A stretch of 64,000 nucleotides of DNA, from positions 1-64,000 of the forward strand of contig CAVYNY010000003.1 of the NCBI GenBank assembly GCA_963769935.1, given 5' to 3'. The position numbers and the translations under genes are program-made. Within the stretch, counting starts at the first letter, position 1. Each line of letters begins with the position of its first letter. A model generated the notes under the pieces. That model made no database searches. It saw nothing but the letters and a program-made list of their open reading frames with translations, and was not told the DNA's origin. Source of the DNA: an uncultured delta proteobacterium (lineage in GTDB: Bacteria > Desulfobacterota > Desulfobacteria > Desulfobacterales > JAFDCJ01). Of the stretch, positions 1 to 64,000 are shown piece by piece.

Positions 1-126
1 CTTTGTCGCGGTAAGCGATAAAGTTCGGAATGGCGATGGCCGCCAAGATACCAATAATTGCGATAACGATCATCAGTTCGATAAGTGTAAAACCCTGTGA
101 ATGTTGCCTCTTAGTTTCTGAAACAT
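1..126 (-). CDS. pilA: Type IV major pilin, 5' part (runs off window; apparent 1-nt frameshift in leader)
   Basis: Manual minus-strand translation gives [32 protein letters not shown], a class III signal with a G|F cleavage site. The ATG at 126 has an AGGGAGG RBS and reads MFQKLRGN, out of frame with the mature pilin. Adjacent to pilR. Confidence 0.9.
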
Positions 127-296
127 GTTAAACCCTCCCTGTTTAGATTGATTTGTTTTAATGGTAAATTTGGATCGCATTGTTAATAAAGAATTTTCTT
201 CATTTGTTCCCTTCTATTCCCTTCCCACCTCCTTTTTTGATTTGTTAAATAATTTTTTTTCTTTTCGTATTCTGATAAATTGTTGCAGTATGTTTA

Positions 297-312
297 AGCA
301 ATTGCTGTGCCA
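297..312 (-). promoter_or_regulatory. sigma54 (-24/-12) promoter of pilA
   Basis: Minus strand reads TGGCACAGCAATTGCT, matching TGGCAC-N5-TTGC. It lies upstream of the pilin gene and next to a sigma54 activator. Confidence 0.9.
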
Positions 313-439
313 AAAATCCTGGTTACGTCCACATAAATATAACTGACTGTAATTAAAGGATTATTTTTTTCTCTCGCTTATTAATTTAATTCTATCGGCC
401 TGACGCACTTTTGCCAGATTACAAAAATCAGCCGCTTTC

Positions 440-454
440 TGACAAAAATTGTCA
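440..454. promoter_or_regulatory. Candidate PilR upstream activating site
   Basis: Perfect palindrome TGACA-N5-TGTCA about 130 bp upstream of the sigma54 promoter, a typical enhancer distance. Confidence 0.5.
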
Positions 455-503
455 AGTTGATTATAGTTGCCATACCTTTTGATATCTTCCAATGCAAGCT
501 CCT

Positions 504-516
504 TAAGTCCTTGATA
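504..516 (-). promoter_or_regulatory. IHF-consensus site
   Basis: Minus strand TATCAAGGACTTA matches WATCAANNNNTTR. Confidence 0.35.
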
Positions 517-779
517 ATGATTGTTATCGGCAGATGTATCGATTACTTTATGGTTAAGTTGGAAAAAGACGGGAATTTTGGAACTGGCTGGGGAAAGGAT
601 TTCCGAATAATTAATTATCCGTATTCAGTCCGAAGATTCAATTGGGGGACTATATTTTTCGAAACCTGGTATCGCTATTTCTCACCGGAGAGTAAATAGT
701 GGTTGAACAAAAACCCACCCATAAGGCTGTGTTGGGTTTCGCCCTTGTGAATCCATATCGGCGTAAAACCCTGATTTGC

Positions 780-836
780 GTAGGTTGGGTTGAGAAACGA
801 AACCCAACATTCTTGATCGGGCTCAACCCAACCTAC
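780..836. repeat. GTAG-type REP-like inverted repeat
   Basis: GTAGGTTGGGTTGAG...CTCAACCCAACCTAC is a 15-bp perfect inverted repeat. Its internal CGAAACCCAAC also occurs as the reverse complement at about 731-741. Confidence 0.7.
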
Positions 837-944
837 CCGAAATCCGGACTTTTCGTTCAGGCACTAACTAATCCGCGGACCTCTCGATCCAACGACTTCG
901 TTCAGAAAGGAAGATCCTTTTAAAATAGATTCTTGTCCAAACTG

Positions 945-2345
945 CTATTTATCAATTCTCAGTTTGTCCAGCCGATAGCGCAAAGAGCGGAAACTGATAT
1001 CCAGCAGTTCGGCCGCTTTGTTCTTATTCCCGTTGCTGCAGTCGAGGGCCTTCTGCAAATAAGCGCTTTCAATTTCTTCTAAGATCCCATCCAAGGAAAC
1101 GCCCCGGCTGACTTCATCCAGGTCAAACCGCCGGTCTTTGAACCCCTCGATCCAGCGCCGTTTGTGCAGTGAGAGCGCCAGGCTGTCGGGCAGAATGATA
1201 TTGGTGGTGGACAAGGCCACACTTCGTTCAAGCAGGTTTTCCAGCTCCCGGATGTTGCCCGGGAAATCATATTTGGTCAGTAAATCCAAGGCATAGGATG
1301 AAAATTTGCTGATTTCTTTGCCCATTTCCTTGGTGTATTTTTCCAGAAAATGCTGTGCCAAAGCTCGCAAATCGGCTTTGCGCTCCCGCAGCGGCGGCAC
1401 CTTGATTTCGATGACATTCAGCCGGTAAAAAAGATCTTCGCGAAAATTGCCGCTGATGACTTCTTTTTCCAGGTTTTTGTTGGTTGCCGAAACAATCCGC
1501 ATATCGACAATTATGTCTTCATTGCCGCCCACCGGTTTAAATACCTTCTCCTGAACCGCTCTCAGCAGTTTGACCTGAATGGGAAGGCTGAGTTCACCAA
1601 TTTCGTCCAGAAAGATGGTGCCTTTGTGGGCGATTTCAAACAGCCCCTTTTTATCCTGGGTCGCCCCGGTAAAAGAGCCTTTTTTATGGCCGAAAAGCTC
1701 GCTTTCCATCAGGGTTTCAGGGATGCCGCCGCAGTTTATAACCACAAACGGCTGTTCACTGCGATCGCTTTCCTGGTGGATCGCCTGGGCAATTAACTCC
1801 TTGCCTGTGCCGCTTTCGCCGGTGATGAGGACATTGGTCTTGGTTCTGGCCACCTGCTGAATCAGTTTATAAATATGCCGCATGGCAGGGCTGTTGCCGA
1901 CGATAAGATCAAAGTGCAGATTCTGCTTTAACTGGTCATCCAGCACCTCTTTTTCATGTTCGACCGTTCTTAAATTTAAAGCTTTGGCGATCGTCTGCAG
2001 CAACTCATCTTTGTCGAAAGGTTTGGGAACATAATCATAGGCCCCCTCGTTCATTGCCTCCACTGCCGTTTCTGTGGTGGCATAAGCCGATATCAAAATC
2101 ACCACGGTGTCCTGATTGCTTTTTTTAGAAGCCCGCAGCACATCCAGGCCGGAGATATCCCCCAATTTAATATCACAGAGCAGCAGATCAAATTGCTGCT
2201 TTTCAAGCAGGTCGATCGCACTGCGGCCGTTCTTGGCGCAGCTGACACGGTAGCCCTCTTTGGTAAGCATGTATTCGAGGACCTCACGCATGCTCAACTC
2301 GTCGTCAACCACCAGAATATGAGGCGTGTTTTCTGTCATAATCAA
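945..2345 (-). CDS. pilR: sigma54-dependent response regulator (REC-AAA+-HTH), PilR
   Basis: Receiver domain, GESGTGKE Walker A, GSFTGA loop and a Fis-type HTH. Lies upstream of the pilin gene. Confidence 0.9.
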   Translation of the reverse strand: MIMTENTPHILVVDDELSMREVLEYMLTKEGYRVSCAKNGRSAIDLLEKQQFDLLLCDIKLGDISGLDVLRASKKSNQDTVVILISAYATTETAVEAMNEGAYDYVPKPFDKDELLQTIAKALNLRTVEHEKEVLDDQLKQNLHFDLIVGNSPAMRHIYKLIQQVARTKTNVLITGESGTGKELIAQAIHQESDRSEQPFVVINCGGIPETLMESELFGHKKGSFTGATQDKKGLFEIAHKGTIFLDEIGELSLPIQVKLLRAVQEKVFKPVGGNEDIIVDMRIVSATNKNLEKEVISGNFREDLFYRLNVIEIKVPPLRERKADLRALAQHFLEKYTKEMGKEISKFSSYALDLLTKYDFPGNIRELENLLERSVALSTTNIILPDSLALSLHKRRWIEGFKDRRFDLDEVSRGVSLDGILEEIESAYLQKALDCSNGNKNKAAELLDISFRSLRYRLDKLRIDK

Positions 2346-2480
2346 AAATTACGTTTACTATTTTTGTTAATGGTACCAGAAAAATTATCAGGTTCTACCT
2401 GCAATCTTTTGCGCAAATAAATCACCCATCGCTTGAATGGTAATGATCCCCGGTATCTGAGCAGTTGATGGCAGCGCTTC

Positions 2481-3788
2481 TCAGCACCGGCCGGCATCAA
2501 ACACGATGCGGCCGCCGACCATTGTCAAAACCGATTTGCCTGTCAGCTCCCAGCCGTCAAAAGGCGTATTGCGGCTGAGTGACTGAAAGCTTGCCGCTGC
2601 TACGGTGTATGACAATTTCGGATCAATGATGGTAATGTCTGCCGGCCGACCGACTCGCAAACCGTTTTCAAGTCCGAGAATTCGGGCCGGTTCAGTGGAC
2701 ATCTTTTCAACCAGGCGGGTCAATGACAGCACTCCCATTTCCACCAGTTTCAGACTCAATGACAGCGATGTTTCCAGCCCGATAATTCCATTGGCGGCCA
2801 CGGCGAAATCAATGTCTTTTTCTCTGTTCGAATGGGGCGCGTGATCGGTGACAATGGCATCTATGGTGCCATCGGCAAGTCCTTCGCAGATTGCCTCGCG
2901 GTCTTGTTCGCTGCGCAGCGGGGGATTCATTTTGGCGTTGGTGCCGCACTCGGCAACAACCTTGTCTGTCAGCATGAAATAATGCGGTGCAGTTTCAGCG
3001 GTTACCTTCAAACCCCTGGCTTTTGCATCCCGGATGGCCCGCACGGATTCCCGCGTGCTGACATGCGCAATATGAACCGGCGCGCCGACGAGTTCAGACA
3101 GTGCGATGTCCCGCAACACCATAACACTTTCGCTGGCATTCGGGATTCCCGCATACCCCAGCTTCCGGGATGCCGCTCCCTCGTTCATAACACCGCCGGC
3201 AGCCAGACTGAGATCTTCGCAGTGGGAAATAACCCTCAAATTATTTTCTTTGGCACTTTGAAGTGCGGCGCGCATCAGACGGCTGTTCGTCACCGGATTT
3301 CCGTCATCTGAGACGGCAATGGCACCGGCCTTATTCAGCTCCGCAAAATTACAGAGCGTTTTCCCCTCAAGCCTTTCGCTGATGGCAGCTACCGGATAAA
3401 CCCGCACCAGATCCGCTTGAGAGGCTTTTTCCAGAATCAGTTCGGTAATTTTGCGGCCGTCATTAACCGGGCTGGTGTTGGGCATACAGCAGACTGCACT
3501 GAATCCGCCCCAGGCAGCCGCCCGGCAACCGCTTTCGATGGTCTCTTTGTGTTCGTGCCCCGGTTCACGCAGGTGAACATGCATGTCGATTAAACCGGGA
3601 GTCACAATCTTGCCCGCAGCGTCAATTATTCGGGGCTTCGGATGTTGAATGTTTGACGCACCATGGTCGGCGATGGATTGGCCATGCTCAATAATCTTAA
3701 CAATCTTGCCGTCTTGCACAATGATGTCGCCGATTCCGTCAAAATGCCCGGGATCAATTATTCTGCCGCCGGCAATTCGAATTTGCAT
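2481..3788 (-). CDS. pyrC: Dihydroorotase (multifunctional complex type)
   Basis: Motifs PGLIDMHVHLREPG, KMNPPLR, TDHAPH and SRNTPF. Confidence 0.93.
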   Translation of the reverse strand: MQIRIAGGRIIDPGHFDGIGDIIVQDGKIVKIIEHGQSIADHGASNIQHPKPRIIDAAGKIVTPGLIDMHVHLREPGHEHKETIESGCRAAAWGGFSAVCCMPNTSPVNDGRKITELILEKASQADLVRVYPVAAISERLEGKTLCNFAELNKAGAIAVSDDGNPVTNSRLMRAALQSAKENNLRVISHCEDLSLAAGGVMNEGAASRKLGYAGIPNASESVMVLRDIALSELVGAPVHIAHVSTRESVRAIRDAKARGLKVTAETAPHYFMLTDKVVAECGTNAKMNPPLRSEQDREAICEGLADGTIDAIVTDHAPHSNREKDIDFAVAANGIIGLETSLSLSLKLVEMGVLSLTRLVEKMSTEPARILGLENGLRVGRPADITIIDPKLSYTVAAASFQSLSRNTPFDGWELTGKSVLTMVGGRIVFDAGRC

Positions 3789-3868
3789 TGCCTGATAGAC
3801 CCTGCTGATGCAACTGGTTTAGAGTTCACTTTAACGTTATTCTGACCGGTAACGCAACAATCATGCCA

Positions 3869-4513
3869 TTATTTTAAAATCCGGCCCAACCTGCTCCACC
3901 TGACCCTAAAATCCTGGCTATCCCAGGACCAGTAAATAATAAATGCATTACCCTCGACCGCCTTCAGATCGACAAAACCCCAAAACCGGCTGTCGAAGCT
4001 TTCATCCCGATTATCACCCATCATAAAAAGCGAATTTTCGGGTACTGTAATAGGTCCGAAATTATCCCGCGGCCGGATGTTGCCGGGAATAATGTGGGGA
4101 TCTGTATAAAAACCATGGTCGTGTATGAGGGGCTTGTGATTCACGTAAAGCTTCTTATCCCGGCTTTCAACAACATCACCACCGATCCCGATGACCCGTT
4201 TGATAAAATCCTTACTGGGGTCCAGCGGAAACTTAAATACAATGATGTCCCCCCGTTGAGGTGTTTCTATGGGGATAATGGTTTTATGCAAGTAGGGAAT
4301 TTTAACCCCGTAAATAAATTTGTTTACTAAAATGTGATCGCCGATTAGCAGGGTTTGCTTCATGGAGCCTGAAGGAATTTTAAAGGCCTGGACCACAAAA
4401 GTTCTAATGAACAACGCAATCAGAACCGCAACAAGGATGGCCTCAATATTTTCCCGCCAATGACTTCGGCCGGGTGTTTGATCGTCTTTTTCTTTTGAGC
4501 GTTCCTGTTTCAA
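3869..4513 (-). CDS. lepB: Signal peptidase I
   Basis: Motifs IPSGSM (catalytic Ser), FIKRVIG (catalytic Lys) and GDNRDESFDSRFWG. Confidence 0.95.
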   Translation of the reverse strand: MKQERSKEKDDQTPGRSHWRENIEAILVAVLIALFIRTFVVQAFKIPSGSMKQTLLIGDHILVNKFIYGVKIPYLHKTIIPIETPQRGDIIVFKFPLDPSKDFIKRVIGIGGDVVESRDKKLYVNHKPLIHDHGFYTDPHIIPGNIRPRDNFGPITVPENSLFMMGDNRDESFDSRFWGFVDLKAVEGNAFIIYWSWDSQDFRVRWSRLGRILK

Positions 4514-4540
4514 ATTTTCCGATACCTTTCTCGGTCAGCG

Positions 4541-4999
4541 TTAGAAAAAATAGAAAATAATTCTTAGCAGCAAATTAGCAAAAATTCCGGCAGCGACATC
4601 GTCCGCGACAACTCCCAACCCACCTGAAACTCGTTGGTCCAGGATTCGAATTGGAAACGGCTTTAAGATATCCAGAATTCTGAAAATTATAAAACCGCAA
4701 ACGGCCGTGGTCGGATTAAACGGCAGTCCGATTAATGTGACCACCATTCCGGCGACTTCATCAATAACGATGCATGCGGGATCGCTTCTCTTCAGTAATC
4801 TTTCAGCGACATTTGAGATCCAAACAGCAAAAAAAATAAAGAGTATCGTGCAAGCTATCGCCTGTGTCAATTTAAGTTCCGCCAAAAGTAAACAAAACGG
4901 AAGACCGACTATGGAACCAAATGTGCCCGGGGCAAAAGGAATGCGCCCAACATAAAGCCCCGTGGCAAGAAACACGACTGCCTCTTCTCTCAAATTCAT
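4541..4999 (-). CDS. pgpA: Phosphatidylglycerophosphatase A
   Basis: Motifs APGTFGS, IVIDEVAG, FRILDILKPFPI and GVVADDVAAG. Confidence 0.93.
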   Translation of the reverse strand: MNLREEAVVFLATGLYVGRIPFAPGTFGSIVGLPFCLLLAELKLTQAIACTILFIFFAVWISNVAERLLKRSDPACIVIDEVAGMVVTLIGLPFNPTTAVCGFIIFRILDILKPFPIRILDQRVSGGLGVVADDVAAGIFANLLLRIIFYFF

Positions 5000-5051
5000 T
5001 GCCCGTGTCTATAATCTGGATCGGCTTTTGTCAAGCCCATGATCGCTTCGC

Positions 5052-6257
5052 TCAAAATGACGAATTATCGTCATGCCCTGCTGCGGCCTCCCGGGTCACT
5101 GTTTCATAAACGATTCGCAGGGGAACCTTGCGTTCAATTGCAATTTTGCGACACACTTCATATTCGGGTACGATGCGAATATTTCCCTGTGGATCCTTGA
5201 TCCGTTTGACCGCTATAACGCCATAGGATGTATTCATCTCCACGGATTCTCGCTCCAGCAACCGTCGACGGCTCGAGTAATATCGGACTCCCAGGGTTGT
5301 TGTTTCAGTCAGTATCCGCTGAATAAGCGTTTCTCGCTTTTCGATTTTGCAAAGCACCTGCAACATCGTGCCGGGTCTGTTCTTCTTCATATAAATCGGA
5401 ATCCAGTAAACATCCAAAGCACCGTCTTCAAAAAGACGATCCATCAGATGGCCGAATAACTCCGGATTCATATCATCGATACTGGATTCAACGATTTCAA
5501 TTTGATCCTCTGACAGCGCTGCGGATGTTTCAGACACTGGACGCGACTCAGTGCCGACAATGATTCGCAACAGATTCGGCCTTTCGGCAAGATCTCGCTG
5601 ACCGGCTCCATACCCGATGGCATGGACGATCATATCCGGCAGGGCGCCGAAGCCCTGCGCCACCGAAGCAATAATCGCCGCTCCGGTGGGAGTGACCAGC
5701 TCGTAAGGAATTTCGGTACCATATACCGGAACGCCTTTCAGGATTCCCAAAGTGGCCGGCGCCGGCACGGGAAGCTTGCCGTGCCGGCAGATAACAAATC
5801 CTTTTCCAAGGGGCAGCGGAGACGCAGTAATTTTTTTGATCCCCAGGTATTCCAGGCCCAGTACGGATCCGACAATATCGACGATGGCGTCAATTCCGCC
5901 GACTTCGTGAAAATGCACCTGCTCGAGGGAGCAGCCGTGAATATGGGCTTCGGCCTGTGCCAGTTTCCGGAATACTTGGAGACTGGCTGATTTGACCGAA
6001 TCCGCCAGGGGACTGTCTTCGATCATCGAACGTATTTGTGAAAAATTTCTTGAAATTTTATCATCCGAGGCTTCCACGTCGACCAACGTGGCATGCATAC
6101 CGTTTCGCTGCACCGGTGTCATTGCAAGATCAAAATTTGTCAGGGGAATACCCTTTAATTGATCTTTTAGCCAATCCAATGGAACTCCCAGATCAACTAA
6201 GGCACCCAGGGTCATGTCTCCGCTGATTCCCGCAAAACAATCAAAGTAGGCCAACAT
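5052..6257 (-). CDS. larC: Nickel pincer cofactor biosynthesis protein LarC
   Basis: Motifs YFDCFAGISGDM, HFHEVGGIDAIVD, ELVTPTGAA, MKKNRPG and ETTTLGVR. Confidence 0.92.
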   Translation of the reverse strand: MLAYFDCFAGISGDMTLGALVDLGVPLDWLKDQLKGIPLTNFDLAMTPVQRNGMHATLVDVEASDDKISRNFSQIRSMIEDSPLADSVKSASLQVFRKLAQAEAHIHGCSLEQVHFHEVGGIDAIVDIVGSVLGLEYLGIKKITASPLPLGKGFVICRHGKLPVPAPATLGILKGVPVYGTEIPYELVTPTGAAIIASVAQGFGALPDMIVHAIGYGAGQRDLAERPNLLRIIVGTESRPVSETSAALSEDQIEIVESSIDDMNPELFGHLMDRLFEDGALDVYWIPIYMKKNRPGTMLQVLCKIEKRETLIQRILTETTTLGVRYYSSRRRLLERESVEMNTSYGVIAVKRIKDPQGNIRIVPEYEVCRKIAIERKVPLRIVYETVTREAAAGHDDNSSF

Positions 6258-6327
6258 AAGATATTCCTGTCTTCAGATAAAGTTATTGACAAAAATAACA
6301 ACAAATATAATATATACGGTTTATATT

Positions 6328-6425
6328 GGAAGTGCGCAGCTGGCTGGTGCGGCTCCCGGACTTCAAATCCGGTGTGGGGCGCTAAAACCGTCCCGGGTGG
6401 GTTCGATTCCCATGCACTTCCGCCA
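6328..6425 (+). tRNA. selC: tRNA-Sec (anticodon UCA)
   Basis: GGAAGTGC...GCACTTCCGCCA 8-bp acceptor stem, anticodon arm CCGGACTTCAAATCCGG, long variable arm, GTTCGATTC T-loop; 98 nt. Confidence 0.95.
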
Positions 6426-6678
6426 TTTTTTAAAGGATTAAGATATATACCCCGATGACAGATTATTCAAGCCTAACATTATGGGTCTAAAGGCAGAAAG
6501 GCAAGATATTCTGTGCTCGACGCGGGTTTGGGTATGGTTTACGAGTTTCTTTGCAGATACGGTACGATGTACAAGAAACGCATCCTCGGTGGGGTTATAA
6601 TCATCCGTTAGTGATTTGCGCCGTCATGGCATTCCAGGGCTTTGTTGAATGCCTCAGGCTGTGTTTCGGGGATAGTTC

Positions 6679-6882
6679 TTAAGACAATGGCCCCTTGGCC
6701 AGCATTCTGCCAATGATCATTCGTTGTATTTCATCGGAAAGGATCACTTCATGGGTCGCCGATGCATGCCAGGTGATCTTTCGATATTTTTTACCTAGTT
6801 TAGAACCAAACGCATCTTTGGGAACGATAAAGCTCGATATGACATCCTGGTGGTCATATCCCCTGCCTGCATTGACTGCCGA
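6679..6882 (-). pseudogene. Acyl-CoA dehydrogenase remnant (middle domain fused to C-terminus)
   Basis: Manual translation gives ISSFIVPKDAFGSKLGKKYRKITWHASATHEVILS-DEIQRMIIGRMLAK*. An ACAD middle-domain motif is joined directly to the C-terminal EIQRMII motif, with no start codon. Confidence 0.7.
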
Positions 6883-6923
6883 TCATTGAAGAAGGAAGCT
6901 GCGAGAGACAGCGGATGTGTGGT

Positions 6924-6963
6924 GAAAGGATCCGGACGACGAGCCTAAAAGCCGGATCCTTTC
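6924..6963 (-). terminator. Hairpin downstream of acyl-CoA ligase
   Basis: GAAAGGATCCGG...CCGGATCCTTTC, a 12-bp inverted repeat. Confidence 0.6.
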
Positions 6964-6984
6964 GATTGTTTCTGACGGTTCGGT

Positions 6985-8544
6985 TCAACCCACGTTGCGG
7001 TCCACCCCTTCCCAATATTTCGCACGAACTTCCTTCTTCAACAGCTTGCCGGCACCGCTTTTAGGCAATTCTTTTACAAAATCCACACTCTTGGGCACTT
7101 TGTACGAAGCGATCATTTTTTTACAGTGTCCGCGCAGTTCCTCCCCGGTTGTGGACATATCGGGCTTTAAGACTACCACAGCGTGGACTGATTCGCCCCA
7201 GTCCTTGTGGGGAATGCCGATGACAGCTGTTTCCAGGACAGCCGGGTGGCTCATGATGGCGTCTTCCACCTCCACGGAGTACACATTTTCACCACCGCTT
7301 ATGATCATATCTTTGGCACGGTCAACGATGTAAACGTACCGATCTGCATCGATACGTGCCAGATCCTTGGACCAGTACCAGCCGTCGATGAGCGCCTCGG
7401 CCGTTTCCTTGTCCCGGTTCCAGTAGCCCTGCATGATGTTATCGCCTCGGGCAATGACCTCGCCCACCTCGCCGGGTTGGACATCCGTGCCATGCTCGTC
7501 GACCACCCTGACCTCAACACCAATGATCTGGCGGCCTGCCGCCTTGAGCAGGTGGGCTTTTTCCGGGTTGGTGAGTCCCTCCGTATGATCTTCAGGGAAA
7601 AGAATGGTCAGGATGGGGCCGCCTTCGGTCATCCCGTATAACTGGATAAAATCACATTTGAACACGTCCACCGCTTTACGGAGCAGCGCCGGCGATATCG
7701 GTGAAGCGCCGTAAAAAATATATTGTAGACTGGACAGATCGAATTCAGCGACGTTGGGCATGTTGGCCAACATGTTGATCATGGTCGGCACCCAGAGTGT
7801 CGCGGTGGGCTGGTAGCGTTGGATAGCCTTTAGCACGGCGGTGGGTTCAAAATTCACCAGCACATGGCTTCCACCGCTCATGGTAATCGCAAAATTAATG
7901 GCCCCGTCGGCCAGGTGGAACATGGGCGCCGAGTGCAGTGCTCTCTGGTTTTCATCGAGTTTCATGGCTGAAATCAGATGAGATGCATTGCTGATAATGT
8001 TCTTGTGGGTCAGCATAACCCCCTTGGCGATGCCTGTGGTTCCGCCGGTGTAATAAATGCCGAACAGGTCGTCTTCTTTCGGACCATCGGCTACATAAGG
8101 CTCTGCGTTTAGCAGGCTGTCGTAAGGAATCGCCCCTTCGAAAGGCGCTTCATCACCGATGTATACAAAATACTCAACGTTGGGCATCTGGTCCTTGATC
8201 TGAATGATTAGATCCTTGAATGCAATATCCACGATGACGATTTTGGCTCCGGAGTCGTTGACCTGGTGAGCCAGTTCCGGGCCGGCGAGACGGTAATTCA
8301 GTGGAACATTCACAAAACGGCCGGCAGAAAAACCATAATAGAGGTCGTACCATCGGTAACTGTTCAGCGCCAACGGAGCCACCCGATCACCGGCTTTGAG
8401 ACCCAGTGCATTTATTCCGCCGGCAAACCTGAGTGCTCGATCAAATGTTTCCGCAAAGGTAAGTACTATGTCTCCGTCATACACAAACGCTTTGGACGGG
8501 TTGATCTTTTTCCAGTTCTCCAATTGTCCGAGTAAATTTATCAC
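6985..8544 (-). CDS. Long-chain fatty-acid--CoA ligase
   Basis: AMP-binding motif YTGGTTGIAKG, plus YGMTE, DRAKDMIISGGENVYS and LPKSGAGK. Confidence 0.92.
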   Translation of the reverse strand: MINLLGQLENWKKINPSKAFVYDGDIVLTFAETFDRALRFAGGINALGLKAGDRVAPLALNSYRWYDLYYGFSAGRFVNVPLNYRLAGPELAHQVNDSGAKIVIVDIAFKDLIIQIKDQMPNVEYFVYIGDEAPFEGAIPYDSLLNAEPYVADGPKEDDLFGIYYTGGTTGIAKGVMLTHKNIISNASHLISAMKLDENQRALHSAPMFHLADGAINFAITMSGGSHVLVNFEPTAVLKAIQRYQPTATLWVPTMINMLANMPNVAEFDLSSLQYIFYGASPISPALLRKAVDVFKCDFIQLYGMTEGGPILTILFPEDHTEGLTNPEKAHLLKAAGRQIIGVEVRVVDEHGTDVQPGEVGEVIARGDNIMQGYWNRDKETAEALIDGWYWSKDLARIDADRYVYIVDRAKDMIISGGENVYSVEVEDAIMSHPAVLETAVIGIPHKDWGESVHAVVVLKPDMSTTGEELRGHCKKMIASYKVPKSVDFVKELPKSGAGKLLKKEVRAKYWEGVDRNVG

Positions 8545-8591
8545 GATTGCCTCCTTTTCATTTTTTTACTTCCTCCTGATGTCTTGCCCGA

Positions 8592-8864
8592 TTACATCGA
8601 AAAACCGCCGCCGCATACCAGTATCTGCCCCGACACGTAATCCGAAAGCGGAGAGGCGAAGAACAGAATCACGCCGGCAGCCTCATCCGCAGTACCGGGT
8701 CGTCCCAATGGGATCATGCGGATAAACAATTCTCGTTGCTTGGCCGGTACCCCCACGGCAACTTTCTCCGTCCTGGTAAAATCGGATATCTTCATGCCGC
8801 ATATATTCAGAAGGCCGCTTATCGCCTCAGGTGCTGGCATTCCTGCATATGGTTTGGGTCCCAC
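8592..8864 (-). pseudogene. SDR (3-oxoacyl reductase-like) C-terminal fragment fused to an unrelated, possibly thiolase-like, fragment
   Basis: IPLGRPGTADEAAGVILFFASPLSDYVSGQILVCGGG is an SDR C-terminus. The Rossmann N-terminus and YxxxK motif are absent. Confidence 0.7.
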
Positions 8865-8933
8865 ATATTGTAAGTAAACCTTGCTTACACTCCATTGAAA
8901 AAAAATACCCGCCTCGGCTATGGTGGCGAACCG

Positions 8934-9465
8934 CTATGCATCACTTTTTTTCTCGATACCTTTAAAAATCATTTCCACGAGCTGTTCTGCAATGCCGTCC
9001 ACATCAATCTCGCGCTCAAAGATAACCGGAGCCATACATTGGTGCTCAATACCGCCTAAGATTAAATCTCGAATGGATGCCGAAGATATATCATCGCGAA
9101 TGCTGCCTTCTTCAACGCCTTGCTCAATGAGATCTTTCAAGAAGCTCCCGTATTTTTTAACAACCCGATATGTTGTGCTCTCAAAATAACCCGGAAAGTT
9201 CCGCACTTCCAACAGGAGGATTTTCGCCAGCACTCGATTGGTATCGTATATTCCGATATGTGAACGAATCAATTTGCGAATCTTATCCGCCGCCCCTTGG
9301 GTAGCCTCTGTGGCCGTGAATAGTTCAGCATTGAAATCCGCAAGATATTCGTCCAACACCTGGTGAAGCAATCCCCTTTTGTCTTTGAAATAACGGTATA
9401 TCAAAGCCTCATTCGTCTCGGCAGTTCTGGAAATCTCGGCAGTTGTGATGGAATTGAAATCTTTA
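8934..9465 (-). pseudogene. TetR-family regulator, N-terminally truncated
   Basis: The frame reads KDFNSITTAEISRTAETNEALIYRYF back to the rlmD stop codon. The first helix is missing and there is no start codon ahead of the HTH. Confidence 0.7.
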
Positions 9466-10851
9466 TTTTTTCGTAAGTCTGGCCACTGCTTCGATGTGAT
9501 AGGTGTGGGGAAACATGTCCACCGGTTGCACCTCCACCAGGTTATAAAAATCCCGCATCATTCCAATGTCTCTGGCCATTGTCGCCGGATTGCAGGAAAC
9601 ATAGACCAGACGCCCGACGCCCATTTCAGCCACCTGTTTGACGACATCCTTATGCATGCCGGTTCGTGGGGGATCGATGATGATTACATCCGGTGAATGG
9701 TCGATCTGCGACAGGCAATCACGAATGTCCCCCAAGATGAAGCGGCAGTTGGTAACGTTGTTTATCCGGCAGTTATTTTCAGCATCCGCCACCGCACTTT
9801 CAATTATCTCAATGCCGGTTGCGGACTTGCAGCGTCTGGAAAGTATGATCGGAATGGTCCCGGTGCCGCTGTAAAGATCCAGAACCGTTTCAGTACCGGA
9901 AAGTCCGGCAAATTTTTCCACGGTTTTAAAAAGAACTGCGGCACCACGGCTGTTGGTCTGGAAAAATGAATTGGCCGAAATGTCAAATTCAAAACCGGCA
10001 ATCTTATCTGAGATAATATCGGCGCCTGCAAGCTTGCGCTCAATTTCGCCGATTGCAACCCCAGCTTTGCGGGAGGTAATGTTATTGATAACCGATACCA
10101 CCTGCGGATGTTTTTCCATTAAAATTCCCGCCAACGGGCGCACCGTTGCGAGATCTTCCTGGGCGGTGACAATATTGACCATCCATTGATCATGCGCCAC
10201 CGAATGTCTCAGGACCAAAAAGCGCCAGAAGCCCACATGACTGCGCAGTCCATAAACCGGTGCACCGGAAGACCTGATAAACGCTCTGACATCACTCAAT
10301 AATACATTGCCTAAATCAGGCTGCAGCAAACAGGCCCTGGTGTCGATGACCTTGTGAAATGTGCCGGGCACATGCAGCCCAAGGGCAAACGTTTTATCGA
10401 TATCCGGCCGACCCAATTCATCCGGCAAGAGCCAGCGGCTGTCTGCACAGGAAAATTCCATTTTATTGCGGTAGCCGAAAACAATCTCGCAAGGAATGGT
10501 CGGGTGGACCACCGCATCTTTGATAAGCGCGATGTGTTCCAAAGCGTCCTGCACATGCTGTCTTTTGTAAATCAACTGTCGGTCATACTTTAAGAACTGA
10601 CACTTGCATCCCCCGCAAAACCCGCTATACTCACAGGGCGCCAATATCCTGAAGGGCGAGGATTCGATCAGGTCGACCACGCGGGCTTCAGCATAATTTT
10701 TTTTCTTTTTTATAATGCGAATCACGACGCGATCACCGGGAACGGCCTGGTCCACAAAAACGGCCAATCCGTCCACCCGCACCAATCCGCGGCCGCCGAA
10801 AGCAATATCCGTGATTGCAACTTCAATTTGAGAGCCTTTTTTAATACTCAT
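9463..10851 (-). CDS. rlmD: 23S rRNA (uracil-5)-methyltransferase RlmD/RumA
   Basis: TRAM domain, 4Fe-4S cysteines (CEYSGFCGGC), and motifs SFFQTN, DPPR, YVSCNPAT and DMFPHTYHIE. Confidence 0.93.
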   Translation of the reverse strand: MSIKKGSQIEVAITDIAFGGRGLVRVDGLAVFVDQAVPGDRVVIRIIKKKKNYAEARVVDLIESSPFRILAPCEYSGFCGGCKCQFLKYDRQLIYKRQHVQDALEHIALIKDAVVHPTIPCEIVFGYRNKMEFSCADSRWLLPDELGRPDIDKTFALGLHVPGTFHKVIDTRACLLQPDLGNVLLSDVRAFIRSSGAPVYGLRSHVGFWRFLVLRHSVAHDQWMVNIVTAQEDLATVRPLAGILMEKHPQVVSVINNITSRKAGVAIGEIERKLAGADIISDKIAGFEFDISANSFFQTNSRGAAVLFKTVEKFAGLSGTETVLDLYSGTGTIPIILSRRCKSATGIEIIESAVADAENNCRINNVTNCRFILGDIRDCLSQIDHSPDVIIIDPPRTGMHKDVVKQVAEMGVGRLVYVSCNPATMARDIGMMRDFYNLVEVQPVDMFPHTYHIEAVARLTKK

Positions 10852-11251
10852 AACATTACATTGTATCCGGTTTTGATTTTATATAATTCAAGATTACCAT
10901 TTTGGAATAGTTTTAGCCCTGGATCCCGCCGGGGCGGGAAACCCTGAAACTTTCAACCTAAATTATACTAAACCCGGGAAAAAACAAAGGATGAAAATGG
11001 TCATTTCAGAAGATAATTTGGCGGATGATACCGTTGCGCTGTCCCATGCGCTGGAAATTTACCGGCTGGCAGGTGAACTTAAAAAAACTGATTATCCAGC
11101 AAAACGGAGATCATCGAATGCGCAATGTCAAACACCAGCGAAAATTTCTGCGCGGGGCTGCCGATTGGTTTAAATCCGCGCTCCTTGGCCAACTTGCAAT
11201 AGAACCTTGACGTATCCGGCTTTTTGACTCAAATCAATAAATAATGGAGCA

Positions 11252-12109
11252 CTAGTGGGCCTGCCAGTTTCGATCTACAAATGACCGCACCGCTTTTTGA
11301 TAACCCGCTGTTTGACTGGAGTCACTGTGTCCGGCACCTTCGGCAATGTAAAGCTCAGCCTGACCGGACGGAAAACTGTTTTTTAGCCTGATTGCAAAGC
11401 TCAGCGGAAATCTGCGGTCTTTTTCGCCGTGGATCAGCATCACCGGTATCTGAATTGAGCGCGCCAAACGTGCCGGACTGACGGCATCCAATCTGTTGCG
11501 GTAAAACAGATTCATCCAGAATAGAATCATGGGACCGAAAAAGTTGCCGAAGAAAGGATTGAACCATCGGTATAGGCTTAACAACGCCTCTTTAGTATCT
11601 GCATAACAGGCTTCCAGCAGCAGGAGTTTAATTTGGGCCGGATTCCTGCTCGCGGCAATGATGGCACCACCGGCACCGGCGGAATGCCCGTACAAAACAA
11701 CCGGCTTCTTGACCCATTTCAGCACGGATTCTATATCTTCGGCAAACTTTACTGCATTCATAAATCGGCGCGGGCTGGAATGGCCGTGGTCCCTGGCACT
11801 GTGAATCACGGTTGTAAATCCCCAGTCACCAAAATACCTGGCCCGGGCCACCATGCGGTCCCGGTTGCGCCCCCATCCATGGGCAAAAATTACCGTACCC
11901 CGTGACGGTGTGTCGGGTTCTATGCGCCAAACCTCTAAAAAGCGGCCCCGGCCCTCCCCTGTCGGTATTTTCGTATCGATTGTACGGCCCCAGTCAGGCG
12001 GCGCACTGACTGGATTGCGCGGGATCTGCTGAACAAGGTAGCTGAGAAAGAGGGTCAAAAGAAGATAGACCAGCACGATGCCGCCCAGAATATATAAAAT
12101 CATCATCAT
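11252..12109 (-). CDS. Membrane-anchored alpha/beta hydrolase
   Basis: N-terminal TM segment; motifs HGWG, GHSAG, HGEKD and GAGH. Confidence 0.85.
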   Translation of the reverse strand: MMMILYILGGIVLVYLLLTLFLSYLVQQIPRNPVSAPPDWGRTIDTKIPTGEGRGRFLEVWRIEPDTPSRGTVIFAHGWGRNRDRMVARARYFGDWGFTTVIHSARDHGHSSPRRFMNAVKFAEDIESVLKWVKKPVVLYGHSAGAGGAIIAASRNPAQIKLLLLEACYADTKEALLSLYRWFNPFFGNFFGPMILFWMNLFYRNRLDAVSPARLARSIQIPVMLIHGEKDRRFPLSFAIRLKNSFPSGQAELYIAEGAGHSDSSQTAGYQKAVRSFVDRNWQAH

Positions 12110-12870
12110 CCATTCACACCCATCAACTCTTTCCTCAAAATATTCAACGCGGCAGCGGCAAAAATCTGTTTGTTCATTATGCGGTTGTTATGGGTAAATT
12201 TGAACCTGTGTCCAGTAACCGACAATGGTGTGGCCAGCCCGATGCAAACCGTTCCCACCGGCTTGCCTTCCGTTCCACCGTCCGGCCCGGCGATCCCGCT
12301 GGTGGCAAGGCCGTAAGTTGCGTCAACGCTGGCTTGAGCTCCCCGGGCCATTTCGCCGGCAGTCTGCTCGGATACAGCACCGTATCTTCCCAAGGTTTCG
12401 GCCTTGACACCCAGGATTTTCATTTTAGCCTCATTGGCGTATGTCACGGCCGAAAATAAAAAATAATCGGAGCTTCCCGGCACATCAGTCAACAGGTTGG
12501 CGATGAGCCCGCCGGTGCAGCTTTCCGCTACGGCCAGGGTAGCTTTTTTCTCGCGCAGGTGCATTCCCACCACTTGTTCCAGCGACCGGCCGGTATCGGA
12601 AAAGGCATGGTTTCCCAATCTGCCACACACCCACTGAACCGCATCCTCCACTGAGCCTTTCAGATTGTCCAAATGCGGTTTGCCGGCATATAAATTTACC
12701 CGGACTTCCGGGAATTTGGCCCGGAATTCGAGCATAAATTGAGGAAACCGTTGCCGAAATTCGGTTAAATGCGCACAGGTGGCGGATTCGGATAGTCCGA
12801 AGACGGAGATGGTCCTGATCGGCCGAATGCCGGCGTTTCCTTTTCGGTTGTTTTTATTCTCTGCAGTCAT
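12106..12870 (-). CDS. CinA/PncC nicotinamide-nucleotide amidase domain protein
   Basis: Motifs AVAESCTGG, PGSSDYF, SGIAGPDGG and KPVGTVCIG. Confidence 0.88.
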   Translation of the reverse strand: MTAENKNNRKGNAGIRPIRTISVFGLSESATCAHLTEFRQRFPQFMLEFRAKFPEVRVNLYAGKPHLDNLKGSVEDAVQWVCGRLGNHAFSDTGRSLEQVVGMHLREKKATLAVAESCTGGLIANLLTDVPGSSDYFLFSAVTYANEAKMKILGVKAETLGRYGAVSEQTAGEMARGAQASVDATYGLATSGIAGPDGGTEGKPVGTVCIGLATPLSVTGHRFKFTHNNRIMNKQIFAAAALNILRKELMGVNG

Positions 12871-12926
12871 TCTTTAAAAATGAATATATAAGTAGTTATA
12901 ATTACTAAATATTTAGATTACAAAAA

Positions 12927-13784
12927 TTAATCCGGTGGATTCAACACGAACATGGAAGCGGTTACCGGCACGTCGGTATAGTATTTGTGGACATCGAGCT
13001 GAAACTCCGTATCTTCGCCATTGGAAATGCTCAACCTGGCGGGGACCTGATAACCGTTGACCATCTGCATTTCTTCAAACCGGACGCGGTAGATCAATGA
13101 TCCGGTCCTACTATAGTATTCGATCAGACGGACTCGCGACTTGTTTTCATCCAGATAGATTTTTTCAGCGACTCCCCACCACCGTTTTTTTAAGGTCAAA
13201 ACATAGCCCTGCCCCGCATCCTGATGTTGCAATATTACAGTATTGTATTCACGCAAAGGTACCCGACCAGCCAAAAGATCCAGAATATCAACTGGTTGGA
13301 TAGGAATTGAGATGATATGCGATAAACTGGCTTCAGTGGCGGGAATTTTTTTATAGATCGGTTTTCCTTCCCCGGCTTCATAATAATAAAACCATTTGCC
13401 GTCGCTGGCCATCTTGACCGCCGGATATCCGGATATCATTAAAACGATACTCAGTTTGTTCCGCTCATATCCAACCCACGCAACCCGCTCATCAATTGTT
13501 AACCGGCCCTTTTGCCAGACCTTTATTTTCCCGAGGCCCTTAAAGCTATTCAACGAAGCGTTTTGCCGGCTTAAATTTGCAAGGAGGCCCTGTGCTTCAA
13601 CGGCAGCAGCAGCTTCAGGGCCCTCGGCAGATTCGCGGGGTAGGCCTGCGGTTAAGCTGCTGCAGCTTGCGCAATAAATGAGCAGCCCGAGCAGGAGCGG
13701 CAGACGCGGCCAAGCACTCCAGATGACATTCTTCGGCCCTTTGGATAAAACTGCTGGTGGAGGCTTCATTTTGAGGAGAGTCAT
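12927..13784 (-). CDS. LolB/LolA-fold-like outer-membrane lipoprotein (start uncertain)
   Basis: Hydrophobic stretch followed by a lipobox-like ASC; beta-rich. Follows the TPR gene as in many deltaproteobacteria. Confidence 0.6.
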   Translation of the reverse strand: MTLLKMKPPPAVLSKGPKNVIWSAWPRLPLLLGLLIYCASCSSLTAGLPRESAEGPEAAAAVEAQGLLANLSRQNASLNSFKGLGKIKVWQKGRLTIDERVAWVGYERNKLSIVLMISGYPAVKMASDGKWFYYYEAGEGKPIYKKIPATEASLSHIISIPIQPVDILDLLAGRVPLREYNTVILQHQDAGQGYVLTLKKRWWGVAEKIYLDENKSRVRLIEYYSRTGSLIYRVRFEEMQMVNGYQVPARLSISNGEDTEFQLDVHKYYTDVPVTASMFVLNPPD

Positions 13785-13897
13785 TTTTGGGCTAAAATAG
13801 GGAATCGCAAAACCGCAGGCATTGCTGCGGCGATGTCTTCAACCGAAATCAAGTAGGCGCCTCGGGGAATACAAATGACAAACCGGCAACCAAAAAC

Positions 13898-15625
13898 CTA
13901 GCGGGATCCGCTGCGCATCAATTGCTGTATCTTTTCCTCCAGCGGCTCTTTATCCTTCTCTTTGACTTTTAACGATTTTTTATAATATTTTAAAGCGCTT
14001 TCCCGATCATTTAATTTCAAATAAGCATCACCGACGTGCTCCAGCATGATGGGATCATCGGGTACTAGTTCTATTGCTTTTTTCAGATATATGAGGGCCT
14101 TGTCAAATTCTCCCTTTTTATAATATACCCACCCCAGACTGTCGGTAATATAACCGTCATTGGGCTTGTATTTCAATGCTTCTTTGACCAGCCGTTCGGC
14201 TTCATCCAGATTCCGGCCCAAATCTGCGTAGGTATATCCGAGATAATTCAAAGCATTGGCATGCTTGGGATCCAGTGAAATGACCTTGCGCATGGCTTCC
14301 ATCGAAGCTTCTTTTTGATTCCTTTTATCAAGCACAACTCCCAGGCGAAAATAATAGCGAGGATTTCCGGGTTCAATCTCGATGGCCTGTTTAATATACT
14401 TTTCAGCGTTTTCGTAATCGCCGCTGTCCTCATAGAAGGTGCCGATATAATATTTAAAATCAGGGTTGTCCGGTTCTTCTTGAATGGCAGTCTCCAAGAA
14501 TCGGACAGCCGCTTCATTTTTTCCCTGTTCCTGATATATGAACGCCACATGGACCACCGCATCCTGAAAAAATCTGGATTGCGGGGTAACTTTTTTGAAA
14601 TGCGCAACAGCCATTTCATTGTTCTTGACACCGTAATAGGCGATGCCGTCCAGGTGATTCAAATCCGGGCTGTCCGGTAATCCTTTTAGCATGCCGTTGA
14701 TGACAACCAGCGCATCATCATATAATTTCGGATCGATATAAAGCTGGATGACCGTTACGACAACCTCAAATTCTGTTTGGCTCCTTAAACCCAGTTTCAT
14801 CAGGGTTTTTTCAGCCTCTTTTTTCATACCCAGCTGATGATAATAAAGGCCGAGTTCGACGGCTGCCCGGATATCATTGGGATCTTCACGCAGAATATCC
14901 TGATACAGTTGAAGGATTTGCTCTTTTTTCCCCTGGGTTTTATATAAATTGATCAGTTCAAACCTTGGTTCAGGACGATCCGGCACCAATTCAAGCGCTA
15001 TTTTATACTCTTTCTCAGCTGCTTTGATATTTCCCTGCTCGGCGTTAATTCTGCCAAGATAATAGTGCCCCGCATAGGATGCCGGAAAATTTACAACCAG
15101 CCGGTTAAACAAATCTTTGGCGCGTGGCAAGTCGCCGGCTTCCATGTAAAGCCCCCCCAGCAGCGAGTATATCCTTTCCTGTTTAGGATCCAGAGCGAGG
15201 ATTTTCTCATAGGCGGCTATGGCGGCTTGGTTTTCTTTGTGAACCTGTTTGATACCGCCATAAATAATCAATGCTTTTACGTCGTTTGGGTTTTTTTGCA
15301 GCAGTTCTTCCAGAACCGCAATTGCCTTGGCATATTCCTTATTCTGCAAGTATACGGTGGCAAGTTCACGTTGCAGGTAGAGGGATTCCGGGTCAATTTC
15401 AATCGCCTTTTGCAGCAAGACGATGGATTTGTCCAGGTTGCCTTGCTTGCGCTGGATCTCGGCGGCCGTAAAATAGTAATATTGATTCTCCGGTTCGTAA
15501 TAGGCCTGTGGCCTGGCCGGTTCTGTTGCCGGAGCCGAAGTTTGATCGACGGTAGTTGCCGCACAGCCGACCACTATAGAAATTGCGAATACGGTTAGAA
15601 TTCGCTTCAAGTAAAAAATCTTCAT
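13898..15625 (-). CDS. TPR-repeat lipoprotein
   Basis: VVGC lipobox, many TPR repeats, and motifs NALNYLGY and DSLGWVYY. Confidence 0.9.
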   Translation of the reverse strand: MKIFYLKRILTVFAISIVVGCAATTVDQTSAPATEPARPQAYYEPENQYYYFTAAEIQRKQGNLDKSIVLLQKAIEIDPESLYLQRELATVYLQNKEYAKAIAVLEELLQKNPNDVKALIIYGGIKQVHKENQAAIAAYEKILALDPKQERIYSLLGGLYMEAGDLPRAKDLFNRLVVNFPASYAGHYYLGRINAEQGNIKAAEKEYKIALELVPDRPEPRFELINLYKTQGKKEQILQLYQDILREDPNDIRAAVELGLYYHQLGMKKEAEKTLMKLGLRSQTEFEVVVTVIQLYIDPKLYDDALVVINGMLKGLPDSPDLNHLDGIAYYGVKNNEMAVAHFKKVTPQSRFFQDAVVHVAFIYQEQGKNEAAVRFLETAIQEEPDNPDFKYYIGTFYEDSGDYENAEKYIKQAIEIEPGNPRYYFRLGVVLDKRNQKEASMEAMRKVISLDPKHANALNYLGYTYADLGRNLDEAERLVKEALKYKPNDGYITDSLGWVYYKKGEFDKALIYLKKAIELVPDDPIMLEHVGDAYLKLNDRESALKYYKKSLKVKEKDKEPLEEKIQQLMRSGSR

Positions 15626-15686
15626 AGGTTAATTATCCACATTTTTTATTTTCAGATAATGACAGGGATTCGTGCGGAAGTCGCTT

Positions 15687-16670
15687 TTAATCAGGCGTGC
15701 GATCTTCGGTGTAGGAAGCAAAATCAGGTATTTCTTTCTTGAAAAATTCTCTCATTTTCTTAATGATATTTTTTTCAACCTGGCGAACCCGCTCGCGAGA
15801 GATTCCATAACGATCTCCGATTTCCTGCAATGTAACTGGATTATCGGAAAAAATTCGCAGATCAAATATTTCAATCTCACGCGGTGTCATTTTCTTTCTG
15901 AAATCGGCTATTTTATTATGAAGCAGAACTTCAATTTCTTTTTTAGAGACCTGGTCTTCGATGGATTCGGTCGCGGTGCTTAAAAATTCGATGCGTTCGG
16001 TATCTGAATCTTCTTTTAAAGGTGCATCCAGCGAAACATCCCAGCCATCCAGGCGCTGATCCATATCCACAATTTCCCTCTCGGAAACGCCCAGTCTCTC
16101 CGAGAGGAGTTTGGGTTTTGGTTCAAAACCCATGTCAATCAGCTTTTGCTTTTCCTTTTTCAACTTGAAAAACAATTTACGCTGTCCCTGGGTTGTGCCG
16201 ATTTTAACCAGGCGCCAGTTGTCCATGATAAATTTTAGGATATAGGCTTTAATCCAGAATGAGGCGTAATATGAAAATTTCACATTCTTGTAGGGATCAA
16301 ATTTTTTGACGGCTTGCATGAGACCGATATTGCCCTCCTGAATAAGATCCAGCAGGTTTTGCATCCAGACACGTTGAAACTCAAGGGCGATTTTAACAAC
16401 CAGCCTTAAATTGGATGTGACCAGCTGGTAGGCCGCCTCTTTGTCGCCGTACTCTCTGACGCGAACGCCGAGCTCCTTTTCCTGCTCCCGGGTCAGCAGT
16501 TTATAACTGCTGATTTCAGTCAAATAGCGCTGAAGTGGATCAAACTTGACCAGTGCTTTATCGGAGACCTGCCCTGCCGGCTTCACCTTATTTTTTTCAG
16601 GCGCTGCCGTATTTTTTTCAGCCGGCTTCTTTCTTTCGATCTTTTTTTTTGCCATTTTTCTCTTCATCAT
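15687..16670 (-). CDS. rpoH: RNA polymerase sigma-32 family factor
   Basis: Motifs DLIQEGNIGLM, RpoH box KIGTTQGQRKLFF, and region 4 TLQEIG..SRERVRQ. Confidence 0.88.
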   Translation of the reverse strand: MMKRKMAKKKIERKKPAEKNTAAPEKNKVKPAGQVSDKALVKFDPLQRYLTEISSYKLLTREQEKELGVRVREYGDKEAAYQLVTSNLRLVVKIALEFQRVWMQNLLDLIQEGNIGLMQAVKKFDPYKNVKFSYYASFWIKAYILKFIMDNWRLVKIGTTQGQRKLFFKLKKEKQKLIDMGFEPKPKLLSERLGVSEREIVDMDQRLDGWDVSLDAPLKEDSDTERIEFLSTATESIEDQVSKKEIEVLLHNKIADFRKKMTPREIEIFDLRIFSDNPVTLQEIGDRYGISRERVRQVEKNIIKKMREFFKKEIPDFASYTEDRTPD

Positions 16671-16907
16671 TACGATTTAATCTGGCATTAAAATCCTGGC
16701 CCGTCCGCTCTCCGAGCCGGAAGCCGGGCGCTAAGCCCTATGGCTCGGAAGATGGGTCGGAATTCTTTACTTTGGCGGCCGGTTCCGATTATTTGGTTAC
16801 TCACAACGCTTGAATTCAAGATCAAGGGTATAAAATTGGGATCGTATCCATATTTTACAATTAATATGGACACCGAGCTGTTCCTATGATATGCACGGTG
16901 CTCACGT

Positions 16908-16984
<77 letters not shown>

Positions 16985-17247
16985 AAAAGCCATCAGGTAT
17001 CTATAAGCAACTTTTCGTTATTATTAAAATAAGCTGACTGCAATCTTATTCAGATTCAGAGATATCCGCCTTACCTTGGAATTAATTTCTCCAACCTGGA
17101 AATCTCACTATACAACAAATATTAAAAATATCAATGGATATTTCCGCCAGTGAAAAACACCAAAAACTTCAATTGCTGGTTAGAATCGATCGGTTGGTGT
17201 GGTAATGATATAATCATTTAAGGATAGTGTTAAAAGGAAGAGCCTGT

Positions 17248-17448
17248 ATGGATGGTTTAAATCTGTTCACGCTTGTTAAATTCGTTGCAGTTCTGGTGGC
17301 AGCGTTAATCGTCGGCAATTGGTTTTTAGCCGAAGCCGGGAAAGCCAAACTAAAGAAAGAACCGTGGTACAAACCGTATTTATCCGTGCCGGGCTTGATT
17401 ATCCTTGCGGCCCTGAGCCTGCCGCTTATTTTTTTGCTGGCTACTTGA
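17248..17448 (+). CDS. Small two-TM membrane protein
   Basis: Two hydrophobic segments flanking PWYKPY; AAGGAAG RBS. Confidence 0.6.
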   Translation: MDGLNLFTLVKFVAVLVAALIVGNWFLAEAGKAKLKKEPWYKPYLSVPGLIILAALSLPLIFLLAT

Positions 17449-17512
17449 TAGGTTCCGACGATCCGGTCTTCTGAACTCCAAATCCGGCGATGATTCGTTC
17501 GATAGCCGAATA

Positions 17513-17698
17513 TTATTGGAACCGTCTTGGAAACCGGTTTTCAAGGCTGCAGATAACTGCAAACGGAAATTGGATCATAAAATCGATTACGACACCAAAT
17601 ATCATCAGAAAGTAGATGCCCGGCAACTTGGCGGAAAAGAACACCAGCCGGTTAAACCAATGCCTGCTGCTATTATTTTCAGCGATCATTCTGTCCAT
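17513..17698 (-). CDS. Small hypothetical membrane protein
   Basis: 61-aa ORF with one hydrophobic segment. Confidence 0.35.
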   Translation of the reverse strand: MDRMIAENNSSRHWFNRLVFFSAKLPGIYFLMIFGVVIDFMIQFPFAVICSLENRFPRRFQ

Positions 17699-17801
17699 GA
17701 ATTCAACTTTTCATCATTTCTTATAAACGGCAGACAACAAGCGTCGTTAAAAACTACGTAATTTCAATACAATATATCATCTTGCCGACGATCTGAAGTC
17801 C

Positions 17802-18044
17802 TCAGAGCTTTGCCAGGAATTGCCTGGCCTGGTATTCAAACTCGCGGCTTTCAACATCCACCGTGCGGTGCTTATCCTCGTCCGTAACCGAAACAGCCAC
17901 ATACCCGCCGACGCCTTCAAATGAAATGCAGCATAAATTTCGTTGCGTCTCCGTTAGTTCTTGACCGCCTTCACCAAAATATTCTGAAGCGCGTTTTATA
18001 ATGTCTTCAGGGGATAAACGGGTTTGTTTAGCAACTCGAATCAT
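17802..18044 (-). CDS. Hypothetical protein (80 aa)
   Basis: AAGGAA RBS and a plausible alpha/beta composition. Confidence 0.7.
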   Translation of the reverse strand: MIRVAKQTRLSPEDIIKRASEYFGEGGQELTETQRNLCCISFEGVGGYVAVSVTDEDKHRTVDVESREFEYQARQFLAKL

Positions 18045-18183
18045 CAGAAAATTCCTTTATTAAGATGACATTCTGTGAAAAAGGGTTTGATCTGATGATA
18101 ATACCGCTTTGCCCCGATTCAAGGTGAAATCAAAGCCGGGTCCTCTGGGTCCGGATTCTTTATGGGAGGGTGATAAGGCAGGA

Positions 18184-18504
18184 CTACTTGATGATGGTTT
18201 GATAGTATTTAACCCCGATTTTAAACTGCTCGACCCTATCTCGAATCATTTTCCGGCACCACCGTACTTCCGCCAGGTAGCCGTCATAAAACTCCGCGCC
18301 GACGGCATCCGGTGCAAAATTTTCCATCATAATGTATATATCTGATCCGGGCTCAAGCGCATTGCCGGACAAAAAACACATGCCGCCTTTACAATAGTTG
18401 CACATTCGGGCTTGAAAAAACAGATCGGAATCGTGGAAGGCATATATCATAGACGCGTCGAGATCGAAACGTTCATGCTCCCTTTTTTGTTCATAACGCG
18501 TCAT
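18184..18504 (-). CDS. PilZ domain protein
   Basis: RxxxR (REHER) and NxxxGG (NYCKGG) motifs; GAGGAGG RBS before the ATG at 18504. Confidence 0.8.
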   Translation of the reverse strand: MTRYEQKREHERFDLDASMIYAFHDSDLFFQARMCNYCKGGMCFLSGNALEPGSDIYIMMENFAPDAVGAEFYDGYLAEVRWCRKMIRDRVEQFKIGVKYYQTIIK

Positions 18505-19073
18505 AGAGGCCTCCTCATGGTTGAGATTAATTCCTCCGAATTCCCATTTTGCGGTGCTAAAGAGCAATGCGTCGTTTCTTCCTGAAAAACTTTTCCGCTT
18601 CAAATTGCGGCTAAATAACACATGAGCCAATAATGGGCGAGCCTTTCACAGTCGGTTGAAGATGTCGCGTTCAGCTCATCACGTTTGCAACCGTTCGGTT
18701 ATTATCGGCTATCGAAATGGTTATGTCAAACAAAAGGCTATGTCAAACAAAATTAGCTATTTGTTGCCGGATTTAAGGAATAAAATAGACGAAACTTTCT
18801 TTCTCAAGAGATCCCCGTGCAACGATTTTGTCGTAAAACAGCGCGATCCAAAAACCGGAATCGAAATTGTCCGGGGGGTGGAGGCGCACCATGGTTCATG
18901 GGTTTAAGTTTCAATAAATATGGCCGATAAATAGTCTGTCATAGATGGGCAAGCCCTGTTGGATGTTAATCCTCAGCAGGCATCACGGATCGCCATGCAT
19001 TCGTGCAAAGCGGGCCTCAGCCGGATACTATCATGGACAAGGCCAAATAACACCCGGGAAGGAGAAATTTGGT

Positions 19074-20204
19074 ATGGGATCAAATAATGTTTTTTTCTTA
19101 GAAAATCTGGAATGGTTTGACGAAACCGGTCAGGAACTGGTTCATCGTCTGCCGGAAGATGGCTCCGGTGAAATCAAGTACGGCGCCCAGTTGACTATTC
19201 GAGAAAGCCAGGCCGGTGTCTTCTACTATAAGGGAAAAGCCGTCGGCGTATTCGGTCCGGGACGCCATAGCCTAAAAACCGGAAACATTCCCCTGCTGAC
19301 CAAAATAGCGAGTCTGCCATGGGGGATGCAAAGTCCCCTCAGAGCAGAAATGTACTTCATAAACTTAAAGATTTTCACCAACCTGAAGTGGGGAACCCGG
19401 GATCCGGTGGCCTATAAAGATTCAGAATTGGGTCTCATCCGTCTGCGGGCTTTTGGCGTATTTAACCTTCAGGTAGTGCAACCGGTGTTGCTGATCAACC
19501 GGCTCGTGGGAACTCAGGGAATATACACCACCACCGAGATTGAAGAATATCTGAACCGCGTCATCGTGTCCCGATTTAACGACTTCATGGGTGAAACCAT
19601 TGATTCGATAGTAAATTTACCGAGTAAATACGACGAACTCTCAGAAGGTCTTGCCAAGCGTTTGCAGGAAGATTTCAGCCATTTCGGCATCCACCTGACC
19701 CATCTTTATATCAACGCCATCACCCCGCCGCCTGAGGTGCAGCAGGCTATTGACGACCGCAGTCGCATGGGCGTTTTCGACGACATGAATAAGCTTATGC
19801 AGATGAAAGCTGCCATGGCGATGGAAAAGGCCGCCGAAGCCGAAGGCGGAACAGGCACGGGCATGGGCGCCGGCCTGGGCTTGATGATGCCGGCCATGTT
19901 TGCCCAGTATTTTGCCGGTGCATTGCCGCAATCCGGAAAAATGGAGAACACGTCTGAATTCAGCTGCCCGGAATGTCATCATAAAATAGCAGTTGATGCC
20001 AAGTTTTGTCCTCAATGCGGGCATCAGCAAGTGGTCTTCAATCAGTGTGCCAAATGTGCTAAAAATTTAACTCCCAATGCCAGATTTTGCCCCCGCTGCG
20101 GAGCTGCGGTGGAAGTGATGACCCAGACGAAATTATGTCCGACCTGCGGCAATGAGAATCTCGCTGATTCCCGGTATTGTAATGCGTGCGGGGAAAAACT
20201 TTAA
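19074..20204 (+). CDS. SPFH/band-7 domain protein with double zinc ribbon (YdjI-like)
   Basis: Motifs QLTIRESQ and LKWGT..P, with six CxxC pairs at the C-terminus; AAGGAG RBS. Confidence 0.85.
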   Translation: MGSNNVFFLENLEWFDETGQELVHRLPEDGSGEIKYGAQLTIRESQAGVFYYKGKAVGVFGPGRHSLKTGNIPLLTKIASLPWGMQSPLRAEMYFINLKIFTNLKWGTRDPVAYKDSELGLIRLRAFGVFNLQVVQPVLLINRLVGTQGIYTTTEIEEYLNRVIVSRFNDFMGETIDSIVNLPSKYDELSEGLAKRLQEDFSHFGIHLTHLYINAITPPPEVQQAIDDRSRMGVFDDMNKLMQMKAAMAMEKAAEAEGGTGTGMGAGLGLMMPAMFAQYFAGALPQSGKMENTSEFSCPECHHKIAVDAKFCPQCGHQQVVFNQCAKCAKNLTPNARFCPRCGAAVEVMTQTKLCPTCGNENLADSRYCNACGEKL

Positions 20205-20357
20205 ACTATAATTGAATATTGAAGATTGCAGATTGAATAATTAATGAATTCTGTCTATTTTATTATGCTCTTTGTGTAAATTATAAAGACGGTAGTATAC
20301 CGAAAATATTCAATTTTCAATATTCAATAATCATTTTTTTAATCTCCGGAGGTCCCC

Positions 20358-21584
20358 ATCAATTTTCTTATCGAACATCAGTGCCCCCAGTGCGGGGCAC
20401 CTGTCATTTTAGCAGAGACGGACCGACTGTTTACCTGTCCATACTGCCGGGTCAAATCCTATTTGATCGCCGACGATTTTTTCCGCTATGTACTGCCTCA
20501 CCCGGCAGCCGATGACAAGGAAATTTTTTATTTTCCCTACTGGCGATTTAAAGGCATGCTCTTTTTTTGCGGACCGGCAGGCATCCAGAATCGCTTTGTG
20601 GATATCAGTCAGCAAGCCATCGCAACACCCTATTTCCCGTTTTCAGTAGGCGTCCGCAGTCAAGCCATGAAAATCCGATTTGTAACGCCTGATATGCAGG
20701 GTCGCTTTTTGAAGCCCCGGCAGTCACATCAAAAAATCTTCAGCAACTTTGAGCAACGCTTCGGCAAATCACTGCCCAGGCCAATCGTTCACCAGTCACA
20801 TATCGGAGAAACACTCAGCCTGATTTTTTCGCCGTTTTATGAGAAAGACAAACTTTACGATGCCGTCCTCGACCAACCGGTCTCAGATGGGCTGCCGGAG
20901 GATTTTAGCAGTAGGGATTTTGCCGAAGAAAATCCTAAAGGGCATATCCACTTTGTGTCCACTTTGTGTCCGAACTGCGGCTGGGATCTTGAAGGCGAGC
21001 GGGACGCACTGGTTTTGAGATGCAGGAACTGTGATTCAACCTGGTACCCGGTAGGGAAAAAGCTGAAGCAGTTGAAATTTGCGCATGTTCCGGGTCAGGG
21101 CGACAATACAATCTATCTGCCCTTCTGGCGCATAAAGGCTGATATTATAGGTCTCCAGCTTAATTCATACGCCGATTTGATTGAAGTTGCCAATTTGCCA
21201 AAGGCAATTCAAAGCGGCTGGCAAGATATTGCTTTTCGATTTTGGATACCGGCCTTCAAAGTGCGCCCCAAAATATTTCTGCGGCTGGCGAGCCAGATTA
21301 CGGTCGTGCAACCTCAAAAAGATCTGGTTTCGCAGCTGCCGGGCAACAGAATCCACCCCAGCAACCTGCCTGTTGAAGAAGCTATCGAGAGCCTGAAACT
21401 CACGCTGGCCTATTTCATGCAGCCGCGCAAAATGATTACTGAAAGACTCCCCGACATCAAAGTTGATGCGAAAAAGTTCAGTTTGGTTTACCTTCCCTTT
21501 GACGAAGCGCATCATGAGTATATACAAACGGAATATCAAATAGCCATCAATAAAAACGCTTTGATGCTTTCAAAAAATTTATAG
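20358..21584 (+). CDS. Zinc-ribbon hypothetical protein (YdjG-like partner); probable non-canonical start
   Basis: The frame is open from 20343 and encodes CPQCGA and CPYC upstream of the called TTG. GGAGG precedes an ATC at 20358. Internal CPNCG and CRNC motifs follow. Confidence 0.75.
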   Translation: MNFLIEHQCPQCGAPVILAETDRLFTCPYCRVKSYLIADDFFRYVLPHPAADDKEIFYFPYWRFKGMLFFCGPAGIQNRFVDISQQAIATPYFPFSVGVRSQAMKIRFVTPDMQGRFLKPRQSHQKIFSNFEQRFGKSLPRPIVHQSHIGETLSLIFSPFYEKDKLYDAVLDQPVSDGLPEDFSSRDFAEENPKGHIHFVSTLCPNCGWDLEGERDALVLRCRNCDSTWYPVGKKLKQLKFAHVPGQGDNTIYLPFWRIKADIIGLQLNSYADLIEVANLPKAIQSGWQDIAFRFWIPAFKVRPKIFLRLASQITVVQPQKDLVSQLPGNRIHPSNLPVEEAIESLKLTLAYFMQPRKMITERLPDIKVDAKKFSLVYLPFDEAHHEYIQTEYQIAINKNALMLSKNL

Positions 21585-21717
21585 CCGCTCAGATGCGTCC
21601 TCCAATGGCCTTCCATTCGATGAACTAGGAGAGTACCGTGGCAGATATCCACGAAAAAGTTCCCGCCAAATTTTTCATAGCTTGACACTCAAACCGGTTT
21701 TAATTATCGTCTAGCTT

Positions 21718-21970
21718 TTATGAAACTACATTAAGTTTCTTCTAAGATCAGATTGGACACTGGCGGCCAGAGGCGGCGCTCATATGAAACTTAATAAGAT
21801 CCGCTACCATTTTTACGAAGTTTTTCACCGCTGAGAACGCAGAGATCGCGGAGATTAATTATAATTTTCTTTCTCGGCTCTGCCGCGCTGTGAGCTCTGC
21901 GGTGAACTATTATGTTTCTTTTTCGATCAGACCGGCCGCTTTCAGGCCAGCGACGGGGCTGAAACCTGAT
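21718..21970. repeat. Composite dispersed repeat / MITE-like element, copy A
   Basis: TCACCGCTGAG...CTCTGCGGTGA inverted termini (21825-21905), followed by GTTTCTTTTTCGATCAGA..GCTGAAACCTGA. Shared with 58389-58617. Confidence 0.75.
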
Positions 21971-21990
21971 CCTCGCCCAAGGCCATATTT

Positions 21991-22902
21991 ATGTCGCTAT
22001 CGAAAACATCATCGATTGATATCTTAATCGATCAGTATCTCAATTATTTGCTGATCGAAAAGGGACTTTCCAGGACGACGCTGGAATCCTACAGCAGCGA
22101 TATTTCCAGATTTCAAATATTTCTAAGACAAAACGCTGTCGCGCGGCTATCAGAAAACGATACGCCTTTAATCTTAAAACATCTGATTGCGCTGCGGAAT
22201 GCGGGATTAGGAGCTCGATCCAGAGCCCGCCACCTGGTTTCCATCAGGGGTCTTTATCGATTTGCCGTGCGGGAAAAAGTGCTCAAACATGATCCGGCCA
22301 GATTGGTCGATCTTCCCAAAACCAGTTTAAAACTGCCGGATGTCCTTTCGGTAGAGGAAGTATTGCGGTTGCTGGAAGCGCCGGACACCGACAAGCCCCT
22401 CGGAGTAAGGGACAGGGCCATGTTGGAGCTTTTATACGCGGCCGGTCTCCGGGTCTCCGAATTGATTAATCTTAAACTGCAGGATGTTAATTTGGAAGCG
22501 GGTTTTGTAAGAGTCCTCGGCAAAGGTTCAAAAGAAAGAGTTGTTCCCTTCGGTTCGATTGCCAACGGAAAAATCGTGACTTATCTTGAAGAATACAGAA
22601 AAATCCTGCTAAAGAATCAAGTTAGTCCCTATCTGTTCGTGGCCAGGGCGGCCCAGCCCATCACTCGTCAGGGTTTTTGGAAGCTATTGCGTCGATACGC
22701 ACTCCAGGTCCATCTCAATAAAAAGGTTACACCGCACAGCCTGAGGCATTCGTTTGCCAGCCACTTGCTGGAGGGAGGGGCGGATCTGAGAGCCGTCCAG
22801 GTAATGCTGGGTCACGTCGATATCTCAACCACCCAGATCTATACCCATGTCGCCCGACAGCAACTCAAGGAGTTGCATGCACGCTTTCACCCCCGGGGAT
22901 AG
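21991..22902 (+). CDS. xerD: Tyrosine recombinase XerD
   Basis: Motifs LYAAGLRVSEL, GKGSKER, HSLRHSFASHLLEGGADLRAVQ, STTQIYTHV and HPRG. Confidence 0.93.
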   Translation: MSLSKTSSIDILIDQYLNYLLIEKGLSRTTLESYSSDISRFQIFLRQNAVARLSENDTPLILKHLIALRNAGLGARSRARHLVSIRGLYRFAVREKVLKHDPARLVDLPKTSLKLPDVLSVEEVLRLLEAPDTDKPLGVRDRAMLELLYAAGLRVSELINLKLQDVNLEAGFVRVLGKGSKERVVPFGSIANGKIVTYLEEYRKILLKNQVSPYLFVARAAQPITRQGFWKLLRRYALQVHLNKKVTPHSLRHSFASHLLEGGADLRAVQVMLGHVDISTTQIYTHVARQQLKELHARFHPRG

Positions 22903-23128
22903 ACATAGACCTCAGGGTTTCGTCATTTATCGAAGCTATCAACTGATTTGGCGAAAATTGCCTGTTTAACGAAAATCATTAATATGCCAAGCACTAAAAC
23001 CAAATTGCAACGGTATGCGTTAGATTGCCTTGACAAGGTCCGGCTTTTACATTATGAAAGCATTTTTATCGCTTTGAAATCATACAAAATAATTCGCTTT
23101 AACGACTTTCCGCCAGAAGACAGGAATT

Positions 23129-24778
23129 GTGCAATCACTTTTTGAAAACAGCAGCGAGTCAGGCTGGTGGCAGCCTTCCGGCAACCTGCCGGATACTAGC
23201 CGACAGAGCCTGTGCGAAGCGCTTTACCGAGCTGCCCGTCCGATATTTGTCGTCAATTTTAACGGCCAAACGGCGGTCTCCCAAGACGGCACCATCACCA
23301 TCGGCCATAGGAAGCCGGCCGCATCCGATTTATTGCCGCTTATCGGCTATGCGCCGGCACTGCACCCGAAAGATTTAGGTGACCCGGAATTCAAAAAATC
23401 GCATAACCTCCGCTATGCCTACGTTGTGGGGGCCATGGCAAATGGTATTACCTCCGTTGAAATGGTCCAAGAAGCAGGCCGCAATGGAATGATTGGCTTT
23501 TTCGGGGCGGCCGGTCTATTGCCCGACGAAATCGAAACCGCGATCACCAGGTTGCAAGACAGTATGGGATCCCAGCCGTTTGGTTTTAACCTGATTCACA
23601 GTCCGACAGACCCCGGTCTTGAATCAGCGACGGTCGATCTTTACATCAGGCGCGGGATTAATTTGGTCAGCGCCTCGGCCTATCTGGATTTAACCTTTCC
23701 GCTGGTTTATTATCGTGTCAATGGTATTTACCGTGATGAAACCGCCAACGTCGTTTGTCCGAATAAAATCATTGCGAAGGTCTCGCGAGTCGAAGTCGCA
23801 CGAAAATTCTTGTCGCCACCACCTGAAAAATATTTAAAGCAACTGCTCGACCGGAGTATGATTTCCGCCGAACAGGCCGCAATGGCATCTGAAATTCCGA
23901 TGGCAGATGACTTGACGGCAGAGGCCGATTCCGGCGGACATACCGATAATCGTCCGGCCCTGGCGTTGCTGCCGACGATGCTGGCCCTGCGCGATGAGGT
24001 GGCGGCAGCCTGTAATTTCCGTCATCCGGGCCGCATCGGATTGGCAGGAGGCATTGCCACACCGGAAGCTACCGCTGCCGCATTTGCAATGGGAGCGGCC
24101 TATGTTCTGACCGGTTCGATCAATCAGGCCTGCAGCGAGTCCGGCACATCCGATACCGTGCGCCAAATGCTCGCCGAAGCTGACCAGGCGGATGTATGCA
24201 TGGCACCGTCGGCCGATATGTTTGAACTCGGTGTCAAGGTCCAGGTATTGAAACGCGGCACCATGTTCCCCCTGCGAGCGGCGAAACTTTACGAACTCTA
24301 CAGCCAACACAATCGCTATGAGGAGATACCTGCCAACCAGCGTGAGATTCTGGAAAGAGATTTTTTCAAATGCAGCTTTTTGGAAGAATGGCAGCAGACA
24401 AAGCAGTTTTTTGCTCGCAGGGATCCCCGGCAGATCGAACTGGCTGAAAATAAGCCAAAGCACAAAATGGCCCTCGTATTTCGTTCTTATCTGGGCCGAT
24501 CTTCAAACTGGGCCAACTCCGGTGATCCGTCCCGAAAAATCGACTATCAAATCTGGTGCGGTCCGGCTATGGGCGCTTTCAACCATTGGGCCAAAGGAAC
24601 TTTTCTCGAAAAAAGCGAAAATCGCCATACCGTCACGGTGGCCATGAATTTACTGTTCGGCGCTGCTGTGGCAACCCGGATGAATTGGCTGCGTCATCAG
24701 GGAATTTCGCTGCCACGGACGGCATTCAAAATCCAGGCCCTGGAATTAGCGAAAATCGCGGACCTGTTGGATGAGTGA
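23129..24778 (+). CDS. pfaD: PUFA synthase enoyl reductase PfaD
   Basis: Motifs GAMANGI, EADSGGHTDNRP, APSADMFELGVKVQVLKRGT and YQIWCGPAMG. Confidence 0.93.
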   Translation: MQSLFENSSESGWWQPSGNLPDTSRQSLCEALYRAARPIFVVNFNGQTAVSQDGTITIGHRKPAASDLLPLIGYAPALHPKDLGDPEFKKSHNLRYAYVVGAMANGITSVEMVQEAGRNGMIGFFGAAGLLPDEIETAITRLQDSMGSQPFGFNLIHSPTDPGLESATVDLYIRRGINLVSASAYLDLTFPLVYYRVNGIYRDETANVVCPNKIIAKVSRVEVARKFLSPPPEKYLKQLLDRSMISAEQAAMASEIPMADDLTAEADSGGHTDNRPALALLPTMLALRDEVAAACNFRHPGRIGLAGGIATPEATAAAFAMGAAYVLTGSINQACSESGTSDTVRQMLAEADQADVCMAPSADMFELGVKVQVLKRGTMFPLRAAKLYELYSQHNRYEEIPANQREILERDFFKCSFLEEWQQTKQFFARRDPRQIELAENKPKHKMALVFRSYLGRSSNWANSGDPSRKIDYQIWCGPAMGAFNHWAKGTFLEKSENRHTVTVAMNLLFGAAVATRMNWLRHQGISLPRTAFKIQALELAKIADLLDE

Positions 24779-24805
24779 ATCTGATACAGGCTAAATTCGG
24801 ATGAA

Positions 24806-25375
24806 TTAAACGATGTCCTGCAGGCAGTTTAGGAATTTCCGGCGCAACGCATTGATGTTCAAGATACTATAACTTTCTGCATTGGGCAGAGCAGACATAT
24901 CCGCAGGCCGACCGATGAATGAATGCTGATAACGTTCCTGACGGACTTGATCGGCGCCATAATCAACCGATTCGACGGAAAGAACGGCTTTCACCCAATA
25001 GGAGAAACCGGAAAGGAGGTCCGTGGAGATTTTTCGATTGATGATTGCAATTTGATAATTCTGAACCGGATGGGCCGATGTTTCCAGCGCATTGGCATCT
25101 CCGGAAAAATCAAGATAAAAATCATGATCTATCAGCCACTGGCGCAAATCATTTAAAATCTGCCTGGATTCAGGAATTGTATATTTCAGTTCTCCCACCA
25201 GATAACCTCCAAGAAATACTGAAAAGGCTTCGTCAAGATTGTACTGTCTTGCAAAACCCGACTGCAATCCGCCTAATGGATCCGGCGGCAAAAACTCACG
25301 CGACCAGCGCTTCCATTTGGCGAGATTGATCTGGAATGCTTGCGAAAGCTCCTTATTTGTATAGAATTTAATCAT
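24806..25375 (-). CDS. Hypothetical protein with MerR-like N-terminal HTH
   Basis: N-terminus YTNKELSQAFQINLAKWKRWSREF...GFARQY; divergent from pfaA. Confidence 0.6.
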   Translation of the reverse strand: MIKFYTNKELSQAFQINLAKWKRWSREFLPPDPLGGLQSGFARQYNLDEAFSVFLGGYLVGELKYTIPESRQILNDLRQWLIDHDFYLDFSGDANALETSAHPVQNYQIAIINRKISTDLLSGFSYWVKAVLSVESVDYGADQVRQERYQHSFIGRPADMSALPNAESYSILNINALRRKFLNCLQDIV

Positions 25376-25597
25376 GGTAAGTTGTTATACCAATATAGCA
25401 ACTAATTTTTTTAAATCAATTGCTTGAAAATATTTATTATTAATACTATATTAAACTTTTAATATTTCTCCTCTTGGCTTTTCTAAAAAAAACACAGCCA
25501 TTAATAAAATCGACCCTGGATCTGCCGCTATCCTTTAATATCGATAGGTATGAATTCGCTGATCCGACTGATTGCTTAAGGCTTAAGGACAATTTCT

Positions 25598-28500
25598 ATG
25601 CCTGACCCAATTCCTGTAGCCATCATTGGAATGGGATGTCTATTCCCAAAATCAACCGGTCTGAAAGAATACTGGCAATTGCTGTATCAAGGCAGGGACG
25701 CTATTTCAGATGTTCCCGAGTCTCATTGGCAAATCCACGACTATTTTGACAGTGATCCGAAGCGTCCGGATCACGTATACTGCAAACGCGGCGGATTTTT
25801 GGATCCGATCCCCTTTGACCCGGGGGAGTTCGGTATTCTCCCCAGCGCGCTGGAAGCCACCGATTCTTCCCAACTCCTGGGGATGCTGGCTGCCAAAATG
25901 GCTCTTGAAGATTCCGGCTACGGTGACGACCGGAAATTCGACCGGGATCGCACTTCCGTTATCCTGGGTGTGACCGGAACTCAGGAGCTGGTCATCCCGC
26001 TAAGTTCACGCCTCGGGTATCCCAAATGGCGCAAAGCGCTCGAAGAATCAGCCGTAGCACCGGACAAAATCGATGAGATCATTCAGAAAATCTCCGACTC
26101 ATACGTATCCTGGCAGGAGAACTCATTTCCCGGTCTGCTGGGTAATGTGGTGGCTGGCCGAATATGCAACCGATTGGATCTCAGAGGCACGAATTGTGTG
26201 GTGGATGCCGCCTGTGCCAGTTCCTTGAGTGCCGTCCATCTAGCCATGCTCGAGCTGATGTCGGAACGCAGTGATATGGTGGTCACCGGCGGGGTGGATA
26301 CGCTAAACGACATTTTCATGCACATGTGTTTTTCCAAATCCCAAACGCTGTCTGCCACCGGAGAGGCCAGACCGTTTTCGAAGGACGCCGACGGAACCGT
26401 CCTGGGAGAAGGCATCGGAATGCTGGTTCTAAAACGACTCGCCGATGCTGAACGGGATGGCAACCGAATTTATGCTGTTATTAAAGGATTGGGGACTTCA
26501 AGTGACGGAAAATCTCAGAGCATCTATTCACCCCGAAGCGAAGGCCAGGTGCGGGCCCTGCGGGCTGCCTATAACAATGCCGGAATTAATCCCGCAACCG
26601 TTCAGCTGATCGAAGCCCATGGAACCGGCACGCGGGTGGGCGATAAAGTTGAATTTGAAGCACTTAATCAAGTTTTCGATGAATTCGGCGCCAACGGGAA
26701 CAAATGTGCGCTGGGTTCAGTCAAATCAATGATCGGCCACACCAAAGCATCCGCCGGTGCCGCCGGCTTGATCAAGGCCGCGCTCGGGCTTTATCATAAA
26801 GTGTTGCCGCCAACGTTAAAAGCTGAGATCCCGGATCCCAATCTGAACCTTAAAAACAGTCATTTTTACCTGAACACCTCGACCCGCCCCTGGTGTCGGA
26901 ACAATGGAAATCCGCGGCGCGCCGGAATCAGTGCCTTTGGTTTTGGCGGCAGCAATTTTCATGTTGTCCTTGAAGAATATCGTCCTGACAAAACGGAAAT
27001 ATCCTGGGACGGCAGTACGGAAATTATCGCAGTGTCCGCCGAGCAATCCGATGACTTAATCCAGCGTGTCAAACAGTTAAAACAAGCTGTTGAAGATGGT
27101 TTGTCCGACCGGGAATTTAGAATCAGGGCTGCTGAATCACGCCATATTTTTTCCAGCACCCACCCCCATCGCCTATTGGTAGTTTGTGAAAACATGGCCG
27201 ATAAACTGGGTCTGCTTGAACATGCTTTAAATGCCTTGGATCCCGGAATGGATCGGGACGCATTGAATTTAAAAAATATCTACCTTGGCAGTCCCCAAAA
27301 TCCTGGAAAAATGGCGTTTGTATTTCCCGGCCAGGGAAGCCAATACCTGGCTATGGGACGCGATATTGTCTGCATGTTTCCCCAAGCCATGTCGATTTTG
27401 GAAAAGGCCAATAAAAGATTTATCGGATCGACGCGTCTGAGCGATCTAATTTTTCCGCCGAATCTATCCGGTGAAGCGGAACGCAAAAATCACGCAAGCA
27501 CCCTGCAGCGAACTGAGTATGCCCAACCGGCTATCGGCACGATAAGCCTGGCAATGCTCAAAGCATTAGAGGAGTTCGGCCTTGTGCCCGCTGCAACCTG
27601 CGGGCATAGTTTCGGGGAATTGACGGCCCTTTGTGCTGCCGGCTGGATTGATGAGACCGCACTCCTGCAGCTTTCGATCACCCGTGGTCAATTGATGGCG
27701 GCGGCCGGCGGCGGCCAGAATCCACCCGGCGGGGCCATGCTGGCCGTTCAGGCACCGTTGTCCGAACTGGATGAAATGGTCACCGGCGCCAACCAAGATG
27801 TAGTTTTGGCCAATCGCAATAGTCCCAACCAGGGGGTTTTCTCCGGGCCGACAAGTGCCATCATCGAAATCGAAAAAATATGCAAAACGAGAAAAATCAG
27901 GGCCATTCGACTGCCGGTTTCCGCTGCTTTCCACAGCGCCCAGGTCAGCAGCGCCGCCGTACCCTTTCAGGAAGAACTCTCCCGAGTCTCGATAAAACCC
28001 AACGGCATTGATGTTTATTCGAATACCACCGGGGAGGCTTATCCTGCCGATCCGGATGCAGCCCGTCGATTATTGGGTGAACATCTTATGCGTCCGGTCG
28101 ATTTCGTCAAAGAAATTGAAAATCTATATCACTCCGGCATCCGAACATTCGTGGAAATCGGACCGAAGTCGGTCCTCTCCGGACTGATTGCTTCCATTCT
28201 GCAGGGCCGGCCTTTTGAAGCCGCCGCCCTGGATGCATCAGCGGGCAACGCCAATGGGGCCGCCGATTTCGCCAGATTAATCTGCCGACTGAGCGCCCTG
28301 GGGTATCCCCTGAGCCTCTCCAAATGGGAAACACCGATTTCTGCGTACCGCAAACCGCGTATGAATGTGCTTCTTAGTGGCACCAATTACAGGAACCGCG
28401 GAACAGAGTATAGTGGCCTGAGGCCACAGGACAGAGAACAGACAACAGAGAACGCAAAACAAAAGGCCGCTGAAAGAGAAGGCTTGACAGTCGGCAGAAA

Positions 28501-31500
28501 TCAGAAACCAGTGTCCATTAAAAAAAAGTCAGACGATCTAAGCCATCATAGCCAACTAAACGAACGCAACGATTATAATTTCAACGGTCAGAAAGCCTTA
28601 AGACAACCGACCGTTCAATTTTCTCAAAATAACCCTACAGGCAGCCATCAAAATATTATGAGTAAAAATTTCTCTAAAAAATCGGATTTTATCACGGATG
28701 CTTTAAAAGTTGTGCAGGAAGGCCTCAAATCAATGCAACACTTGCAGGAACAAACGGCCCGGGCTCACGAAAAATTTTTACTGGCCCAAACAGAAGCCAA
28801 TCGTGCCCTGCAGGAGATGATGAGAAATACGCAACGTCTGGCAGAAAGCACACTGGGCCTTCAGGCTGCAGAAATTCCGCCAGTGCCACCAATAGAAAAG
28901 GGTCTGACATCACGTCCCATGCCGGGCACCGAAACAGAAATCACAGCCGTGATAAATGAGTATCCTGCTATGCCTCAGACCCCGGCCGCCCTCAAGCAGA
29001 ACGCTCAAACATCGCCCTCGCCTGCCCCGTGGCAGCTGCCAAAGGCAACGGCCAACGGTTATTCGAAGGATGGGCAAGGGCATCAACGCAAGGCTGAGGC
29101 TGCCGAGGAACCCCAGGGTGAGCGGACGAATATCGAAACGACCATGCTGGAGGTCGTCAGCCGACTGACCGGCTATCCGGTGGAAATGCTCGGACTGGAC
29201 ATGGACATTGAAGCCGACTTGGGCATCGATTCCATCAAAAGAGTGGAAATCCTTTCCGCATTTGAAGAAAAAATGCCTGATATGCCCACGGTTTCACCGG
29301 ATATCATGGGCAGTTTGAAAACACTGGGGCAGATTGCCGAATTTATGAGCGGCGGCATTCCAGACAACGAACATGCAAATCGATCTGAGAGTCCGACGGA
29401 AGCCGTACCCCGGACTGCTGCCCCAAAACCTTTGGAACCGGTCCAAAAACCCCACAACGATGTTACGGTCACGATGCTGGAGGTAGTCGGTCAACTGACC
29501 GGCTATCCGGTGGAAATGCTCGGACTGGACATGGACATTGAGGCCGATCTGGGCATTGACTCCATCAAAAGAGTTGAAATTCTATCCACGCTTGAAGAAA
29601 AGATGCCTCATCTGCCGGCGGTTTCACCTGAATTGGTGGGCACGTTGAAAACGCTGAGACAAATTTGTGAATATCTGGTGCAAGGGACTGCCGCCAATAC
29701 TCCGGGCAATTCGGCCAATGAATTGCAGCCCGAACCTCTCTTAGGGGATGGCGATATATCGCCAATAGCTTCGCTCAATTCAGACCGGGGGACACTGCAT
29801 CCGGACGCACCCCAAATTCCCCGCAGTGTGGTAACCGTCGTAGCAGCACCTCCGGTTTCTGCTGCACGCCTCACGGTATCCGCCGATAAGAAGGTGTTTG
29901 TAACTGAAGACAACTCCGGTCTTTCCGAAGAAATCACCGAAGAACTTTCAATGCTCGGCATTAAAACCGTCAGAATCTCCTTGGATATATTGAAGTACAA
30001 GAAACAACTTCCTGCGGCCGCCGGCCTTATTATTGTTCAGGACCCGGCCTCCGACCGGATCCATCAGGATTTAAGAGAAGCCTTTACCCTTGCGAAATTT
30101 ATAGCACCGGATCTTATCGATTCTGCCAATAGTGGTAGCGCCATATTTGCTACCATCACCCGTCTGGATGGCGCCTTTGGTTTTAGAAACATGCAAACGG
30201 ATCGCCCTGCGCAGGGCGGCCTGGCAGGTTTAGCTAAAACAGCCGCTCTCGAATGGGAAAATGTCTGCTGCCATGCAATTGATATCGCTCCGCGCTGGTC
30301 GGACAATCGCGAAATTGCATCTACCGTTGTCAAAGAAATTATGTCACCGGGTCCTATCGAAATCGGTCTTGATGCGCGGTTCCGGTGCACTTTATCCCTG
30401 GAGTCGCAGCCCTATCCGACCGGCTCTATAAATCTTGACGAACGCGATGTGGTGGTTGTCAGCGGCGGCGCAAGAGGGGTTACGGCCGCTGCCGCACGCG
30501 AACTGGCTATACGAACCGGCGCGACGCTTGTCTTGTTGGGTCGTTCTCCGAAGCCATTTGCGGAACCGGAATGGCTGTCATCCATCCGGGGTGAAGCCGC
30601 CCTCAAAAAAGCCATTTTCGAAAACGAATACCGCGGCCGCAGTGCGACACCGGCCCAAATTGAACAAGCCTATCAGCGCTACCTGGCCAACCGTGAAATT
30701 GCCGAAAATCTGGTGAAATTAAAAACAGCCGGTGCGAATGTTCATTACTACTCAGCCGACGTCAGAAATTTGAAGACAATCCGGGCAATCGTCGAAGAAA
30801 TCCGCTCAAGACACGGCGCCATAACCGGTATTATTCATGGGGCTGGTGTGCTGGAAGATCGCCTGATCATCGATAAAACTTCGGAACAATTTGAGCGGGT
30901 CTATGATACCAAAGTCAGGGGATTGGAGAATTTGCTGCAGGCCGTCCGCATCGATCCACTAAAATACCTGGTTTTATTTTCCTCAGTGGCAGCTCGATTT
31001 GGAAATAAGGGCCAGGTGGATTATGCCATGGCCAACGAAGTACTGAATAAAATCGCCCGGACCGAATCGGCCAGGCGAGCTGATTGCCGGGTGGTTTCAA
31101 TCAACTGGGGCCCTTGGGACGGCGGCATGGTAACTTCGGCGTTGAAACGTGAATTTGAGCGCAACGGCATCCATTTGATTCCGCCCGAATCCGGAGCCAG
31201 ATGCATGCTTCAGGAAATGACGGCGCACAGCGGCGATGCGGTAGAAATCGTCATTGGTGTTGAATTGGCAAGCGTAGTTGCGCCTCCCCGCAGGCAACCG
31301 AACCGACCTGCCCTGGTCAAGCCTTCGGCCGACATAGATAATCAGCACCTCGCTTTTTCTTTTGACCGCGTCATTGACGTCCGGCAATATCCCATTTTAA
31401 AGTCGCATGTTATCGACGGCAAACCGGTGGTACCACTGGCCTTAATGACCGAATGGTTTGCACACGGCGCACTGCATGAAAATCCCGGGCTGATTCTGCA

Positions 31501-32207
31501 CGGCCTGGATGACATTCGCGTTATGAAAGGCATTCGGCTGGAACATGACAAAAAACACATTCGACTGCTGACCGGCAAGCTCAAAAAGAAGGGTGAATTT
31601 TTCGAAGTGGAAGTTGAATTAAGAGACGCCGACATGGCCGCGCAAGGACATCATTCACGCGAAGGCCAGGGCTGTTTTAAGCGACAGGCTGATAGCAGCC
31701 CCTGACTATCAAGTATCGACAAACATGGTAGCCAAGGCCTACACCAAAAAAATGAATGAAGTTTATGATGGGATACTCTTTCACGGCCCGCAGCTTCATG
31801 GGATCCGCCGAATTATAAGCTGCTCATCCCGCGGGATGGTAGCGCACATCTCAACCGCCCCTGCGCCCGCCCAATGGATGGCGGCTCCCTTGAGAAATAG
31901 TTGGATTGCCGATCCTCTGGTCCTGGACGGGGCATTTCAAATGGCAACCGTTTGGTGTTTTGAAGAGAAGGGGACAGTGTCGCTGCCCAGCTATGTTGAA
32001 TCGTACCGGCAATATTGTCATAAATTTCCAGCAGAAGGAGTGAAGGTGGTGCTGGAGGTAAAAGAGGCAACCAACCGAAAAATGCGGGGAGATTTCACGT
32101 TCCTTGACTCGGACGATGTGATTGTGGCGAGTATAAGCGGTTACGAGGCCGTCATGGATGCATCCCTGATAAAAGCATTTAAACCTGCTTACCGAGCTTC
32201 GGCTTAG
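25598..32207 (+). CDS. pfaA: PUFA synthase PfaA (KS-MAT-ACP-ACP-KR-DH), one apparent frameshift near 31643
   Basis: KS motifs DAACASS/HGTGT/KSMIGH, MAT GHSFGE, two LGIDSIKRVEIL ACPs, KR SGGARGV and DH HVIDGKPVVP. The 31725 ORF frame is open upstream (KDIIHAKARAVLSDRL) and continues the DH domain. Confidence 0.9.
29141..29670 (+). repeat. Tandem ACP-coding duplication in pfaA
   Basis: Two copies (about 29141-29340 and 29471-29670) share the core ACTGACCGGCTATCCGGTGGAAATGCTCGGACTGGACATGGACATTGA. Confidence 0.85.
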
Positions 32208-32372
32208 GGTTCACGAAAAAATAAGTTCACAATTTTAGGCGTTGCGCCGCCCGGCTGGCAAGGCACGAAAACGTAGGAATATATAGATATTTCGAGCTTT
32301 CGCAACGCAGCCGGACGGGATGCATCTACCTTTAAAATTTGAGGTGATGCATCGGCATACAAAATGTGAGGC
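32204..32372. repeat. Palindromic intergenic element (MITE-like)
   Basis: Nested imperfect inverted repeat CCGCCCGGCTG...GGAATAT-ATAG-ATATTTC...CAGCCGGACGG. It begins at the pfaA TAG stop and contains a duplicated GATGCATC. Confidence 0.5.
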
Positions 32373-32395
32373 CATTCCGGCATGTCCGGATTACA

Positions 32396-32659
32396 TTAAA
32401 CGACTTTTTCTATCCCCCTGTGAATATCTGCCGGTATGCCGCAAAAATCAAGGGTTTCTATAGTTGAAACGAAGCTTTTGCATGGCGGGCAGTATTTTTT
32501 AGGCTTTCCCCGGCCACTCCAAAGCAGCTTCATTCTGTGCCCGATGCCGCATTTCGGGCAGATACATTCAATTGTCATACCATTAGGATAATTGTTTTCG
32601 GCGTCATCCAAACATTCGAGTTCTTCCCTCAAATTATTGCTATTGCTGGCTGCAACCAT
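32396..32659 (-). CDS. Small zinc-finger hypothetical protein
   Basis: CICPKCG...YCPPCK motifs; AAGGAAAG RBS. Confidence 0.7.
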   Translation of the reverse strand: MVAASNSNNLREELECLDDAENNYPNGMTIECICPKCGIGHRMKLLWSGRGKPKKYCPPCKSFVSTIETLDFCGIPADIHRGIEKVV

Positions 32660-32717
32660 AACAATATCTTTCCTTAGGATTAATGGCAAGGCCGGTGTTA
32701 TGTGTCCGGCGTCTCTC

Positions 32718-32873
32718 TCATCTCCTTTTCTTATTTTCGAATTTCTTAATGAGGTCATCGATGGCCTCTTCCAGCAGCGTTCCGATAGATTTATCCTCAT
32801 CAACGGCGAGATGCTTTAAGGCCTTCAAGCGATCGGCATCGATTCTGGTAGAAAAGGTTTTTTTTGTGCTCAT
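32718..32873 (-). CDS. Ribbon-helix-helix (CopG-like) DNA-binding protein
   Basis: KKTFSTRID beta-ribbon followed by two helices (LKALKHLAVD, IGTLLEEAIDDL). Confidence 0.8.
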   Translation of the reverse strand: MSTKKTFSTRIDADRLKALKHLAVDEDKSIGTLLEEAIDDLIKKFENKKRR

Positions 32874-33361
32874 GAAATTATTCTTAATATAAATATTTAT
32901 TTCTTGCAAGTATTTTTTTAAAGAATTAATAAATAAATTTTTAATTGTTTAAAAGGCTATTGCTAGAAAAAAATAATTCATAAATGTACCAAATAAAGAA
33001 CCCTGGCCCAGAGGGCCAGGCATCGACGTCACGCCGGAGGGGGGGATGTTGGCCGTCGGAGAACCCATGAAATAATGGAATACTGGAAAAATGGGAAATA
33101 CCGGATCGAAAAGAACCGGCCGGTCGGCCCGCGTGAAAAGCTTTCTTTCCCAATTCCAGTCGTTCGGACGCTGGCAGATCATCAAGCAGTGCTTTTACCA
33201 GCCGCAGGGCATCGATCTGCTCTCTCAAGTCCTTATTTCTTGACATCGAAACCCAACAGTTGATAGGCTAAATGACGTTTAACAATAACTCGCCATTGGC
33301 AGCTCACCGATATTAGATCTCAGGCATTTTGCCGCAAAATGCGTCTTATAATATCAGCGCA

Positions 33362-34537
33362 ATGAATTCAGTGACTAAGAAAAAAAATAGTTTCGATATC
33401 ATTATTATCGGAGCGGGACCCGCAGGATCCACCGCGGCTTATATATTGGCTTCCAATGGATTCCATGTTCTCATTGTGGATAAAAGTGCTTTTCCGAGGG
33501 ATAAGCTTTGCGGTGGTCTCTTAACCTTGAAAACAGTCAAATTGCTGGAAAGCATTTTTGAGTTATCCGTCGATTTCATGAAAAATCATCGTATCGTCAC
33601 CTACCAAAGTTTTAACTACAAGGTCGCCAGCAGCAGCGGGGATTTCATTAAAGGTCGCCTGAATCACCCTTTTTACTTTACACAGCGCGGCGTCTATGAT
33701 GCATTTTGGCTGGAAAAGGCGCAAAAAGCGGGGGCTGAGTTCAGAGCAGGCGAAAAAGTCGTCGCCCTGGATATCTCCAATAAAAAATTGACAACCAGCA
33801 GGGGGCATGAGTATTTCGGAAATTATATCCTGGGCGCCGATGGCGCCCTCAGTAGAACCAGACGATTGTTGTCGGCGGCAGGGTACATTAAACGGGATTG
33901 GCACTCGGATATGGCTACGACTCTAGAAGTCTTTATAGCAAATCGGCACATACCCGAGCTGCTGCAATATCCGGTAATTTATTTCGGTCACATTCCCTGG
34001 GGATATACCTGGAGTTTTCCAGGAGAGCACTTTCGAGTTCTCGGTATTGCCGGATTGAACGTTGGAAGGGGCAAATCTCTAAGAGTGGGTTTTCATAATT
34101 TTTTGGCGTCATTGAATATTTCAGTGAAGAAAATTCCCCGTTTTAAAAGCCACGCCCTGCCCTACGGAAATTATCTTACCCTTCCCGGCTACGGCAATGT
34201 ATTATTGCTGGGCGATGCCTGCGGACTGACAGATCCTCTGCTCGGTGAAGGTATTTATTATGCCCACAAAAGCGCCCGGCTGGCAGCTATGGCTATCCTG
34301 AATTCTTATGACAATGCCCAAGCGGTTTTTAAGAGCTACACGCGGGATTTAGGGCAGGATATTATCACGGAACTTAAGCTGGTTCGAATGCTGCGGAAGA
34401 TTATCTTTTCTTTGCCGGGGAGATGGCCCTACAAAATTTTATCCTTTATGCTCAAAACAATTCCCAGACAATGTGAAGAGGTCTTGCATGGACAACGCTC
34501 AATAAAATGGTTGCGTCGGCGTTCCTTTGATACCTAA
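33362..34537 (+). CDS. Geranylgeranyl reductase family FAD-dependent oxidoreductase
   Basis: Motifs IIGAGPAG, FPRDKLCGG, GADG, GYTWSFP and LLGDACGLTDPLLGEGIYYA. Confidence 0.88.
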   Translation: MNSVTKKKNSFDIIIIGAGPAGSTAAYILASNGFHVLIVDKSAFPRDKLCGGLLTLKTVKLLESIFELSVDFMKNHRIVTYQSFNYKVASSSGDFIKGRLNHPFYFTQRGVYDAFWLEKAQKAGAEFRAGEKVVALDISNKKLTTSRGHEYFGNYILGADGALSRTRRLLSAAGYIKRDWHSDMATTLEVFIANRHIPELLQYPVIYFGHIPWGYTWSFPGEHFRVLGIAGLNVGRGKSLRVGFHNFLASLNISVKKIPRFKSHALPYGNYLTLPGYGNVLLLGDACGLTDPLLGEGIYYAHKSARLAAMAILNSYDNAQAVFKSYTRDLGQDIITELKLVRMLRKIIFSLPGRWPYKILSFMLKTIPRQCEEVLHGQRSIKWLRRRSFDT

Positions 34538-34662
34538 CGAAGTCAATCGCCGTTCGGATTATTTGACGCTGAACCGTGAATAAAAAATCAACCATCAAAA
34601 GCCGAATGCCGAATTAATTATGATGCTGTGTTTAGACAATCAATCGGCAAAAATATCTTGCA

Positions 34663-34706
34663 AGAAAAGCGGAATGACGCTGTCAACGAACCACTCCGCT
34701 TTTTCT
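34663..34706. terminator. Hairpin terminator between convergent genes
   Basis: GAAAAGCGGAATG...CACTCCGCTTTTTC imperfect inverted repeat. Confidence 0.55.
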
Positions 34707-34785
34707 CACTGCCTTATTAATGTCTACCAGCAGTAAATCAACACCTTTTGAGCTCAGGCTTCAGACGGTGGGCTTCGTCAAAGCG

Positions 34786-35232
34786 TCAGGATCCGACATA
34801 GACACCTCGGCCGGATTTCTTGATGCGGCCCTCTTTGGCTGCCCTAAAAACGATGTTGCGCACTTTTTTATCATCAAAACCAGTCTTTTTCTTCAGGGTA
34901 GGCACATCAACACCTTTTTTCGCGCGCTTGATGATTTTTAAAATCTCATCGGTCGCTGTTGCCGGCTCGGTCTTTTTCCCGGCAACTGCTTTTTGGGCAG
35001 ATGTTTTTGCTACCGCGGTCTTTTTGGCAGCAGTCTTTTTAGCAGCGGCCTTTTTGGCAGCAGTCTTTTTAGCAGGTGCTTTTGGGGCGGGTTTGGCTTT
35101 AACCGCCTTTGCTTTTGGAGCTTTTTTAGCCTGTCCCGCCGATCCGGCAGCCTTTAATAATTTCTCCATTTTTTTCTCAAGAGTTTTAAATTCCTTTTTT
35201 AATGCCGTCAGTTCTTTCATGGTGATAGCCAT
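34786..35232 (-). CDS. Histone H1-like basic protein (coiled coil, AKK repeats, C-terminal winged helix)
   Basis: PAKKTAAKKAAAKKTAAKK repeats and C-terminal EGRIKKSGRGVY; GAGGAGG RBS. Confidence 0.8.
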   Translation of the reverse strand: MAITMKELTALKKEFKTLEKKMEKLLKAAGSAGQAKKAPKAKAVKAKPAPKAPAKKTAAKKAAAKKTAAKKTAVAKTSAQKAVAGKKTEPATATDEILKIIKRAKKGVDVPTLKKKTGFDDKKVRNIVFRAAKEGRIKKSGRGVYVGS

Positions 35233-35838
35233 TCTTATAATCCTCCTCAACTCAAATAAGTTTAGTAAAATTACTCTCGGATATTACGCTTTCACTCAGA
35301 ACAAATTTGATCGTCCCTCTAAAGAGTTATATTTAAGCTAAGTTAAATAAACTACTATATAGATAAATTACTTTATAGCAGTAAATTTGTCAAGCAATAA
35401 GCCGAAAATAATAAAAGAATCTAATTGATTAGACTGACAACCGCTTTATTGGCAAAGTCTCTTTCAGTAATAATCAATACCGTTGGAAGCAGAAATGGTC
35501 TGACAAAAAATAACTAAGGTTGAACCTGATTTCTAATCTGGATTTTTTTTTACTGTAGATAGATGACTATTTAAAGATTATGATTTTATATGGACACGGC
35601 TCCCTAATCCGGACATTTAAAAGCGTCATGACTTGTCAGGTTAGATGCAAATCTCCCGCCGGGCGCCATCTTGTTGAAAGCGGTTCTAGTGTAAATTTTT
35701 TGTTTGCCGGTTGCCTTACAACGCCTGATAAGGTATATATATGGACTGCATTCATGGCTGATAAAATTCCGGCAATTTATCAGGCGTGAACTGTTTTTAG
35801 AATAATCGAATAAATATCATTAAAGTCATCTGATAAAT

Positions 35839-38800
35839 ATGAACCCCCAAAAGCCGATAGCTGTGGTCGGAATGGCCGGCCTCTTTCCCGGAGCCGTGAA
35901 CCTCGATCTCTTCTGGCAAAACATCATCAACAAAATCGATGCCGTCTGCGAAGCGGACGTGGATCGTTGGCAGGTTGATCCGGATTCGATGGTTTCGCAG
36001 GGATTACAGATCGACAGGGCTTATTCCAAACATTGCTGCCTGATACCGGATTTTAAATTTGATCCTGCGGGCTTGGCCCTTGATAAGGATTTGGCAGCCG
36101 CCCTAGATCCGCTTCATCACATCGTGCTGCATGTCGGCCGGGAGGCTATCGCCGGAATCCGGCAACCAACCTTAAATCGTCAACGCACCGGTGTGATTCT
36201 GGCAGCCATTGCCTTGCCGACGGATGCAACCTCCGCAATTACCAGAAAGTTGCTGGGGGCAGCTTTGGAGGAAAAGCTGTTTGCCGGTGTTGCCGATTAT
36301 AGCAGAATCCCCGATACTGAATCTTTTTCCCGCAACCGCTATCTGGCCGGTCGCGTAACCAGCCTGCCGGCTGCTGTTCTGGCAAAAGCGCTTAGGTCTG
36401 GGCGGCGGCACCTACACCCTCGACGCTGCCTGTGCATCGTCCCTATATGCCGTCAAGCTGGCCTGCGATGAACTGCATGCCCAGCGTGCCGACGCCATGC
36501 TGGCCGGAGGTGTTTCAAGACCTGATTGTCTATTTACCCAGGTCGGATTCAGTCAGTTAAGAGCGTTGTCTCCCTCCGGCCGCTGTGCGCCTTTTGATGA
36601 AAGTGCCGATGGTCTAGTCGTCGGAGAAGGTGCGGGCATAGTGGTGCTGAAACGTCTGGCTGATGCCGTACGGGATCAGAATCCAATCTACGGGTTGATT
36701 CATGGCGTCGGTCTTTCCAATGACATGCGGGGCAACCTGCTTGCCCCGGACAGCGAAGGCCAGCTGCGCGCCATGCGCAAAGTTTATGACTCGTGCGGCT
36801 GGACCCCATATGACATTGATCTGATCGAATGTCATGGTGCCGGAACGCCACTGGGAGACCTGACCGAGTTAAACAGCCTGAGAACATTGTGGCAGGATTC
36901 CGGATGGAAGAAAAATCAGTGTGCGATCGGTTCGATCAAATCCATGATCGGCCATTTATTGACCGCTGCCGGTGCCGCCGGCATGATTAAAACCCTCCTG
37001 GCGCTGCAAAACAAAACTCTGCCTCCATCGCTGAATTTCAACCAAGCGTCTCAGAACAGCCCGCTGTCCAATGGTCCTTTCCGTGTGCAAACTGAACCTG
37101 CACCCTGGCATCGAAAAGAGGATCACAAGCCGCGGCGGGCTGCCGTAAGTGCCTTTGGATTCGGCGGCATTAATGCTCACATGCTCTTGGAAGAGTACGA
37201 TGAAGCGGCTCAGGGCGATCGACCCAAGGCGCACGGTATAAAATTAAAAATCGATTCAGAAGGCCCTGTTACTCATGCTTCCGATCTGGTTGGCGAGCAT
37301 GGCGAGCTTATCCAGGAAACAACCGGGACAATTCCGCAATCCGCAATCCGCAATCCGCATTCCGACATTGCCATCATTGGCATGGAGGCGGTTTTCGGAT
37401 CGACCGGTTCCCTGAGAGATTTTCAGGAACTTATCTTCAATGGCAAAACCAATTTCCAAGACCGGCCGCGACTGCGCTGGAAAGGCTGCGACCTCGCGGC
37501 CAATGCGTATCTGCCCAATCGATTTTTAAGCGGCGGCTTCTGTGAAGAAATTGCGATAGCTGCCGGCCAATTCCATATCCCACCGAAGGAAATTCCGGAT
37601 ATTCTTCCCCAGCAAATACTAATGCTGAAAGTTGCTGCCGGAGCCATGCGGGATGCCGGCTTGCCTTTAAGAGAAGAGCGCCCCGGCATGGGAGCGGTTA
37701 TCGGTATTGATTTTGATTTTGAGGCTACTAATTTTCATTTGCGCTGGCACCTGAACCATATGTTTTCCGAGTGGATGGAAAAACTCGGCCGGGCTCCGCA
37801 TGAAGAAGAAGAAAACGCCTGGCTGGAAACATTGAAAGACACCTGCAGCCCGCCGTTGACTGCCACGCGCACATTAGGCGCTTTAGGCGGAATCGTTGCC
37901 AGCCGAATTGCCCGGGAGTTTCGCTTGGGCGGACCGAGTTTCGTGGTTTCATGTGAGGATGCCGGCGGCTTAAAAGCATTGGAAATCGGCGTGAGGGCTT
38001 TGCAGCAAAATGAGGCCGAGGCCTTTTTGATAGGCGCGGTGGATTTAAGCGGGGATGTCCGCAACATCATCCTGGCAGCTCAAGTGAGATCCTATTCTCC
38101 GAAAGGACAAATCCGGCCATTTGATCGGGACGCCGACGGCATGCTGCCCGGTGAAGGGGCCGCGGCATTGGTCATCAAGCGCCTTGACCGGGCAATTGCC
38201 GATGGAAACAGAATATATGCCGTCATCAAAGGTATCGGCGGCGCCAGCGGCGGCGGCATTGATCCGAGCATCCCAACCGGTGAGGCATATCTCCGTTCCC
38301 TTCGAAATTGCTGCCGGGATGCTGCTGTTTCGCCTGCGGCCATCAGCTTTGTGGAAGCCCACGGCAGCGGTAATCCTGCCGAAGACGATCTGGAATCCAC
38401 TGCCCTGCATGAATTTTTCGGCAGCCGCCAGGATCCCTGTGCCATCGGATCAGTAAAGGCCAACATCGGCCACACCGGCGCGGCATCGGCTTTGGCTGCG
38501 CTGGTCAAAACCAGCTTGGGCCTCTATCACGAAATCCTGCCGCCCCTGGTTAATTTCACCACTCCCGGGAACCCGCAGTGGCTCAAGGAAGATTTTCATT
38601 TTCCGGGCTATCCTCAATACTGGTTCAGAGATCGCAGCGACGGTGCGCGCAAAGCTCTGGTCGCGTCCATGACGCCCGACGGCAACTGCATGCACGTCAT
38701 GCTTGAAGGCTGCGAATATGAGGCCGCCGGCGAAATTGAGCAGCCGATGCTGCCTCAGGTTGTCCTTGAGAGAAAAAGACCGCTGGGATTACAACCCTTT

Positions 38801-41800
38801 GGGCTTTTCAGCGTTGAAGGGCACAACAAGCAGACCTTGCTCAAAGGTCTGGATAACCTCAATCAGCATATTGAAAATTATATAATACCATCCGGCGGTG
38901 TAAAGGACTCCCCAAAACCGGCCGCCATGGAGGAGGCCGCTCGAACCTGGTACATGGCAAACCGTCTCAACCCCGGCCTCAAGTATGCCGTGTCGATTAC
39001 CGCCGCTGACTTTTCAAATTTGAAAAATTGGATTGCCGTCGCCAGAGAAGCGGTTTTGTCGCGATACTACCTTAAAAATGGGCAGTGCCGGCGGAATCCG
39101 GTATTCAGCGCATCCGCTGGGCCACCGGGGGAAACTGGCGTTTGTATTTCCGGGATCGGGCAGCCACTATCTGGGTATGGGCCGGGATATCGGGGTGCAT
39201 TGGCCGTCAATTATAAACGAAATGGACGTTGAAACATCGCGCTTAAAGACCCAGGTGCTGCCGGATTGTTATATCCCCTGGCGGGTTTCATGGGCGCCGG
39301 GCTGGCAGCAGGAGGCGTATCAGAAGATCATCGCCGATCCATTGCACATGATTTTCGGTCAGGTGGTGCACGGTTGTATGATGGCCAACCTGATAAAGCA
39401 TTTTGAAATTAGACCGTCAGCGGTTATCGGTTACAGCTTGGGCGAATCAGCAGGCTATTTTGCCATGAATGTCTGGCCGGAACGCGGTGAAATGCTGAAA
39501 CGAATGCAGACCACCAACTTATTCACAACTGAGTTGGCCGGACCATGCAACGCCGCCCGCCGGGTATGGAACATTGCATCCACCGAAGACGTCAACTGGC
39601 GGGTGGCGGTCGTCAACCGCTCGGCCGCTGCGCTGGACCGCATCCGCGATCGCTATCCAACCATCCGCCTGCTGATTATCAATACACCCGAGGAATGCGT
39701 CATCGGCGGCCGCCTGCCGGACGTCAAGGCTGCCATTCAGGATTTAAATTGCGAAGCCATTTTCCTGGATGGTGTCGTAACCGTGCATTGCGACGCGTTG
39801 AAGCCGGTTGCCGATGCGTACCGCGATTTGCATGTATTTCCCACGCAAGCGCCGGAAGGCATTCGCTTTTACAGCTGTGCCCTTGGACGTACCTATGAAC
39901 TAACCGGCGATAAAGCGGCAAATTCCATTCTCAACCAGGCGCTGCATGGGTTTGACTTTACGGCCACCGTAAACCAGGCCTACCAGGATGGTGTCCGCAT
40001 ATTTCTGGAGCTGGGCCCCCATTCGTCGTGTACCCGCATGATCAACCGCATGCTGCAGGATAAGCCCCATCTGGCTCTTTCGGCCTGTGTCCAGGCCGAA
40101 CAGGACTACATCACAATCGTCAAGGTGCTGGGAGCTTTGATTGCCGAACGCGTGCCGGTGAATCTGGAAAAACTTTACGGTCGTGATGCCTACCCACCGG
40201 CGATGATTGAGCCGGTCGGCCGAACTCCCCCAAGAACAGATCAGCGTAGTCATCGGCGGCAAGCGCCCTCGCCTTCCCTGCCGGATTTTAAGTCAATAAC
40301 GGACAGAGGCCGAAGACAGCCGGTGGCGGACCAGGACCGAATACGACGCCGACAAAGGATCAGAAGATAGCGAGCAGAAAACCGCAACCGATCGAAGGCG
40401 GTCATGAACACGCGAATCCTTCGGCAATTTCGGAATTGATTGAAACCGCCGACCGCATTGCGGCAAGCACCGCCGATGCCCATCAGAAATTTCTAGAGCT
40501 TTCCGGGGAAATCACCCGGTCCTTTGCTGAGACATTTAACCTCCAAACCAGGCTCCTGGAACGGGCTCTGGAGACTGACGAGAATGTTATTTCAGGTCCC
40601 GAAATAGAAAGTACTTTTTCTTATCAGGGATAATTCCGATCTCTCAACCAACCAATTGCAACTTTCGGATTCTGATATTCCGCCTTCCGTTCCCGTCTTC
40701 GATCGCACCGCGTGCCTTGAATTTGCGATTGGATCTGTCGCCAAGGTCCTGGGAACCGAGTTTGCCGTCGTGGACACCTATGCCGCCAGGGTGCGACTGC
40801 CGGATGATCCCCTGATGCTGGTGGATCGGATTCTTTCCGTCGAGGGAGAAAAAGGATCACTGGGCTCCGGCCGCATCGTCACCGAACACGATGTGCTGGC
40901 GGGCGCATGGTACCTGGACGGCGGCCACGCTCCGGTCTGTATCTCGGTTGAGGCCGGTCAGGCGGATCTTTTTTTAAGTGCCTATCTGGGGATCGATCTC
41001 AAGGTGCAGGGCCGGCGGACCTACCGGCTGCTGGATGCAACCGTTAATTTTCACCGGGAATTGCCGCTCCCGGGAGAAACCATCCGCTATGAAATCGAAA
41101 TTGAAAAGTTCCTCCGTCAGGGAGAGACCTATCTCTTCTTATTTCATTTCAAAGGATTTATCGGCAAACGCCCCTGATTACCATGACCAACGGGTCCGCC
41201 GGCTTTTTCACCGAGCAGGAAGTCAAAAATTCAGGCGGCATTATCTTAAGCGGGGAAGACCGCCAGGCGGTTGCTGGAAAAAAACCTGCCAGCTGGCCAG
41301 AATTGGTCCCCCTGCGTCCGAGAAGGCTATGATGACACGTCGCTTCAGGCCCTGCGATCCGGCAACCTGCGAGAATGTTTCGGCGAGGCATTCAAGGGTA
41401 TTACCCTGCCCAATGAATTAGGCTGCCCGGCGGCCGGATGAAGTTGATCGACCGGGTCGTCAACCTGGACCCTTCCGGCGGGCGGTTCGGTATTGGGAAT
41501 GATTCAGTGCTGAAGCTGATATTCACCCGGACGACTGGTTTTTAACCTGTCATTTCGTCGATGACATGGTGATGCCGGGCACTTTGATGTATGAATGCTG
41601 CGCGCACACCCTGCGCGTATTTCTGCAGCGTATTGGGTGGGTGACCGAAAAATCGGGCGTGTTTTATGAACCGGTCAGGGGAATCGCAGCCACGCTAAAA
41701 TGCCGGGGTCCGGTAACACCGGAAACCGGAAAGGTTACCTATGAAGTTGAAATCAAAGAAATCGGTTATCGGCCCGAACCTTATGTGATTGCTGATGCGT

Positions 41801-43079
41801 ACATGTATGCCGACGGACACCGCATCGTGTATTTTCGGGACATGTCGCATGCAGATGAGCAACATCACCCGCGATGAAATCGAATCGGCGTGGCAGCTCC
41901 GGCGTGCCCGGCCGACGGGGGCCTCAACCCGCCCCCCGAAACCGGTGGTGTTCGATCGCAGCCGGATGCTTGAATTCGCCGCCGGACTGCCGTCGAAAGC
42001 CTTCGGCACGCCATACGAATCATTTGACCGCCGGCGGTTTATTGCACGGCTGCCGCAACCGCCCTATCTGCTCATCGACCGGGTCGTCAAAGCCGAACCC
42101 GAAGCCTGGGTGCTGAAACCGGACGGTTGGATTGAAGCCGAAGCCGATGTTGTTCCGGATGCCTGGTATTTTAGAGCCGAAAGGACGCCGGCTGCGCCCA
42201 TCAGCATCCTGCTTGAAATGGCACTGCAGCCCTGTGGCTGGCTGGCTGCCTACATGGGATCGGCCTTGCGAAGTCAAAAGGATCTCAGATTTCGCAATCT
42301 GGGCGGCAGCGCCGTCCTGCACGACGAAGTGCGGCCGGATGCAGGAACCCTGACCATTAGGGCCCGTCTGACCAAGGCATCGGAAGCAGCCGATATGATC
42401 ATCGAGCACTTCGATTTCGAAGTTCAGCGGCAGGGTCAAAAAATATATACCGGCAATACCTACTTCGGATTTTTTACCCGGGAAGCCCTGGCACAACAGG
42501 AAGGCATCCGCAACGCTGCCGGGCAGGCCTACATGGCGGAATCTGATGACACCCGCAGCAGTGACAGGCAGGCTTTCATCGATTACGCCCCCCTTCTGCC
42601 GCAGGATCAGGCATCGGATGCCGCACCCGCGCTGGCAATGCCGGCCAAAGCCATTACGGATGATTGACTGCATTGAGACATACCTGCCGGCCGGCGGACC
42701 CAAGGGACTGGGTCTAATCCGCGGGACCAAGGCGGTCGATCCACAGGAATGGTTTTTTAAGGCTCACTTTTATCAGGATCCGGTATGTCCCGGCTCGCTG
42801 GGCATCGAGTCTTTCATTCAGCTGCTGAAGTTCATCGCCCGCGAGCGCTGGCCGCAATTAATAGATACTCACCGTTTTGGACTGGTTGCAGGTGTCGAGC
42901 ATTCCTGGATATACCGCGGTCAGATTTTGCCGGCCAATCGGCTGATAACCGTCGAAGCCGAAATTACGCATATCCTGGATCCCCCTCATCCGTGCATGTT
43001 GGCGGACGGCTTCCTGAAGGTTGACGAATTGTATATCTATCAGATGAAAAATTTTGGTATTAAACTGCTTGAGATTTGA
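35839..43079 (+). CDS. PUFA synthase PfaB/C fusion (KS-CLF-AT-FabA-type DH domains), split by at least 10 apparent frameshifts
   Basis: KS (TLDAACASS in the shifted frame near 36420), CLF, AT GYSLGE, and DH motifs EAGQADL, WFLTCHFVDDMVMPG, EMALQPCG and WFFKAHFYQDPVCPG, all in co-linear order across consecutive ORFs. Confidence 0.85.
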
Positions 43080-43144
43080 GATTTTATAGCTAACTTGAAC
43101 CTTCTGATGCAATTATCAAGCAACTAAAAGAGAACTAATAAATA

Positions 43145-44185
43145 ATGATATATTCAAAAGTCTACCTCGATACCTTCGGATATGAGCTTCCGCCCCATGT
43201 GGTAACATCAGACGACCTGGAATTGCGTCTGCAGGCACTCTATGAGGCGCTCCACTTCCAGCGGGGCCAATTGGAGGCGATTACCGGCATTCGGGAACGC
43301 CGGTTCTGGGACCCGGATTACAAGATGCATGTCGGGGCGATCAAAGCCGGCCAAAAAGCCCTGGATGCATCCGGCATCACCACGGCGGATATCGGGATGC
43401 TGATTTATGGTGGCGTTTGCCGGGACAATCTGGAACCGGCCACGGCATGCGCAGTGGCCAACGGGTTGGGATTGGGAGCCGATGTCCAGATTTATGATGT
43501 CTCCAATGCCTGTCTGGGCGTCTTAAATGGAATGGTTCAGGTGGCCAATGCCATAGAATTGGGCCAGGTGCGGGCCGGCATGATCGTTTCATGTGAGTCG
43601 GCTCGCCAAATCATAGATATCACCATTGACCGGCTGACCGAAACCAAGGATATGGAAGTTTTCAAAAAAACCGTTGCGACATTGACCGGCGGTTCCGGTG
43701 CCGTGGCCGTAATTTTAACGAACCAATCACTGTCGGATTCCGGTCATCGCCTTCTGGGGGGCACTGCCAGGAGTGCAGCCGAACACCATCAACTCTGTGT
43801 ATGGGGGCCGGATACCGGTATTCCGGCCAGCGGTTTACACAAAATGGAAACCGACTCCGTCCGGGTTCTCCAAAATGGCGTGGTTCTGGGCATTGATACC
43901 TTCAAAGCCCTGCGCCGGGAACTCTCCTGGTCCAATGACAAACCGGATAAAATTATCTGTCATCAGGTGGGCGCCACCCACCAGCGCAACATTTTGGATG
44001 CAATCGGCATTAATCAATCCCAAGACTTCACTACCTTTAAGTTCCTGGGCAATATCGGCACGGTTTCGCTGCCGCTCACAGCCGCCATAGCCTCGGAGAG
44101 AGAATTTCTACGACCGGGAGATCTCGTCGGCTTTCTGGGGATCGGAAGTGGATTGAATTGCCTGATGATAGGTCTGGAGTGGTAA
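43145..44185 (+). CDS. oleA: OleA thiolase-fold condensing enzyme
   Basis: Motifs LEPATA, NACLG, CHQVG, GNIGTVSLP and GIGSGLNC. Confidence 0.9.
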   Translation: MIYSKVYLDTFGYELPPHVVTSDDLELRLQALYEALHFQRGQLEAITGIRERRFWDPDYKMHVGAIKAGQKALDASGITTADIGMLIYGGVCRDNLEPATACAVANGLGLGADVQIYDVSNACLGVLNGMVQVANAIELGQVRAGMIVSCESARQIIDITIDRLTETKDMEVFKKTVATLTGGSGAVAVILTNQSLSDSGHRLLGGTARSAAEHHQLCVWGPDTGIPASGLHKMETDSVRVLQNGVVLGIDTFKALRRELSWSNDKPDKIICHQVGATHQRNILDAIGINQSQDFTTFKFLGNIGTVSLPLTAAIASEREFLRPGDLVGFLGIGSGLNCLMIGLEW

Positions 44186-44320
44186 GGGATGACAGATGAC
44201 AGAGAGCAGAAGGCGAAGTGACAAAAGGAAATCTCGATTACAAATAACTGGACACATCAGCAGGCAGCTACACCCGAAACCTGAAACCTTTTAAACGAAC
44301 TTAACGATTCAAACGAAGAA

Positions 44321-45229
44321 ATGAGAAATACACCCGTCGATATCTCAGGCGTGAGACACCTTTACCCGTTTGATGCCCATTACCTGGATATCAACGGCCT
44401 CAAGTATCATTATGTTGATGAAGGCCGCGGTGATCCGATCGTGATGGTCCATGGCAATCCGACCTGGTCTTTTTACTTTCGGGAGCTGATAAAAGCCCTG
44501 AGCAGCCACGGCCGCACCATTGTGCCGGATCACATCGGCTGCGGCCTGTCGGCCAAGCCCGACACCAGTTCCTATGGTTTTGGACTTAAAAACCGGGTCG
44601 ATGACCTGGACCGTCTTTTAGATCAGCTGGGTGTAAGAAAGGACATCACCCTCATCCTGCATGACTGGGGAGGCATGATCGGAATGGCCTATGCCGTCAA
44701 GCATCCCGAACGGGTTCGCCGACTGGTCGTCATGAATACCTATGCCTTTCTGCCGCCCGTTGAGTATCGTATTCCATGGGCGACCTATTTTATCCGACAT
44801 GCCGGCCCGCTGGCCTCTCTGGCAGTTTTGGGCTTGAATCTTTTCACCGTCGCGGCGCTGCACCTGAACTCCAGGCAAGGGTTGGCCCGCGATGTCAAAA
44901 ACGGCCTGACCGCCCCTTATAATTGCTGGAACCATCGCATCGCCGTACTGCGATTCGTGCAGGACATCCCGCTGAACCGCAAAGATCCGAGTTATCAATT
45001 AGCTAAAAGTGTTGACGACAATCTGAAGCTATTTTCGGATACGCCGATTCTTGTCTGCTGGGGCGAGCACGATTTTGTCTTTAATCATCAATTTTTAAAG
45101 GAATGGCAAAACCGTTTTCCCCAAGCCCGGGTTTATCGCTTTTCGGATGCGGGTCACTATGTACTGGAGGATGTGCCGGAAAAAATTGTACCTCTAGTCC
45201 GGGATTTCTTGCAAAAACATCCGCTGTAA
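44321..45229 (+). CDS. oleB: OleB beta-lactone decarboxylase (haloalkane dehalogenase-like)
   Basis: Motifs HGNPTWSFY, LHDWGG and AGHYVLED; position in the ole operon. Confidence 0.88.
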   Translation: MRNTPVDISGVRHLYPFDAHYLDINGLKYHYVDEGRGDPIVMVHGNPTWSFYFRELIKALSSHGRTIVPDHIGCGLSAKPDTSSYGFGLKNRVDDLDRLLDQLGVRKDITLILHDWGGMIGMAYAVKHPERVRRLVVMNTYAFLPPVEYRIPWATYFIRHAGPLASLAVLGLNLFTVAALHLNSRQGLARDVKNGLTAPYNCWNHRIAVLRFVQDIPLNRKDPSYQLAKSVDDNLKLFSDTPILVCWGEHDFVFNHQFLKEWQNRFPQARVYRFSDAGHYVLEDVPEKIVPLVRDFLQKHPL

Positions 45230-45249
45230 ATTAAGGTCCAAGAATTAAT

Positions 45250-46923
45250 ATGAATGATGTAAAAGCTCATGCCAGCGATGTCGTCAATATTTCAGCGTAT
45301 CTGACCAGGATGGCCCAAACTGAACCGTATAAGCGCGCCGTCGTCTGTCCGGCAGGCCGCGATCGGAATCAGCGGGTTGCTTATTCGCATCTGACGTTTG
45401 TGCAGCTGGAACATGAAGTGGATCGATTGGCCTACGGATTGCAGGCTGCCGGCATCAGGCGCAACACTCGAACCGTCTTAATGGTCAAACCCGGCCTCGA
45501 ATTTTTTGCGCTGATTTTTGCGGTATTTAAAACCGGAGCCGTGCCCGTGGTTGTGGATCCCGGAATGGGGATTCGACGAATGTTGAGTTGCTACCGGTCC
45601 ACCCGCCCGCAGGCATTTATCGGCATTCCTTTGGCCCATATGGTGCGAACCCTTTATCCTAAATTTTTTCATACCGTAAAGGTCTGGATAACCGTCGGCC
45701 GGCGCTGGTTCTGGGGCGGTCTGACGCTGAATCAAATTCGCCGCAACGCCTGGCAGCCCTTTCCCCCTGCCGAAACCCGCCGCGACGACATGGCGGCGAT
45801 TCTTTTTACCACCGGCAGTACCGGACCGGCCAAAGGTGCGGTTTACAATCACGGTACCTTTGATGCCCAGCTGCAGCAAATCAAAACCCATTTAAACATG
45901 GCTCCCCATGAAATTGATCTGTCGACCTTCCCTCTTTTTGCCCTGTTTTACCCGGCCTTAGGCGTCACGGCGGTAATTCCGGACATGGATCCCACGCGGC
46001 CGGCCCTGGTAAATCCGGAGCGCATCATCGAGGCCGTCAACAATCAAGGCGTCACCAACATGTTTGCCTCACCGGCCCTTTTGAATCGCGTCGGCGCTTA
46101 CGGAAAGCAAAACGGCGTCAAACTGCCGTCTTTAAAAAGAGTCATTTCTGCCGGGGCGCCCGTATCGGCCGACAATATAGAGCAATTCCGCGCATTGCTG
46201 GGCAAAGCGGCCGAAATTCATACACCGTACGGGGCGACCGAAGCCGTGCCCATCATATCCATCACAAGCAGCGAAATTCTTTCGGAAACCCGGGATCTCA
46301 GCCAAAAGGGATACGGAATCTGTATCGGTCGCCCCATCAACGACATCGATATTAGAATCATAAAAATCAGTGATGATCCCATTGAAACCTGGTCGGACGA
46401 TCTCAGGCTGCCGCAAGGGGAAGTCGGCGAGATCACCGTCAAAGGTGCCCTGGTCAGCCGAGAGTATTTTGAAGATCCCCGGTCGACGGCCCTGGCCAAG
46501 ATAAAAGAAAACGGTGAAATCATCCATCGCATGGGAGACCTTGGCTGGCTGGATGACAAGGGCCGTATCTGGTTTTGCGGGCGCAAGAGCCACCGGGTTG
46601 TCACAGAAAGTGAAACGCTTTACACCATTCCCTGCGAAGCCATATTCAATAATCACCCCCGGGTATTTCGCAGTGCTCTGGTGGGAGTCGGCCCCCGGTT
46701 TCTACAGCGACCGGTTATCTGTATTGAGCTGCACAAGGCAGATGCCGGCCGAAACAAAAAATATTTGAAAGTAGAACTGCTGGAATTGGCGGCAGCTCAT
46801 CAATTGATCAAAAGCATTCGGACCGTGTTGTTTCACCGGTCATTTCCGGTAGACATTCGCCACAACTCAAAAATTTTCAGAGAAAAATTAGCTGTCTGGG
46901 CACAGCAAAAACTGAAAAAATGA
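45250..46923 (+). CDS. oleC: OleC beta-lactone synthetase (AMP-dependent)
   Basis: Motifs FTTGSTGPAKG, HRMGDLG and FPVDIRHNSKIFREKL. Confidence 0.9.
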   Translation: MNDVKAHASDVVNISAYLTRMAQTEPYKRAVVCPAGRDRNQRVAYSHLTFVQLEHEVDRLAYGLQAAGIRRNTRTVLMVKPGLEFFALIFAVFKTGAVPVVVDPGMGIRRMLSCYRSTRPQAFIGIPLAHMVRTLYPKFFHTVKVWITVGRRWFWGGLTLNQIRRNAWQPFPPAETRRDDMAAILFTTGSTGPAKGAVYNHGTFDAQLQQIKTHLNMAPHEIDLSTFPLFALFYPALGVTAVIPDMDPTRPALVNPERIIEAVNNQGVTNMFASPALLNRVGAYGKQNGVKLPSLKRVISAGAPVSADNIEQFRALLGKAAEIHTPYGATEAVPIISITSSEILSETRDLSQKGYGICIGRPINDIDIRIIKISDDPIETWSDDLRLPQGEVGEITVKGALVSREYFEDPRSTALAKIKENGEIIHRMGDLGWLDDKGRIWFCGRKSHRVVTESETLYTIPCEAIFNNHPRVFRSALVGVGPRFLQRPVICIELHKADAGRNKKYLKVELLELAAAHQLIKSIRTVLFHRSFPVDIRHNSKIFREKLAVWAQQKLKK

Positions 46924-47957
46924 ATGCAACACCATTAAATAACCACCAATCGGAAAGCGTCCTGGTTACCGGCGGCGGCGGGTTTTTGGGCGGTGCCATT
47001 GTCAGGCGTCTGGTAGACCGAGGCGATCAGGTCAGGAGTCTGGCGCGAAATCTGCATCCTGCGCTTGAGGCCATGGCGGTTGAACAGATTCAGGGCAATA
47101 TTGCCGATCCGGCAACGGTTGACAACGCCTGCCGGGGCGCCGAGGTCGTTTTTCATGTTGCGGCCAAGCCTCCTCCCTGGGGAGCATACAACGATTATTA
47201 TCAAACCAATGTTGTCGGCACCCGCAATGTTATCGATGCCTGTCTTCACCGGTCGGTTTCAAGGCTGATCTACACCAGTACTCCCAGTGTGATATTCAAC
47301 GGCGGCCATCTGGAAGGCGTTGACGAATCATTTCCCTATCCTGCCAGATACAAGGCCTATTACCCTGCGACCAAAGCCATGGCAGAACGTCTCGTTGTCA
47401 AAGCCGCCGATCAGGGGCTCAACACCATCGTCCTGAGACCCCATGAAATTTGGGGACCGGGCGACCCCCATTTCGTGCCGCGTCTGCTGGCCCGAGCCGA
47501 CAGGTTGAAACAAATCGGAGACGGCAAAAATCTTGTTGATACAACCTACATCGACAACGCAGCGGATGCGCATATCCTGGCTGCTGATAAATTAAAAGAC
47601 AACCCCCGGTTATCAGGCAAGATTTATTTCATCAGCCAAGACGAGCCGATGCCCGCCTGGGACATGATCAACGCGGTCTTAAAGTCAGCCGGATACGGAC
47701 CGGTCAAAGGCAAAGTGTCGTTCCGGGCGGCCTGGCTCATCGGTGCGGTTCTGGAATTCTTCTATAAAACATTTCGCATTTCCGGTGAACCCCAAATGAC
47801 CCGTTTTCTGGCTGAAGCTGTTGCAACTTCCCACTGGTTTAACATCAATGCCGCCAAAAAAGATCTCGGATATCAGCCGCAGGTGTCTACCCGGCAGGGA
47901 TTGGAAAGACTTGCCGAATGGTTGAAAAAAAATACTTCAAAAGGAGTTTCTGGATGA
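46920..47957 (+). CDS. oleD: OleD 2-alkyl-3-oxoalkanoate reductase (3-beta-HSD-like SDR)
   Basis: Motifs TGGGGFLG, YPATKAMAE and LRPHEIWGPGD. Confidence 0.88.
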   Translation: MNATPLNNHQSESVLVTGGGGFLGGAIVRRLVDRGDQVRSLARNLHPALEAMAVEQIQGNIADPATVDNACRGAEVVFHVAAKPPPWGAYNDYYQTNVVGTRNVIDACLHRSVSRLIYTSTPSVIFNGGHLEGVDESFPYPARYKAYYPATKAMAERLVVKAADQGLNTIVLRPHEIWGPGDPHFVPRLLARADRLKQIGDGKNLVDTTYIDNAADAHILAADKLKDNPRLSGKIYFISQDEPMPAWDMINAVLKSAGYGPVKGKVSFRAAWLIGAVLEFFYKTFRISGEPQMTRFLAEAVATSHWFNINAAKKDLGYQPQVSTRQGLERLAEWLKKNTSKGVSG

Positions 47958-48457
47958 AATTAGAAGATGTTGCTCCGCTGGAAAAATGGATCGATCTTGA
48001 AGTGAACATCCACCGGCAGACCGGCTTGGACGTCAATGTATTTAATGTTGAGGGGTATCGAATAACCGAATTTAAAAATTGGGCCAATAATCTGTGCCCG
48101 GAAATCAAGGCCACCGACAAAGGGCAGAGTTTTATCTGTGCGCCGGCCCACATGAATATTGCCGCCGCGGCCATGCGCTCCAAAAAACCGGTCATCGAGG
48201 AATGTGATGCCGGACTCATTAAGATGGTGGTGCCCATTTTCGTCAAAGATGTATTCATCGGCGCGGTGGGCGCCTGCGGGTTTTTGCTGGATAAAGGCGA
48301 GGTCGACAGCTTCCTGGTTTACAAAATGACGGATATCGATGAAGCAAAAGTCGAAAATTTATCTAAAGGAATTCCGGCCATTACTTCCGCCAGAGCGGAA
48401 TCACTGGGCAAATATATTACGGCGCAGATTGATGAAATCATCGGGCAGGTTAAATAG
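47954..48457 (+). CDS. Stand-alone PocR ligand-binding domain protein
   Basis: Conserved Cys pattern LCPEIK..FICA..ECDAGL...VPI; ATGA overlap with oleD. Confidence 0.8.
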   Translation: MKLEDVAPLEKWIDLEVNIHRQTGLDVNVFNVEGYRITEFKNWANNLCPEIKATDKGQSFICAPAHMNIAAAAMRSKKPVIEECDAGLIKMVVPIFVKDVFIGAVGACGFLLDKGEVDSFLVYKMTDIDEAKVENLSKGIPAITSARAESLGKYITAQIDEIIGQVK

Positions 48458-48486
48458 GCTCATACCTGAACTCTGAAATTCGTATC

Positions 48487-48690
48487 CTACTGCGCAACCG
48501 AATTTTCGGCATATTTGGTGTCGCGCAGATACCGTTTCAGAATAATATTGCCGAGCAGGGTTCCCTTCTTGTAGCCCTTGACAAACTCAGTGACCACCGC
48601 CTTGAGTTTTGGGCTGTCCTTGCGAAAAGCCCAGGCGATCTCACCGCCGGTTCTCACGGCGATGTTCGGATGAACTAAGATTTGAGAATG
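48487..48690 (-). pseudogene. Fragment of MltF-like lytic transglycosylase (substrate-binding domain end)
   Basis: Manual translation HPNIAVRTGGEIAWAFRKDSPKLKAVVTEFVKGYKKGTLLGNIILKRYL; no start codon. Confidence 0.65.
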
Positions 48691-48768
48691 TCCACTTAAA
48701 ATCCAATCAGGTCAGGTAAAGCAGACTTTAACCCTACCCTGCCGATCCCCTCTCCCTGGCATTTCTAT

Positions 48769-48798
48769 GTAGACCAATTTTATGACTGGCGCGTCTAT
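48769..48798 (+). promoter_or_regulatory. Candidate ECF promoter upstream of first ECF sigma
   Basis: GTAGACC-N16-CGTCTA spacing. Confidence 0.45.
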
Positions 48799-48955
48799 AA
48801 GGTAAAAATCCGAAATTCATGCAAGCGGTCGATTTGGTAAGATTTTTTAGTTTGAAGGCGGATGGAAATCTGATGGTGGTTAAGTAAACATGGACAATTC
48901 AGATGCGGACCGGATATCATGAGTTTCAAATTGATGCAAAAAGTGTTGCCGCACA

Positions 48956-49606
48956 ATGTACAAACGTGATTTCCAAGCTCCTGAAATGGCTCCATCAGAT
49001 AAAACCACCACGACCTCTGAAACCTCCGACCAGCTGTTCTTGCTTGTTGAACAGGCTAAGGCAGGGAACCGCTCGGCCTTCGCCCAGCTGGCCGACCGAT
49101 TTCATGAAGATATTTATCGCATGGTTTACTACCGCATCAGATCCCGTCCCGATGCTGAGGATATTACCCAGGATGTGTTTTTAAAGATATTTCAAAAAAT
49201 ATCCGGCATCAAAGAGACGGCCAAGTTTCGCGGTTGGCTTTTTAGCATCACGCTGAACCGAATTCGGGATTTTCAGCGCAAAAAACGATTCCGGTCATTA
49301 TTCAAGGCCGAGGATGAAAGTATAGAGTCGCACGCGCCCGAACAAAGCGACCAAGATCAGCCTGATGCGCTGGACCATGTTTTAAAAAAGGATTTTTGGC
49401 GACAAATCGGTTTGATCCTGAACAAACTGTCAAAAATGGAAAAAGAAGTCTTTTTGCTGAGGTTTTTTGATCATCTCAGTTTAACTGAAATCGCGGGCGT
49501 CTTAAAAAAAAACGAAAGCACGGTCAAAACCCATCTGTATCGCGCGCTCGCCAAATTTAAAAGTGAACCCGCAATGCGACGCCTTCTCAATGAGGTTAAC
49601 AAGTGA
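48956..49606 (+). CDS. ECF RNA polymerase sigma factor (1)
   Basis: Region 2 DAEDITQDVFLK/FRGWLFSITLN and region 4 EIAGVL..ESTVKTHLYRAL. Confidence 0.92.
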   Translation: MYKRDFQAPEMAPSDKTTTTSETSDQLFLLVEQAKAGNRSAFAQLADRFHEDIYRMVYYRIRSRPDAEDITQDVFLKIFQKISGIKETAKFRGWLFSITLNRIRDFQRKKRFRSLFKAEDESIESHAPEQSDQDQPDALDHVLKKDFWRQIGLILNKLSKMEKEVFLLRFFDHLSLTEIAGVLKKNESTVKTHLYRALAKFKSEPAMRRLLNEVNK

Positions 49607-50157
49607 ACTCAAATGACAACCACCATTTGGACGAGAATCAATTTATTAAAGCGGTAGTGGATGCATCCGACCTGCCGGAGGCCGTGCAGGCGCATTTGTT
49701 CACCTGCACTCAATGCCGGAACAGAAGGCAAAACTTTGAGCGGGAATTGACCAGTTTAGGCCAAATTGCCGGGCTGTCGGTACCGAAACCGCAAAGACGG
49801 ATCATTTTGCCGGCGCAAAAGTCCACAATCAGATTCTCAAGTTTCTTGGATTGGCGCAGCGTTATTGTGGCAGCGGCGACGGTTGCCGCTGTATTTATGG
49901 TTGTGTGGGGCACCAACATGGCACGCAATTTTTCCGAGCACCGAACCGAAAACCTGACAGCGGAAATACGGGATGCCAATCGACCCATGAGCGAAGTCAA
50001 CTCGCTTGTTGAAAATGCGCTGCCCCCATTTTATTTAGAAATCGCAGATGAACCAAAACCAGATTACGATGAAGAGTTTTATCAATTTTTGATTCCGCCT
50101 GTTGAAGATAAAACCGTAACCTCTGAGCAAGGGAATCGAGGAACTTCATTATGCTAA
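49603..50157 (+). CDS. Zinc-binding (HxxxCxxC) transmembrane anti-sigma factor (1)
   Basis: HLFTCTQC motif and a single TM segment; overlaps the sigma stop codon. Confidence 0.8.
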   Translation: MNSNDNHHLDENQFIKAVVDASDLPEAVQAHLFTCTQCRNRRQNFERELTSLGQIAGLSVPKPQRRIILPAQKSTIRFSSFLDWRSVIVAAATVAAVFMVVWGTNMARNFSEHRTENLTAEIRDANRPMSEVNSLVENALPPFYLEIADEPKPDYDEEFYQFLIPPVEDKTVTSEQGNRGTSLC

Positions 50158-50558
50158 GAAAGATATTCAGTGTCATCTTGCCGGTCATTTTTCTGGTTGC
50201 TCCATTGATTGCCGCGGCTCAGCACGGTCCAAGAGGCAAATGGTGGCATAACCCCCAGATTCAAAAGAATTTGAATTTGAACGAAAATGAAATCGGCAAA
50301 TTGGACCAGCTTTTTGCCAACATCCGCCCCAACCTGATCAAGCTTAAAACGGATGTCGAGCGCGAGCAATTTGAACTGGATCAACTCCTGAGCAAAAAAA
50401 AGGTCGACGATGCTGATGTTAAAAAGCAGTTCCAAAAACTGGAGCAAGCCCGTAAAAATCTTTCCAACGCACGCCTTGACTTTGTGATCGGCGTTCGCAA
50501 CATACTCGGTGCCGATCGCTTCCAGCAGCTCAAGTCCAACTTTCAGAAGTGGCAGTAG
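50151..50558 (+). CDS. Spy/CpxP-like periplasmic protein
   Basis: Signal peptide, GKWW, LNLNENE, helical composition and IL.ADRFQQL. Confidence 0.75.
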   Translation: MLRKIFSVILPVIFLVAPLIAAAQHGPRGKWWHNPQIQKNLNLNENEIGKLDQLFANIRPNLIKLKTDVEREQFELDQLLSKKKVDDADVKKQFQKLEQARKNLSNARLDFVIGVRNILGADRFQQLKSNFQKWQ

Positions 50559-50616
50559 AAAAAATTTTTCGCAACTCGGCCGGTAAGGACTTTTTTCTCC
50601 GTGGCACGGCAAAATT

Positions 50617-51366
50617 ATGGATCCGGCAGCAATTCTCGCTTCACGCGACATCCTGCAAAAAATAGAAACCGTTTGCAGTCGACAGTTCTCTGCTGAAAAC
50701 GACCGGGATGAGTGTTACATCTTCGTGCTTGACAGCCTCAAGGCCGACGATTTTAAGCGGCTGCGGGCCTTTAAAGGCAAAAGCAAATTATCCACCTATC
50801 TGTATTCTCTGATCAACTCCCTGGTTATTGATTTCAGACGCAAAAAATACGGCCGCCGGCGTGTCCCGGCCGCCGTGTTAAAACTCGGCAAGTGGGCTGA
50901 GGCAGTCTACCGGCTGGTGTGCTGGCAAAAGTTTTCCTTTGATGACGCCTATGATTTTCTGCGGGTTGACGGCCTGTATGACGGCAACTATGATCAGTTC
51001 ATACAGGAGATCGAGGCGATCCGGAATGCACCCTGCCGGGAAAATCCGACTTTTAAATCGATCGATGAACCAGACAGAAATTCGGTCCAGCATATGGAAG
51101 CTTCAGGCGCCGATCCGCTGGAGGACCTGATACAAGCGCTTGACAGGGAAAAAAGAATCACAGCCCTCAGGGTTATTCGCGCAACAACGGAGGCACTGCC
51201 GGAGCCCGATCAGATTCTGGTCAGGCTGGTGTTCGGCTCGGGGCAGCCGCTAAGTGCGGCTGCCAAAATCATCAACCTTTCTGCATCCGCAGCCCGCAAA
51301 CGGCTGCAGACTCTTTTATTAAAATACAGAGAAAGTTTGCTGGCCATTGGTATCCGCGAGCCGTAA
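50617..51366 (+). CDS. ECF-like sigma factor (2) with long inter-domain insertion
   Basis: Region 2 RLRAFKGKSKLSTYL..LVIDFRRK and region 4 LPEPDQILVRL..LSAAAKII..AARKRL. Confidence 0.75.
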   Translation: MDPAAILASRDILQKIETVCSRQFSAENDRDECYIFVLDSLKADDFKRLRAFKGKSKLSTYLYSLINSLVIDFRRKKYGRRRVPAAVLKLGKWAEAVYRLVCWQKFSFDDAYDFLRVDGLYDGNYDQFIQEIEAIRNAPCRENPTFKSIDEPDRNSVQHMEASGADPLEDLIQALDREKRITALRVIRATTEALPEPDQILVRLVFGSGQPLSAAAKIINLSASAARKRLQTLLLKYRESLLAIGIREP

Positions 51367-51379
51367 AATGTCCGTCTAA
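51352..51379 (+). promoter_or_regulatory. Shared ECF-type promoter motif, copy 1
   Basis: ATCCGC-N11-TGTCCGTCTAA. Confidence 0.6.
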
Positions 51380-51435
51380 TTACTCTGCCTGATTATATTT
51401 TACTAGGTATGTTTAACAATTGAATAGAGGCAAAA

Positions 51436-52023
51436 ATGGGAAAATGGATCAATAAAAGCATGGCGCCAGCCGTTTCAGAGCAATCCGCTAATCATCCGGC
51501 CATCGAAGATATCGCGCGGCTGGCGGAAGGCAGGGTCGAGCAAGCTGAACGGGAACAATTCCTGCGCCATCTCAACCGATGCCAAAGATGCTACGAAATC
51601 CTGCAGGAAACCCTGATAGACATTGCCTCCGCCAGGCCTTTGCCAAAGGTTTCCGGTCCCTGGTGGAAATCCAAAATCTTTTATGCCTTGGCTGCCTCAA
51701 TTTTACTGGTCATTATCATCGGCGGGCGCCTGGTATTTGAACACCGCAATCAACATCCCCGGATCATAACCGCCACACTTGATATGGATCAGGAGTTAAA
51801 GGACATCCTGCTGGAAGGCGACACCCTGCGGTGGGAGAAGGGACCGCGGCTAAGCCGGCTGGTGGCTGCTCTGCACAAAAAAGGTCTGCAATTTAATGAT
51901 CTGAAAGCTGCTATCCTTGCGCAACCCTACTATCAGAAAAAAAGCCTGTTCGGTCCCGGGGAAGTCCTTCATATTCGCATCGAGAATGGCGTGGCCTATC
52001 TGAAGGTTAAAGAAAAAAACTAG
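51436..52023 (+). CDS. zf-HC2-type transmembrane anti-sigma factor (2)
   Basis: HP...HLNRCQRC motif and the YALAASILLV TM segment. Confidence 0.8.
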   Translation: MGKWINKSMAPAVSEQSANHPAIEDIARLAEGRVEQAEREQFLRHLNRCQRCYEILQETLIDIASARPLPKVSGPWWKSKIFYALAASILLVIIIGGRLVFEHRNQHPRIITATLDMDQELKDILLEGDTLRWEKGPRLSRLVAALHKKGLQFNDLKAAILAQPYYQKKSLFGPGEVLHIRIENGVAYLKVKEKN

Positions 52024-52226
52024 CTTTATGCCCTGCAAATATATTTAAGTAGTCGACGGGAATACTCAATTAGAGTTGCAGCTTTGAACATAAAAAATTC
52101 CAAGCCCCAAATAACTGCTTTTTGGAATTTGAAATTTGCGATTTAGACCTACCTTGTCCCCTTCCCTCTATTCTCAATCCCTTTCGAAAAAAGACATCCC
52201 ACTCAAAAAAAAATAATGAATTATTG

Positions 52227-52253
52227 ATCCGCCATTACCATCTGTCCGTCTAA
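52227..52253 (+). promoter_or_regulatory. Shared ECF-type promoter motif, copy 2
   Basis: ATCCGC-N10-TGTCCGTCTAA, 55 bp upstream of the next gene's start codon. Confidence 0.6.
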
Positions 52254-52308
52254 CAAGTTAAAAAGAAATCCTTCACTTTACCAACACAATGTCAAGAGGA
52301 GACCTGTC

Positions 52309-53157
52309 ATGTTAAAAGTGACGTTCAGCAGCTCGGCCCCGAATCCTCCAATTCGAACATGGCGTTGGGTGTTTCTTGGATTGGCCGTTTTTATTTTTAC
52401 TGTCCCGGGATTTCCGGCAGCTGCGAAACAACCCCCTACCATTCAGCTGTTTCCAACCACGGTGGTGGAAAATATCAAGCACACCGGAGAGGCGGCCAAA
52501 GCCATGGAACAGGACCTTCAGAGTGTGATTGACCGCCTGAATCAGCAGGAGGAGCTTTACCTGGCGAGCAAGTGCGAAGGGGCCGCAGCCGAACAGGGCT
52601 GCAATGAAATCGCCGGACAGCTGAGTCAAACCTATCTGGAGATGCTGACCTTGATGGAAACCCGCCTGCCGGGGATGGAGGATTCGGTCCGGGCCACGAA
52701 TACCAGCCTGGAAAGACGGATTCGCACGGAGTTGGGCCGCAAAACAACTCCCCGTGGTCTGCAAAAACTTGTAGATGGAACGCCGCAGCAATCAACTGAG
52801 TCTCCCCGCTACAAGCGAAGGGCGGGAAGACTGAGCGAAAAGTTCAGACAGTATTACAAACTGGTAGCCATGGCCCCCGGATCGGGCGCGGGTGGATCAC
52901 TGGCGGCAGTCGCCGCTGAAATTTACCTTGATACCCAGGAAGTGCAGGAACTTATTGCCCTCACCCGCGATGAAATCAGCCGCGCCAAACTCATGATTGA
53001 TCTCGATCAGGCATACGGCATCATCACGCCGGAAATGTTTGAGATGGTCGGCCGGGTGAAAACGATTATATTTGGCGAGACCGGAGAAGCGGAAGGCATA
53101 CCCAGTCCGCCGGCCGGCAGCGCTAAAGCAGAATATCGCAGCCCCCTTGAGATGTAA
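52309..53157 (+). CDS. Exported helical/coiled-coil hypothetical protein
   Basis: Signal peptide ending AAA, a paired Cys motif, helical composition; GAGGAG RBS. Confidence 0.8.
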   Translation: MLKVTFSSSAPNPPIRTWRWVFLGLAVFIFTVPGFPAAAKQPPTIQLFPTTVVENIKHTGEAAKAMEQDLQSVIDRLNQQEELYLASKCEGAAAEQGCNEIAGQLSQTYLEMLTLMETRLPGMEDSVRATNTSLERRIRTELGRKTTPRGLQKLVDGTPQQSTESPRYKRRAGRLSEKFRQYYKLVAMAPGSGAGGSLAAVAAEIYLDTQEVQELIALTRDEISRAKLMIDLDQAYGIITPEMFEMVGRVKTIIFGETGEAEGIPSPPAGSAKAEYRSPLEM

Positions 53158-53194
53158 CTATGGAGGCGTTCGCCTATAACCGGAGGGTGTTATT

Positions 53195-53767
53195 ATGATT
53201 AAGCTACAAAGTAAAATGAATGCCTGGCGTTTCGACCAAATTTTTCTGATGTTGATAGTCCTCGCACTTTTTCCGGCGGCCTGCGGGAACCGGCAATATG
53301 TTAAACCCGGCTGCACGCTGCCTTCCGGCGTAAATCTTGAAGAAGCGTTGGCGCACTCAAGAGAAGATCTTGGGCACCTGGAGTGCGAAACCATGTTTGA
53401 CGGTTACTATATTAGACTCATTGAAGTCGCCAAACGCGACCCCGCAATACAAAACAAGCGCAAGTTCAGCGATTTTTTGGAATGGGCCAATGGGGAAGGC
53501 ATTATCGATAAGATCCAGGCTCGCGACTACTATAATCGCTACTTCAATACCACCTTCATGTCTCTGCCGGACGATTTTAATGTTTGCTCATCCTGCGCCG
53601 AGAAAACCCAAAAAGATCTCGAATCCCAGCTGGAAGAAGAACTCGGCCAGAAAGAAGAAGGGCTGTTGAGAGCGTGCCAGGATAAAAACGCCTATTACCT
53701 TGCGGCTGATCAATATAACTCCATCATGCTGCTGCTGGACGCCACCTGCACTGCCTGTCGGAACTGA
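53195..53767 (+). CDS. Cys-rich helical lipoprotein
   Basis: PAAC lipobox and multiple further Cys residues; GGAGG RBS. Confidence 0.8.
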   Translation: MIKLQSKMNAWRFDQIFLMLIVLALFPAACGNRQYVKPGCTLPSGVNLEEALAHSREDLGHLECETMFDGYYIRLIEVAKRDPAIQNKRKFSDFLEWANGEGIIDKIQARDYYNRYFNTTFMSLPDDFNVCSSCAEKTQKDLESQLEEELGQKEEGLLRACQDKNAYYLAADQYNSIMLLLDATCTACRN

Positions 53768-53947
53768 TATGACAAGCGAATGTCAGATAATGCTGAGCAT
53801 CAGGACTGAATAACACGGACTGAGCAACGAGGACTGAGGACAGAGATGGAAAAAATTCGAGCGATGCAAACAGCGATACGTTCAGTCCTCAGCCCTCAGC
53901 CCTCATCACTTTTTCGAGCAGAAACTAAATTTTAGGGAATTCATACG

Positions 53948-54661
53948 ATGGAAAACAGATCTCATTCCGTCACGGTCTTTTCAGCCGGCTTTATCACCGG
54001 CGCCCTGGGAGTGCTGGTTATCGGCGCTGCGATGCTTTACATGTTGAACATGTCTGAATTTGTTGCCATATCCGTGTTGAAAATTCCCAGGGTTCAAAGG
54101 GTGCTGACGTGGACCTATGAGAATCTCAGACTCTCGATCATCCCCTTTTTCTTTACTTCGCTGCTGTATACCGGCTCTCTTCTCCGCTTAAAGCGTTATC
54201 TGAAAGATCAGCGCACTCCGGTGGAAAAGATTGCCCAGAGCGAGCAGCTGGTTGATATCTGGATCAATCTATTCTTCGGGATCGGGGTAATTTGGACGGC
54301 CATCGGCATGCGCGGCGCCTTGCTGGACGGAGTCGGTGACTTGAATGCCCAATCGGCAGCACAGCTGGGCGCCTTTTCGATCCTGCAACGATTGGTGGAC
54401 GGCGGAATTTTGCTGGCATTATCCACCACCATCTTCGGTGCCGTCGGCGGCTATCTGCTGCGCCTGATTAAATCCATGGCGGTGGGTACCCAGGTGAAAG
54501 CTTATTACAATCGACTGGCAGAGCAGCAGGCCGACTCAGTTCATAAAGCCCTGCAATCCATCGACGGGCGGGTCCAGGAATTGGTGGGGATACAGAAAAA
54601 TTTAAATAACTTGGCGAACACAACCGATGAAGGTAAAGCTATCCGTCCGCCGGTTATTTAA
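53948..54661 (+). CDS. MotA/TolQ/ExbB-like proton-channel membrane protein
   Basis: Four hydrophobic segments. FFGIGVIWTAIGM and GGILLALSTTIFG parallel the family motifs GLLGTVxG and GIxxALxTTxxG. Confidence 0.7.
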   Translation: MENRSHSVTVFSAGFITGALGVLVIGAAMLYMLNMSEFVAISVLKIPRVQRVLTWTYENLRLSIIPFFFTSLLYTGSLLRLKRYLKDQRTPVEKIAQSEQLVDIWINLFFGIGVIWTAIGMRGALLDGVGDLNAQSAAQLGAFSILQRLVDGGILLALSTTIFGAVGGYLLRLIKSMAVGTQVKAYYNRLAEQQADSVHKALQSIDGRVQELVGIQKNLNNLANTTDEGKAIRPPVI

Positions 54662-54790
54662 AGAAATGCAGGCATCAGGTGTTGAGAAAAAGCAAAAATA
54701 TCAGAAAGGTTTCAATCCCTGCACACCGCAACGGACAATGGACAAACGACAGCGGACTTTGAATAATTGGCGCTCAATTTGGAGCAATCG

Positions 54791-55627
54791 ATGCACCCTT
54801 TATATCCATCGCCAATATCTCTTATCCGGCCCGAGGCTTCCTTTTCAAATGAGGTGGAAGTGCTGCAGACGGATGTCATGCGATTTTTTGCGATATTATG
54901 TCTGTGCCTGATGGCGATATTTGCTCTGGTCAAAACCCTGCCCATGGCCCCTTCGACCGGTCCTCCCACGATGGTCGAACCCACGGACCTTAAAGCAGAT
55001 GTCGAAGCTCTGCAAAAACACATTGCCATGCTCAAAGAGAGGCTTGGGCAGTTAAGGACCCAAGTTCAGGCCGCCGCCGTCGACGCCGAAAAATCAACGA
55101 CCGTGGCTGCCGTTGCGGAAAAAAAAATTAAAGATGAAACGCAACACCTGGCAGAGATACAGGCAAAACTGAAGCGGGAAAGAGTAAAATTGAATCAACC
55201 TCGGTCGGAGAAAAAACCGGCTGAAATATTACCGGCTGAGCAAAAAAATCCGCCGCCTCAGACCGTCAGGCAAGGATTCAGCTTGCGTTTTGCCTCGGAT
55301 GCGGCGCTGCAAAAGCTGATCGACAGCGGGAAAGTAAATTTTTATGCATTAGCCGGGAAAAAAGCCTGGCAATTGCACCTGAGAGACGGACAGCCGGTCT
55401 ATTCGTCGACCCGATTTCCCAGTCAAATTCATGAAATGCAGACTCCCACCGTTCCCACTGAGTATACCGGGGCTTTTCACCGGCAGGTAGCGGCGTTCGG
55501 CCGCACCACGGTGACCTGGGGGGTGACGCTGCCTTCCCCAACTATGTCATCCATTAACCAGCTCATCAAAAGCCGACCCGGGGGTGATCTGATCATCACC
55601 GCGGCCGGCGAGGTCGTTATAAAATGA
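54791..55627 (+). CDS. Single-TM partner with coiled coil (MotB/ExbD/TolR-like position)
   Basis: LQTDVMRFFAILCLCLMAIFALV places an Asp at the TM start, followed by a coiled coil and a globular domain. GGAG RBS before the ATG at 54791. Confidence 0.6.
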   Translation: MHPLYPSPISLIRPEASFSNEVEVLQTDVMRFFAILCLCLMAIFALVKTLPMAPSTGPPTMVEPTDLKADVEALQKHIAMLKERLGQLRTQVQAAAVDAEKSTTVAAVAEKKIKDETQHLAEIQAKLKRERVKLNQPRSEKKPAEILPAEQKNPPPQTVRQGFSLRFASDAALQKLIDSGKVNFYALAGKKAWQLHLRDGQPVYSSTRFPSQIHEMQTPTVPTEYTGAFHRQVAAFGRTTVTWGVTLPSPTMSSINQLIKSRPGGDLIITAAGEVVIK

Positions 55628-57222
55628 CAACCACCAACAACATCGGGACCGGGATCCGGCCGTACATTTTACTCTTGATTTTTATAGGGTTGTCGGCCTG
55701 CAGCGGCCATCAGGTGTACCATGAAGTTGGACTGCCGGCCGGCGGATCGTCGCTTGATACCTGGCTGGAAGATACCCTTATTCCATACCTGCTCCAGCAA
55801 CTCAGCCAGCACCCGCGCTTTAAAGGCCAACCCATTTTGTTGGTCGGCCTGCGCGGCGATGAGGTCCGCTCCCGCGCAGATGACTTGACGGGAGAGATCC
55901 GATCAAAAATCGGCGACGCGCTGCTGAAACAACCCGGTCTCGATCTTGCCTGGCAACCGACCGGCCCGCCACGAGAACACCATCAACGTCTCGCGGATGT
56001 CTCCTGTGGCACTTACCGCAAAATCCAATATTACATCGGTCTGGACTGCGGTTTGACCCGATTGGAGGGCAAGCTTTATGTAAAAGTGCGGGCCTTGAAC
56101 CTTGCCGAACAAAAATGGGTGACCGGCTTCGGCAAATCATGGGAAGGGCGGCCGACCGCAGCCCAGCTGGCGGCTCTGGCGCGCGAACATCCGGATGAAT
56201 ATTTGCGGGGTCGGCGCCAGCTGCCGTTTTCCGAGGAGCAGCCGGATTTGTTGGCTGCCTATTTGGCCCGCAATCTAAGCTGTGTTTTGCGGCAGGCCGA
56301 ATCCGATAATCTGGTGGTGCATGTTGCCAAACCATCCGCAAATTCCCCGGCAGTCTTTAAAACGGCCCTGGAACTTGTGGGAAACTACCTGGCGCGTTTT
56401 CGGGAGGTGGAAGTAACCGATGATCCGAACCAGGCCAATATCACCCTGGTATGCGAAATCCATGCCATCCATCAAGGCTTGCACCAGATCTGGGTCTCTG
56501 CCAGACACCGCCGTGATGAAAAATATCTGCCCGGCGCAGAGACTGAAGCGTATGTGTTGATTGATGCCCATGAACAGATGCAGGTCGCCGGCGCGCAGAA
56601 TGCAAGACCTTATGCGCCCCTGCCCTCCGCCGCGCGCCTATCGAATTCATCTGAACTAATAGCATCATTTGATCTACTGACGCCGATGAATCAGAATTCA
56701 TGTTCAACCGGCGCTCCCTGGCAGTCTGGTGTACGGCGGATTGACTCCCAGGAACGTATTCCGGGCGGCGGCTGTCTGGCCGTAGAAATGACGCTTTCGG
56801 CGGCGGCTTATGTTTTTTTGGTGGGTCAGGATGCCGGTGGTGAATTAACGCAAATGTTTCCATCTGTCTGCACCGGCCGGCAGGAAAATGATGCCCTGCT
56901 CCATCCCGGTCAGCTATTTCAATTTCCATCACTTTCAGATCCCAACGCCGGGGTACTGGAACTTACCGGTTCGCCCGGCAGGGAACGGGTTTTTGCAATT
57001 GCCATAACAAGCCCGGATCTGGCCGATCGATTTGCCGACCGGCTGGTGGAAGTCCAGGACCTGTGCCGACCCGGCAAAATATTTGCCGATAACCTAATAG
57101 CCGGTAATAGCCGAACCTCTGCCGAAGGTATTTATCAATGGCAAGACTACTTGATCCGGCTTTCGGCTGATAATCCCGGTTTGGTCCAGTGGCAGGCAAT
57201 CAGCTTCTGGCACGAGCCGTAG
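55624..57222 (+). CDS. Lipoprotein with C-terminal DUF4384-like domain
   Basis: LSAC lipobox and the pattern AAYVFLVGQDAGGELTQMFP...PGRERVFAIA. Confidence 0.7.
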   Translation: MTTTNNIGTGIRPYILLLIFIGLSACSGHQVYHEVGLPAGGSSLDTWLEDTLIPYLLQQLSQHPRFKGQPILLVGLRGDEVRSRADDLTGEIRSKIGDALLKQPGLDLAWQPTGPPREHHQRLADVSCGTYRKIQYYIGLDCGLTRLEGKLYVKVRALNLAEQKWVTGFGKSWEGRPTAAQLAALAREHPDEYLRGRRQLPFSEEQPDLLAAYLARNLSCVLRQAESDNLVVHVAKPSANSPAVFKTALELVGNYLARFREVEVTDDPNQANITLVCEIHAIHQGLHQIWVSARHRRDEKYLPGAETEAYVLIDAHEQMQVAGAQNARPYAPLPSAARLSNSSELIASFDLLTPMNQNSCSTGAPWQSGVRRIDSQERIPGGGCLAVEMTLSAAAYVFLVGQDAGGELTQMFPSVCTGRQENDALLHPGQLFQFPSLSDPNAGVLELTGSPGRERVFAIAITSPDLADRFADRLVEVQDLCRPGKIFADNLIAGNSRTSAEGIYQWQDYLIRLSADNPGLVQWQAISFWHEP

Positions 57223-57384
57223 AGAAAGGACACTAATTGTATTTGAATTGAAAATACTCTGCTGCCGATGTCGGAAGGATCCATTTTGACCAAATGGCGC
57301 AAGGCAGACGGCGCAGGGTATTTGTGCTCGTCTTAATATGATGCCATTAGCTCGGGTAACAGGTAGTCCATGAGGTGCAGTTCA

Positions 57385-57465
57385 CAACCGGTAACCCGAG
57401 ACACGCACCTCGTAAGCCGAAACACGTAACTCGCAACCCGTAACTCGCAACCCGTAACTCGCAAC
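57385..57465 (+). repeat. Heptamer-based tandem repeat
   Basis: (CGTAACTCGCAACC)x3, the last copy ending ..AAC, plus degenerate copies; ends at the SLT start codon. Confidence 0.8.
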
Positions 57466-58289
57466 ATGACTCAACTGCACATTATCACTAAACTAATTAT
57501 CTGCCTGGCCTTGCTTGGATATGGTCAACAGGCGGCAGGCGCCCTTAAAGAAGCCGGATCGGATATTGAGGCGCTGTGGCGCCTTTTTCTGGCCAACGAT
57601 GCGCTGAAATCCCCTGTGATCAGTTTCCCTTATGATCACTGTTTTAATACGGCCGCCCAAAAATATGATCTACCTTTATCACTTCTTCTGGCCGTGGCGC
57701 GCGGTGAATCCGACTTTAATCCCAGAGCCCGGTCGGATCGCAACTGCCACGGATTGATGCAAATCCAGTGGCCCGGAACAGCCAAACATCTGGGAATCTA
57801 TCGACTTGCGGCGCTGTATGAGCCGTGCACCAATATTAGCGCCGGAGCCCGATATCTGAGGGAGCTTATGGACCGCTATGATCAAAATCTGCATCTGGCC
57901 CTGGCGGCATACAACTACGGGCCGAATCGCATCCAGCCCAAAGCCGGACCGGGCCGTATTCCTCAGGGCGCCCAATGGTACAGCGGCTATATTTACCATC
58001 ACCTGGAATTTGTCACCCAGGGGGGGACGCCGCATCCGGCGGCGCAGCGGGCAAAGGGTCGGCCTACGGCCGTGAAAAGCGGCTGGCAATCATAACGTTT
58101 AACCGGCCATATCGAGCGAGCGCATTTTACCGGCACCTTCAAGAACAGGCACCTGCGCTGAAACTCGATTGGTATCGTATCGGTTTGGGAAGGTTTCAGG
58201 TGGTGATGCGGTTCACGGATAAAAAAGCACTGGAAGCCGGCCGCAAAAAATTAAGAACTCTGGGAGTGATCGTCAAAGCCAGGAAATGA
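57466..58289 (+). CDS. Exported lytic transglycosylase (SLT) with SPOR-like C-terminus; frameshift at the G7 tract 58020-58026
   Basis: Motifs AVARGESDFNP, GLMQI and AAYNYGP. The C-terminal domain (IITFNRPYRA...GRFQVVM) lies in the shifted frame. Confidence 0.8.
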
Positions 58290-58388
58290 GATGGAATGCC
58301 GGACCAATGATGTTGAAAAAATCAGCTAAATTATTTTGTAAACCTTTTTTTAACCTTATACGTCACACTCAATAGAAATTTTTTGTTA

Positions 58389-58617
58389 TATAGTTTCATA
58401 TGAGCGCCGCGGCTCTGAGAGCGTCATCTGATAGTGGAAGAAATTCGATGTAGTTTTATAAGTGCCCTCACCGCTGAGAGTCACAGAGAGCGCAGAGATT
58501 ACATTAAAATTTTCTTTCGTCGGCGTTCTCGGCAGGCTCTGCGGTGAACTATCAGTTTCTTTTTCGATCAGATCGGCCGTTGTTTTGACAATGCGGCTTT
58601 GGCGCTGAAACCTGACA
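58389..58617. repeat. Composite dispersed repeat / MITE-like element, copy B
   Basis: TCACCGCTGAG...CTCTGCGGTGA at 58468-58547. AGTTTCATATGAGCGCCG is the reverse complement of 21774-21791. Confidence 0.75.
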
Positions 58618-58733
58618 TCTGTTAACCTAATTTTTGCAATTTTAAATTATCAACGTTCTCAACTTCTCCCGAATAGAGTCTTGGAAAATGCAAGGGGCAA
58701 AATACCTAAAAAGCAAAAATTAGCGGAGTTCTT

Positions 58734-60158
58734 ATGGCTGACAAAAATAAAAAGCTCGGCGGTTTTTGGTCCTATCTTCTCTGGCTGCTGCTGATGTCAT
58801 TGGTCCTCGTTTCAACCTCCAGGGGTGAAGATCGGGCCCTGCTGATCGGTGTCGGACGGTATGCGCATTTCGAAGAAAAGCTCAACGGCGTCAGTCTGGA
58901 TCTCGGCATGATGAAAGAATTATCACAACTGATGGGATTTAAGGAACATGCAATTAAGGTGCTGGAAAATGAGCAGGCATCTACCGCCGGGGTTAATGAG
59001 GCGATTGAAGACTGGTTGATTCGGGGCACCGGACCGCAGGACCGGGTCCTGTTTTATTTCAGCGGGCACGGCTCCCAGGTTCCGGATGAAAACAACGATG
59101 AAAAGGATCATTTTGATGAAGTGCTGCTGCTCTATGATGTGACCCTCACGGAAAGGCAAGGCCGGCAGACATTGAACGGTGTTTTGCTCGATGATCAATT
59201 CGGCAGCATGCTGGCAAAAATCAAAAGCCGCAACATTCTGGTCATTCTCGATGCCTGCCACAGCGGCAGCGCAACCAGGAGCATCCGGCTGACCACCCGG
59301 TCTATTCCGATACACAACGCTCAGGTGAAATACTTCTATTATTCGCCGATGCTGGAGGCAGCCGGCGGCAGCGGCCGGTTCGATGTGATGGAGCCGGATG
59401 CTTCACCGGCGGCTGCAGGCCGCTATGTGGCAATTTCGGCCTGCCGCGACGATGAGATGACGCTTGCCACCGCCCAGGGAAGCATATTCACACTCGGGCT
59501 GCGCGAGACCTTGCGTGCGGCGGCCAGGGCCGGAAAAAGCATTTCGCCCGCAGAATTACAGCGCCGGACGACCCGATTCATTCAGGAACAAATAGGATCC
59601 GAAGGGGCTGCATTTCATCCCCAGATTGCCGGCCAAAAATCCCTTCTTGAGCGTCCTTTGGAACTGGTCTCACTTGCCGGAGGAAGCGGCCCGGTGCGTC
59701 AAAATCTGGAAGCATTGATGCATAAAAGCCATGAAACCGTCTGGATCAATTTAAACAAAATCTGTTTTGAACCTGGCGACGTACTTGAAATATCCGTCAG
59801 ATTATCCGAACCGGGGTATTTGAATGTCGTCAGTGTTCGTCCGGATGATCAGGCCACGGTGCTGTTTCCAAACCAATATCACCGACAGAATGCCGTTGAC
59901 CGGGGCGCGTTGACCCTACCCACCCGTCAGATGAACTTTGAATTGGTGGCCGACGGCCCCCCGGGCACCATTCTGATAACGGCCTTTCTGACCCCTTCAC
60001 CGGTGGACGGCTACAAAAACGGCTTCAAGACCCCGGAGGATGTGATGGCGGGTCTCTCACCCGGTACAACGCGCTCCTTGATGCTGCGCCAAAACCAGGA
60101 CTGGCTGGCCGCCGGCAGGGTAGCCGTTGAAATGCGGGAAAAAGGAGGATGCAGGTGA
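58734..60158 (+). CDS. Exported caspase-family (peptidase C14) protease with DUF4384-like C-terminus
   Basis: Signal peptide; RALLIGVG, FSGHG and LDACHSG form an intact dyad; C-terminal EPGYLNVV..TVLFPNQYH. Confidence 0.88.
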   Translation: MADKNKKLGGFWSYLLWLLLMSLVLVSTSRGEDRALLIGVGRYAHFEEKLNGVSLDLGMMKELSQLMGFKEHAIKVLENEQASTAGVNEAIEDWLIRGTGPQDRVLFYFSGHGSQVPDENNDEKDHFDEVLLLYDVTLTERQGRQTLNGVLLDDQFGSMLAKIKSRNILVILDACHSGSATRSIRLTTRSIPIHNAQVKYFYYSPMLEAAGGSGRFDVMEPDASPAAAGRYVAISACRDDEMTLATAQGSIFTLGLRETLRAAARAGKSISPAELQRRTTRFIQEQIGSEGAAFHPQIAGQKSLLERPLELVSLAGGSGPVRQNLEALMHKSHETVWINLNKICFEPGDVLEISVRLSEPGYLNVVSVRPDDQATVLFPNQYHRQNAVDRGALTLPTRQMNFELVADGPPGTILITAFLTPSPVDGYKNGFKTPEDVMAGLSPGTTRSLMLRQNQDWLAAGRVAVEMREKGGCR

Positions 60159-61036
60159 AATATTTTTTCAAGTTTATCGCTGTCTTGTCGCTAATAATTT
60201 TTACCTGTATTCCCGTGGCGACCCGTATTTCAGCTGCTATGGACTGCCGTCTGGGTGCTGATTACTACTACCAGGCCAAATCCGAAGCCGATCCGCAGCA
60301 GGCTATCCTCTGGTTGAAGCGGTCGGCGCAAGTATGCCCCAATTTCAATGCCTGGTATATGCTCGGGATGATATACACCCGCCAAGGAGAAATTGATCCC
60401 GCCATGGCCGCTTTTATGCGGGCCAGGACCCAGGCTGTTTCCTCCAAAACCGAAGCCCTGGCCCTGGCCCGCCAGGGCGAACTGCTGGCCCGCTCCGGTC
60501 AGCTGCCCCGGGCCCAGCAGGCCCTGGAACTGGCTGGACGGTTTTATCCTGCACCTGCGCCGGCTTGGCTGGAGGCATCTCTTAAGAATACCAGAATTAA
60601 ACTGCAGCAGTCGCTGATAACAGCAGCCGATATCAAGTATGTACTTGAATCCGGCACGCAATTAAGCAAAGACGGCCGATTTGCGGTTCGCCCGGCAGTG
60701 AACCTGCCGGTGCACTTTGACTTCGACCGGGCGGATCTGAATTCAGCCGGCAGCCGTCAGGTGATGGAACTGGGTGGTGCCCTTTCCCACGCAACATTGA
60801 AGCAGTGGTCTTTTCTGCTGGTCGGCCATACCGACAAGCGCGGATCCATGGCCTACAATCAGACGCTCTCCGAAAGTCGCGCCTCTTCGGTAAGGATAGA
60901 ATTGGAACACAGCTTTCCTTCGCTCATCGGCAGGCTGCAAGCCATGGGACGCGGCGAGACCGAATTACTGTACGACGGCGACAGCGAAGAAGATCATATG
61001 CTCAATCGCCGCGTGCAGGTGACGCTTTATCATTGA
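60149..61036 (+). CDS. Exported TPR + OmpA-C (peptidoglycan-binding) protein
   Basis: Signal peptide, TPR helices, and motifs VHFDFDRADL, GHTDKRGS..YNQTLSESRA and NRRV. Confidence 0.88.
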   Translation: MQVKYFFKFIAVLSLIIFTCIPVATRISAAMDCRLGADYYYQAKSEADPQQAILWLKRSAQVCPNFNAWYMLGMIYTRQGEIDPAMAAFMRARTQAVSSKTEALALARQGELLARSGQLPRAQQALELAGRFYPAPAPAWLEASLKNTRIKLQQSLITAADIKYVLESGTQLSKDGRFAVRPAVNLPVHFDFDRADLNSAGSRQVMELGGALSHATLKQWSFLLVGHTDKRGSMAYNQTLSESRASSVRIELEHSFPSLIGRLQAMGRGETELLYDGDSEEDHMLNRRVQVTLYH

Positions 61037-61215
61037 AAATTGAAGATTGAAGATTGAAGATTGAAGATTTATGGAGTCGCCTCGCTCCAACTTTCAATTT
61101 AAATATTTTCAAAACCAAATCCGTTTGCAGCAAGATGTTTAATTGATAATGCGATATTTAAAATTTTGGCTAAAATCGATAGGATTCCGCCAATTTTCAA
61201 TCTTCAATTTTCAAT
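61032..61215. repeat. Inverted heptamer-array element (ATTGAAG)n ... (CTTCAAT)n
   Basis: ATTGAAG x4-5 at 61032-61068, with TTTCAAT/CTTCAAT repeats at about 61191-61215. A similar element lies at 20210-20332. Confidence 0.75.
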
Positions 61216-61254
61216 AAATTACATTTCACCCTGATTAGGAATCTGTTTGTACCA

Positions 61255-64000
61255 ATGATTAGAGGACATAAAAAAATAGCGCTGTTGACGATATTGCTCT
61301 GGCTGGCCGGCGGCATTTCCCTGCCTGCCCTTGCTGAAAATCATGCCCTGCTGATCGGTATCGGCAAATACCGGCAGCGCACACTGGAGGGGCCGCCCTA
61401 TGATGTTGCGGCGCTTTCTCGAGTGCTTGCGGCGCAGTATGATTTTCAAAAGGAAAATATCCGTACGCTCGTAAATGAAGAAGCCGTCAAGTCCAGAATC
61501 CTTTCTGAGATCGAGCGTCTGACGCATCACACCCATCCCGGAGACCGGGTATTCATTTATTTCAGCGGTCACGGAACCAGCCGCCGGGATGAAGTGCTGG
61601 CGCTTCCGCTGCCGTACAGCACCGGTGCGCTGGTGCCGGCTGATTTTGAGGCTGATCCCGCTCAACCGGTTGAAAAACTGCTGTCGCAGCTGATCATCGG
61701 CAGACGCGACCTGCGGCCGGCGCTGGAGCGACTTGATCGGGACCGACAGGTCCTGATGGTTTTTGATACCTGTTTTTCAGGCAATACCATCCGAGCCATT
61801 GGAAATCATAAAACCGCAAATTTAAGCCGCTACCTCCCGCTGCCGTCAAGAAGTGTCTTCAAAGCGGAGCGGGAAATTGGAAGCTTTGAGGAAAATTTGA
61901 ATCTGGATGACCCATATCCCTATCAAAATATTTTTTATATTTCGGCGGCTTCGGAAAATGAAGTCGCCAAGGATATCCAAAAAGATACCTTGGACTTATA
62001 TCCGACCATTGACGGCAATCCCCATGGGGTTCTGACGGACGCCCTTTTAAGGGTGCTGGCGGGACAAATGCGCGTCGACACCGACAACGACGGCCGGTGG
62101 AGCCAGATTGAGCTGTATGCGGCTGTCAAAAAAGAGGTTCAACGGCGCTTCCAACAATCGCCGCAGGCCTTGCCCAAGGTAGGGACCCGCACCGATCGGC
62201 TGTATTCGAGAACCTTTTTTGTGCGTTCGGCAAAAGCGGTTGCCACAGCAGGCGGGCACCCGGCCGAACCGGCGCCCGGCCGCCAGGGCGCGAATTATCA
62301 ATCGGGTTATTCTTCTTCCCATGCGCTGGTGGTTGGCATAAACGAATATCGACACTGGCCGCGGCTCGAATATGCCGCCAATGATGCCAGGGCAATGGCC
62401 GCCAGGTTGAAAGCACAGGGCTTTCAGACTTACCTGCTCACCGATGAGCAGGCCACGCTGAAAAATATTCTGGCCGGACTGGAAACGATTCGCCGCAGCA
62501 TTGATGAGAATTCACGGATGATGTTCTATTTTGCCGGGCACGGTCAGACCGAGGACCTGCCTGGAGGACGGGAAAGAGGGTATATCGTGCCGGTGGATGC
62601 GGATGCCTACAACTGGCAGCGTACGATGCTGCCCATGGATCGGTTGAATCAAACTATCAGGCAGTTCAAAGCCAAACATATCCTTATGGCCTTTGACTCC
62701 TGTTACTCCGGACTGGGGTTGACTCGCTCGATAAAAGGTCGTCCCGATCCGGATTCCGCCTACATTCAGAAAATGATGCACTCCCGAAGTATTCAGATAC
62801 TGACAGCGGGCAGCCGTTCCGAGCAGGCCATTGAAGCTGCCGGCCACGGACTGTTCACGGACCAACTGCTGGCCGCCCTCGCGGGGGCGGCGGATATTAA
62901 TTCCGACGGATACATTACGGCGACCGAAATTTATGCCACCCTGCGTCCGGCCATAACCCAGAAGTCCTATAGCCGCCAGACCCCGCAGTTCGGCTATATC
63001 GAGGGCAACGGCGATATTATTTTTCTTAATACTTCCCGCGAACCAGAACCTGCCGCCGTTGTTGTTGATACTGCAATTAGCGGCATCGACGTATGGGCCG
63101 GCACCTCTGAAATCGGTCACCGCCTGCCGGCCGGACGGCATCAGTTACCGGCTCTTGCGGGGCAAACAGCTCTGATCGTTAAAAAGGGCGGACGCACCCT
63201 TTATCGAAAGAATGTGCTGCTGTCCGCCAACAGGGTGTTTTCAATCCAGATCGGCGCAACCATTGCGACATCACACCCGCCGGAAGCATTTTCCACGATT
63301 ACTATTGCCAATCATAGCGTCGACAATTATTCAAATTCGATTGCCTATGATCTGGACGGTGACGGCCGGGAGGAGATGGTGACCGCCTCGGATAACCGGC
63401 TTTTTGCTTTCAGGTCCGACGGCACCATCATCTGGGAAAAAAAATTCCATTTCCCGATCACCTTGGATCTGATTGATGACTGGAATTCGCAGCCGGCCAT
63501 TGGGCTGTCCGCCGTGAATGAGGATACAGTTCACCTGGTGCTGCTTGACCAGCGGGGAGAGCAAATTTGGCAGCATGTCCGAAAACTTACCCGCTATTAC
63601 AACGGCAAAACCGACGGCGGGGGAAAGATTGCCGGGCTGGCGGACGTCGACCGGGACGGCCGCCAGGACGTCGTGGCCTTTGCCACGGCAGAATACACCT
63701 TAAAGCCCCGCGGCATCATCGTGTACGACGGTCGTGCCCGTGAACTGTGGCGCTACACAATCGGACCCGCTCCACAAAGCATCGTTGTCTGGCAAAAAGA
63801 TTCAGGACGACCCGACATCATCATCGGAACGTACAGCCCGGGCGACGGAAATCGCGACTTAACCAACAACACCAGCGATATGCAAACCTACATCATCAGT
63901 GTCGACGGTTTTGGCAAAGCAAACTGGCAGATCCCGGTCGGCGGGTTTTACAGCGGGGTTGTCGTGCTGCCGGCCGGTCTGAAGGACCCTGCCCGTCGCT
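61255..64000 (+). CDS. Exported tandem double-caspase (2x C14) protein with PEGA-like and FG-GAP/beta-propeller repeats (3' partial; absent from ORF track)
   Basis: Manual translation from the ATG at 61255 stays open to the window end (915 codons). It has a signal peptide, FSGHG/FDTCFSG and FAGHG/FDSCYSG dyads, and DLDGDGREE and DVDRDGRQD repeats. Confidence 0.88.
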   Translation, partial: MIRGHKKIALLTILLWLAGGISLPALAENHALLIGIGKYRQRTLEGPPYDVAALSRVLAAQYDFQKENIRTLVNEEAVKSRILSEIERLTHHTHPGDRVFIYFSGHGTSRRDEVLALPLPYSTGALVPADFEADPAQPVEKLLSQLIIGRRDLRPALERLDRDRQVLMVFDTCFSGNTIRAIGNHKTANLSRYLPLPSRSVFKAEREIGSFEENLNLDDPYPYQNIFYISAASENEVAKDIQKDTLDLYPTIDGNPHGVLTDALLRVLAGQMRVDTDNDGRWSQIELYAAVKKEVQRRFQQSPQALPKVGTRTDRLYSRTFFVRSAKAVATAGGHPAEPAPGRQGANYQSGYSSSHALVVGINEYRHWPRLEYAANDARAMAARLKAQGFQTYLLTDEQATLKNILAGLETIRRSIDENSRMMFYFAGHGQTEDLPGGRERGYIVPVDADAYNWQRTMLPMDRLNQTIRQFKAKHILMAFDSCYSGLGLTRSIKGRPDPDSAYIQKMMHSRSIQILTAGSRSEQAIEAAGHGLFTDQLLAALAGAADINSDGYITATEIYATLRPAITQKSYSRQTPQFGYIEGNGDIIFLNTSREPEPAAVVVDTAISGIDVWAGTSEIGHRLPAGRHQLPALAGQTALIVKKGGRTLYRKNVLLSANRVFSIQIGATIATSHPPEAFSTITIANHSVDNYSNSIAYDLDGDGREEMVTASDNRLFAFRSDGTIIWEKKFHFPITLDLIDDWNSQPAIGLSAVNEDTVHLVLLDQRGEQIWQHVRKLTRYYNGKTDGGGKIAGLADVDRDGRQDVVAFATAEYTLKPRGIIVYDGRARELWRYTIGPAPQSIVVWQKDSGRPDIIIGTYSPGDGNRDLTNNTSDMQTYIISVDGFGKANWQIPVGGFYSGVVVLPAGLKDPARR

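Follow-up and report, generated by a model that had tools for sequence, protein, structure and literature searches.

A conserved envelope locus encoding a candidate divergent MotA/TolQ/ExbB/ZorA-like motor pair and an SLT-SPOR transglycosylase in Desulfobacterota and Gammaproteobacteria

The window analysed here is a stretch of 64,000 nucleotides (positions 1 to 64,000 of contig CAVYNY010000003.1, assembly GCA_963769935.1) from an uncultured delta proteobacterium (GTDB lineage Bacteria; Desulfobacterota; Desulfobacteria; Desulfobacterales; JAFDCJ01). All eleven co-directional genes listed in an earlier note are present as open reading frames on the forward strand: an ECF sigma factor (50617..51366; TIGR02937, 45.3 bits, over the cut-off of 42.9); a zinc-type anti-sigma factor (51436..52023; weak zf-HC2 match, E 0.016) with one transmembrane (TM) helix at residues 81-99; an exported protein, G3 (52309..53157); a Cys-rich protein, G4 (53195..53767); the candidate motor subunits G5 (53948..54661) and G6 (54791..55627); a lipoprotein, G7 (55624..57222); a lytic transglycosylase, G8 (57466..58289); and three further genes, G9 (58734..60158), G10 (60149..61036) and G11 (61255..64000, the window edge). 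Pfam and NCBIfam place DUF4384 in G7 and G9, an SLT domain in G8, Peptidase_C14 domains in G9 (one) and G11 (two), TPR and a C-terminal OmpA-like domain in G10, and FG-GAP repeats in G11. The full-length G11 product has 1102 aa, ending past the window at contig position 64563, and is followed by a twelfth gene, absent from the earlier list, that encodes a conserved glycine-zipper lipoprotein (G12, contig positions 64698-65135).

That every protein after the sigma factor is exported or membrane-bound, as the note had it, holds for most of them, judged from hydropathy and the lipobox pattern alone: N-terminal hydrophobic stretches occur in G3, G4, G7, G9, G10, G11 and G12, and the anti-sigma factor has its internal helix, but in the SLT protein no N-terminal stretch passes the threshold. 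The lipobox pattern matches G7 (LSAC) and G12 and finds no match in G4, a probable lipoprotein with conserved cysteines (Cys30 at least 90% conserved) that belongs to no known family and has no PDB match. G3 is all-helical, with invariant C89 and C98 and no match in Pfam or PDB. G7, correctly described as a DUF4384-like lipoprotein, also contains one or more LpoB-like domains (Foldseek LpoB probability 1.00, E 1.7e-3); divergent loci encode FlgT_N, LPP20 and LpoB-type lipoproteins.

The transglycosylase is an SLT-SPOR fusion that is split here through a homopolymer error in the assembly: the SPOR-like tail (57975-58289) sits in a different frame from the SLT domain (Pfam, E 7e-27), contigs of three runs have one extra G behind position 58019, and G8 is intact as a single open reading frame of 263-293 aa in 8 of 9 relatives. 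The tail lies below Pfam detection for SPOR, and HHalign matches it to SPOR with 91.9% probability (E 6.9e-7); the earlier note had recognized the SLT domain and overlooked the SPOR domain. RlpA-type proteins likewise consist of a transglycosylase plus SPOR, but the catalytic domain of G8 is of the SLT family.

The conserved unit is smaller than eleven genes and comprises G3, G4, G5, G6 and the SLT-SPOR gene, which travel together in Desulfobacterota and Gammaproteobacteria, plus a divergent clade. In two scans, whose loci are kin and partly overlap so that the counts are not independent, G3 is present at 69/69 and 19/19 loci, G4 at 69/69 and 30/31, G6 at 72/72 and 40/40, the G8 SLT domain at 52/58 and 21/24, and the near-core G7 at 61/64 and 18/28. 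Gene-neighbourhood comparison across genomes confirms that the cluster genes co-occur, far above chance; G5 and G6 are always adjacent, in A-B order. A TM-linker-SPOR-like gene stands at 41 of 58 loci and is absent from the 64,000-nt window. In GTDB species genomes, 344 sites with the family were found, and its distribution is patchy (5 of 401 sampled genomes, and 4 strong matches among 400); therefore it serves no general housekeeping need. The bacteria that carry it live in sediment or as symbionts and include Woeseiaceae, Desulfobacterales, Chromatiales, Methylococcales and symbionts of animals, among them those of tubeworms and Olavius, with one copy per carrier among those searched, stable synteny, flanks conserved within lineages, and no plasmid or viral copies found in a search for them. 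Wherever family proteins are named, they carry the label hypothetical.

The caspases, the OmpA protein and the ECF pair were added in Desulfobacterales and are not parts of the machine core. A caspase gene lies near the motor at 9/10 Desulfobacterota loci versus 0/37 gammaproteobacterial loci with enough flank, an OmpA gene at 9/10 versus 1/37, and the ECF pair at 11/12 versus 0/39; the sigma factor was not found in 5 distant carriers. All three C14 domains, in G9 (YFSGHG/DACHSG) and G11 (YFSGHG/DTCFSG and YFAGHG/DSCYSG), keep their His/Cys dyad motifs and are candidate caspase-like proteases, consistent with the three exported caspase domains of the earlier note; the distribution does not support its proposal that the machine includes periplasmic proteolysis. 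Four divergent loci that are unrelated (L022, L024, L191, L250) also have caspase genes nearby.

Several lines of evidence, each sub-threshold alone and none decisive, indicate that G5 is likely a divergent MotA/TolQ/ExbB/ZorA-like A subunit, and by fold ranking and motifs G5 and G6 look like such a motor pair. VIA ranks ZorA as the best structural neighbour of the AF2 model of G5 (pLDDT 90) at Z 9.4 (148 aligned residues, rmsd 5.5), with ExbB at 8.9 and TolQ at 8.0, although unrelated helical bundles tie with these (Z 9.2 for syntaxin 6 and 9.0 for a designed protein) and helical models commonly give Z values under about 13. Foldseek ranks TolQ first or second and gives ZorA the highest probability (0.85-0.94), all at E>0.1, with no match at E<=0.001; profile comparison matches G5 to TolQ/ExbB at E 0.0027 and to MotA at E 0.0013, with HHalign probabilities of just 11-19%; and ESM-Atlas points to MotA/ExbB clusters, with leads of 0.88 and 0.81. 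The likeness claimed earlier is supported by these rankings and by motifs but not by a MotA_ExbB match, which G5 does not give in Pfam, NCBIfam or PADLOC; PF01618 matches only 1 of 115 family members, weakly (E 0.0083). Two threonines of the last two TM helices are near-invariant (T117 in 115/115, T161 in 114/115) and align with the invariant pore-ring threonines of TolQ and ExbB; together with D28 of G6 they match the ring described for TolQ T145/T178 with TolR D23 and for ExbB T148/T181 (PMC12215075). G5 has a C-terminal helix and is nearly without a cytoplasmic domain, its helices 47-86 and 92-129 being linked in the AF2 model by a 5-residue loop.

G6 consists of a single TM helix with the motif LQTDVMRF, a coiled-coil stalk and a C-terminal domain. 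Its membrane Asp, already pointed out in the note, is invariant (D28 in 54/54 ungapped alignment rows), and an Arg follows at D+3 in 145 of 148 motif matches, unlike the MotB and ExbD sequences compared. The TM segment has no significant match to the ExbD (E 0.014) or MotB (E 0.12) profiles, no profile or structure match was found for the C-terminal domain (ExbD probability 6%), and G6 has no OmpA domain.

The earlier note recognized no named system in this combination of genes, and the cluster is not a member of the T6SS, flagellar, Tol or Zorya systems. It resembles TolQR(A)/Tol-Pal and ExbBD-TonB in its A-B gene pair, the glycine-threonine motifs of TM2 and TM3, the TM Asp and an inferred envelope role; G5, however, lacks PF01618 and nearly all of the cytoplasmic domain, G6 has no ExbD match but has a coiled-coil stalk, its own C-terminal domain and the Arg at D+3, and no TolA/TonB transducer, TolB-Pal or TonB-dependent receptor gene is conserved at the loci scanned. 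Zorya is rejected although ZorA is the nearest structure, since G5 has no long tail, G6 no OmpA-type domain and the cluster no ZorC/D/E effectors; PADLOC matches only the OmpA domain of G10 (as ZorB1) and the caspases, and no ZorA. A flagellar stator, suggested by the MotA profile match and the TM Asp, is rejected for lack of the torque-generating cytoplasmic domain and the OmpA anchor, and FliG, found in 19 of 24 carriers, was not found in 5, while a 100% complete genome without FliG has the motor family. Nor are these T6SS accessory genes continuing past the window: VipB occurs in just 2 of 5 carriers, this genome has its own copies on another contig (C7), and the downstream genes are not T6SS genes.

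An ECF-type promoter-like motif, TGTCCGTCTAA, lies 5' of the anti-sigma gene (51369..51379, forward strand), and the same motif stands 5' of G3 (52243..52253, forward strand). Allowing up to 1 mismatch, the motif recurs 5' of the anti-sigma gene in 18/18 loci (background, 14 of 3000 windows) and 5' of G3 in 24/24 Desulfobacterales-type loci, and 5' of G4 and G5 in 0/26. Thus the proposed ECF control gains support: the sigma factor, a lineage-specific regulator, likely reads TGTCCGTCTA promoters, and the site at 52243..52253 is likely the core-operon promoter. A repeat fitting the Pseudomonas aeruginosa PhoP consensus, GTTCAGNNNNNRTTCAG (PMC3156716), stands 5' of G3 at 51/54 gammaproteobacterial loci versus 19/2871 random windows, and at 0/16 loci of Desulfobacterales. 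Where a glycine-zipper gene opens a neighbouring regulator-kinase operon, the repeat stands 5' of that gene as well (11/11). The regulator-kinase pair is present at only 11 of 80 loci, and in NCBIfam its two proteins score highest against PhoP and PhoQ, below the curated cut-offs (227.7/336 and 213.4/497). These sequences suggest that the gammaproteobacterial loci may belong to a PhoPQ-like regulon with a putative PhoP box, a regulation of the larger lineage that the earlier note had overlooked. Because the scores fall short and PhoP is able to repress through its box (PMC3156716), stress as the signal and induction as the response are tentative. PhoP-box repeat, phoPQ-like neighbours and glycine-zipper genes together recall PhoPQ-regulated envelope responses, and SlyB-type glycine-zipper lipoproteins have been described as outer-membrane stress factors; the conserved regulator sites suggest stress-linked envelope repair. 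No motor is known to us within PhoPQ or RlpA-type regulons.

The function that we infer, with about an even chance of being right, is that of a stress-induced 5:2 ion motor (G5 pentamer, G6 dimer) coupling outer-membrane lipoproteins to local wall cutting for envelope repair or remodelling. A stress signal would induce the operon, through the ECF/anti-sigma pair in Desulfobacterales and a PhoPQ-like two-component system in Gammaproteobacteria; ions would pass the G6 Asp within the G5 threonine ring, turning G5 relative to G6; output would likely leave through the periplasmic G6 stalk to a lipoprotein assembly of G3, G4 and G7, because G5 is nearly without a cytoplasmic domain and the cluster has no gene for a TonB/TolA partner; and SLT-SPOR would bind denuded glycan and open the wall at the working site. 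The glycine-zipper lipoproteins and, here, the caspases and TPR-OmpA protein would be co-regulated stress accessories, not motor parts. Of the pmf-energised trans-envelope machine proposed earlier, the motor and the peptidoglycan remodelling are retained and the proteolysis is dropped.

Each of the known 5:2 motor families defines one of the major processes at the envelope: swimming, nutrient import, division, gliding/secretion or phage defence. The family is invisible to Pfam, and on the best reading the machine has been undescribed so far. We consider it slightly more likely than not that it constitutes a further class beside Mot, Exb, Tol, Agl, Gld and Zor, with G6 as its own force transducer and an Asp-x-x-Arg pore chemistry, driving a lipoprotein ring and a wall-cutting enzyme in stress-induced envelope repair or export; as part of this, the motor may have been wired independently to an ECF sigma factor and to a PhoPQ-like system. 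The fixed partner set and readable regulator sites would make this a directly testable new process in the carriers, and the absence of a cytoplasmic domain and the conserved Arg by the coupling Asp are relevant to ion choice and force delivery in such motors.

Unlikely is a GldKLMN-like motor for surface export or gliding, in which G6 is a rotating shaft driving a ring of G3, G4 and G7 and SLT-SPOR just clears wall space. The likeness to the Bacteroidota system is one of architecture alone: a strict four-gene unit (exported protein, lipoprotein, A and B subunits) whose B subunit is long, periplasmic and without OmpA, recalling the GldM shaft and GldKN ring (PMC9389320). The sediment and symbiotic habits of the carriers and the FlgT_N, LPP20 and LpoB-type lipoproteins of divergent loci fit such a role. 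However, GldLM have no obvious homology to the MotA/ExbB superfamily (PMC9389320), which G5 resembles; no scan matched a Gld or T9SS gene; the loci share no conserved gene for an adhesin, an outer-membrane barrel or a substrate; most carriers have FliG; control by an ECF factor and a PhoP box suggests that the response is conditional; and none of the papers listed in a search links the carriers to gliding.

It is rather improbable that the locus serves cell division or separation as an auxiliary module, with a second Tol-like motor that works alongside septal SPOR proteins in certain conditions. Both the SLT-SPOR fusion and the TM-linker-SPOR-like gene do recall RlpA and DamX/DedD/FtsN, and G7 is LpoB-like, but this genome has a TolQ-TolR-TolA-like locus elsewhere and eight further SPOR matches, the family is patchily distributed, and its neighbourhood contains no conserved division genes.

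Still less probable is an anti-phage sensor of the Zorya kind, whose motor would turn upon envelope damage and switch on exported caspases or other effectors; this reading comes closest to the defence option of the earlier note. The ZorA rankings, the patchy distribution and the caspases near unrelated divergent loci agree with it; the missing Zorya features listed above, the lack of a nuclease or helicase effector, the caspase-free gammaproteobacterial loci and the single, syntenically stable copies without plasmid or viral matches argue against it. The slimmest chance falls to the reading of G5/G6 as a membrane scaffold that passively holds a wall-remodelling complex and whose motor likeness would be that of a common helical bundle. 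Sub-threshold fold and profile scores and an Arg that could neutralize the G6 Asp would allow it; against it stand the near-invariance of both G5 threonines and of the Asp, at the register expected, the constant adjacency and order of the two genes, and the high rank that three methods give to one superfamily.

The eleven co-directional ORFs that the earlier note placed at 50617..64000 were all recovered by an ORF call on the window, and its assignments of an ECF sigma factor, DUF4384, an SLT, three C14 caspase domains, TPR, OmpA and FG-GAP were borne out by family scans. The same scans of the window proteins gave no match for the exported coiled-coil protein G3 (52309), the Cys-rich lipoprotein G4 (53195) or the MotA/TolQ/ExbB-like G5 (53948), and coiled-coil noise was the sole match for its single-TM partner G6 (54791). 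Contig C3, which begins with the window, belongs to an 8.0 Mb genome, Desulfobacterales being the label on close relatives of the window's proteins; the gene for the double caspase/FG-GAP protein G11 stops at contig position 64563 and is followed by a glycine-zipper lipoprotein gene that is kept in all six relative loci reaching that far. RNA-run contigs from 90-95% identical relatives span the cluster; such contigs cannot show transcription. Directly upstream (48956-50558) lie a second ECF sigma factor, an anti-sigma-like gene and an exported Metal_resist (PF13801) protein, in an order kept in several close relatives; others have an inverted ECF cassette there. A reading as T6SS accessory genes, which the earlier note had raised, does not hold: VipB occurs in 2 of 5 carriers, and that of the window's own genome is on another contig. 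FliG turned up in 19 of 24 carriers; one of those where it was not found has a 100% complete genome.

The cluster represents a real, widespread and unannotated system based on a known kind of motor. G5 occurs in 13 of 41 related genomes, in 5 of 401 genomes of the phylum and, as a strong match, in 4 of 400 genomes around a gammaproteobacterial centre (each count includes the centre, and the last omits three weak class-level matches with E-values of 1e-5 to 1e-3). Clustered at 50% identity, the family has 234 representatives. Its confirmed places in GTDB genomes number 344; the best 80 of these comprise 20 assigned to Desulfobacterota (with delta proteobacterium record titles counted in) and 60 gammaproteobacterial places, among them Woeseiaceae, Chromatiales, Methylococcales, Motiliproteus and tubeworm symbionts. 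Named members are annotated as hypothetical proteins, except for a stray transporter label on one fragment. In a quick G5 tree, which drew long-branch warnings, the window fell together with 18 close rows; the tree did not indicate transfer. Full-text searches, in a library with few subscription papers, listed no paper on the gene set, which a supplementary table (e.g. of PMC12505986 or PMC12204202) may yet mention; it is not described in the portions covered of PMC12505986, PMC9389320 and PMC12204202, and transglycosylase, SPOR, DUF4384 and LpoB are absent from the text passages available of the last.

At GTDB loci with enough flank, drawn from the best 80 of the 344 places, the neighbours of G5 are G3 (69/69), G4 (69/69), G6 (72/72), the DUF4384-like lipoprotein G7 (61/64) and the SLT (52/58); a TM-linker-SPOR-like gene missing from the window is present at 41 of 58. 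Caspases occur at 9/10 Desulfobacterota loci versus 0/37 gammaproteobacterial loci, OmpA at 9/10 versus 1/37, and ECF plus anti-sigma genes at 11/12 versus 0/39. A second set of 80 metagenome loci, obtained via a divergent query (407 further metagenome matches lie outside it), gave G3 at 19/19, G4 at 30/31, G6 at 40/40, SLT at 21/24, G7 at 18/28 and caspase at 8/17; the loci are kin and partly shared between scans, so that these counts are not independent trials. On the locus counts, the machine comprises G3-G4-G5-G6 together with SLT-SPOR; the caspase block is an addition to it. Caspase genes turn up again near four divergent loci, and therefore some caspase affinity is possible. In the divergent clade G7 is replaced by other lipoproteins, including LpoB, FlgT_N, LPP20-like, TPR and glycine-zipper proteins; an unassigned, N-terminally anchored protein of 190-270 aa encoded between G4 and G5 (L182-L191) may correspond to the product of the TM-linker-SPOR gene. 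At L196:5935-9536, G3 and two G4-like genes (one of 461 aa) are encoded on the other strand and point away from G5-G6-SLT.

Several weak lines from sequence and modelling converge on G5 and G6 as very probably a motor, with a putative 5:2 assembly. The AF2 model of G5 (pLDDT 90, pTM 0.75) shows four long helices, and the cytoplasmic domain of MotA and ExbB corresponds in it to a loop of just five residues. Among 48,161 chains, structure search ranked type I ZorA first (Z 9.4), ExbB fourth (8.9) and TolQ ninth (8.0), with three further ZorA chains in the top 21 and unrelated bundles interleaved; Foldseek ranked TolQ first and second and gave ZorA probabilities of 0.85-0.94, with no E-value <0.1. 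Profile comparison of G5 gave E 0.0027 with 18 TolQ/ExbB proteins and E 0.0013 with 8 MotA proteins, both at low probability. T117 (115/115) and T161 (114/115) of G5 align by profile with invariant threonines of the TolQ/ExbB set, which form a polar ring around the B-subunit Asp according to passages of PMC12215075. G6 directly follows G5 at every locus with sufficient flank, and its TM motif, LQTDVMRF, holds the invariant D28 and an Arg at D+3 (145/148) that the MotB and ExbD/TolR sequences compared do not have; this TM segment had no significant match to ExbD and MotB profiles. Beyond it come a coiled coil and a C-terminal domain, for which the ESM Atlas gave no usable match. G5-G6 fusions are rare (L029, P0319) and were left out of the analysis; single ORFs of 533-544 aa at L029:1119-2753 and L077:9977-11578 are either fusions or assembly errors, and a divergent G6 at L024:1008-2117 has a fibronectin type III domain between TM and coiled coil. 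Besides this cluster, the window's genome encodes a TolQR-like locus, two MotA-type loci and an additional, divergent PF01618 gene (L115:1456-2256, contig C20) that has no obvious B gene in the ORF call.

The SLT-SPOR gene (G8, 57466..58289, + strand) is broken at a G run in the assembly; three runs have one extra G behind 58019 (one contig per run, depth 3.6-6), 8 of 9 relatives encode a single SLT-plus-tail protein, and comparison of the tail with a profile of 26 SPOR domains gave a match with a probability of 92%. The intergenic stretches 58480-58590 and 61035-61190, with very high contig depth and abundant loose ends in all four runs compared, are likely dispersed repeat elements. The G7 (55624) model consists of two alpha/beta domains and a beta-sandwich, and Foldseek matched it to LpoB (probability 1.00, E 1.7e-3), no match attaining E<=0.001; secondary structure suggests that the two N-terminal domains are a tandem repeat, which profile comparison (E 0.12) does not support. 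G3 and G4 each have conserved cysteines, and profile searches of PDB sequences and family scans found no known relatives of either; G5 and G7 profiles likewise yielded nothing meaningful among PDB sequences, and that of G6 only generic coiled coils.

The regulation of the operon bears on its role. TGTCCGTCTA, which we take to resemble an ECF -10 element, precedes the anti-sigma gene in 18/18 loci and G3 in 24/24 loci with an anti-sigma gene or caspase+OmpA block (a group defined by this accessory block), compared with 0/26 G4 or G5 genes, 7/74 other G3 genes and 14/3000 random windows. RTTCAG-N5-RTTCA precedes G3 in 51/54 gammaproteobacterial loci (19/2871 random, 0/16 Desulfobacterales) and also 11/11 glycine-zipper genes heading an opposite-strand response regulator and kinase operon; both of these genes are present in 11/80 loci, and their best matches are PhoP and PhoQ, with scores below cut-offs. 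The repeat is the P. aeruginosa PhoP consensus and here a candidate PhoP site; PhoP can also repress through this box (both from passages of PMC3156716). The motif before G3 differs by lineage, TGTCCGTCTA in Desulfobacterales versus a PhoP-type repeat in gammaproteobacterial loci. A stress-repair role is preferred mainly because two unrelated envelope-sensing regulators precede the same first gene, with glycine-zipper genes, whose lipoproteins two preprints describe as outer-membrane stress factors, close by in three lineages. In the best mechanism, to which we give an even chance, stress would induce a machine that is powered by ions and couples outer-membrane lipoproteins to remodelling of the wall.

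Gld-like export or motility is unlikely, and an auxiliary part in division is more doubtful. Zorya-like defence, to which the ZorA ranks of G5 might point, is improbable, since the locus has no Zorya effectors and no ZorA model match, and searches found no plasmid or viral relatives. That the proteins form a passive scaffold is the least probable reading. Elsewhere in the window, 25598-31705 is an ORF of 2035 aa, and consecutive KAS-III-like, alpha/beta hydrolase, AMP-ligase and NAD-dependent dehydrogenase genes (43145-47957) presumably resemble an oleABCD olefin operon.

Follow-up and report, generated by a model that had tools for sequence, protein, structure and literature searches.

Ion motors of the 5:2 type power flagella, uptake, outer-membrane constriction, gliding, and phage defence. 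According to the available portion of PMC12505986, a defining feature of flagellar MotAB is an expanded cytoplasmic torque-generating domain with at least four helices, and direct force transfer has been proposed for TolQ-like proteins paired with TPH-vWA proteins (Williams-Jones 2025, PMC12204202, excerpt). Here, we describe a gene pair, A and B, that resembles such motors. It is located in a stretch of 64,000 nt (the window; contig CAVYNY010000003.1) of an uncultured delta proteobacterium of the Desulfobacterales and belongs to a conserved and apparently undescribed cell-envelope operon. No published description was found in a search of freely accessible main texts; the tables of PMC12204202 and PMC12505986 could list the family. 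The reading that we favour is a very divergent A5B2 ion motor with B as axle and periplasm-spanning transducer, acting in probably stress-induced wall remodelling together with a lytic transglycosylase, a mechanism which, taken as a whole, stays slightly short of probable.

Conserved residues of the A and B subunits

The A gene (53948..54661, + strand) encodes 237 aa with four predicted membrane helices. Both motifs pointed out in a previous sequence-only reading of this DNA are present, WTAIGM with Thr117 (codon 54296-54298) and ALSTTIFG with Thr161 (codon 54428-54430). In alignment A3, which comprises the window protein, 111 of 150 listed representatives, and four close homologues, with fragments and odd lengths omitted, Thr117, Gly120, and Gly164 are invariant (116 out of 116, identity down to 27%) and Thr161 is kept in 115 of the 116 sequences, while an aromatic residue replaces the pore Gly. 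Homologues of A range from 185 to 260 aa, and the closest named ones belong to metagenome-assembled genomes of the Desulfobacterales. In the AF2 model of A, a link of five residues joins helices 47-86 and 92-129. One member of the alignment also matches the CrcB fluoride-channel family (E 5.5e-24). At L071 (1119-2753), situated on a contig of 3.5 kb, A and B occur in a single 544-aa frame, either naturally or due to an assembly slip, and a similar fusion with further frameshifts was observed at L041.

The B gene (54791..55627, + strand) encodes a short N-terminal tail, a membrane helix with Asp28 and Arg31, a coiled-coil spacer, and an unclassified C-terminal domain (approximately 55271-55624). 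Due to the deposited gene call and the starts of the homologues, ATG at 54791 (278 aa) is most likely the start codon, not TTG at 54767. The Asp expected at the N-terminal end of the membrane helix is found in QTDVMRF (Asp28, codon 54872-54874), directly before the lone hydrophobic stretch (residues 29-47). The AF2 model of B shows a helix (66-135) followed by a confident alpha/beta C-terminal domain (162-277).

The conservation of this Asp, for which an alignment of homologues had been suggested, is complete in three sets, namely all 76 non-self genome loci that possess a B gene, a list made without any selection, 143 of 143 B genes identified by a pattern not demanding Asp, and 78 of 78 sequences of alignment A4, which combines window B with 65 of 73 usable loci and 12 close proteins. 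At L041, Asp28 sits in the frameshifted frame fused to A. Of 120 close homologues, 119 matched, the remaining one being uninspected, and Asp28 is also present in three distant loci with C-terminal domains merely 18-20% identical. Taken together, the conservation of the A residues and of the B Asp is far beyond chance. Arg31 is found in 75 of the 78 sequences of alignment A4, versus none of 24 known-type B proteins with Arg at Asp+3.

Between the conserved helix and the conserved C-terminal domain, the spacer measures between 61 and 261 residues, as determined for 99 B proteins, and is Pro-rich or FN3-containing in distant Desulfobacterota loci. One homologue (L089:1008-2120) carries the FN3 domain between helix and coiled coil. 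The coiled coil of window B is 55 residues short of the usual 333-aa form. Due to the fact that a contig of run X2, which may be the window's own source, covers 54176-55492 without a gap, we regard the short form as real.

The periplasmic part had been described as a coiled coil plus a non-OmpA domain, and this holds beyond the window, since PF00691 (OmpA-C) is absent from window B as well as from 43 homologous C-terminal domains. These 43 domains lack a vWA match, and no PF02472 match was obtained for B or its homologous domains. Foldseek searches with B against PDB and BFVD gave nothing at E<=0.001, the VIA fold rows cover residues 15-140 alone, i.e., the coiled coil, no usable Atlas match was observed for the C-terminal domain, and its best hit among PDB sequences has an E of 0.078. 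Homologues of this domain are all B-sized (244-391 aa; 104 matches out of 7,996 candidates scored, all of them longer proteins). Except for coiled-coil noise, neither A nor B matches a Pfam, NCBIfam, or PADLOC family.

Probable relationship to 5:2 motors

A ZorA2 HMM matches 17 of the 116 A homologues (best 6e-6). ZorA, TolQ, and ExbB rank top with tied ranks in two fold searches, Thr117 and Thr161 line up in profile alignments with the Thr pair of TolQ, MotA, and ZorA, and the Atlas neighbours of A are MotA_ExbB proteins. No curated family cut-off is passed by A, and a shuffle control on the homology signal was mixed. Considering these lines, each weak and all consistent, A and B are probably homologous to 5:2 motors, in agreement with the stator-like pair previously recognised. 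Prediction of an A4B2 complex (A 8-205, B 10-62, with alignments) scored 0.01 in two runs in which the controls remained unfolded and the partner fold was uncertain, and thus is evidence neither way.

Alternatively, A and B might derive from the 5:2 fold as a relic or offshoot, have lost rotation, and serve as a membrane scaffold or ion-gated sensor in which Asp28 is paired with Arg31 and anchors the wall-remodelling proteins. The Arg at Asp+3, the aromatic residue at the pore Gly position, the weakness of each single homology signal, and the lack of a TonB/TolA-type partner (His in one of 43 helices of protein X, see below) point in this direction. We nevertheless consider it unlikely, since both Thr and the Asp are nearly exceptionless down to 27% identity, which is the pattern of the ZorAB ion path, and since motors without a side transducer have been proposed in print (PMC12204202, available excerpt).

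Gene order and partner genes

The recurring order is U1, U2, A, B, C, [X], SLT. It was observed in 166 loci, of which 80 are from genomes, 80 from metagenomes, and 6 were fetched; the loci are not independent and form 34 clusters at 70% identity with two likely duplicates. B directly follows A in 140 of 141 loci, and in loci with sufficient room U2 (135/135), U1 (103/104), C (86/92), and SLT (73/76) are nearly always present; distant Desulfobacterota loci retain A, B, and SLT. Due to these constant partner genes the pair is not an orphan, as it had been called.

U1 (52309..53157, + strand) encodes an exported helical protein of no known family with a Cys pair that is invariant in the alignment. 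U2 (53195..53767, + strand) encodes a Cys-rich putative lipoprotein, likewise of no known family, with a lipobox-like LFPAAC read from the sequence. C (55624..57222, + strand), whose start overlaps the stop of B, encodes a putative lipoprotein with N-terminal alpha/beta domains and a DUF4384 domain (PF14326, E 2e-8). The N-terminal domains are weakly FlgO/CsgG-like (FlgO-like P 0.005, probability 7%). SLT (57466..58289, + strand) encodes an exported lytic transglycosylase (PF01464, E 7e-27) with a SPOR-like tail, and its ES motif is kept in 58 of 58 sequences. In the window, SLT is split with the tail out of frame, as one G is missing from a G run at 58019. Contigs of two runs from two studies contain one more G, which identifies the gap as an assembly error. 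Hydrophobic or lipobox-like N-termini were found for U1, U2, C, and SLT by a TM scan and sequence reading.

X is a SPOR-like membrane protein with a TM and a linker, and its end is homologous to the SLT tail (probability 96.8%). The similarity of the tail and X to SPOR is weak (hhalign P 0.001 and 0.018), with no Pfam match at the level of PF05036. X was not detected in this genome. PDB sequences contained no significant match to the profiles of U1, U2, C, X, or the SLT tail, and the same applies to Pfam for the C profile. In the literature retrieved, DUF4384 is treated in connection with caspases, kinases, CRISPR, or Deinococcus. A relation to the type III-E Csx30/RpoE system via DUF4384 (bioRxiv 2022.08.17.504292, excerpt) was rejected, with the shared domain as its sole support. 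In two metatranscriptome runs that belong to a single study, contigs of relatives span most of the operon, which does not imply transcription.

Two lineage-specific promoter motifs

An ECF-type sigma factor gene (50617..51366, + strand; TIGR02937, E 7e-12, above cut-off) precedes the operon and likely regulates it in this lineage. Among 80 genome loci, 17 have such a gene next to the operon, one of them as a weak opposite-strand match. Two exact copies of TGTCCGTCTA, likely an ECF -10 element, occur in the window. The first follows the sigma gene (51369..51378, + strand) and precedes the gene of a putative zf-HC2-like anti-sigma factor with one TM (51436..52023, + strand; weak matches to PF13490, E 0.016, and NF052375, E 0.004), and the second is located before U1, where the operon's putative ECF promoter (TGATCC-16 bp-CGTCTA) spans 52222..52252 on the + strand. 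Of 34 Desulfobacterales-type loci, 31 have the TGTCCGTCTA motif upstream of U1, and a TGAYCC-like element precedes CGTCTA by 16 bp, a spacing that we take to be ECF-like; the site between the sigma and anti-sigma genes is found in 16 of 16 loci. The 10-mer occurs six times in the genome. One occurrence (G000:C30:21534, - strand) lies approximately 65 bp before a gene cluster, presumably lolE-lolD-bamA-like; found in three of 12 operon-bearing and in none of 11 other genomes, it is a lead only. Directly upstream of the operon's sigma gene (48956-50558) are a second ECF sigma gene, an anti-sigma-like gene, and a gene for a Spy/CpxP-like exported protein (PF13801). Further upstream (43145-47957), four genes presumably encode a thiolase, an alpha/beta hydrolase, an AMP ligase, and a dehydrogenase, which would be oleABCD-like and act in long-chain olefin synthesis.

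In the gammaproteobacterial loci, a two-component pair, presumably PhoP/PhoQ-like, often adjoins the operon. At L045 (14566-17159) and similar loci, a small exported protein that we take to be YcfJ-like is encoded after SLT, and the opposite strand carries a presumably PepSY-like gene together with the two-component pair. Instead of the ECF-type motif, 45 of 47 gammaproteobacterial loci contain TTCAG-N6-TTCAG, the P. aeruginosa PhoP consensus (PMC3156716, available excerpt). Because two different envelope-sensing regulators are thus placed on one operon, a role in envelope upkeep is favoured.

A motor could also drive a trans-envelope export or surface-motility machine following the logic of GldLM or AglRQS, with the transglycosylase opening an assembly hole only and U1 as cargo or shaft. 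The long B spacer resembling that of GldM (PMC9389320, excerpt), the two lipoproteins, one of them weakly FlgO/CsgG-like, and the dedicated transglycosylases with which such machines come (PMC11444678, excerpt) are compatible with this explanation. It is improbable, as conserved outer-membrane barrels, pilins, ATPases, and adhesins are missing from the neighbour clusters, and ECF/PhoP-type promoters suit stress better.

Distribution and caspase genes

The operon is patchily distributed and occurs in about 1% of Desulfobacterota and Gammaproteobacteria, i.e., four true cases in 301 Desulfobacterota genomes including this one, and four in 400 gammaproteobacterial genomes including the seed, with one genome unscored; within the genus, 12 of 23 genomes carry the family. 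Its hosts include sediment sulfate reducers and tubeworm symbionts, and no relative of A was found on viral contigs. Since the same genome contains a canonical tolQRAB-pal locus, two canonical motAB loci, and a TolQ-like/TPH-vWA locus elsewhere, the A-B pair is an addition and not a stand-in. The last of these loci (L092; G000:C20:516500-521400) encodes a PF01618 protein, an FHA protein, and two Asp-helix/coiled-coil/vWA proteins, and fits the TPH-vWA family as far as the excerpt of PMC12204202 describes it.

Downstream of SLT, the window contains two caspase genes on the + strand, one for an exported caspase-domain/DUF4384 protein (58734..60158; PF00656, PF14326), a lineage-specific accessory, and one for an FG-GAP protein with two caspase domains (61255..64000), which continues beyond the window end and reaches 1102 aa in the genome. 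Both sequences show signal-like N-termini and His/Cys motifs. Among the 66 loci that offer 7 kb of room or more, 21 have caspase genes, and such genes also flank the distant loci L087 and L089. The intergenic regions 58480-58600 and 61030-61075 have high depth and many loose ends in four of four runs and thus are multi-copy repeats.

Considering ZorA as the nearest match by HMM and fold, the patchy distribution, and the adjoining caspases, the pair may be imagined as a Zorya-like anti-phage system that senses wall perforation and triggers a response, via caspases in this lineage. This is quite improbable, since A lacks a ZorA-like tail and B an OmpA domain, the neighbour clusters contain no conserved cytoplasmic nuclease or helicase, and the constant partners all look exported. 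Moreover, position is stable within lineages, dedicated promoters are present, and 45 of the 66 loci are devoid of caspases.

The TPR-OmpA protein

The separate OmpA-C domain noticed approximately 5 kb downstream was confirmed as part of a TPR protein (60149..61036, + strand; PF00691, E 1e-11), whose gene begins 4.5 kb downstream of B on the same strand with three genes in between. The suggestion that this protein anchors B in trans found little support. It is encoded downstream in 19 of the 66 loci, which belong to a single lineage out of the 20 formed at 70% identity, as well as in 11 of 80 genome loci, and it is always accompanied by adjacent caspase genes (19/19). None of 10 other operon-bearing genomes contains a full-length orthologue; their generic OmpA-domain matches start at profile position 135 of 287 or beyond. 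A candidate at L044 turned out to be a different, upstream protein and was excluded from the counts. Due to this restricted occurrence, TPR-OmpA cannot be the anchor of the family. X is present in 40 of the 66 loci, in none of the 19 with TPR-OmpA versus 40 of the 47 without. As the two never co-occur, TPR-OmpA may have replaced X in this lineage, which rests on one evolutionary event.

A split MotB, in which TPR-OmpA ties B to peptidoglycan, is therefore very improbable: the shared strand and short distance in 19 loci, the exclusion of X, and a different OmpA-domain gene 8.6 kb downstream at the distant locus L088 are outweighed by the absence of TPR-OmpA from 47 of the 66 loci and, as a full-length orthologue, from all 10 other genomes, its constant association with caspases, the three genes between it and B, and the single event behind the exclusion.

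Proposed function

The function of the operon is one that we infer. By analogy with solved families, the favoured A5B2 motor would consist of five A subunits around two B helices, with protons passing from the Thr ring to Asp28. Since the B spacer varies freely (coiled coil, Pro-rich, or FN3) while both ends are kept, it would hold the C-terminal domain out toward the wall or outer membrane, where this domain would engage lipoprotein U2 or C. Through the SPOR-like domains of the SLT tail and X, the module would be positioned on cut glycan, and the motor would act on this lipoprotein-transglycosylase module during envelope stress. Its mode of action would be similar to that proposed for the TPH-vWA transducers (PMC12204202) or to GldM (PMC9389320), as far as the excerpts of both go.

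In a broader and more tentative view, the family may represent a new 5:2 motor branch missed by current family models, with an Asp-x-x-Arg helix and an unclassified head of possibly new fold on a variable spacer. It would directly energise wall repair by transglycosylase and lipoproteins, have come independently under the control of an ECF sigma factor (Desulfobacterales) and of PhoP (Gammaproteobacteria), and have swapped its anchor from X to TPR-OmpA in one lineage. If A-B is a motor, the superfamily extends past its family models and has energised wall remodelling as a further use. The generality of the accepted ion path could then be probed with the Arg next to the Asp and with the aromatic residue of the pore motif. 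Its compact size of six or seven genes and its occurrence in sediment sulfate reducers and tubeworm symbionts make the operon amenable to expression and structure determination.

Comparison with described systems

GldLM/PorLM is similar by functional analogy, in that B would form a long periplasm-spanning shaft contacting lipoproteins, as described for GldM in the excerpt of PMC9389320; T9SS genes are missing and a sequence link was not seen. With MotAB/PomAB, the pair shares four predicted membrane segments of A, the ALxTTxxG motif, and the Asp on B, but A has the five-residue link in place of a torque-generating cytoplasmic domain, B lacks OmpA-C, and no flagellar genes are nearby.

Similar to the TolQ-like/TPH-vWA systems, as far as the excerpt of PMC12204202 describes them, a pentamer-type gene occurs without tolR/exbD and B combines an Asp helix, a coiled coil, and a globular domain. 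In contrast to these, the C-terminal domain of B is not vWA, a single B gene replaces the heterologous pair, and A stays below PF01618. TolQR/ExbBD is resembled in the adjacent A-B genes, the Thr pair, DVM on B, and the lipoprotein and wall-protein neighbours, except that PF01618 and PF02472 do not match A-B, the B spacer is long, the C-terminal domain appears to differ, and the operon contains no TolA/TonB with the SHLS His.

ZorAB of Zorya I and II provides the best HMM and fold match for A, with AxxT[TS]xxG and GxxxTxxG motifs in register, Asp-x-Met opening the helix of B, and a short link between the first pore helices. Differences are the short A (lacking the long ZorA tail) with an extra N-terminal helix, the B without a fused OmpA-type domain, and the exported envelope proteins as partners; ZorC, ZorD, and ZorE were not found among 11 window proteins, and neighbour clusters were inspected by eye. 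The A-B pair thus stands apart from MotAB, Zorya, Tol/Ton, and TPH-vWA in their defining features, and in sequence it is nearest to ZorA.

Follow-up and report, generated by a model that had tools for sequence, protein, structure and literature searches.

Within the window, which is the whole 64,000-nucleotide stretch analysed, a stop-free forward-strand frame opens at 61255 and runs to the end, and in the genome it reaches a stop at contig position 64563. The original prediction, that a large gene had been omitted from the list of open reading frames, was correct: the frame encodes 1102 aa without an internal stop, in the order signal peptide, C14 domain (D1), 28-residue linker, second C14 domain (D2), beta-sandwich and FG-GAP propeller. 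The features are as follows.

61255..64000 in the window, onward to contig position 64563, forward strand: gene for the C14-C14-beta-sandwich-propeller protein, 1102 aa
61255..61335, forward: predicted Sec signal peptide, aa 1-27, with a basic n-region, a hydrophobic core and A-L-A before the likely cut (hydropathy)
61336..62229, forward: C14 domain D1, aa 28-325, with S1 Asp50/Asp171, His106 (61570), Cys173 (61771) and Arg180 (61792)
62077..62112, forward: EF-hand loop of D1, aa 275-286, with D275, G280 and E286 in 87/87
62230..62313, forward: 28-aa linker, made of the tail of an ancestral D1-DUF4384 gene and the leader of an ancestral D2 gene
62314..63036, forward: C14 domain D2, aa 354-594, with S1 Asp377/Asp481, His429 (62539), Cys483 (62701) and Arg491 (62725)
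62893..62928, forward: EF-hand loop of D2, aa 547-558, with D547, N549, D551, G552 and E558 in 131/131
63046..63258, forward: seven-strand beta domain, aa about 598-668 (structure model)
63322..64000, continuing to 64563, forward: FG-GAP-type beta-propeller, aa about 690-1102 (Pfam and structure model)

The source of the gene is a sediment bacterium; runs with small word shares were excluded from the habitat assessment. The motifs lie where they had been placed (SGHG at 61564, DTC at 61765, AGHG at 62533 and DSC at 62695), as do the calcium-loop sequences (DTDNDGRW at 62077 and DINSDGYI at 62893). The protein is probably secreted, as the original prediction had it; strongly hydrophobic 19-residue segments begin only at residues 7-10, within the predicted signal peptide. 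Its only two cysteines, C173 and C483, are both catalytic.

Both domains belong to peptidase family C14 (caspase family, clan CD) by domain, dyad and fold. PF00656 matched the full protein in two stretches (121.8 bits against a cut-off of 21.4) and D1 from a split relative at 63.6 bits, and structure comparison matched the caspase folds of MALT1, GSU0716 and a metacaspase (E 2e-12 to 2e-9). Orthocaspases are by definition proteases with a p20 and no p10 domain; here a p10-like strand, helices and a QxPQ end were modelled in both domains, with the PF00656 match covering profile positions 3-223. Each domain retains its dyad, as had been claimed: His106 and Cys173 are invariant in 87/87 for D1, and His429 and Cys483 in 131/131 for D2. 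Equally invariant are an Asp in the first loop and an Asp two residues before the Cys (D50 and D171; D377 and D481), which we take to be acidic S1 residues from alignment to metacaspases and from metacaspase structure. An Arg lies 7-8 residues beyond the Cys in every case (R180 in 87/87, R491 in 131/131), both falling in low-confidence model loops (174-218 and 485-501); the C+7 position, at which PCaspase is reportedly cleaved, is Arg180 in D1 and Thr490 in D2. Rough dN/dS values for fused genes were 0.14 for D1 and 0.10 for D2 (21 pairs each, with dS saturated).

The calcium-type loops proposed for each domain proved to be complete 12-residue EF-hand loops (D-x-[DN]-x-D-G-x-x-x-x-x-E) lying between helices of the model, and are predicted to bind Ca2+. 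Among the best matches in the wider subfamily the EF-hand loop occurs in 111/145 and the post-Cys Arg in 131/145; these features are common there and therefore do not point to this particular partner. The FG-GAP-like repeats were recovered by Pfam on the full protein (FG-GAP, 29.3 against a cut-off of 22.1; FG-GAP_3, 32.5 against 26.9). The description of one segment as PEGA-like found no support in Pfam: PF08308 gave no match even at E<=1, and the model yields only a seven-strand beta domain that resembles PEGA in size.

We confirmed that the tandem gene is real. A likely one-base error at 58019 of this assembly would fit an assembly or frame artefact, but at least 52 other D1-D2 proteins appear among the 120 matches listed, and fused genes occur in other genomes. 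In addition, a run contig spans 61502-63172 without gaps and with 2 differences, although the window itself may derive from that run. These homologues refute the artefact reading, to which we attach a negligible probability, and together with the run contig over the junction they exclude the misassembly that the original prediction had named as a way for it to fail.

In relatives, mostly Desulfobacterales MAGs, D1 and D2 are encoded by two neighbouring genes for exported proteins, within a syntenic envelope cassette of 12 genes with an ECF/anti-sigma pair, a likely MotA/B-type pair, SLT, TPR-OmpA and a third C14 protease (UP), and the gene order is kept across at least four families. Upstream of the fused gene, the cassette comprises the following.

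50617..51366, forward: ECF-type sigma-70 factor (TIGR02937, 45.3 against a cut-off of 42.9)
51436..52023, forward: predicted zinc-binding transmembrane anti-sigma factor
52309..53157, forward: conserved exported protein (282 aa), no family
53195..53767, forward: conserved Cys-rich predicted lipoprotein, no family
53948..54661, forward: membrane protein, likely MotA/TolQ/ExbB-like on weak evidence
54767..55627, forward: coiled-coil protein that crosses the membrane once, its membrane segment opening with an invariant Asp
55624..57222, forward: predicted lipoprotein with a C-terminal DUF4384
57466..58289, forward: SLT lytic transglycosylase, about 273 aa and a single gene in relatives, with a short domain at its C-terminus
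58734..60158, forward: UP, third exported C14 protease, with DUF4384 and an intact dyad
60149..61036, forward: TPR-OmpA protein with predicted peptidoglycan binding

All three cassette proteases have predicted signal peptides. UP keeps its dyad in 39/39 sequences and an Arg or Lys at C+7 or C+8 in 39/39; it has an acidic metacaspase-like loop after the His and lacks the EF-hand loop. The anti-sigma gene is present in 15/18 loci carrying the exported 282-aa gene, and its proposed link to the protease is drawn from gene neighbourhood. The SLT gene is split here, probably by the one-base assembly error near 58019. The product of 53948..54661 is likely MotA/TolQ/ExbB-like on weak evidence: it matched no Pfam or NCBIfam family, its profile had no PDB match below E 0.24, Atlas leads for a relative scored 0.86 and 0.80, Foldseek ranked TolQ and ZorA first but at E>=0.15, and VIA gave Z 8.3-8.4 among helical bundles. 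The coiled-coil protein is likely a MotB/ExbD-like partner. An Atlas search with the exported 282-aa protein returned no usable match. Contigs from RNA libraries overlap parts of the cassette, although contigs cannot show transcription.

Analysis of split and fused forms bears on the origin of the twin protease. Among the 120 matches listed, we counted at least 52 other D1-D2 fusions, at least five UP-D1-D2 fusions and at least two UP-D2 fusions without D1 (P0061 and P0065). All three fusion types place a caspase domain immediately before the D2-propeller; at the junctions the end of one caspase domain is joined to the start of the next and DUF4384 is dropped, as it is in each of the triple-C14 and UP-D2 fusions. 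In one triple form (L062) TPR-OmpA is also missing from its position. Fused and split forms are found together in one genus, and in one genome (G004) ORF calling gives the split form as proteins of 573 and 718 aa. The 22 genome loci with a D2-propeller gene include 12 with D1 directly upstream and four more in which it is fused; D2-propeller genes without a nearby D1 gene also exist (L136 and L137), as do D1-like genes in other cassettes that lack a D2-propeller protein.

The two domains diverge from each other, as had been noted (31% identity across 153 aa), and the suggestion that they were joined by fusion rather than duplication is borne out: the parent genes are adjacent in relatives, the D1 tree has its root among split forms, and linkers retain remnants of both parents. 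A duplication origin was rejected, as D1 and D2 are so dissimilar yet each has orthologues, separate or fused, that are roughly 65-95% identical. Two- and three-domain fusions probably have more than one origin. Linkers of 40, 44 and 46 aa carry different junction remnants, and an AU test under LG+G4 rejected a single clade of fused forms (p-AU 7.7e-7), with its 28 rows chosen after viewing a tree from which rows with a propeller less than 55% identical had been excluded. The six label changes in the D1 tree overstate the case: L024 and L026 carry the label split, yet each has a frameshift or is cut off by a contig end and groups with fused rows, and P0043 is probably a triple form cut short. 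Fused forms can also lose monophyly through recombination with split alleles, so these data do not set the number of origins.

The original prediction had named a common, already characterised architecture as a further way for it to fail. As to rarity, the D1-D2 proteins form a narrow family that falls into one 50%-identity cluster, and the literature searched contained no description of a D1-D2 twin-caspase fusion. However, two intact C14 domains in tandem recur in 4/149 distant best matches (from the best 150 of 116,451 matches). Tandem intact C14 is thus not unique. The uncharacterized tandem proteins P0125, P0126, P0131 and P0171, and 11 more, likewise have at least two C14-like stretches per chain. 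The first four keep His and Cys in both domains, but both domains are D2-type and there is no propeller; in each of the other 11 a domain is degenerate or incomplete, and none of the set aligns over the whole D1-D2 profile. Longer forms of 1930-5000 aa were absent at E<=1e-10 among 7987 candidates, which is weak evidence.

Among the most similar known proteases are bacterial orthocaspases, or metacaspase-like C14B proteases (MaOC1 of Microcystis; GSU0716, PDB 3bij, a fold match to the twin protease), which share PF00656, the His-Cys dyad, acidic S1 and accessory domains. The acidic residues D50, D171, D377 and D481 accord with C14B, predicting cleavage after Arg or Lys. The twin protease differs in having two unlike intact domains in one predicted exported chain, and MaOC1, as described in the available part of its report, lacks an accessory domain and is Ca2+-independent. 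NF047832 (EACC1-associated caspase) scored 135.1 bits summed over the two domains, below its cut-off of 140, and EACC1 had no match among the 14 proteins scanned. The best PDB sequence matches were type I metacaspases (yeast Yca1, 4f6o; Candida 7qp0; Arabidopsis MC9 and MC4; E 8e-5 to 0.06); in these too a p10-like half with QxPQ at its end comes after the p20. Their prodomain is absent, as D1 directly follows the signal peptide, and so does D2 in split forms; their acidic post-His loop is missing from D1 and D2, which have the EF-hand loop instead. The canonical Yca1 Ca2+ site is also lacking: the position that presumably corresponds to Asp283 in Yca1 numbering is Arg180 in D1 and Thr490 in D2. 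In Yca1 this site is described as Asp236, Asp252 and Asp283 (PMC12914765). Surveys of such proteases report DUF4384, EF-hands, OmpA in the neighbourhood, operons that include sigma-70 and as many as three metacaspases in one operon (PMC3501461, PMC6426788 and PMC8283722, as far as their available text extends), one of them setting aside sequences with more than one p20 as 'ambiguous' (PMC6426788).

That two such domains form an obligate caspase-style heterodimer in one chain, each shaping the other's active site, as the original prediction had entertained, is in our judgement very improbable. MALT1, whose caspase-domain folds are among the best fold matches, is a dimer-activated paracaspase; the linker is sufficiently long and modelled with low confidence; and D1 adjoins or is fused to D2 in most D2-propeller loci. 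However, an obligate pairing is unlikely because D2 occurs without D1, both alone and in UP-D2 fusions, and D1-like genes occur with other partners. Extra strands were modelled after the last helix at 320-323 (D1) and 589-591 (D2), where metacaspases have strands that prevent dimerization. Among proteins of solved structure, metacaspases are nearest in sequence, and the available text describes them as monomeric (PMC12914765).

The occurrence of these domains as separate neighbours or as two- and three-domain fusions suggests that they may activate one another in the envelope. We favour, with confidence evenly balanced between acceptance and doubt, a reading in which neighbouring C14 genes have fused into one likely exported chain of tethered zymogens that cut after Arg or Lys, probably activate each other and have an envelope output; a single-chain protease cascade, the other arrangement originally proposed, is plausible. 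By analogy with the family, each domain would be specific for Arg/Lys, would bind Ca2+ in its EF-hand and would become active once cleaved behind the invariant Arg that lies 7-8 residues beyond the Cys (R180 and R491). Genomic context suggests that the covalent link may replace a looser DUF4384-dependent association, that the propeller may dock a signal or substrate, and that the output may be limited proteolysis of envelope cassette proteins (the anti-sigma outer domain, SLT or TPR-OmpA), resulting in an envelope-damage or remodelling response. Precedents exist, as described in the accessible parts of their reports: MaOC1 activity depends on self-cleavage (PMC5756287), PCaspase is switched on by a second protease of the caspase clan (10.1101/2023.06.23.546230), and DdvA is a transmembrane zinc anti-sigma factor with a periplasmic caspase-clan domain (PMC11506125).

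A rather unlikely alternative to mutual activation is operon compaction without cross-talk, in which in-frame deletions sparing the domains were tolerated and each domain activates itself and cuts its own substrates. Such deletions within a tandem operon could reach fixation without conferring any benefit; one genus holds both forms; the model gives no confident D1-D2 arrangement, their relative position being undefined (pTM 0.44); MaOC1 is described in the available text as self-processing without a partner (PMC5756287); and L136, L137 and the UP-D2 fusions indicate that D1 is dispensable in some lineages. However, the fusions are recurrent, with linkers in a narrow range of 40-46 aa, a caspase domain directly precedes D2-propeller in all three fusion types, and loss of DUF4384, together with that of TPR-OmpA in the triple form, would have to cost nothing.

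We judged it improbable that the cassette works in defence or antagonism as an envelope-sensing system, with a Zorya-like motor and proteases and the twin protease as executioner. ZorA, TolQ, ExbB and MotA are among the membrane protein's weak matches by fold and features, caspase-clan proteases accompany sigma/anti-sigma pairs in defence loci (PCaspase, Csx29-Csx30 and DdvA), and some Csx30 proteins are described as ending in a DUF4384 domain (10.1101/2022.08.17.504292, available part). However, the membrane-protein matches score poorly (Foldseek E 0.15-1; Z 8.4 among helical bundles), the 12-gene cassette has no cytoplasmic effector and predicted signal peptides on all three proteases, and its gene order and sequences are stable across families, whereas defence islands change fast. 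The SAVED-CHAT/PCaspase cascade of the Haliangium type III-B CRISPR locus likewise has two caspase-clan proteases and a sigma factor, one protease cleaving and activating the other, but these are separate cytoplasmic proteins with a cA3 trigger and a CHAT initiator. The domains here are both C14, fused and predicted to be exported, and the cassette has no SAVED or CRISPR gene. Csx29 and separase-type CHAT proteins also carry two caspase-fold units per chain, but the first unit of Csx29 is a pseudo-protease, whereas both dyads here are invariant and the family is PF00656; PF12770 (CHAT) gave no match on the fused protein (P0002) at E<=1. Among PDB sequences the ECF sigma factor matched only FliA (E 0.36), and therefore no link to CASP-sigma is shown. 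DdvA ties a periplasmic caspase-clan domain to an ECF anti-sigma factor, which in this cassette is a separate short protein.

A broader version of the tethered-zymogen reading, which we consider unlikely, takes the 12-gene cassette as an undescribed periplasmic caspase cascade wired to both a MotA/B-type motor and a module that cuts peptidoglycan. Envelope damage would trigger ordered activation of the zymogens UP, D1 and D2 on a DUF4384 platform, the activated proteases would release the ECF sigma factor, and in evolution the cascade would repeatedly have become fixed in single chains of two or three proteases. In the literature searched, characterized bacterial caspase-like proteases have roles in defence or toxin control. 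In this family the same three intact proteases occur naturally in split, double and triple form, which offers a handle on activation order, Ca2+ need and the role of DUF4384 and makes these directly testable, and the repeated loss of DUF4384 upon fusion is a concrete lead for DUF4384 as a tethering domain.

The observation of a gene with two C14 (PF00656) domains, D1 and D2, in tandem was confirmed. As originally predicted, its reading frame has no stop in the window; the contig beyond places the end at 64563, giving a product of 1,102 residues, and every predicted motif lies where it was expected:

61255–64563, forward strand: twin-caspase gene
61564 and 61765: SGHG and DTC, catalytic motifs of D1
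62077: DTDNDGRW, candidate Ca2+ loop of D1
62533 and 62695: AGHG and DSC, catalytic motifs of D2
62893: DINSDGYI, candidate Ca2+ loop of D2

Pfam returned two PF00656 domains and the anticipated FG-GAP repeats above cut-off, and no match for the PEGA-like segment also proposed. An AlphaFold2 model (70-row alignment) contained two caspase-type domains, a seven-stranded beta domain and a propeller (mean pLDDT 72, pTM 0.44; no confidence in the domain-to-domain arrangement), and Foldseek matched it to MALT1, Geobacter GSU0716, metacaspases and 8–10-bladed propellers. The only two cysteines are both catalytic. One run contig, possibly from the source sample, covered 61502–63172 gap-free with two differences.

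Conservation was counted domain by domain, in distinct relatives with an identity of at least 55% and a completeness of at least 90%. The His, the Cys and two Asp at metacaspase S1 positions were unchanged in 87/87 relatives for D1 and 131/131 for D2, bearing out the prediction of two intact dyads; the dyad of the third exported C14 protease, encoded upstream at 58734–60158 (UP), was unchanged in 39/39. Rough pairwise dN/dS among seven fused genes, with dS saturated, was 0.14 for D1 and 0.10 for D2. The DxDxDG-type loops match 12-residue EF-hand loops with a conserved closing Glu, and are probable Ca2+ sites as proposed. Both domains also have an invariant Arg 7–8 residues past the Cys, in a loop modelled with low confidence. 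Asp283 is described as a Ca2+ ligand of yeast Yca1 in PMC12914765. By the numbering of the Yca1 Cys, this position corresponds to Yca1 Asp283, so neither D1 nor D2 keeps an intact canonical metacaspase Ca2+ site. Among 145 distant representatives with the Cys motif, 131 have the Arg and 111 the EF-loop; these are therefore traits of the subfamily, not peculiar to the twin-caspase protein.

Searching with residues 20–600 gave 915 matches among 7,997 candidates. The 120 matches listed comprised 52 D1–D2 proteins (two of them likely truncated triples), five UP–D1–D2, two UP–D2, three D1 without D2 and 58 D2 without D1. The split form consists of two adjoining genes, encoding signal–D1–middle domain–DUF4384 (about 576 aa) and signal–D2–beta domain–propeller (about 778 aa). 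Across 41 relatives examined, the gene was fused in G000, G018, G013, G008 and G001 (frameshifted), and split in G011, G020, G010, G004 and G025. A survey across 401 of the order's genomes matched 28 at 1e-60, with split forms in families f4, f28 and f58 and fusions seen only in the window's genus. Among 29 loci drawn from the genome collection, 22 carried the D2-propeller gene: fused in four, directly downstream of D1 in 12, two genes below a D1-like gene in one, at a contig start in two, and without a cassette gene in the available DNA in three (including one Spirochaetaceae and one Desulfobacula record). Record titles were mostly Desulfobacterales or delta proteobacterium, with one Olavius symbiont Delta 1. 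D2 exists without D1, and D1-like genes exist without the D2-propeller protein, making an obligate form of the proposed single-chain heterodimer unlikely.

A quick-search D1 tree was rooted among split forms. In a D2-propeller tree of 90 rows, from which propellers below 55% identity were left out, fused and split rows were intermixed, the starred branches forcing at least three changes. An AU test (LG+G4) with 14 fused rows and as many split ones, picked after that tree was known, rejected a single fused clade (p = 7.7e-7). Linkers between fixed anchors were 46, 44 or 40 aa, each a D1 tail plus what remains of the leader of the D2 gene, and their apparent junctions differ. These remnants, and the adjoining parent genes in relatives, uphold fusion over duplication. 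In-frame deletions that arose independently, two or more times, are the simplest reading of these sequences; alternatively, fused and split alleles recombined. Fusion is thus likely to have been recurrent. DUF4384 is missing from all fusions seen. At L062, a contig-cut locus, UP is joined directly to D1, and neither the DUF4384 of UP nor the TPR-OmpA gene is present at that position. UP–D2 proteins branch inside the D1–D2 fusions in the D2-propeller tree and AU-test rows, so they probably lost D1 later. Five homologues (P0011, P0019, P0025, P0028, P0040; ~1,398 aa) and L062:989–2628 carry three different intact C14 domains in series.

A D1–D2 profile had 116,451 matches among 1.84 billion representatives; in the best 150, one cluster spanned the whole profile and 15 of the 149 others had at least two C14-like stretches, all D2-type. 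His and Cys were intact in both domains of four of these 15, the remainder having a degenerate or partial domain; with 4/149, a chain holding two intact C14 domains is therefore uncommon but recurrent. The pairing of the dissimilar D1 and D2, its propeller and the documented fusion series are, by these sequence comparisons, particular to the window's lineage. The 15 D2-type tandem proteins (P0125–P0265) belong to other lineages and often have a His-replaced pseudo-protease followed by an intact domain. Among the papers that our literature search listed, none deals with two intact C14 domains in a single bacterial protein, although one survey (PMC3501461) merges consecutive repeats and may conceal tandems. 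The twin-caspase protein is a new form among bacterial C14B proteases, within an envelope cassette.

Its gene is the last of a 12-gene, single-strand cassette, with order conserved in at least four families: ECF sigma, predicted zinc/transmembrane anti-sigma, exported 282-aa protein, lipoprotein, membrane protein, membrane coiled-coil protein, lipoprotein-DUF4384, SLT, UP-DUF4384, TPR-OmpA, D1 and D2. No paper listed by the literature search deals with this cassette, which is apparently undescribed. It appears to be two modules joined: genome G739 carries the middle six, its lipoprotein shorter and without the DUF4384 part, on a contig where nothing matched C14, and G031 has C14-DUF4384, DUF3160, TPR-OmpA, D1-like-DUF4384, SLT-DUF4384 and WD40-C14. 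The membrane pair weakly resembles MotA/B-type motors, and of 400 other genomes in the phylum, one had a strong match to the 282-aa protein.

The observations are limited to gene order, domain content, conservation and non-monophyly; for the biochemistry, we infer that each domain is most likely a self-contained Arg/Lys-specific zymogen. The signal peptide would export the protein, an EF-hand would hold Ca2+ in each domain, and cleavage following the post-Cys Arg would activate that domain. Tethering may let D1 and D2 process each other in cis, substituting for DUF4384-based association, while the propeller could dock a trigger or substrate; likely targets would be cassette proteins such as the anti-sigma. 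Precedents are self-processing MaOC1 (PMC5756287), CHAT activating PCaspase (10.1101/2023.06.23.546230) and the periplasmic CHAT anti-sigma DdvA (PMC11506125). The proposed protease cascade is plausible.

The six-gene module (52309–58289; L118:9896–14499), comprising an exported protein, Cys-rich lipoprotein, likely MotA/B-type pair, SLT and lipoprotein, is also present where the contig carries no C14 gene; its membrane protein has 2,805 homologues among 3,724 candidates and no Pfam family. The SLT gene (57466–58289) spans two frames here versus a single ~273-aa gene in relatives; contigs of three runs have an extra G at 58019, so an assembly error in the window is likely. The coiled-coil protein (54767–55627) lacks ~56 residues present in most relatives, with comparable in-frame deletions in L019 and L079. 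Just upstream of the cassette (48956–50558), a second ECF sigma, an anti-sigma-like protein and a Spy/CpxP-like protein form a set that travels with it in G018, G008 and G020. Between the TPR-OmpA and twin-caspase genes (61033–61214) lie two 7-base arrays in inverted orientation, five units of TTGAA[AG]A followed by three of its reverse complement; the genome has 27 such arrays of at least three units, and run contigs are loose-ended here, like a repeated element. A second repeated intergenic element, at about 58500–58590, 5′ of the UP gene, showed high depth and loose ends in 4/4 runs. Elsewhere in the genome, L033:7845–9476 (G000:C17) encodes a further protein, likely exported, whose C-terminal C14 domain is D2-like (31% identical).
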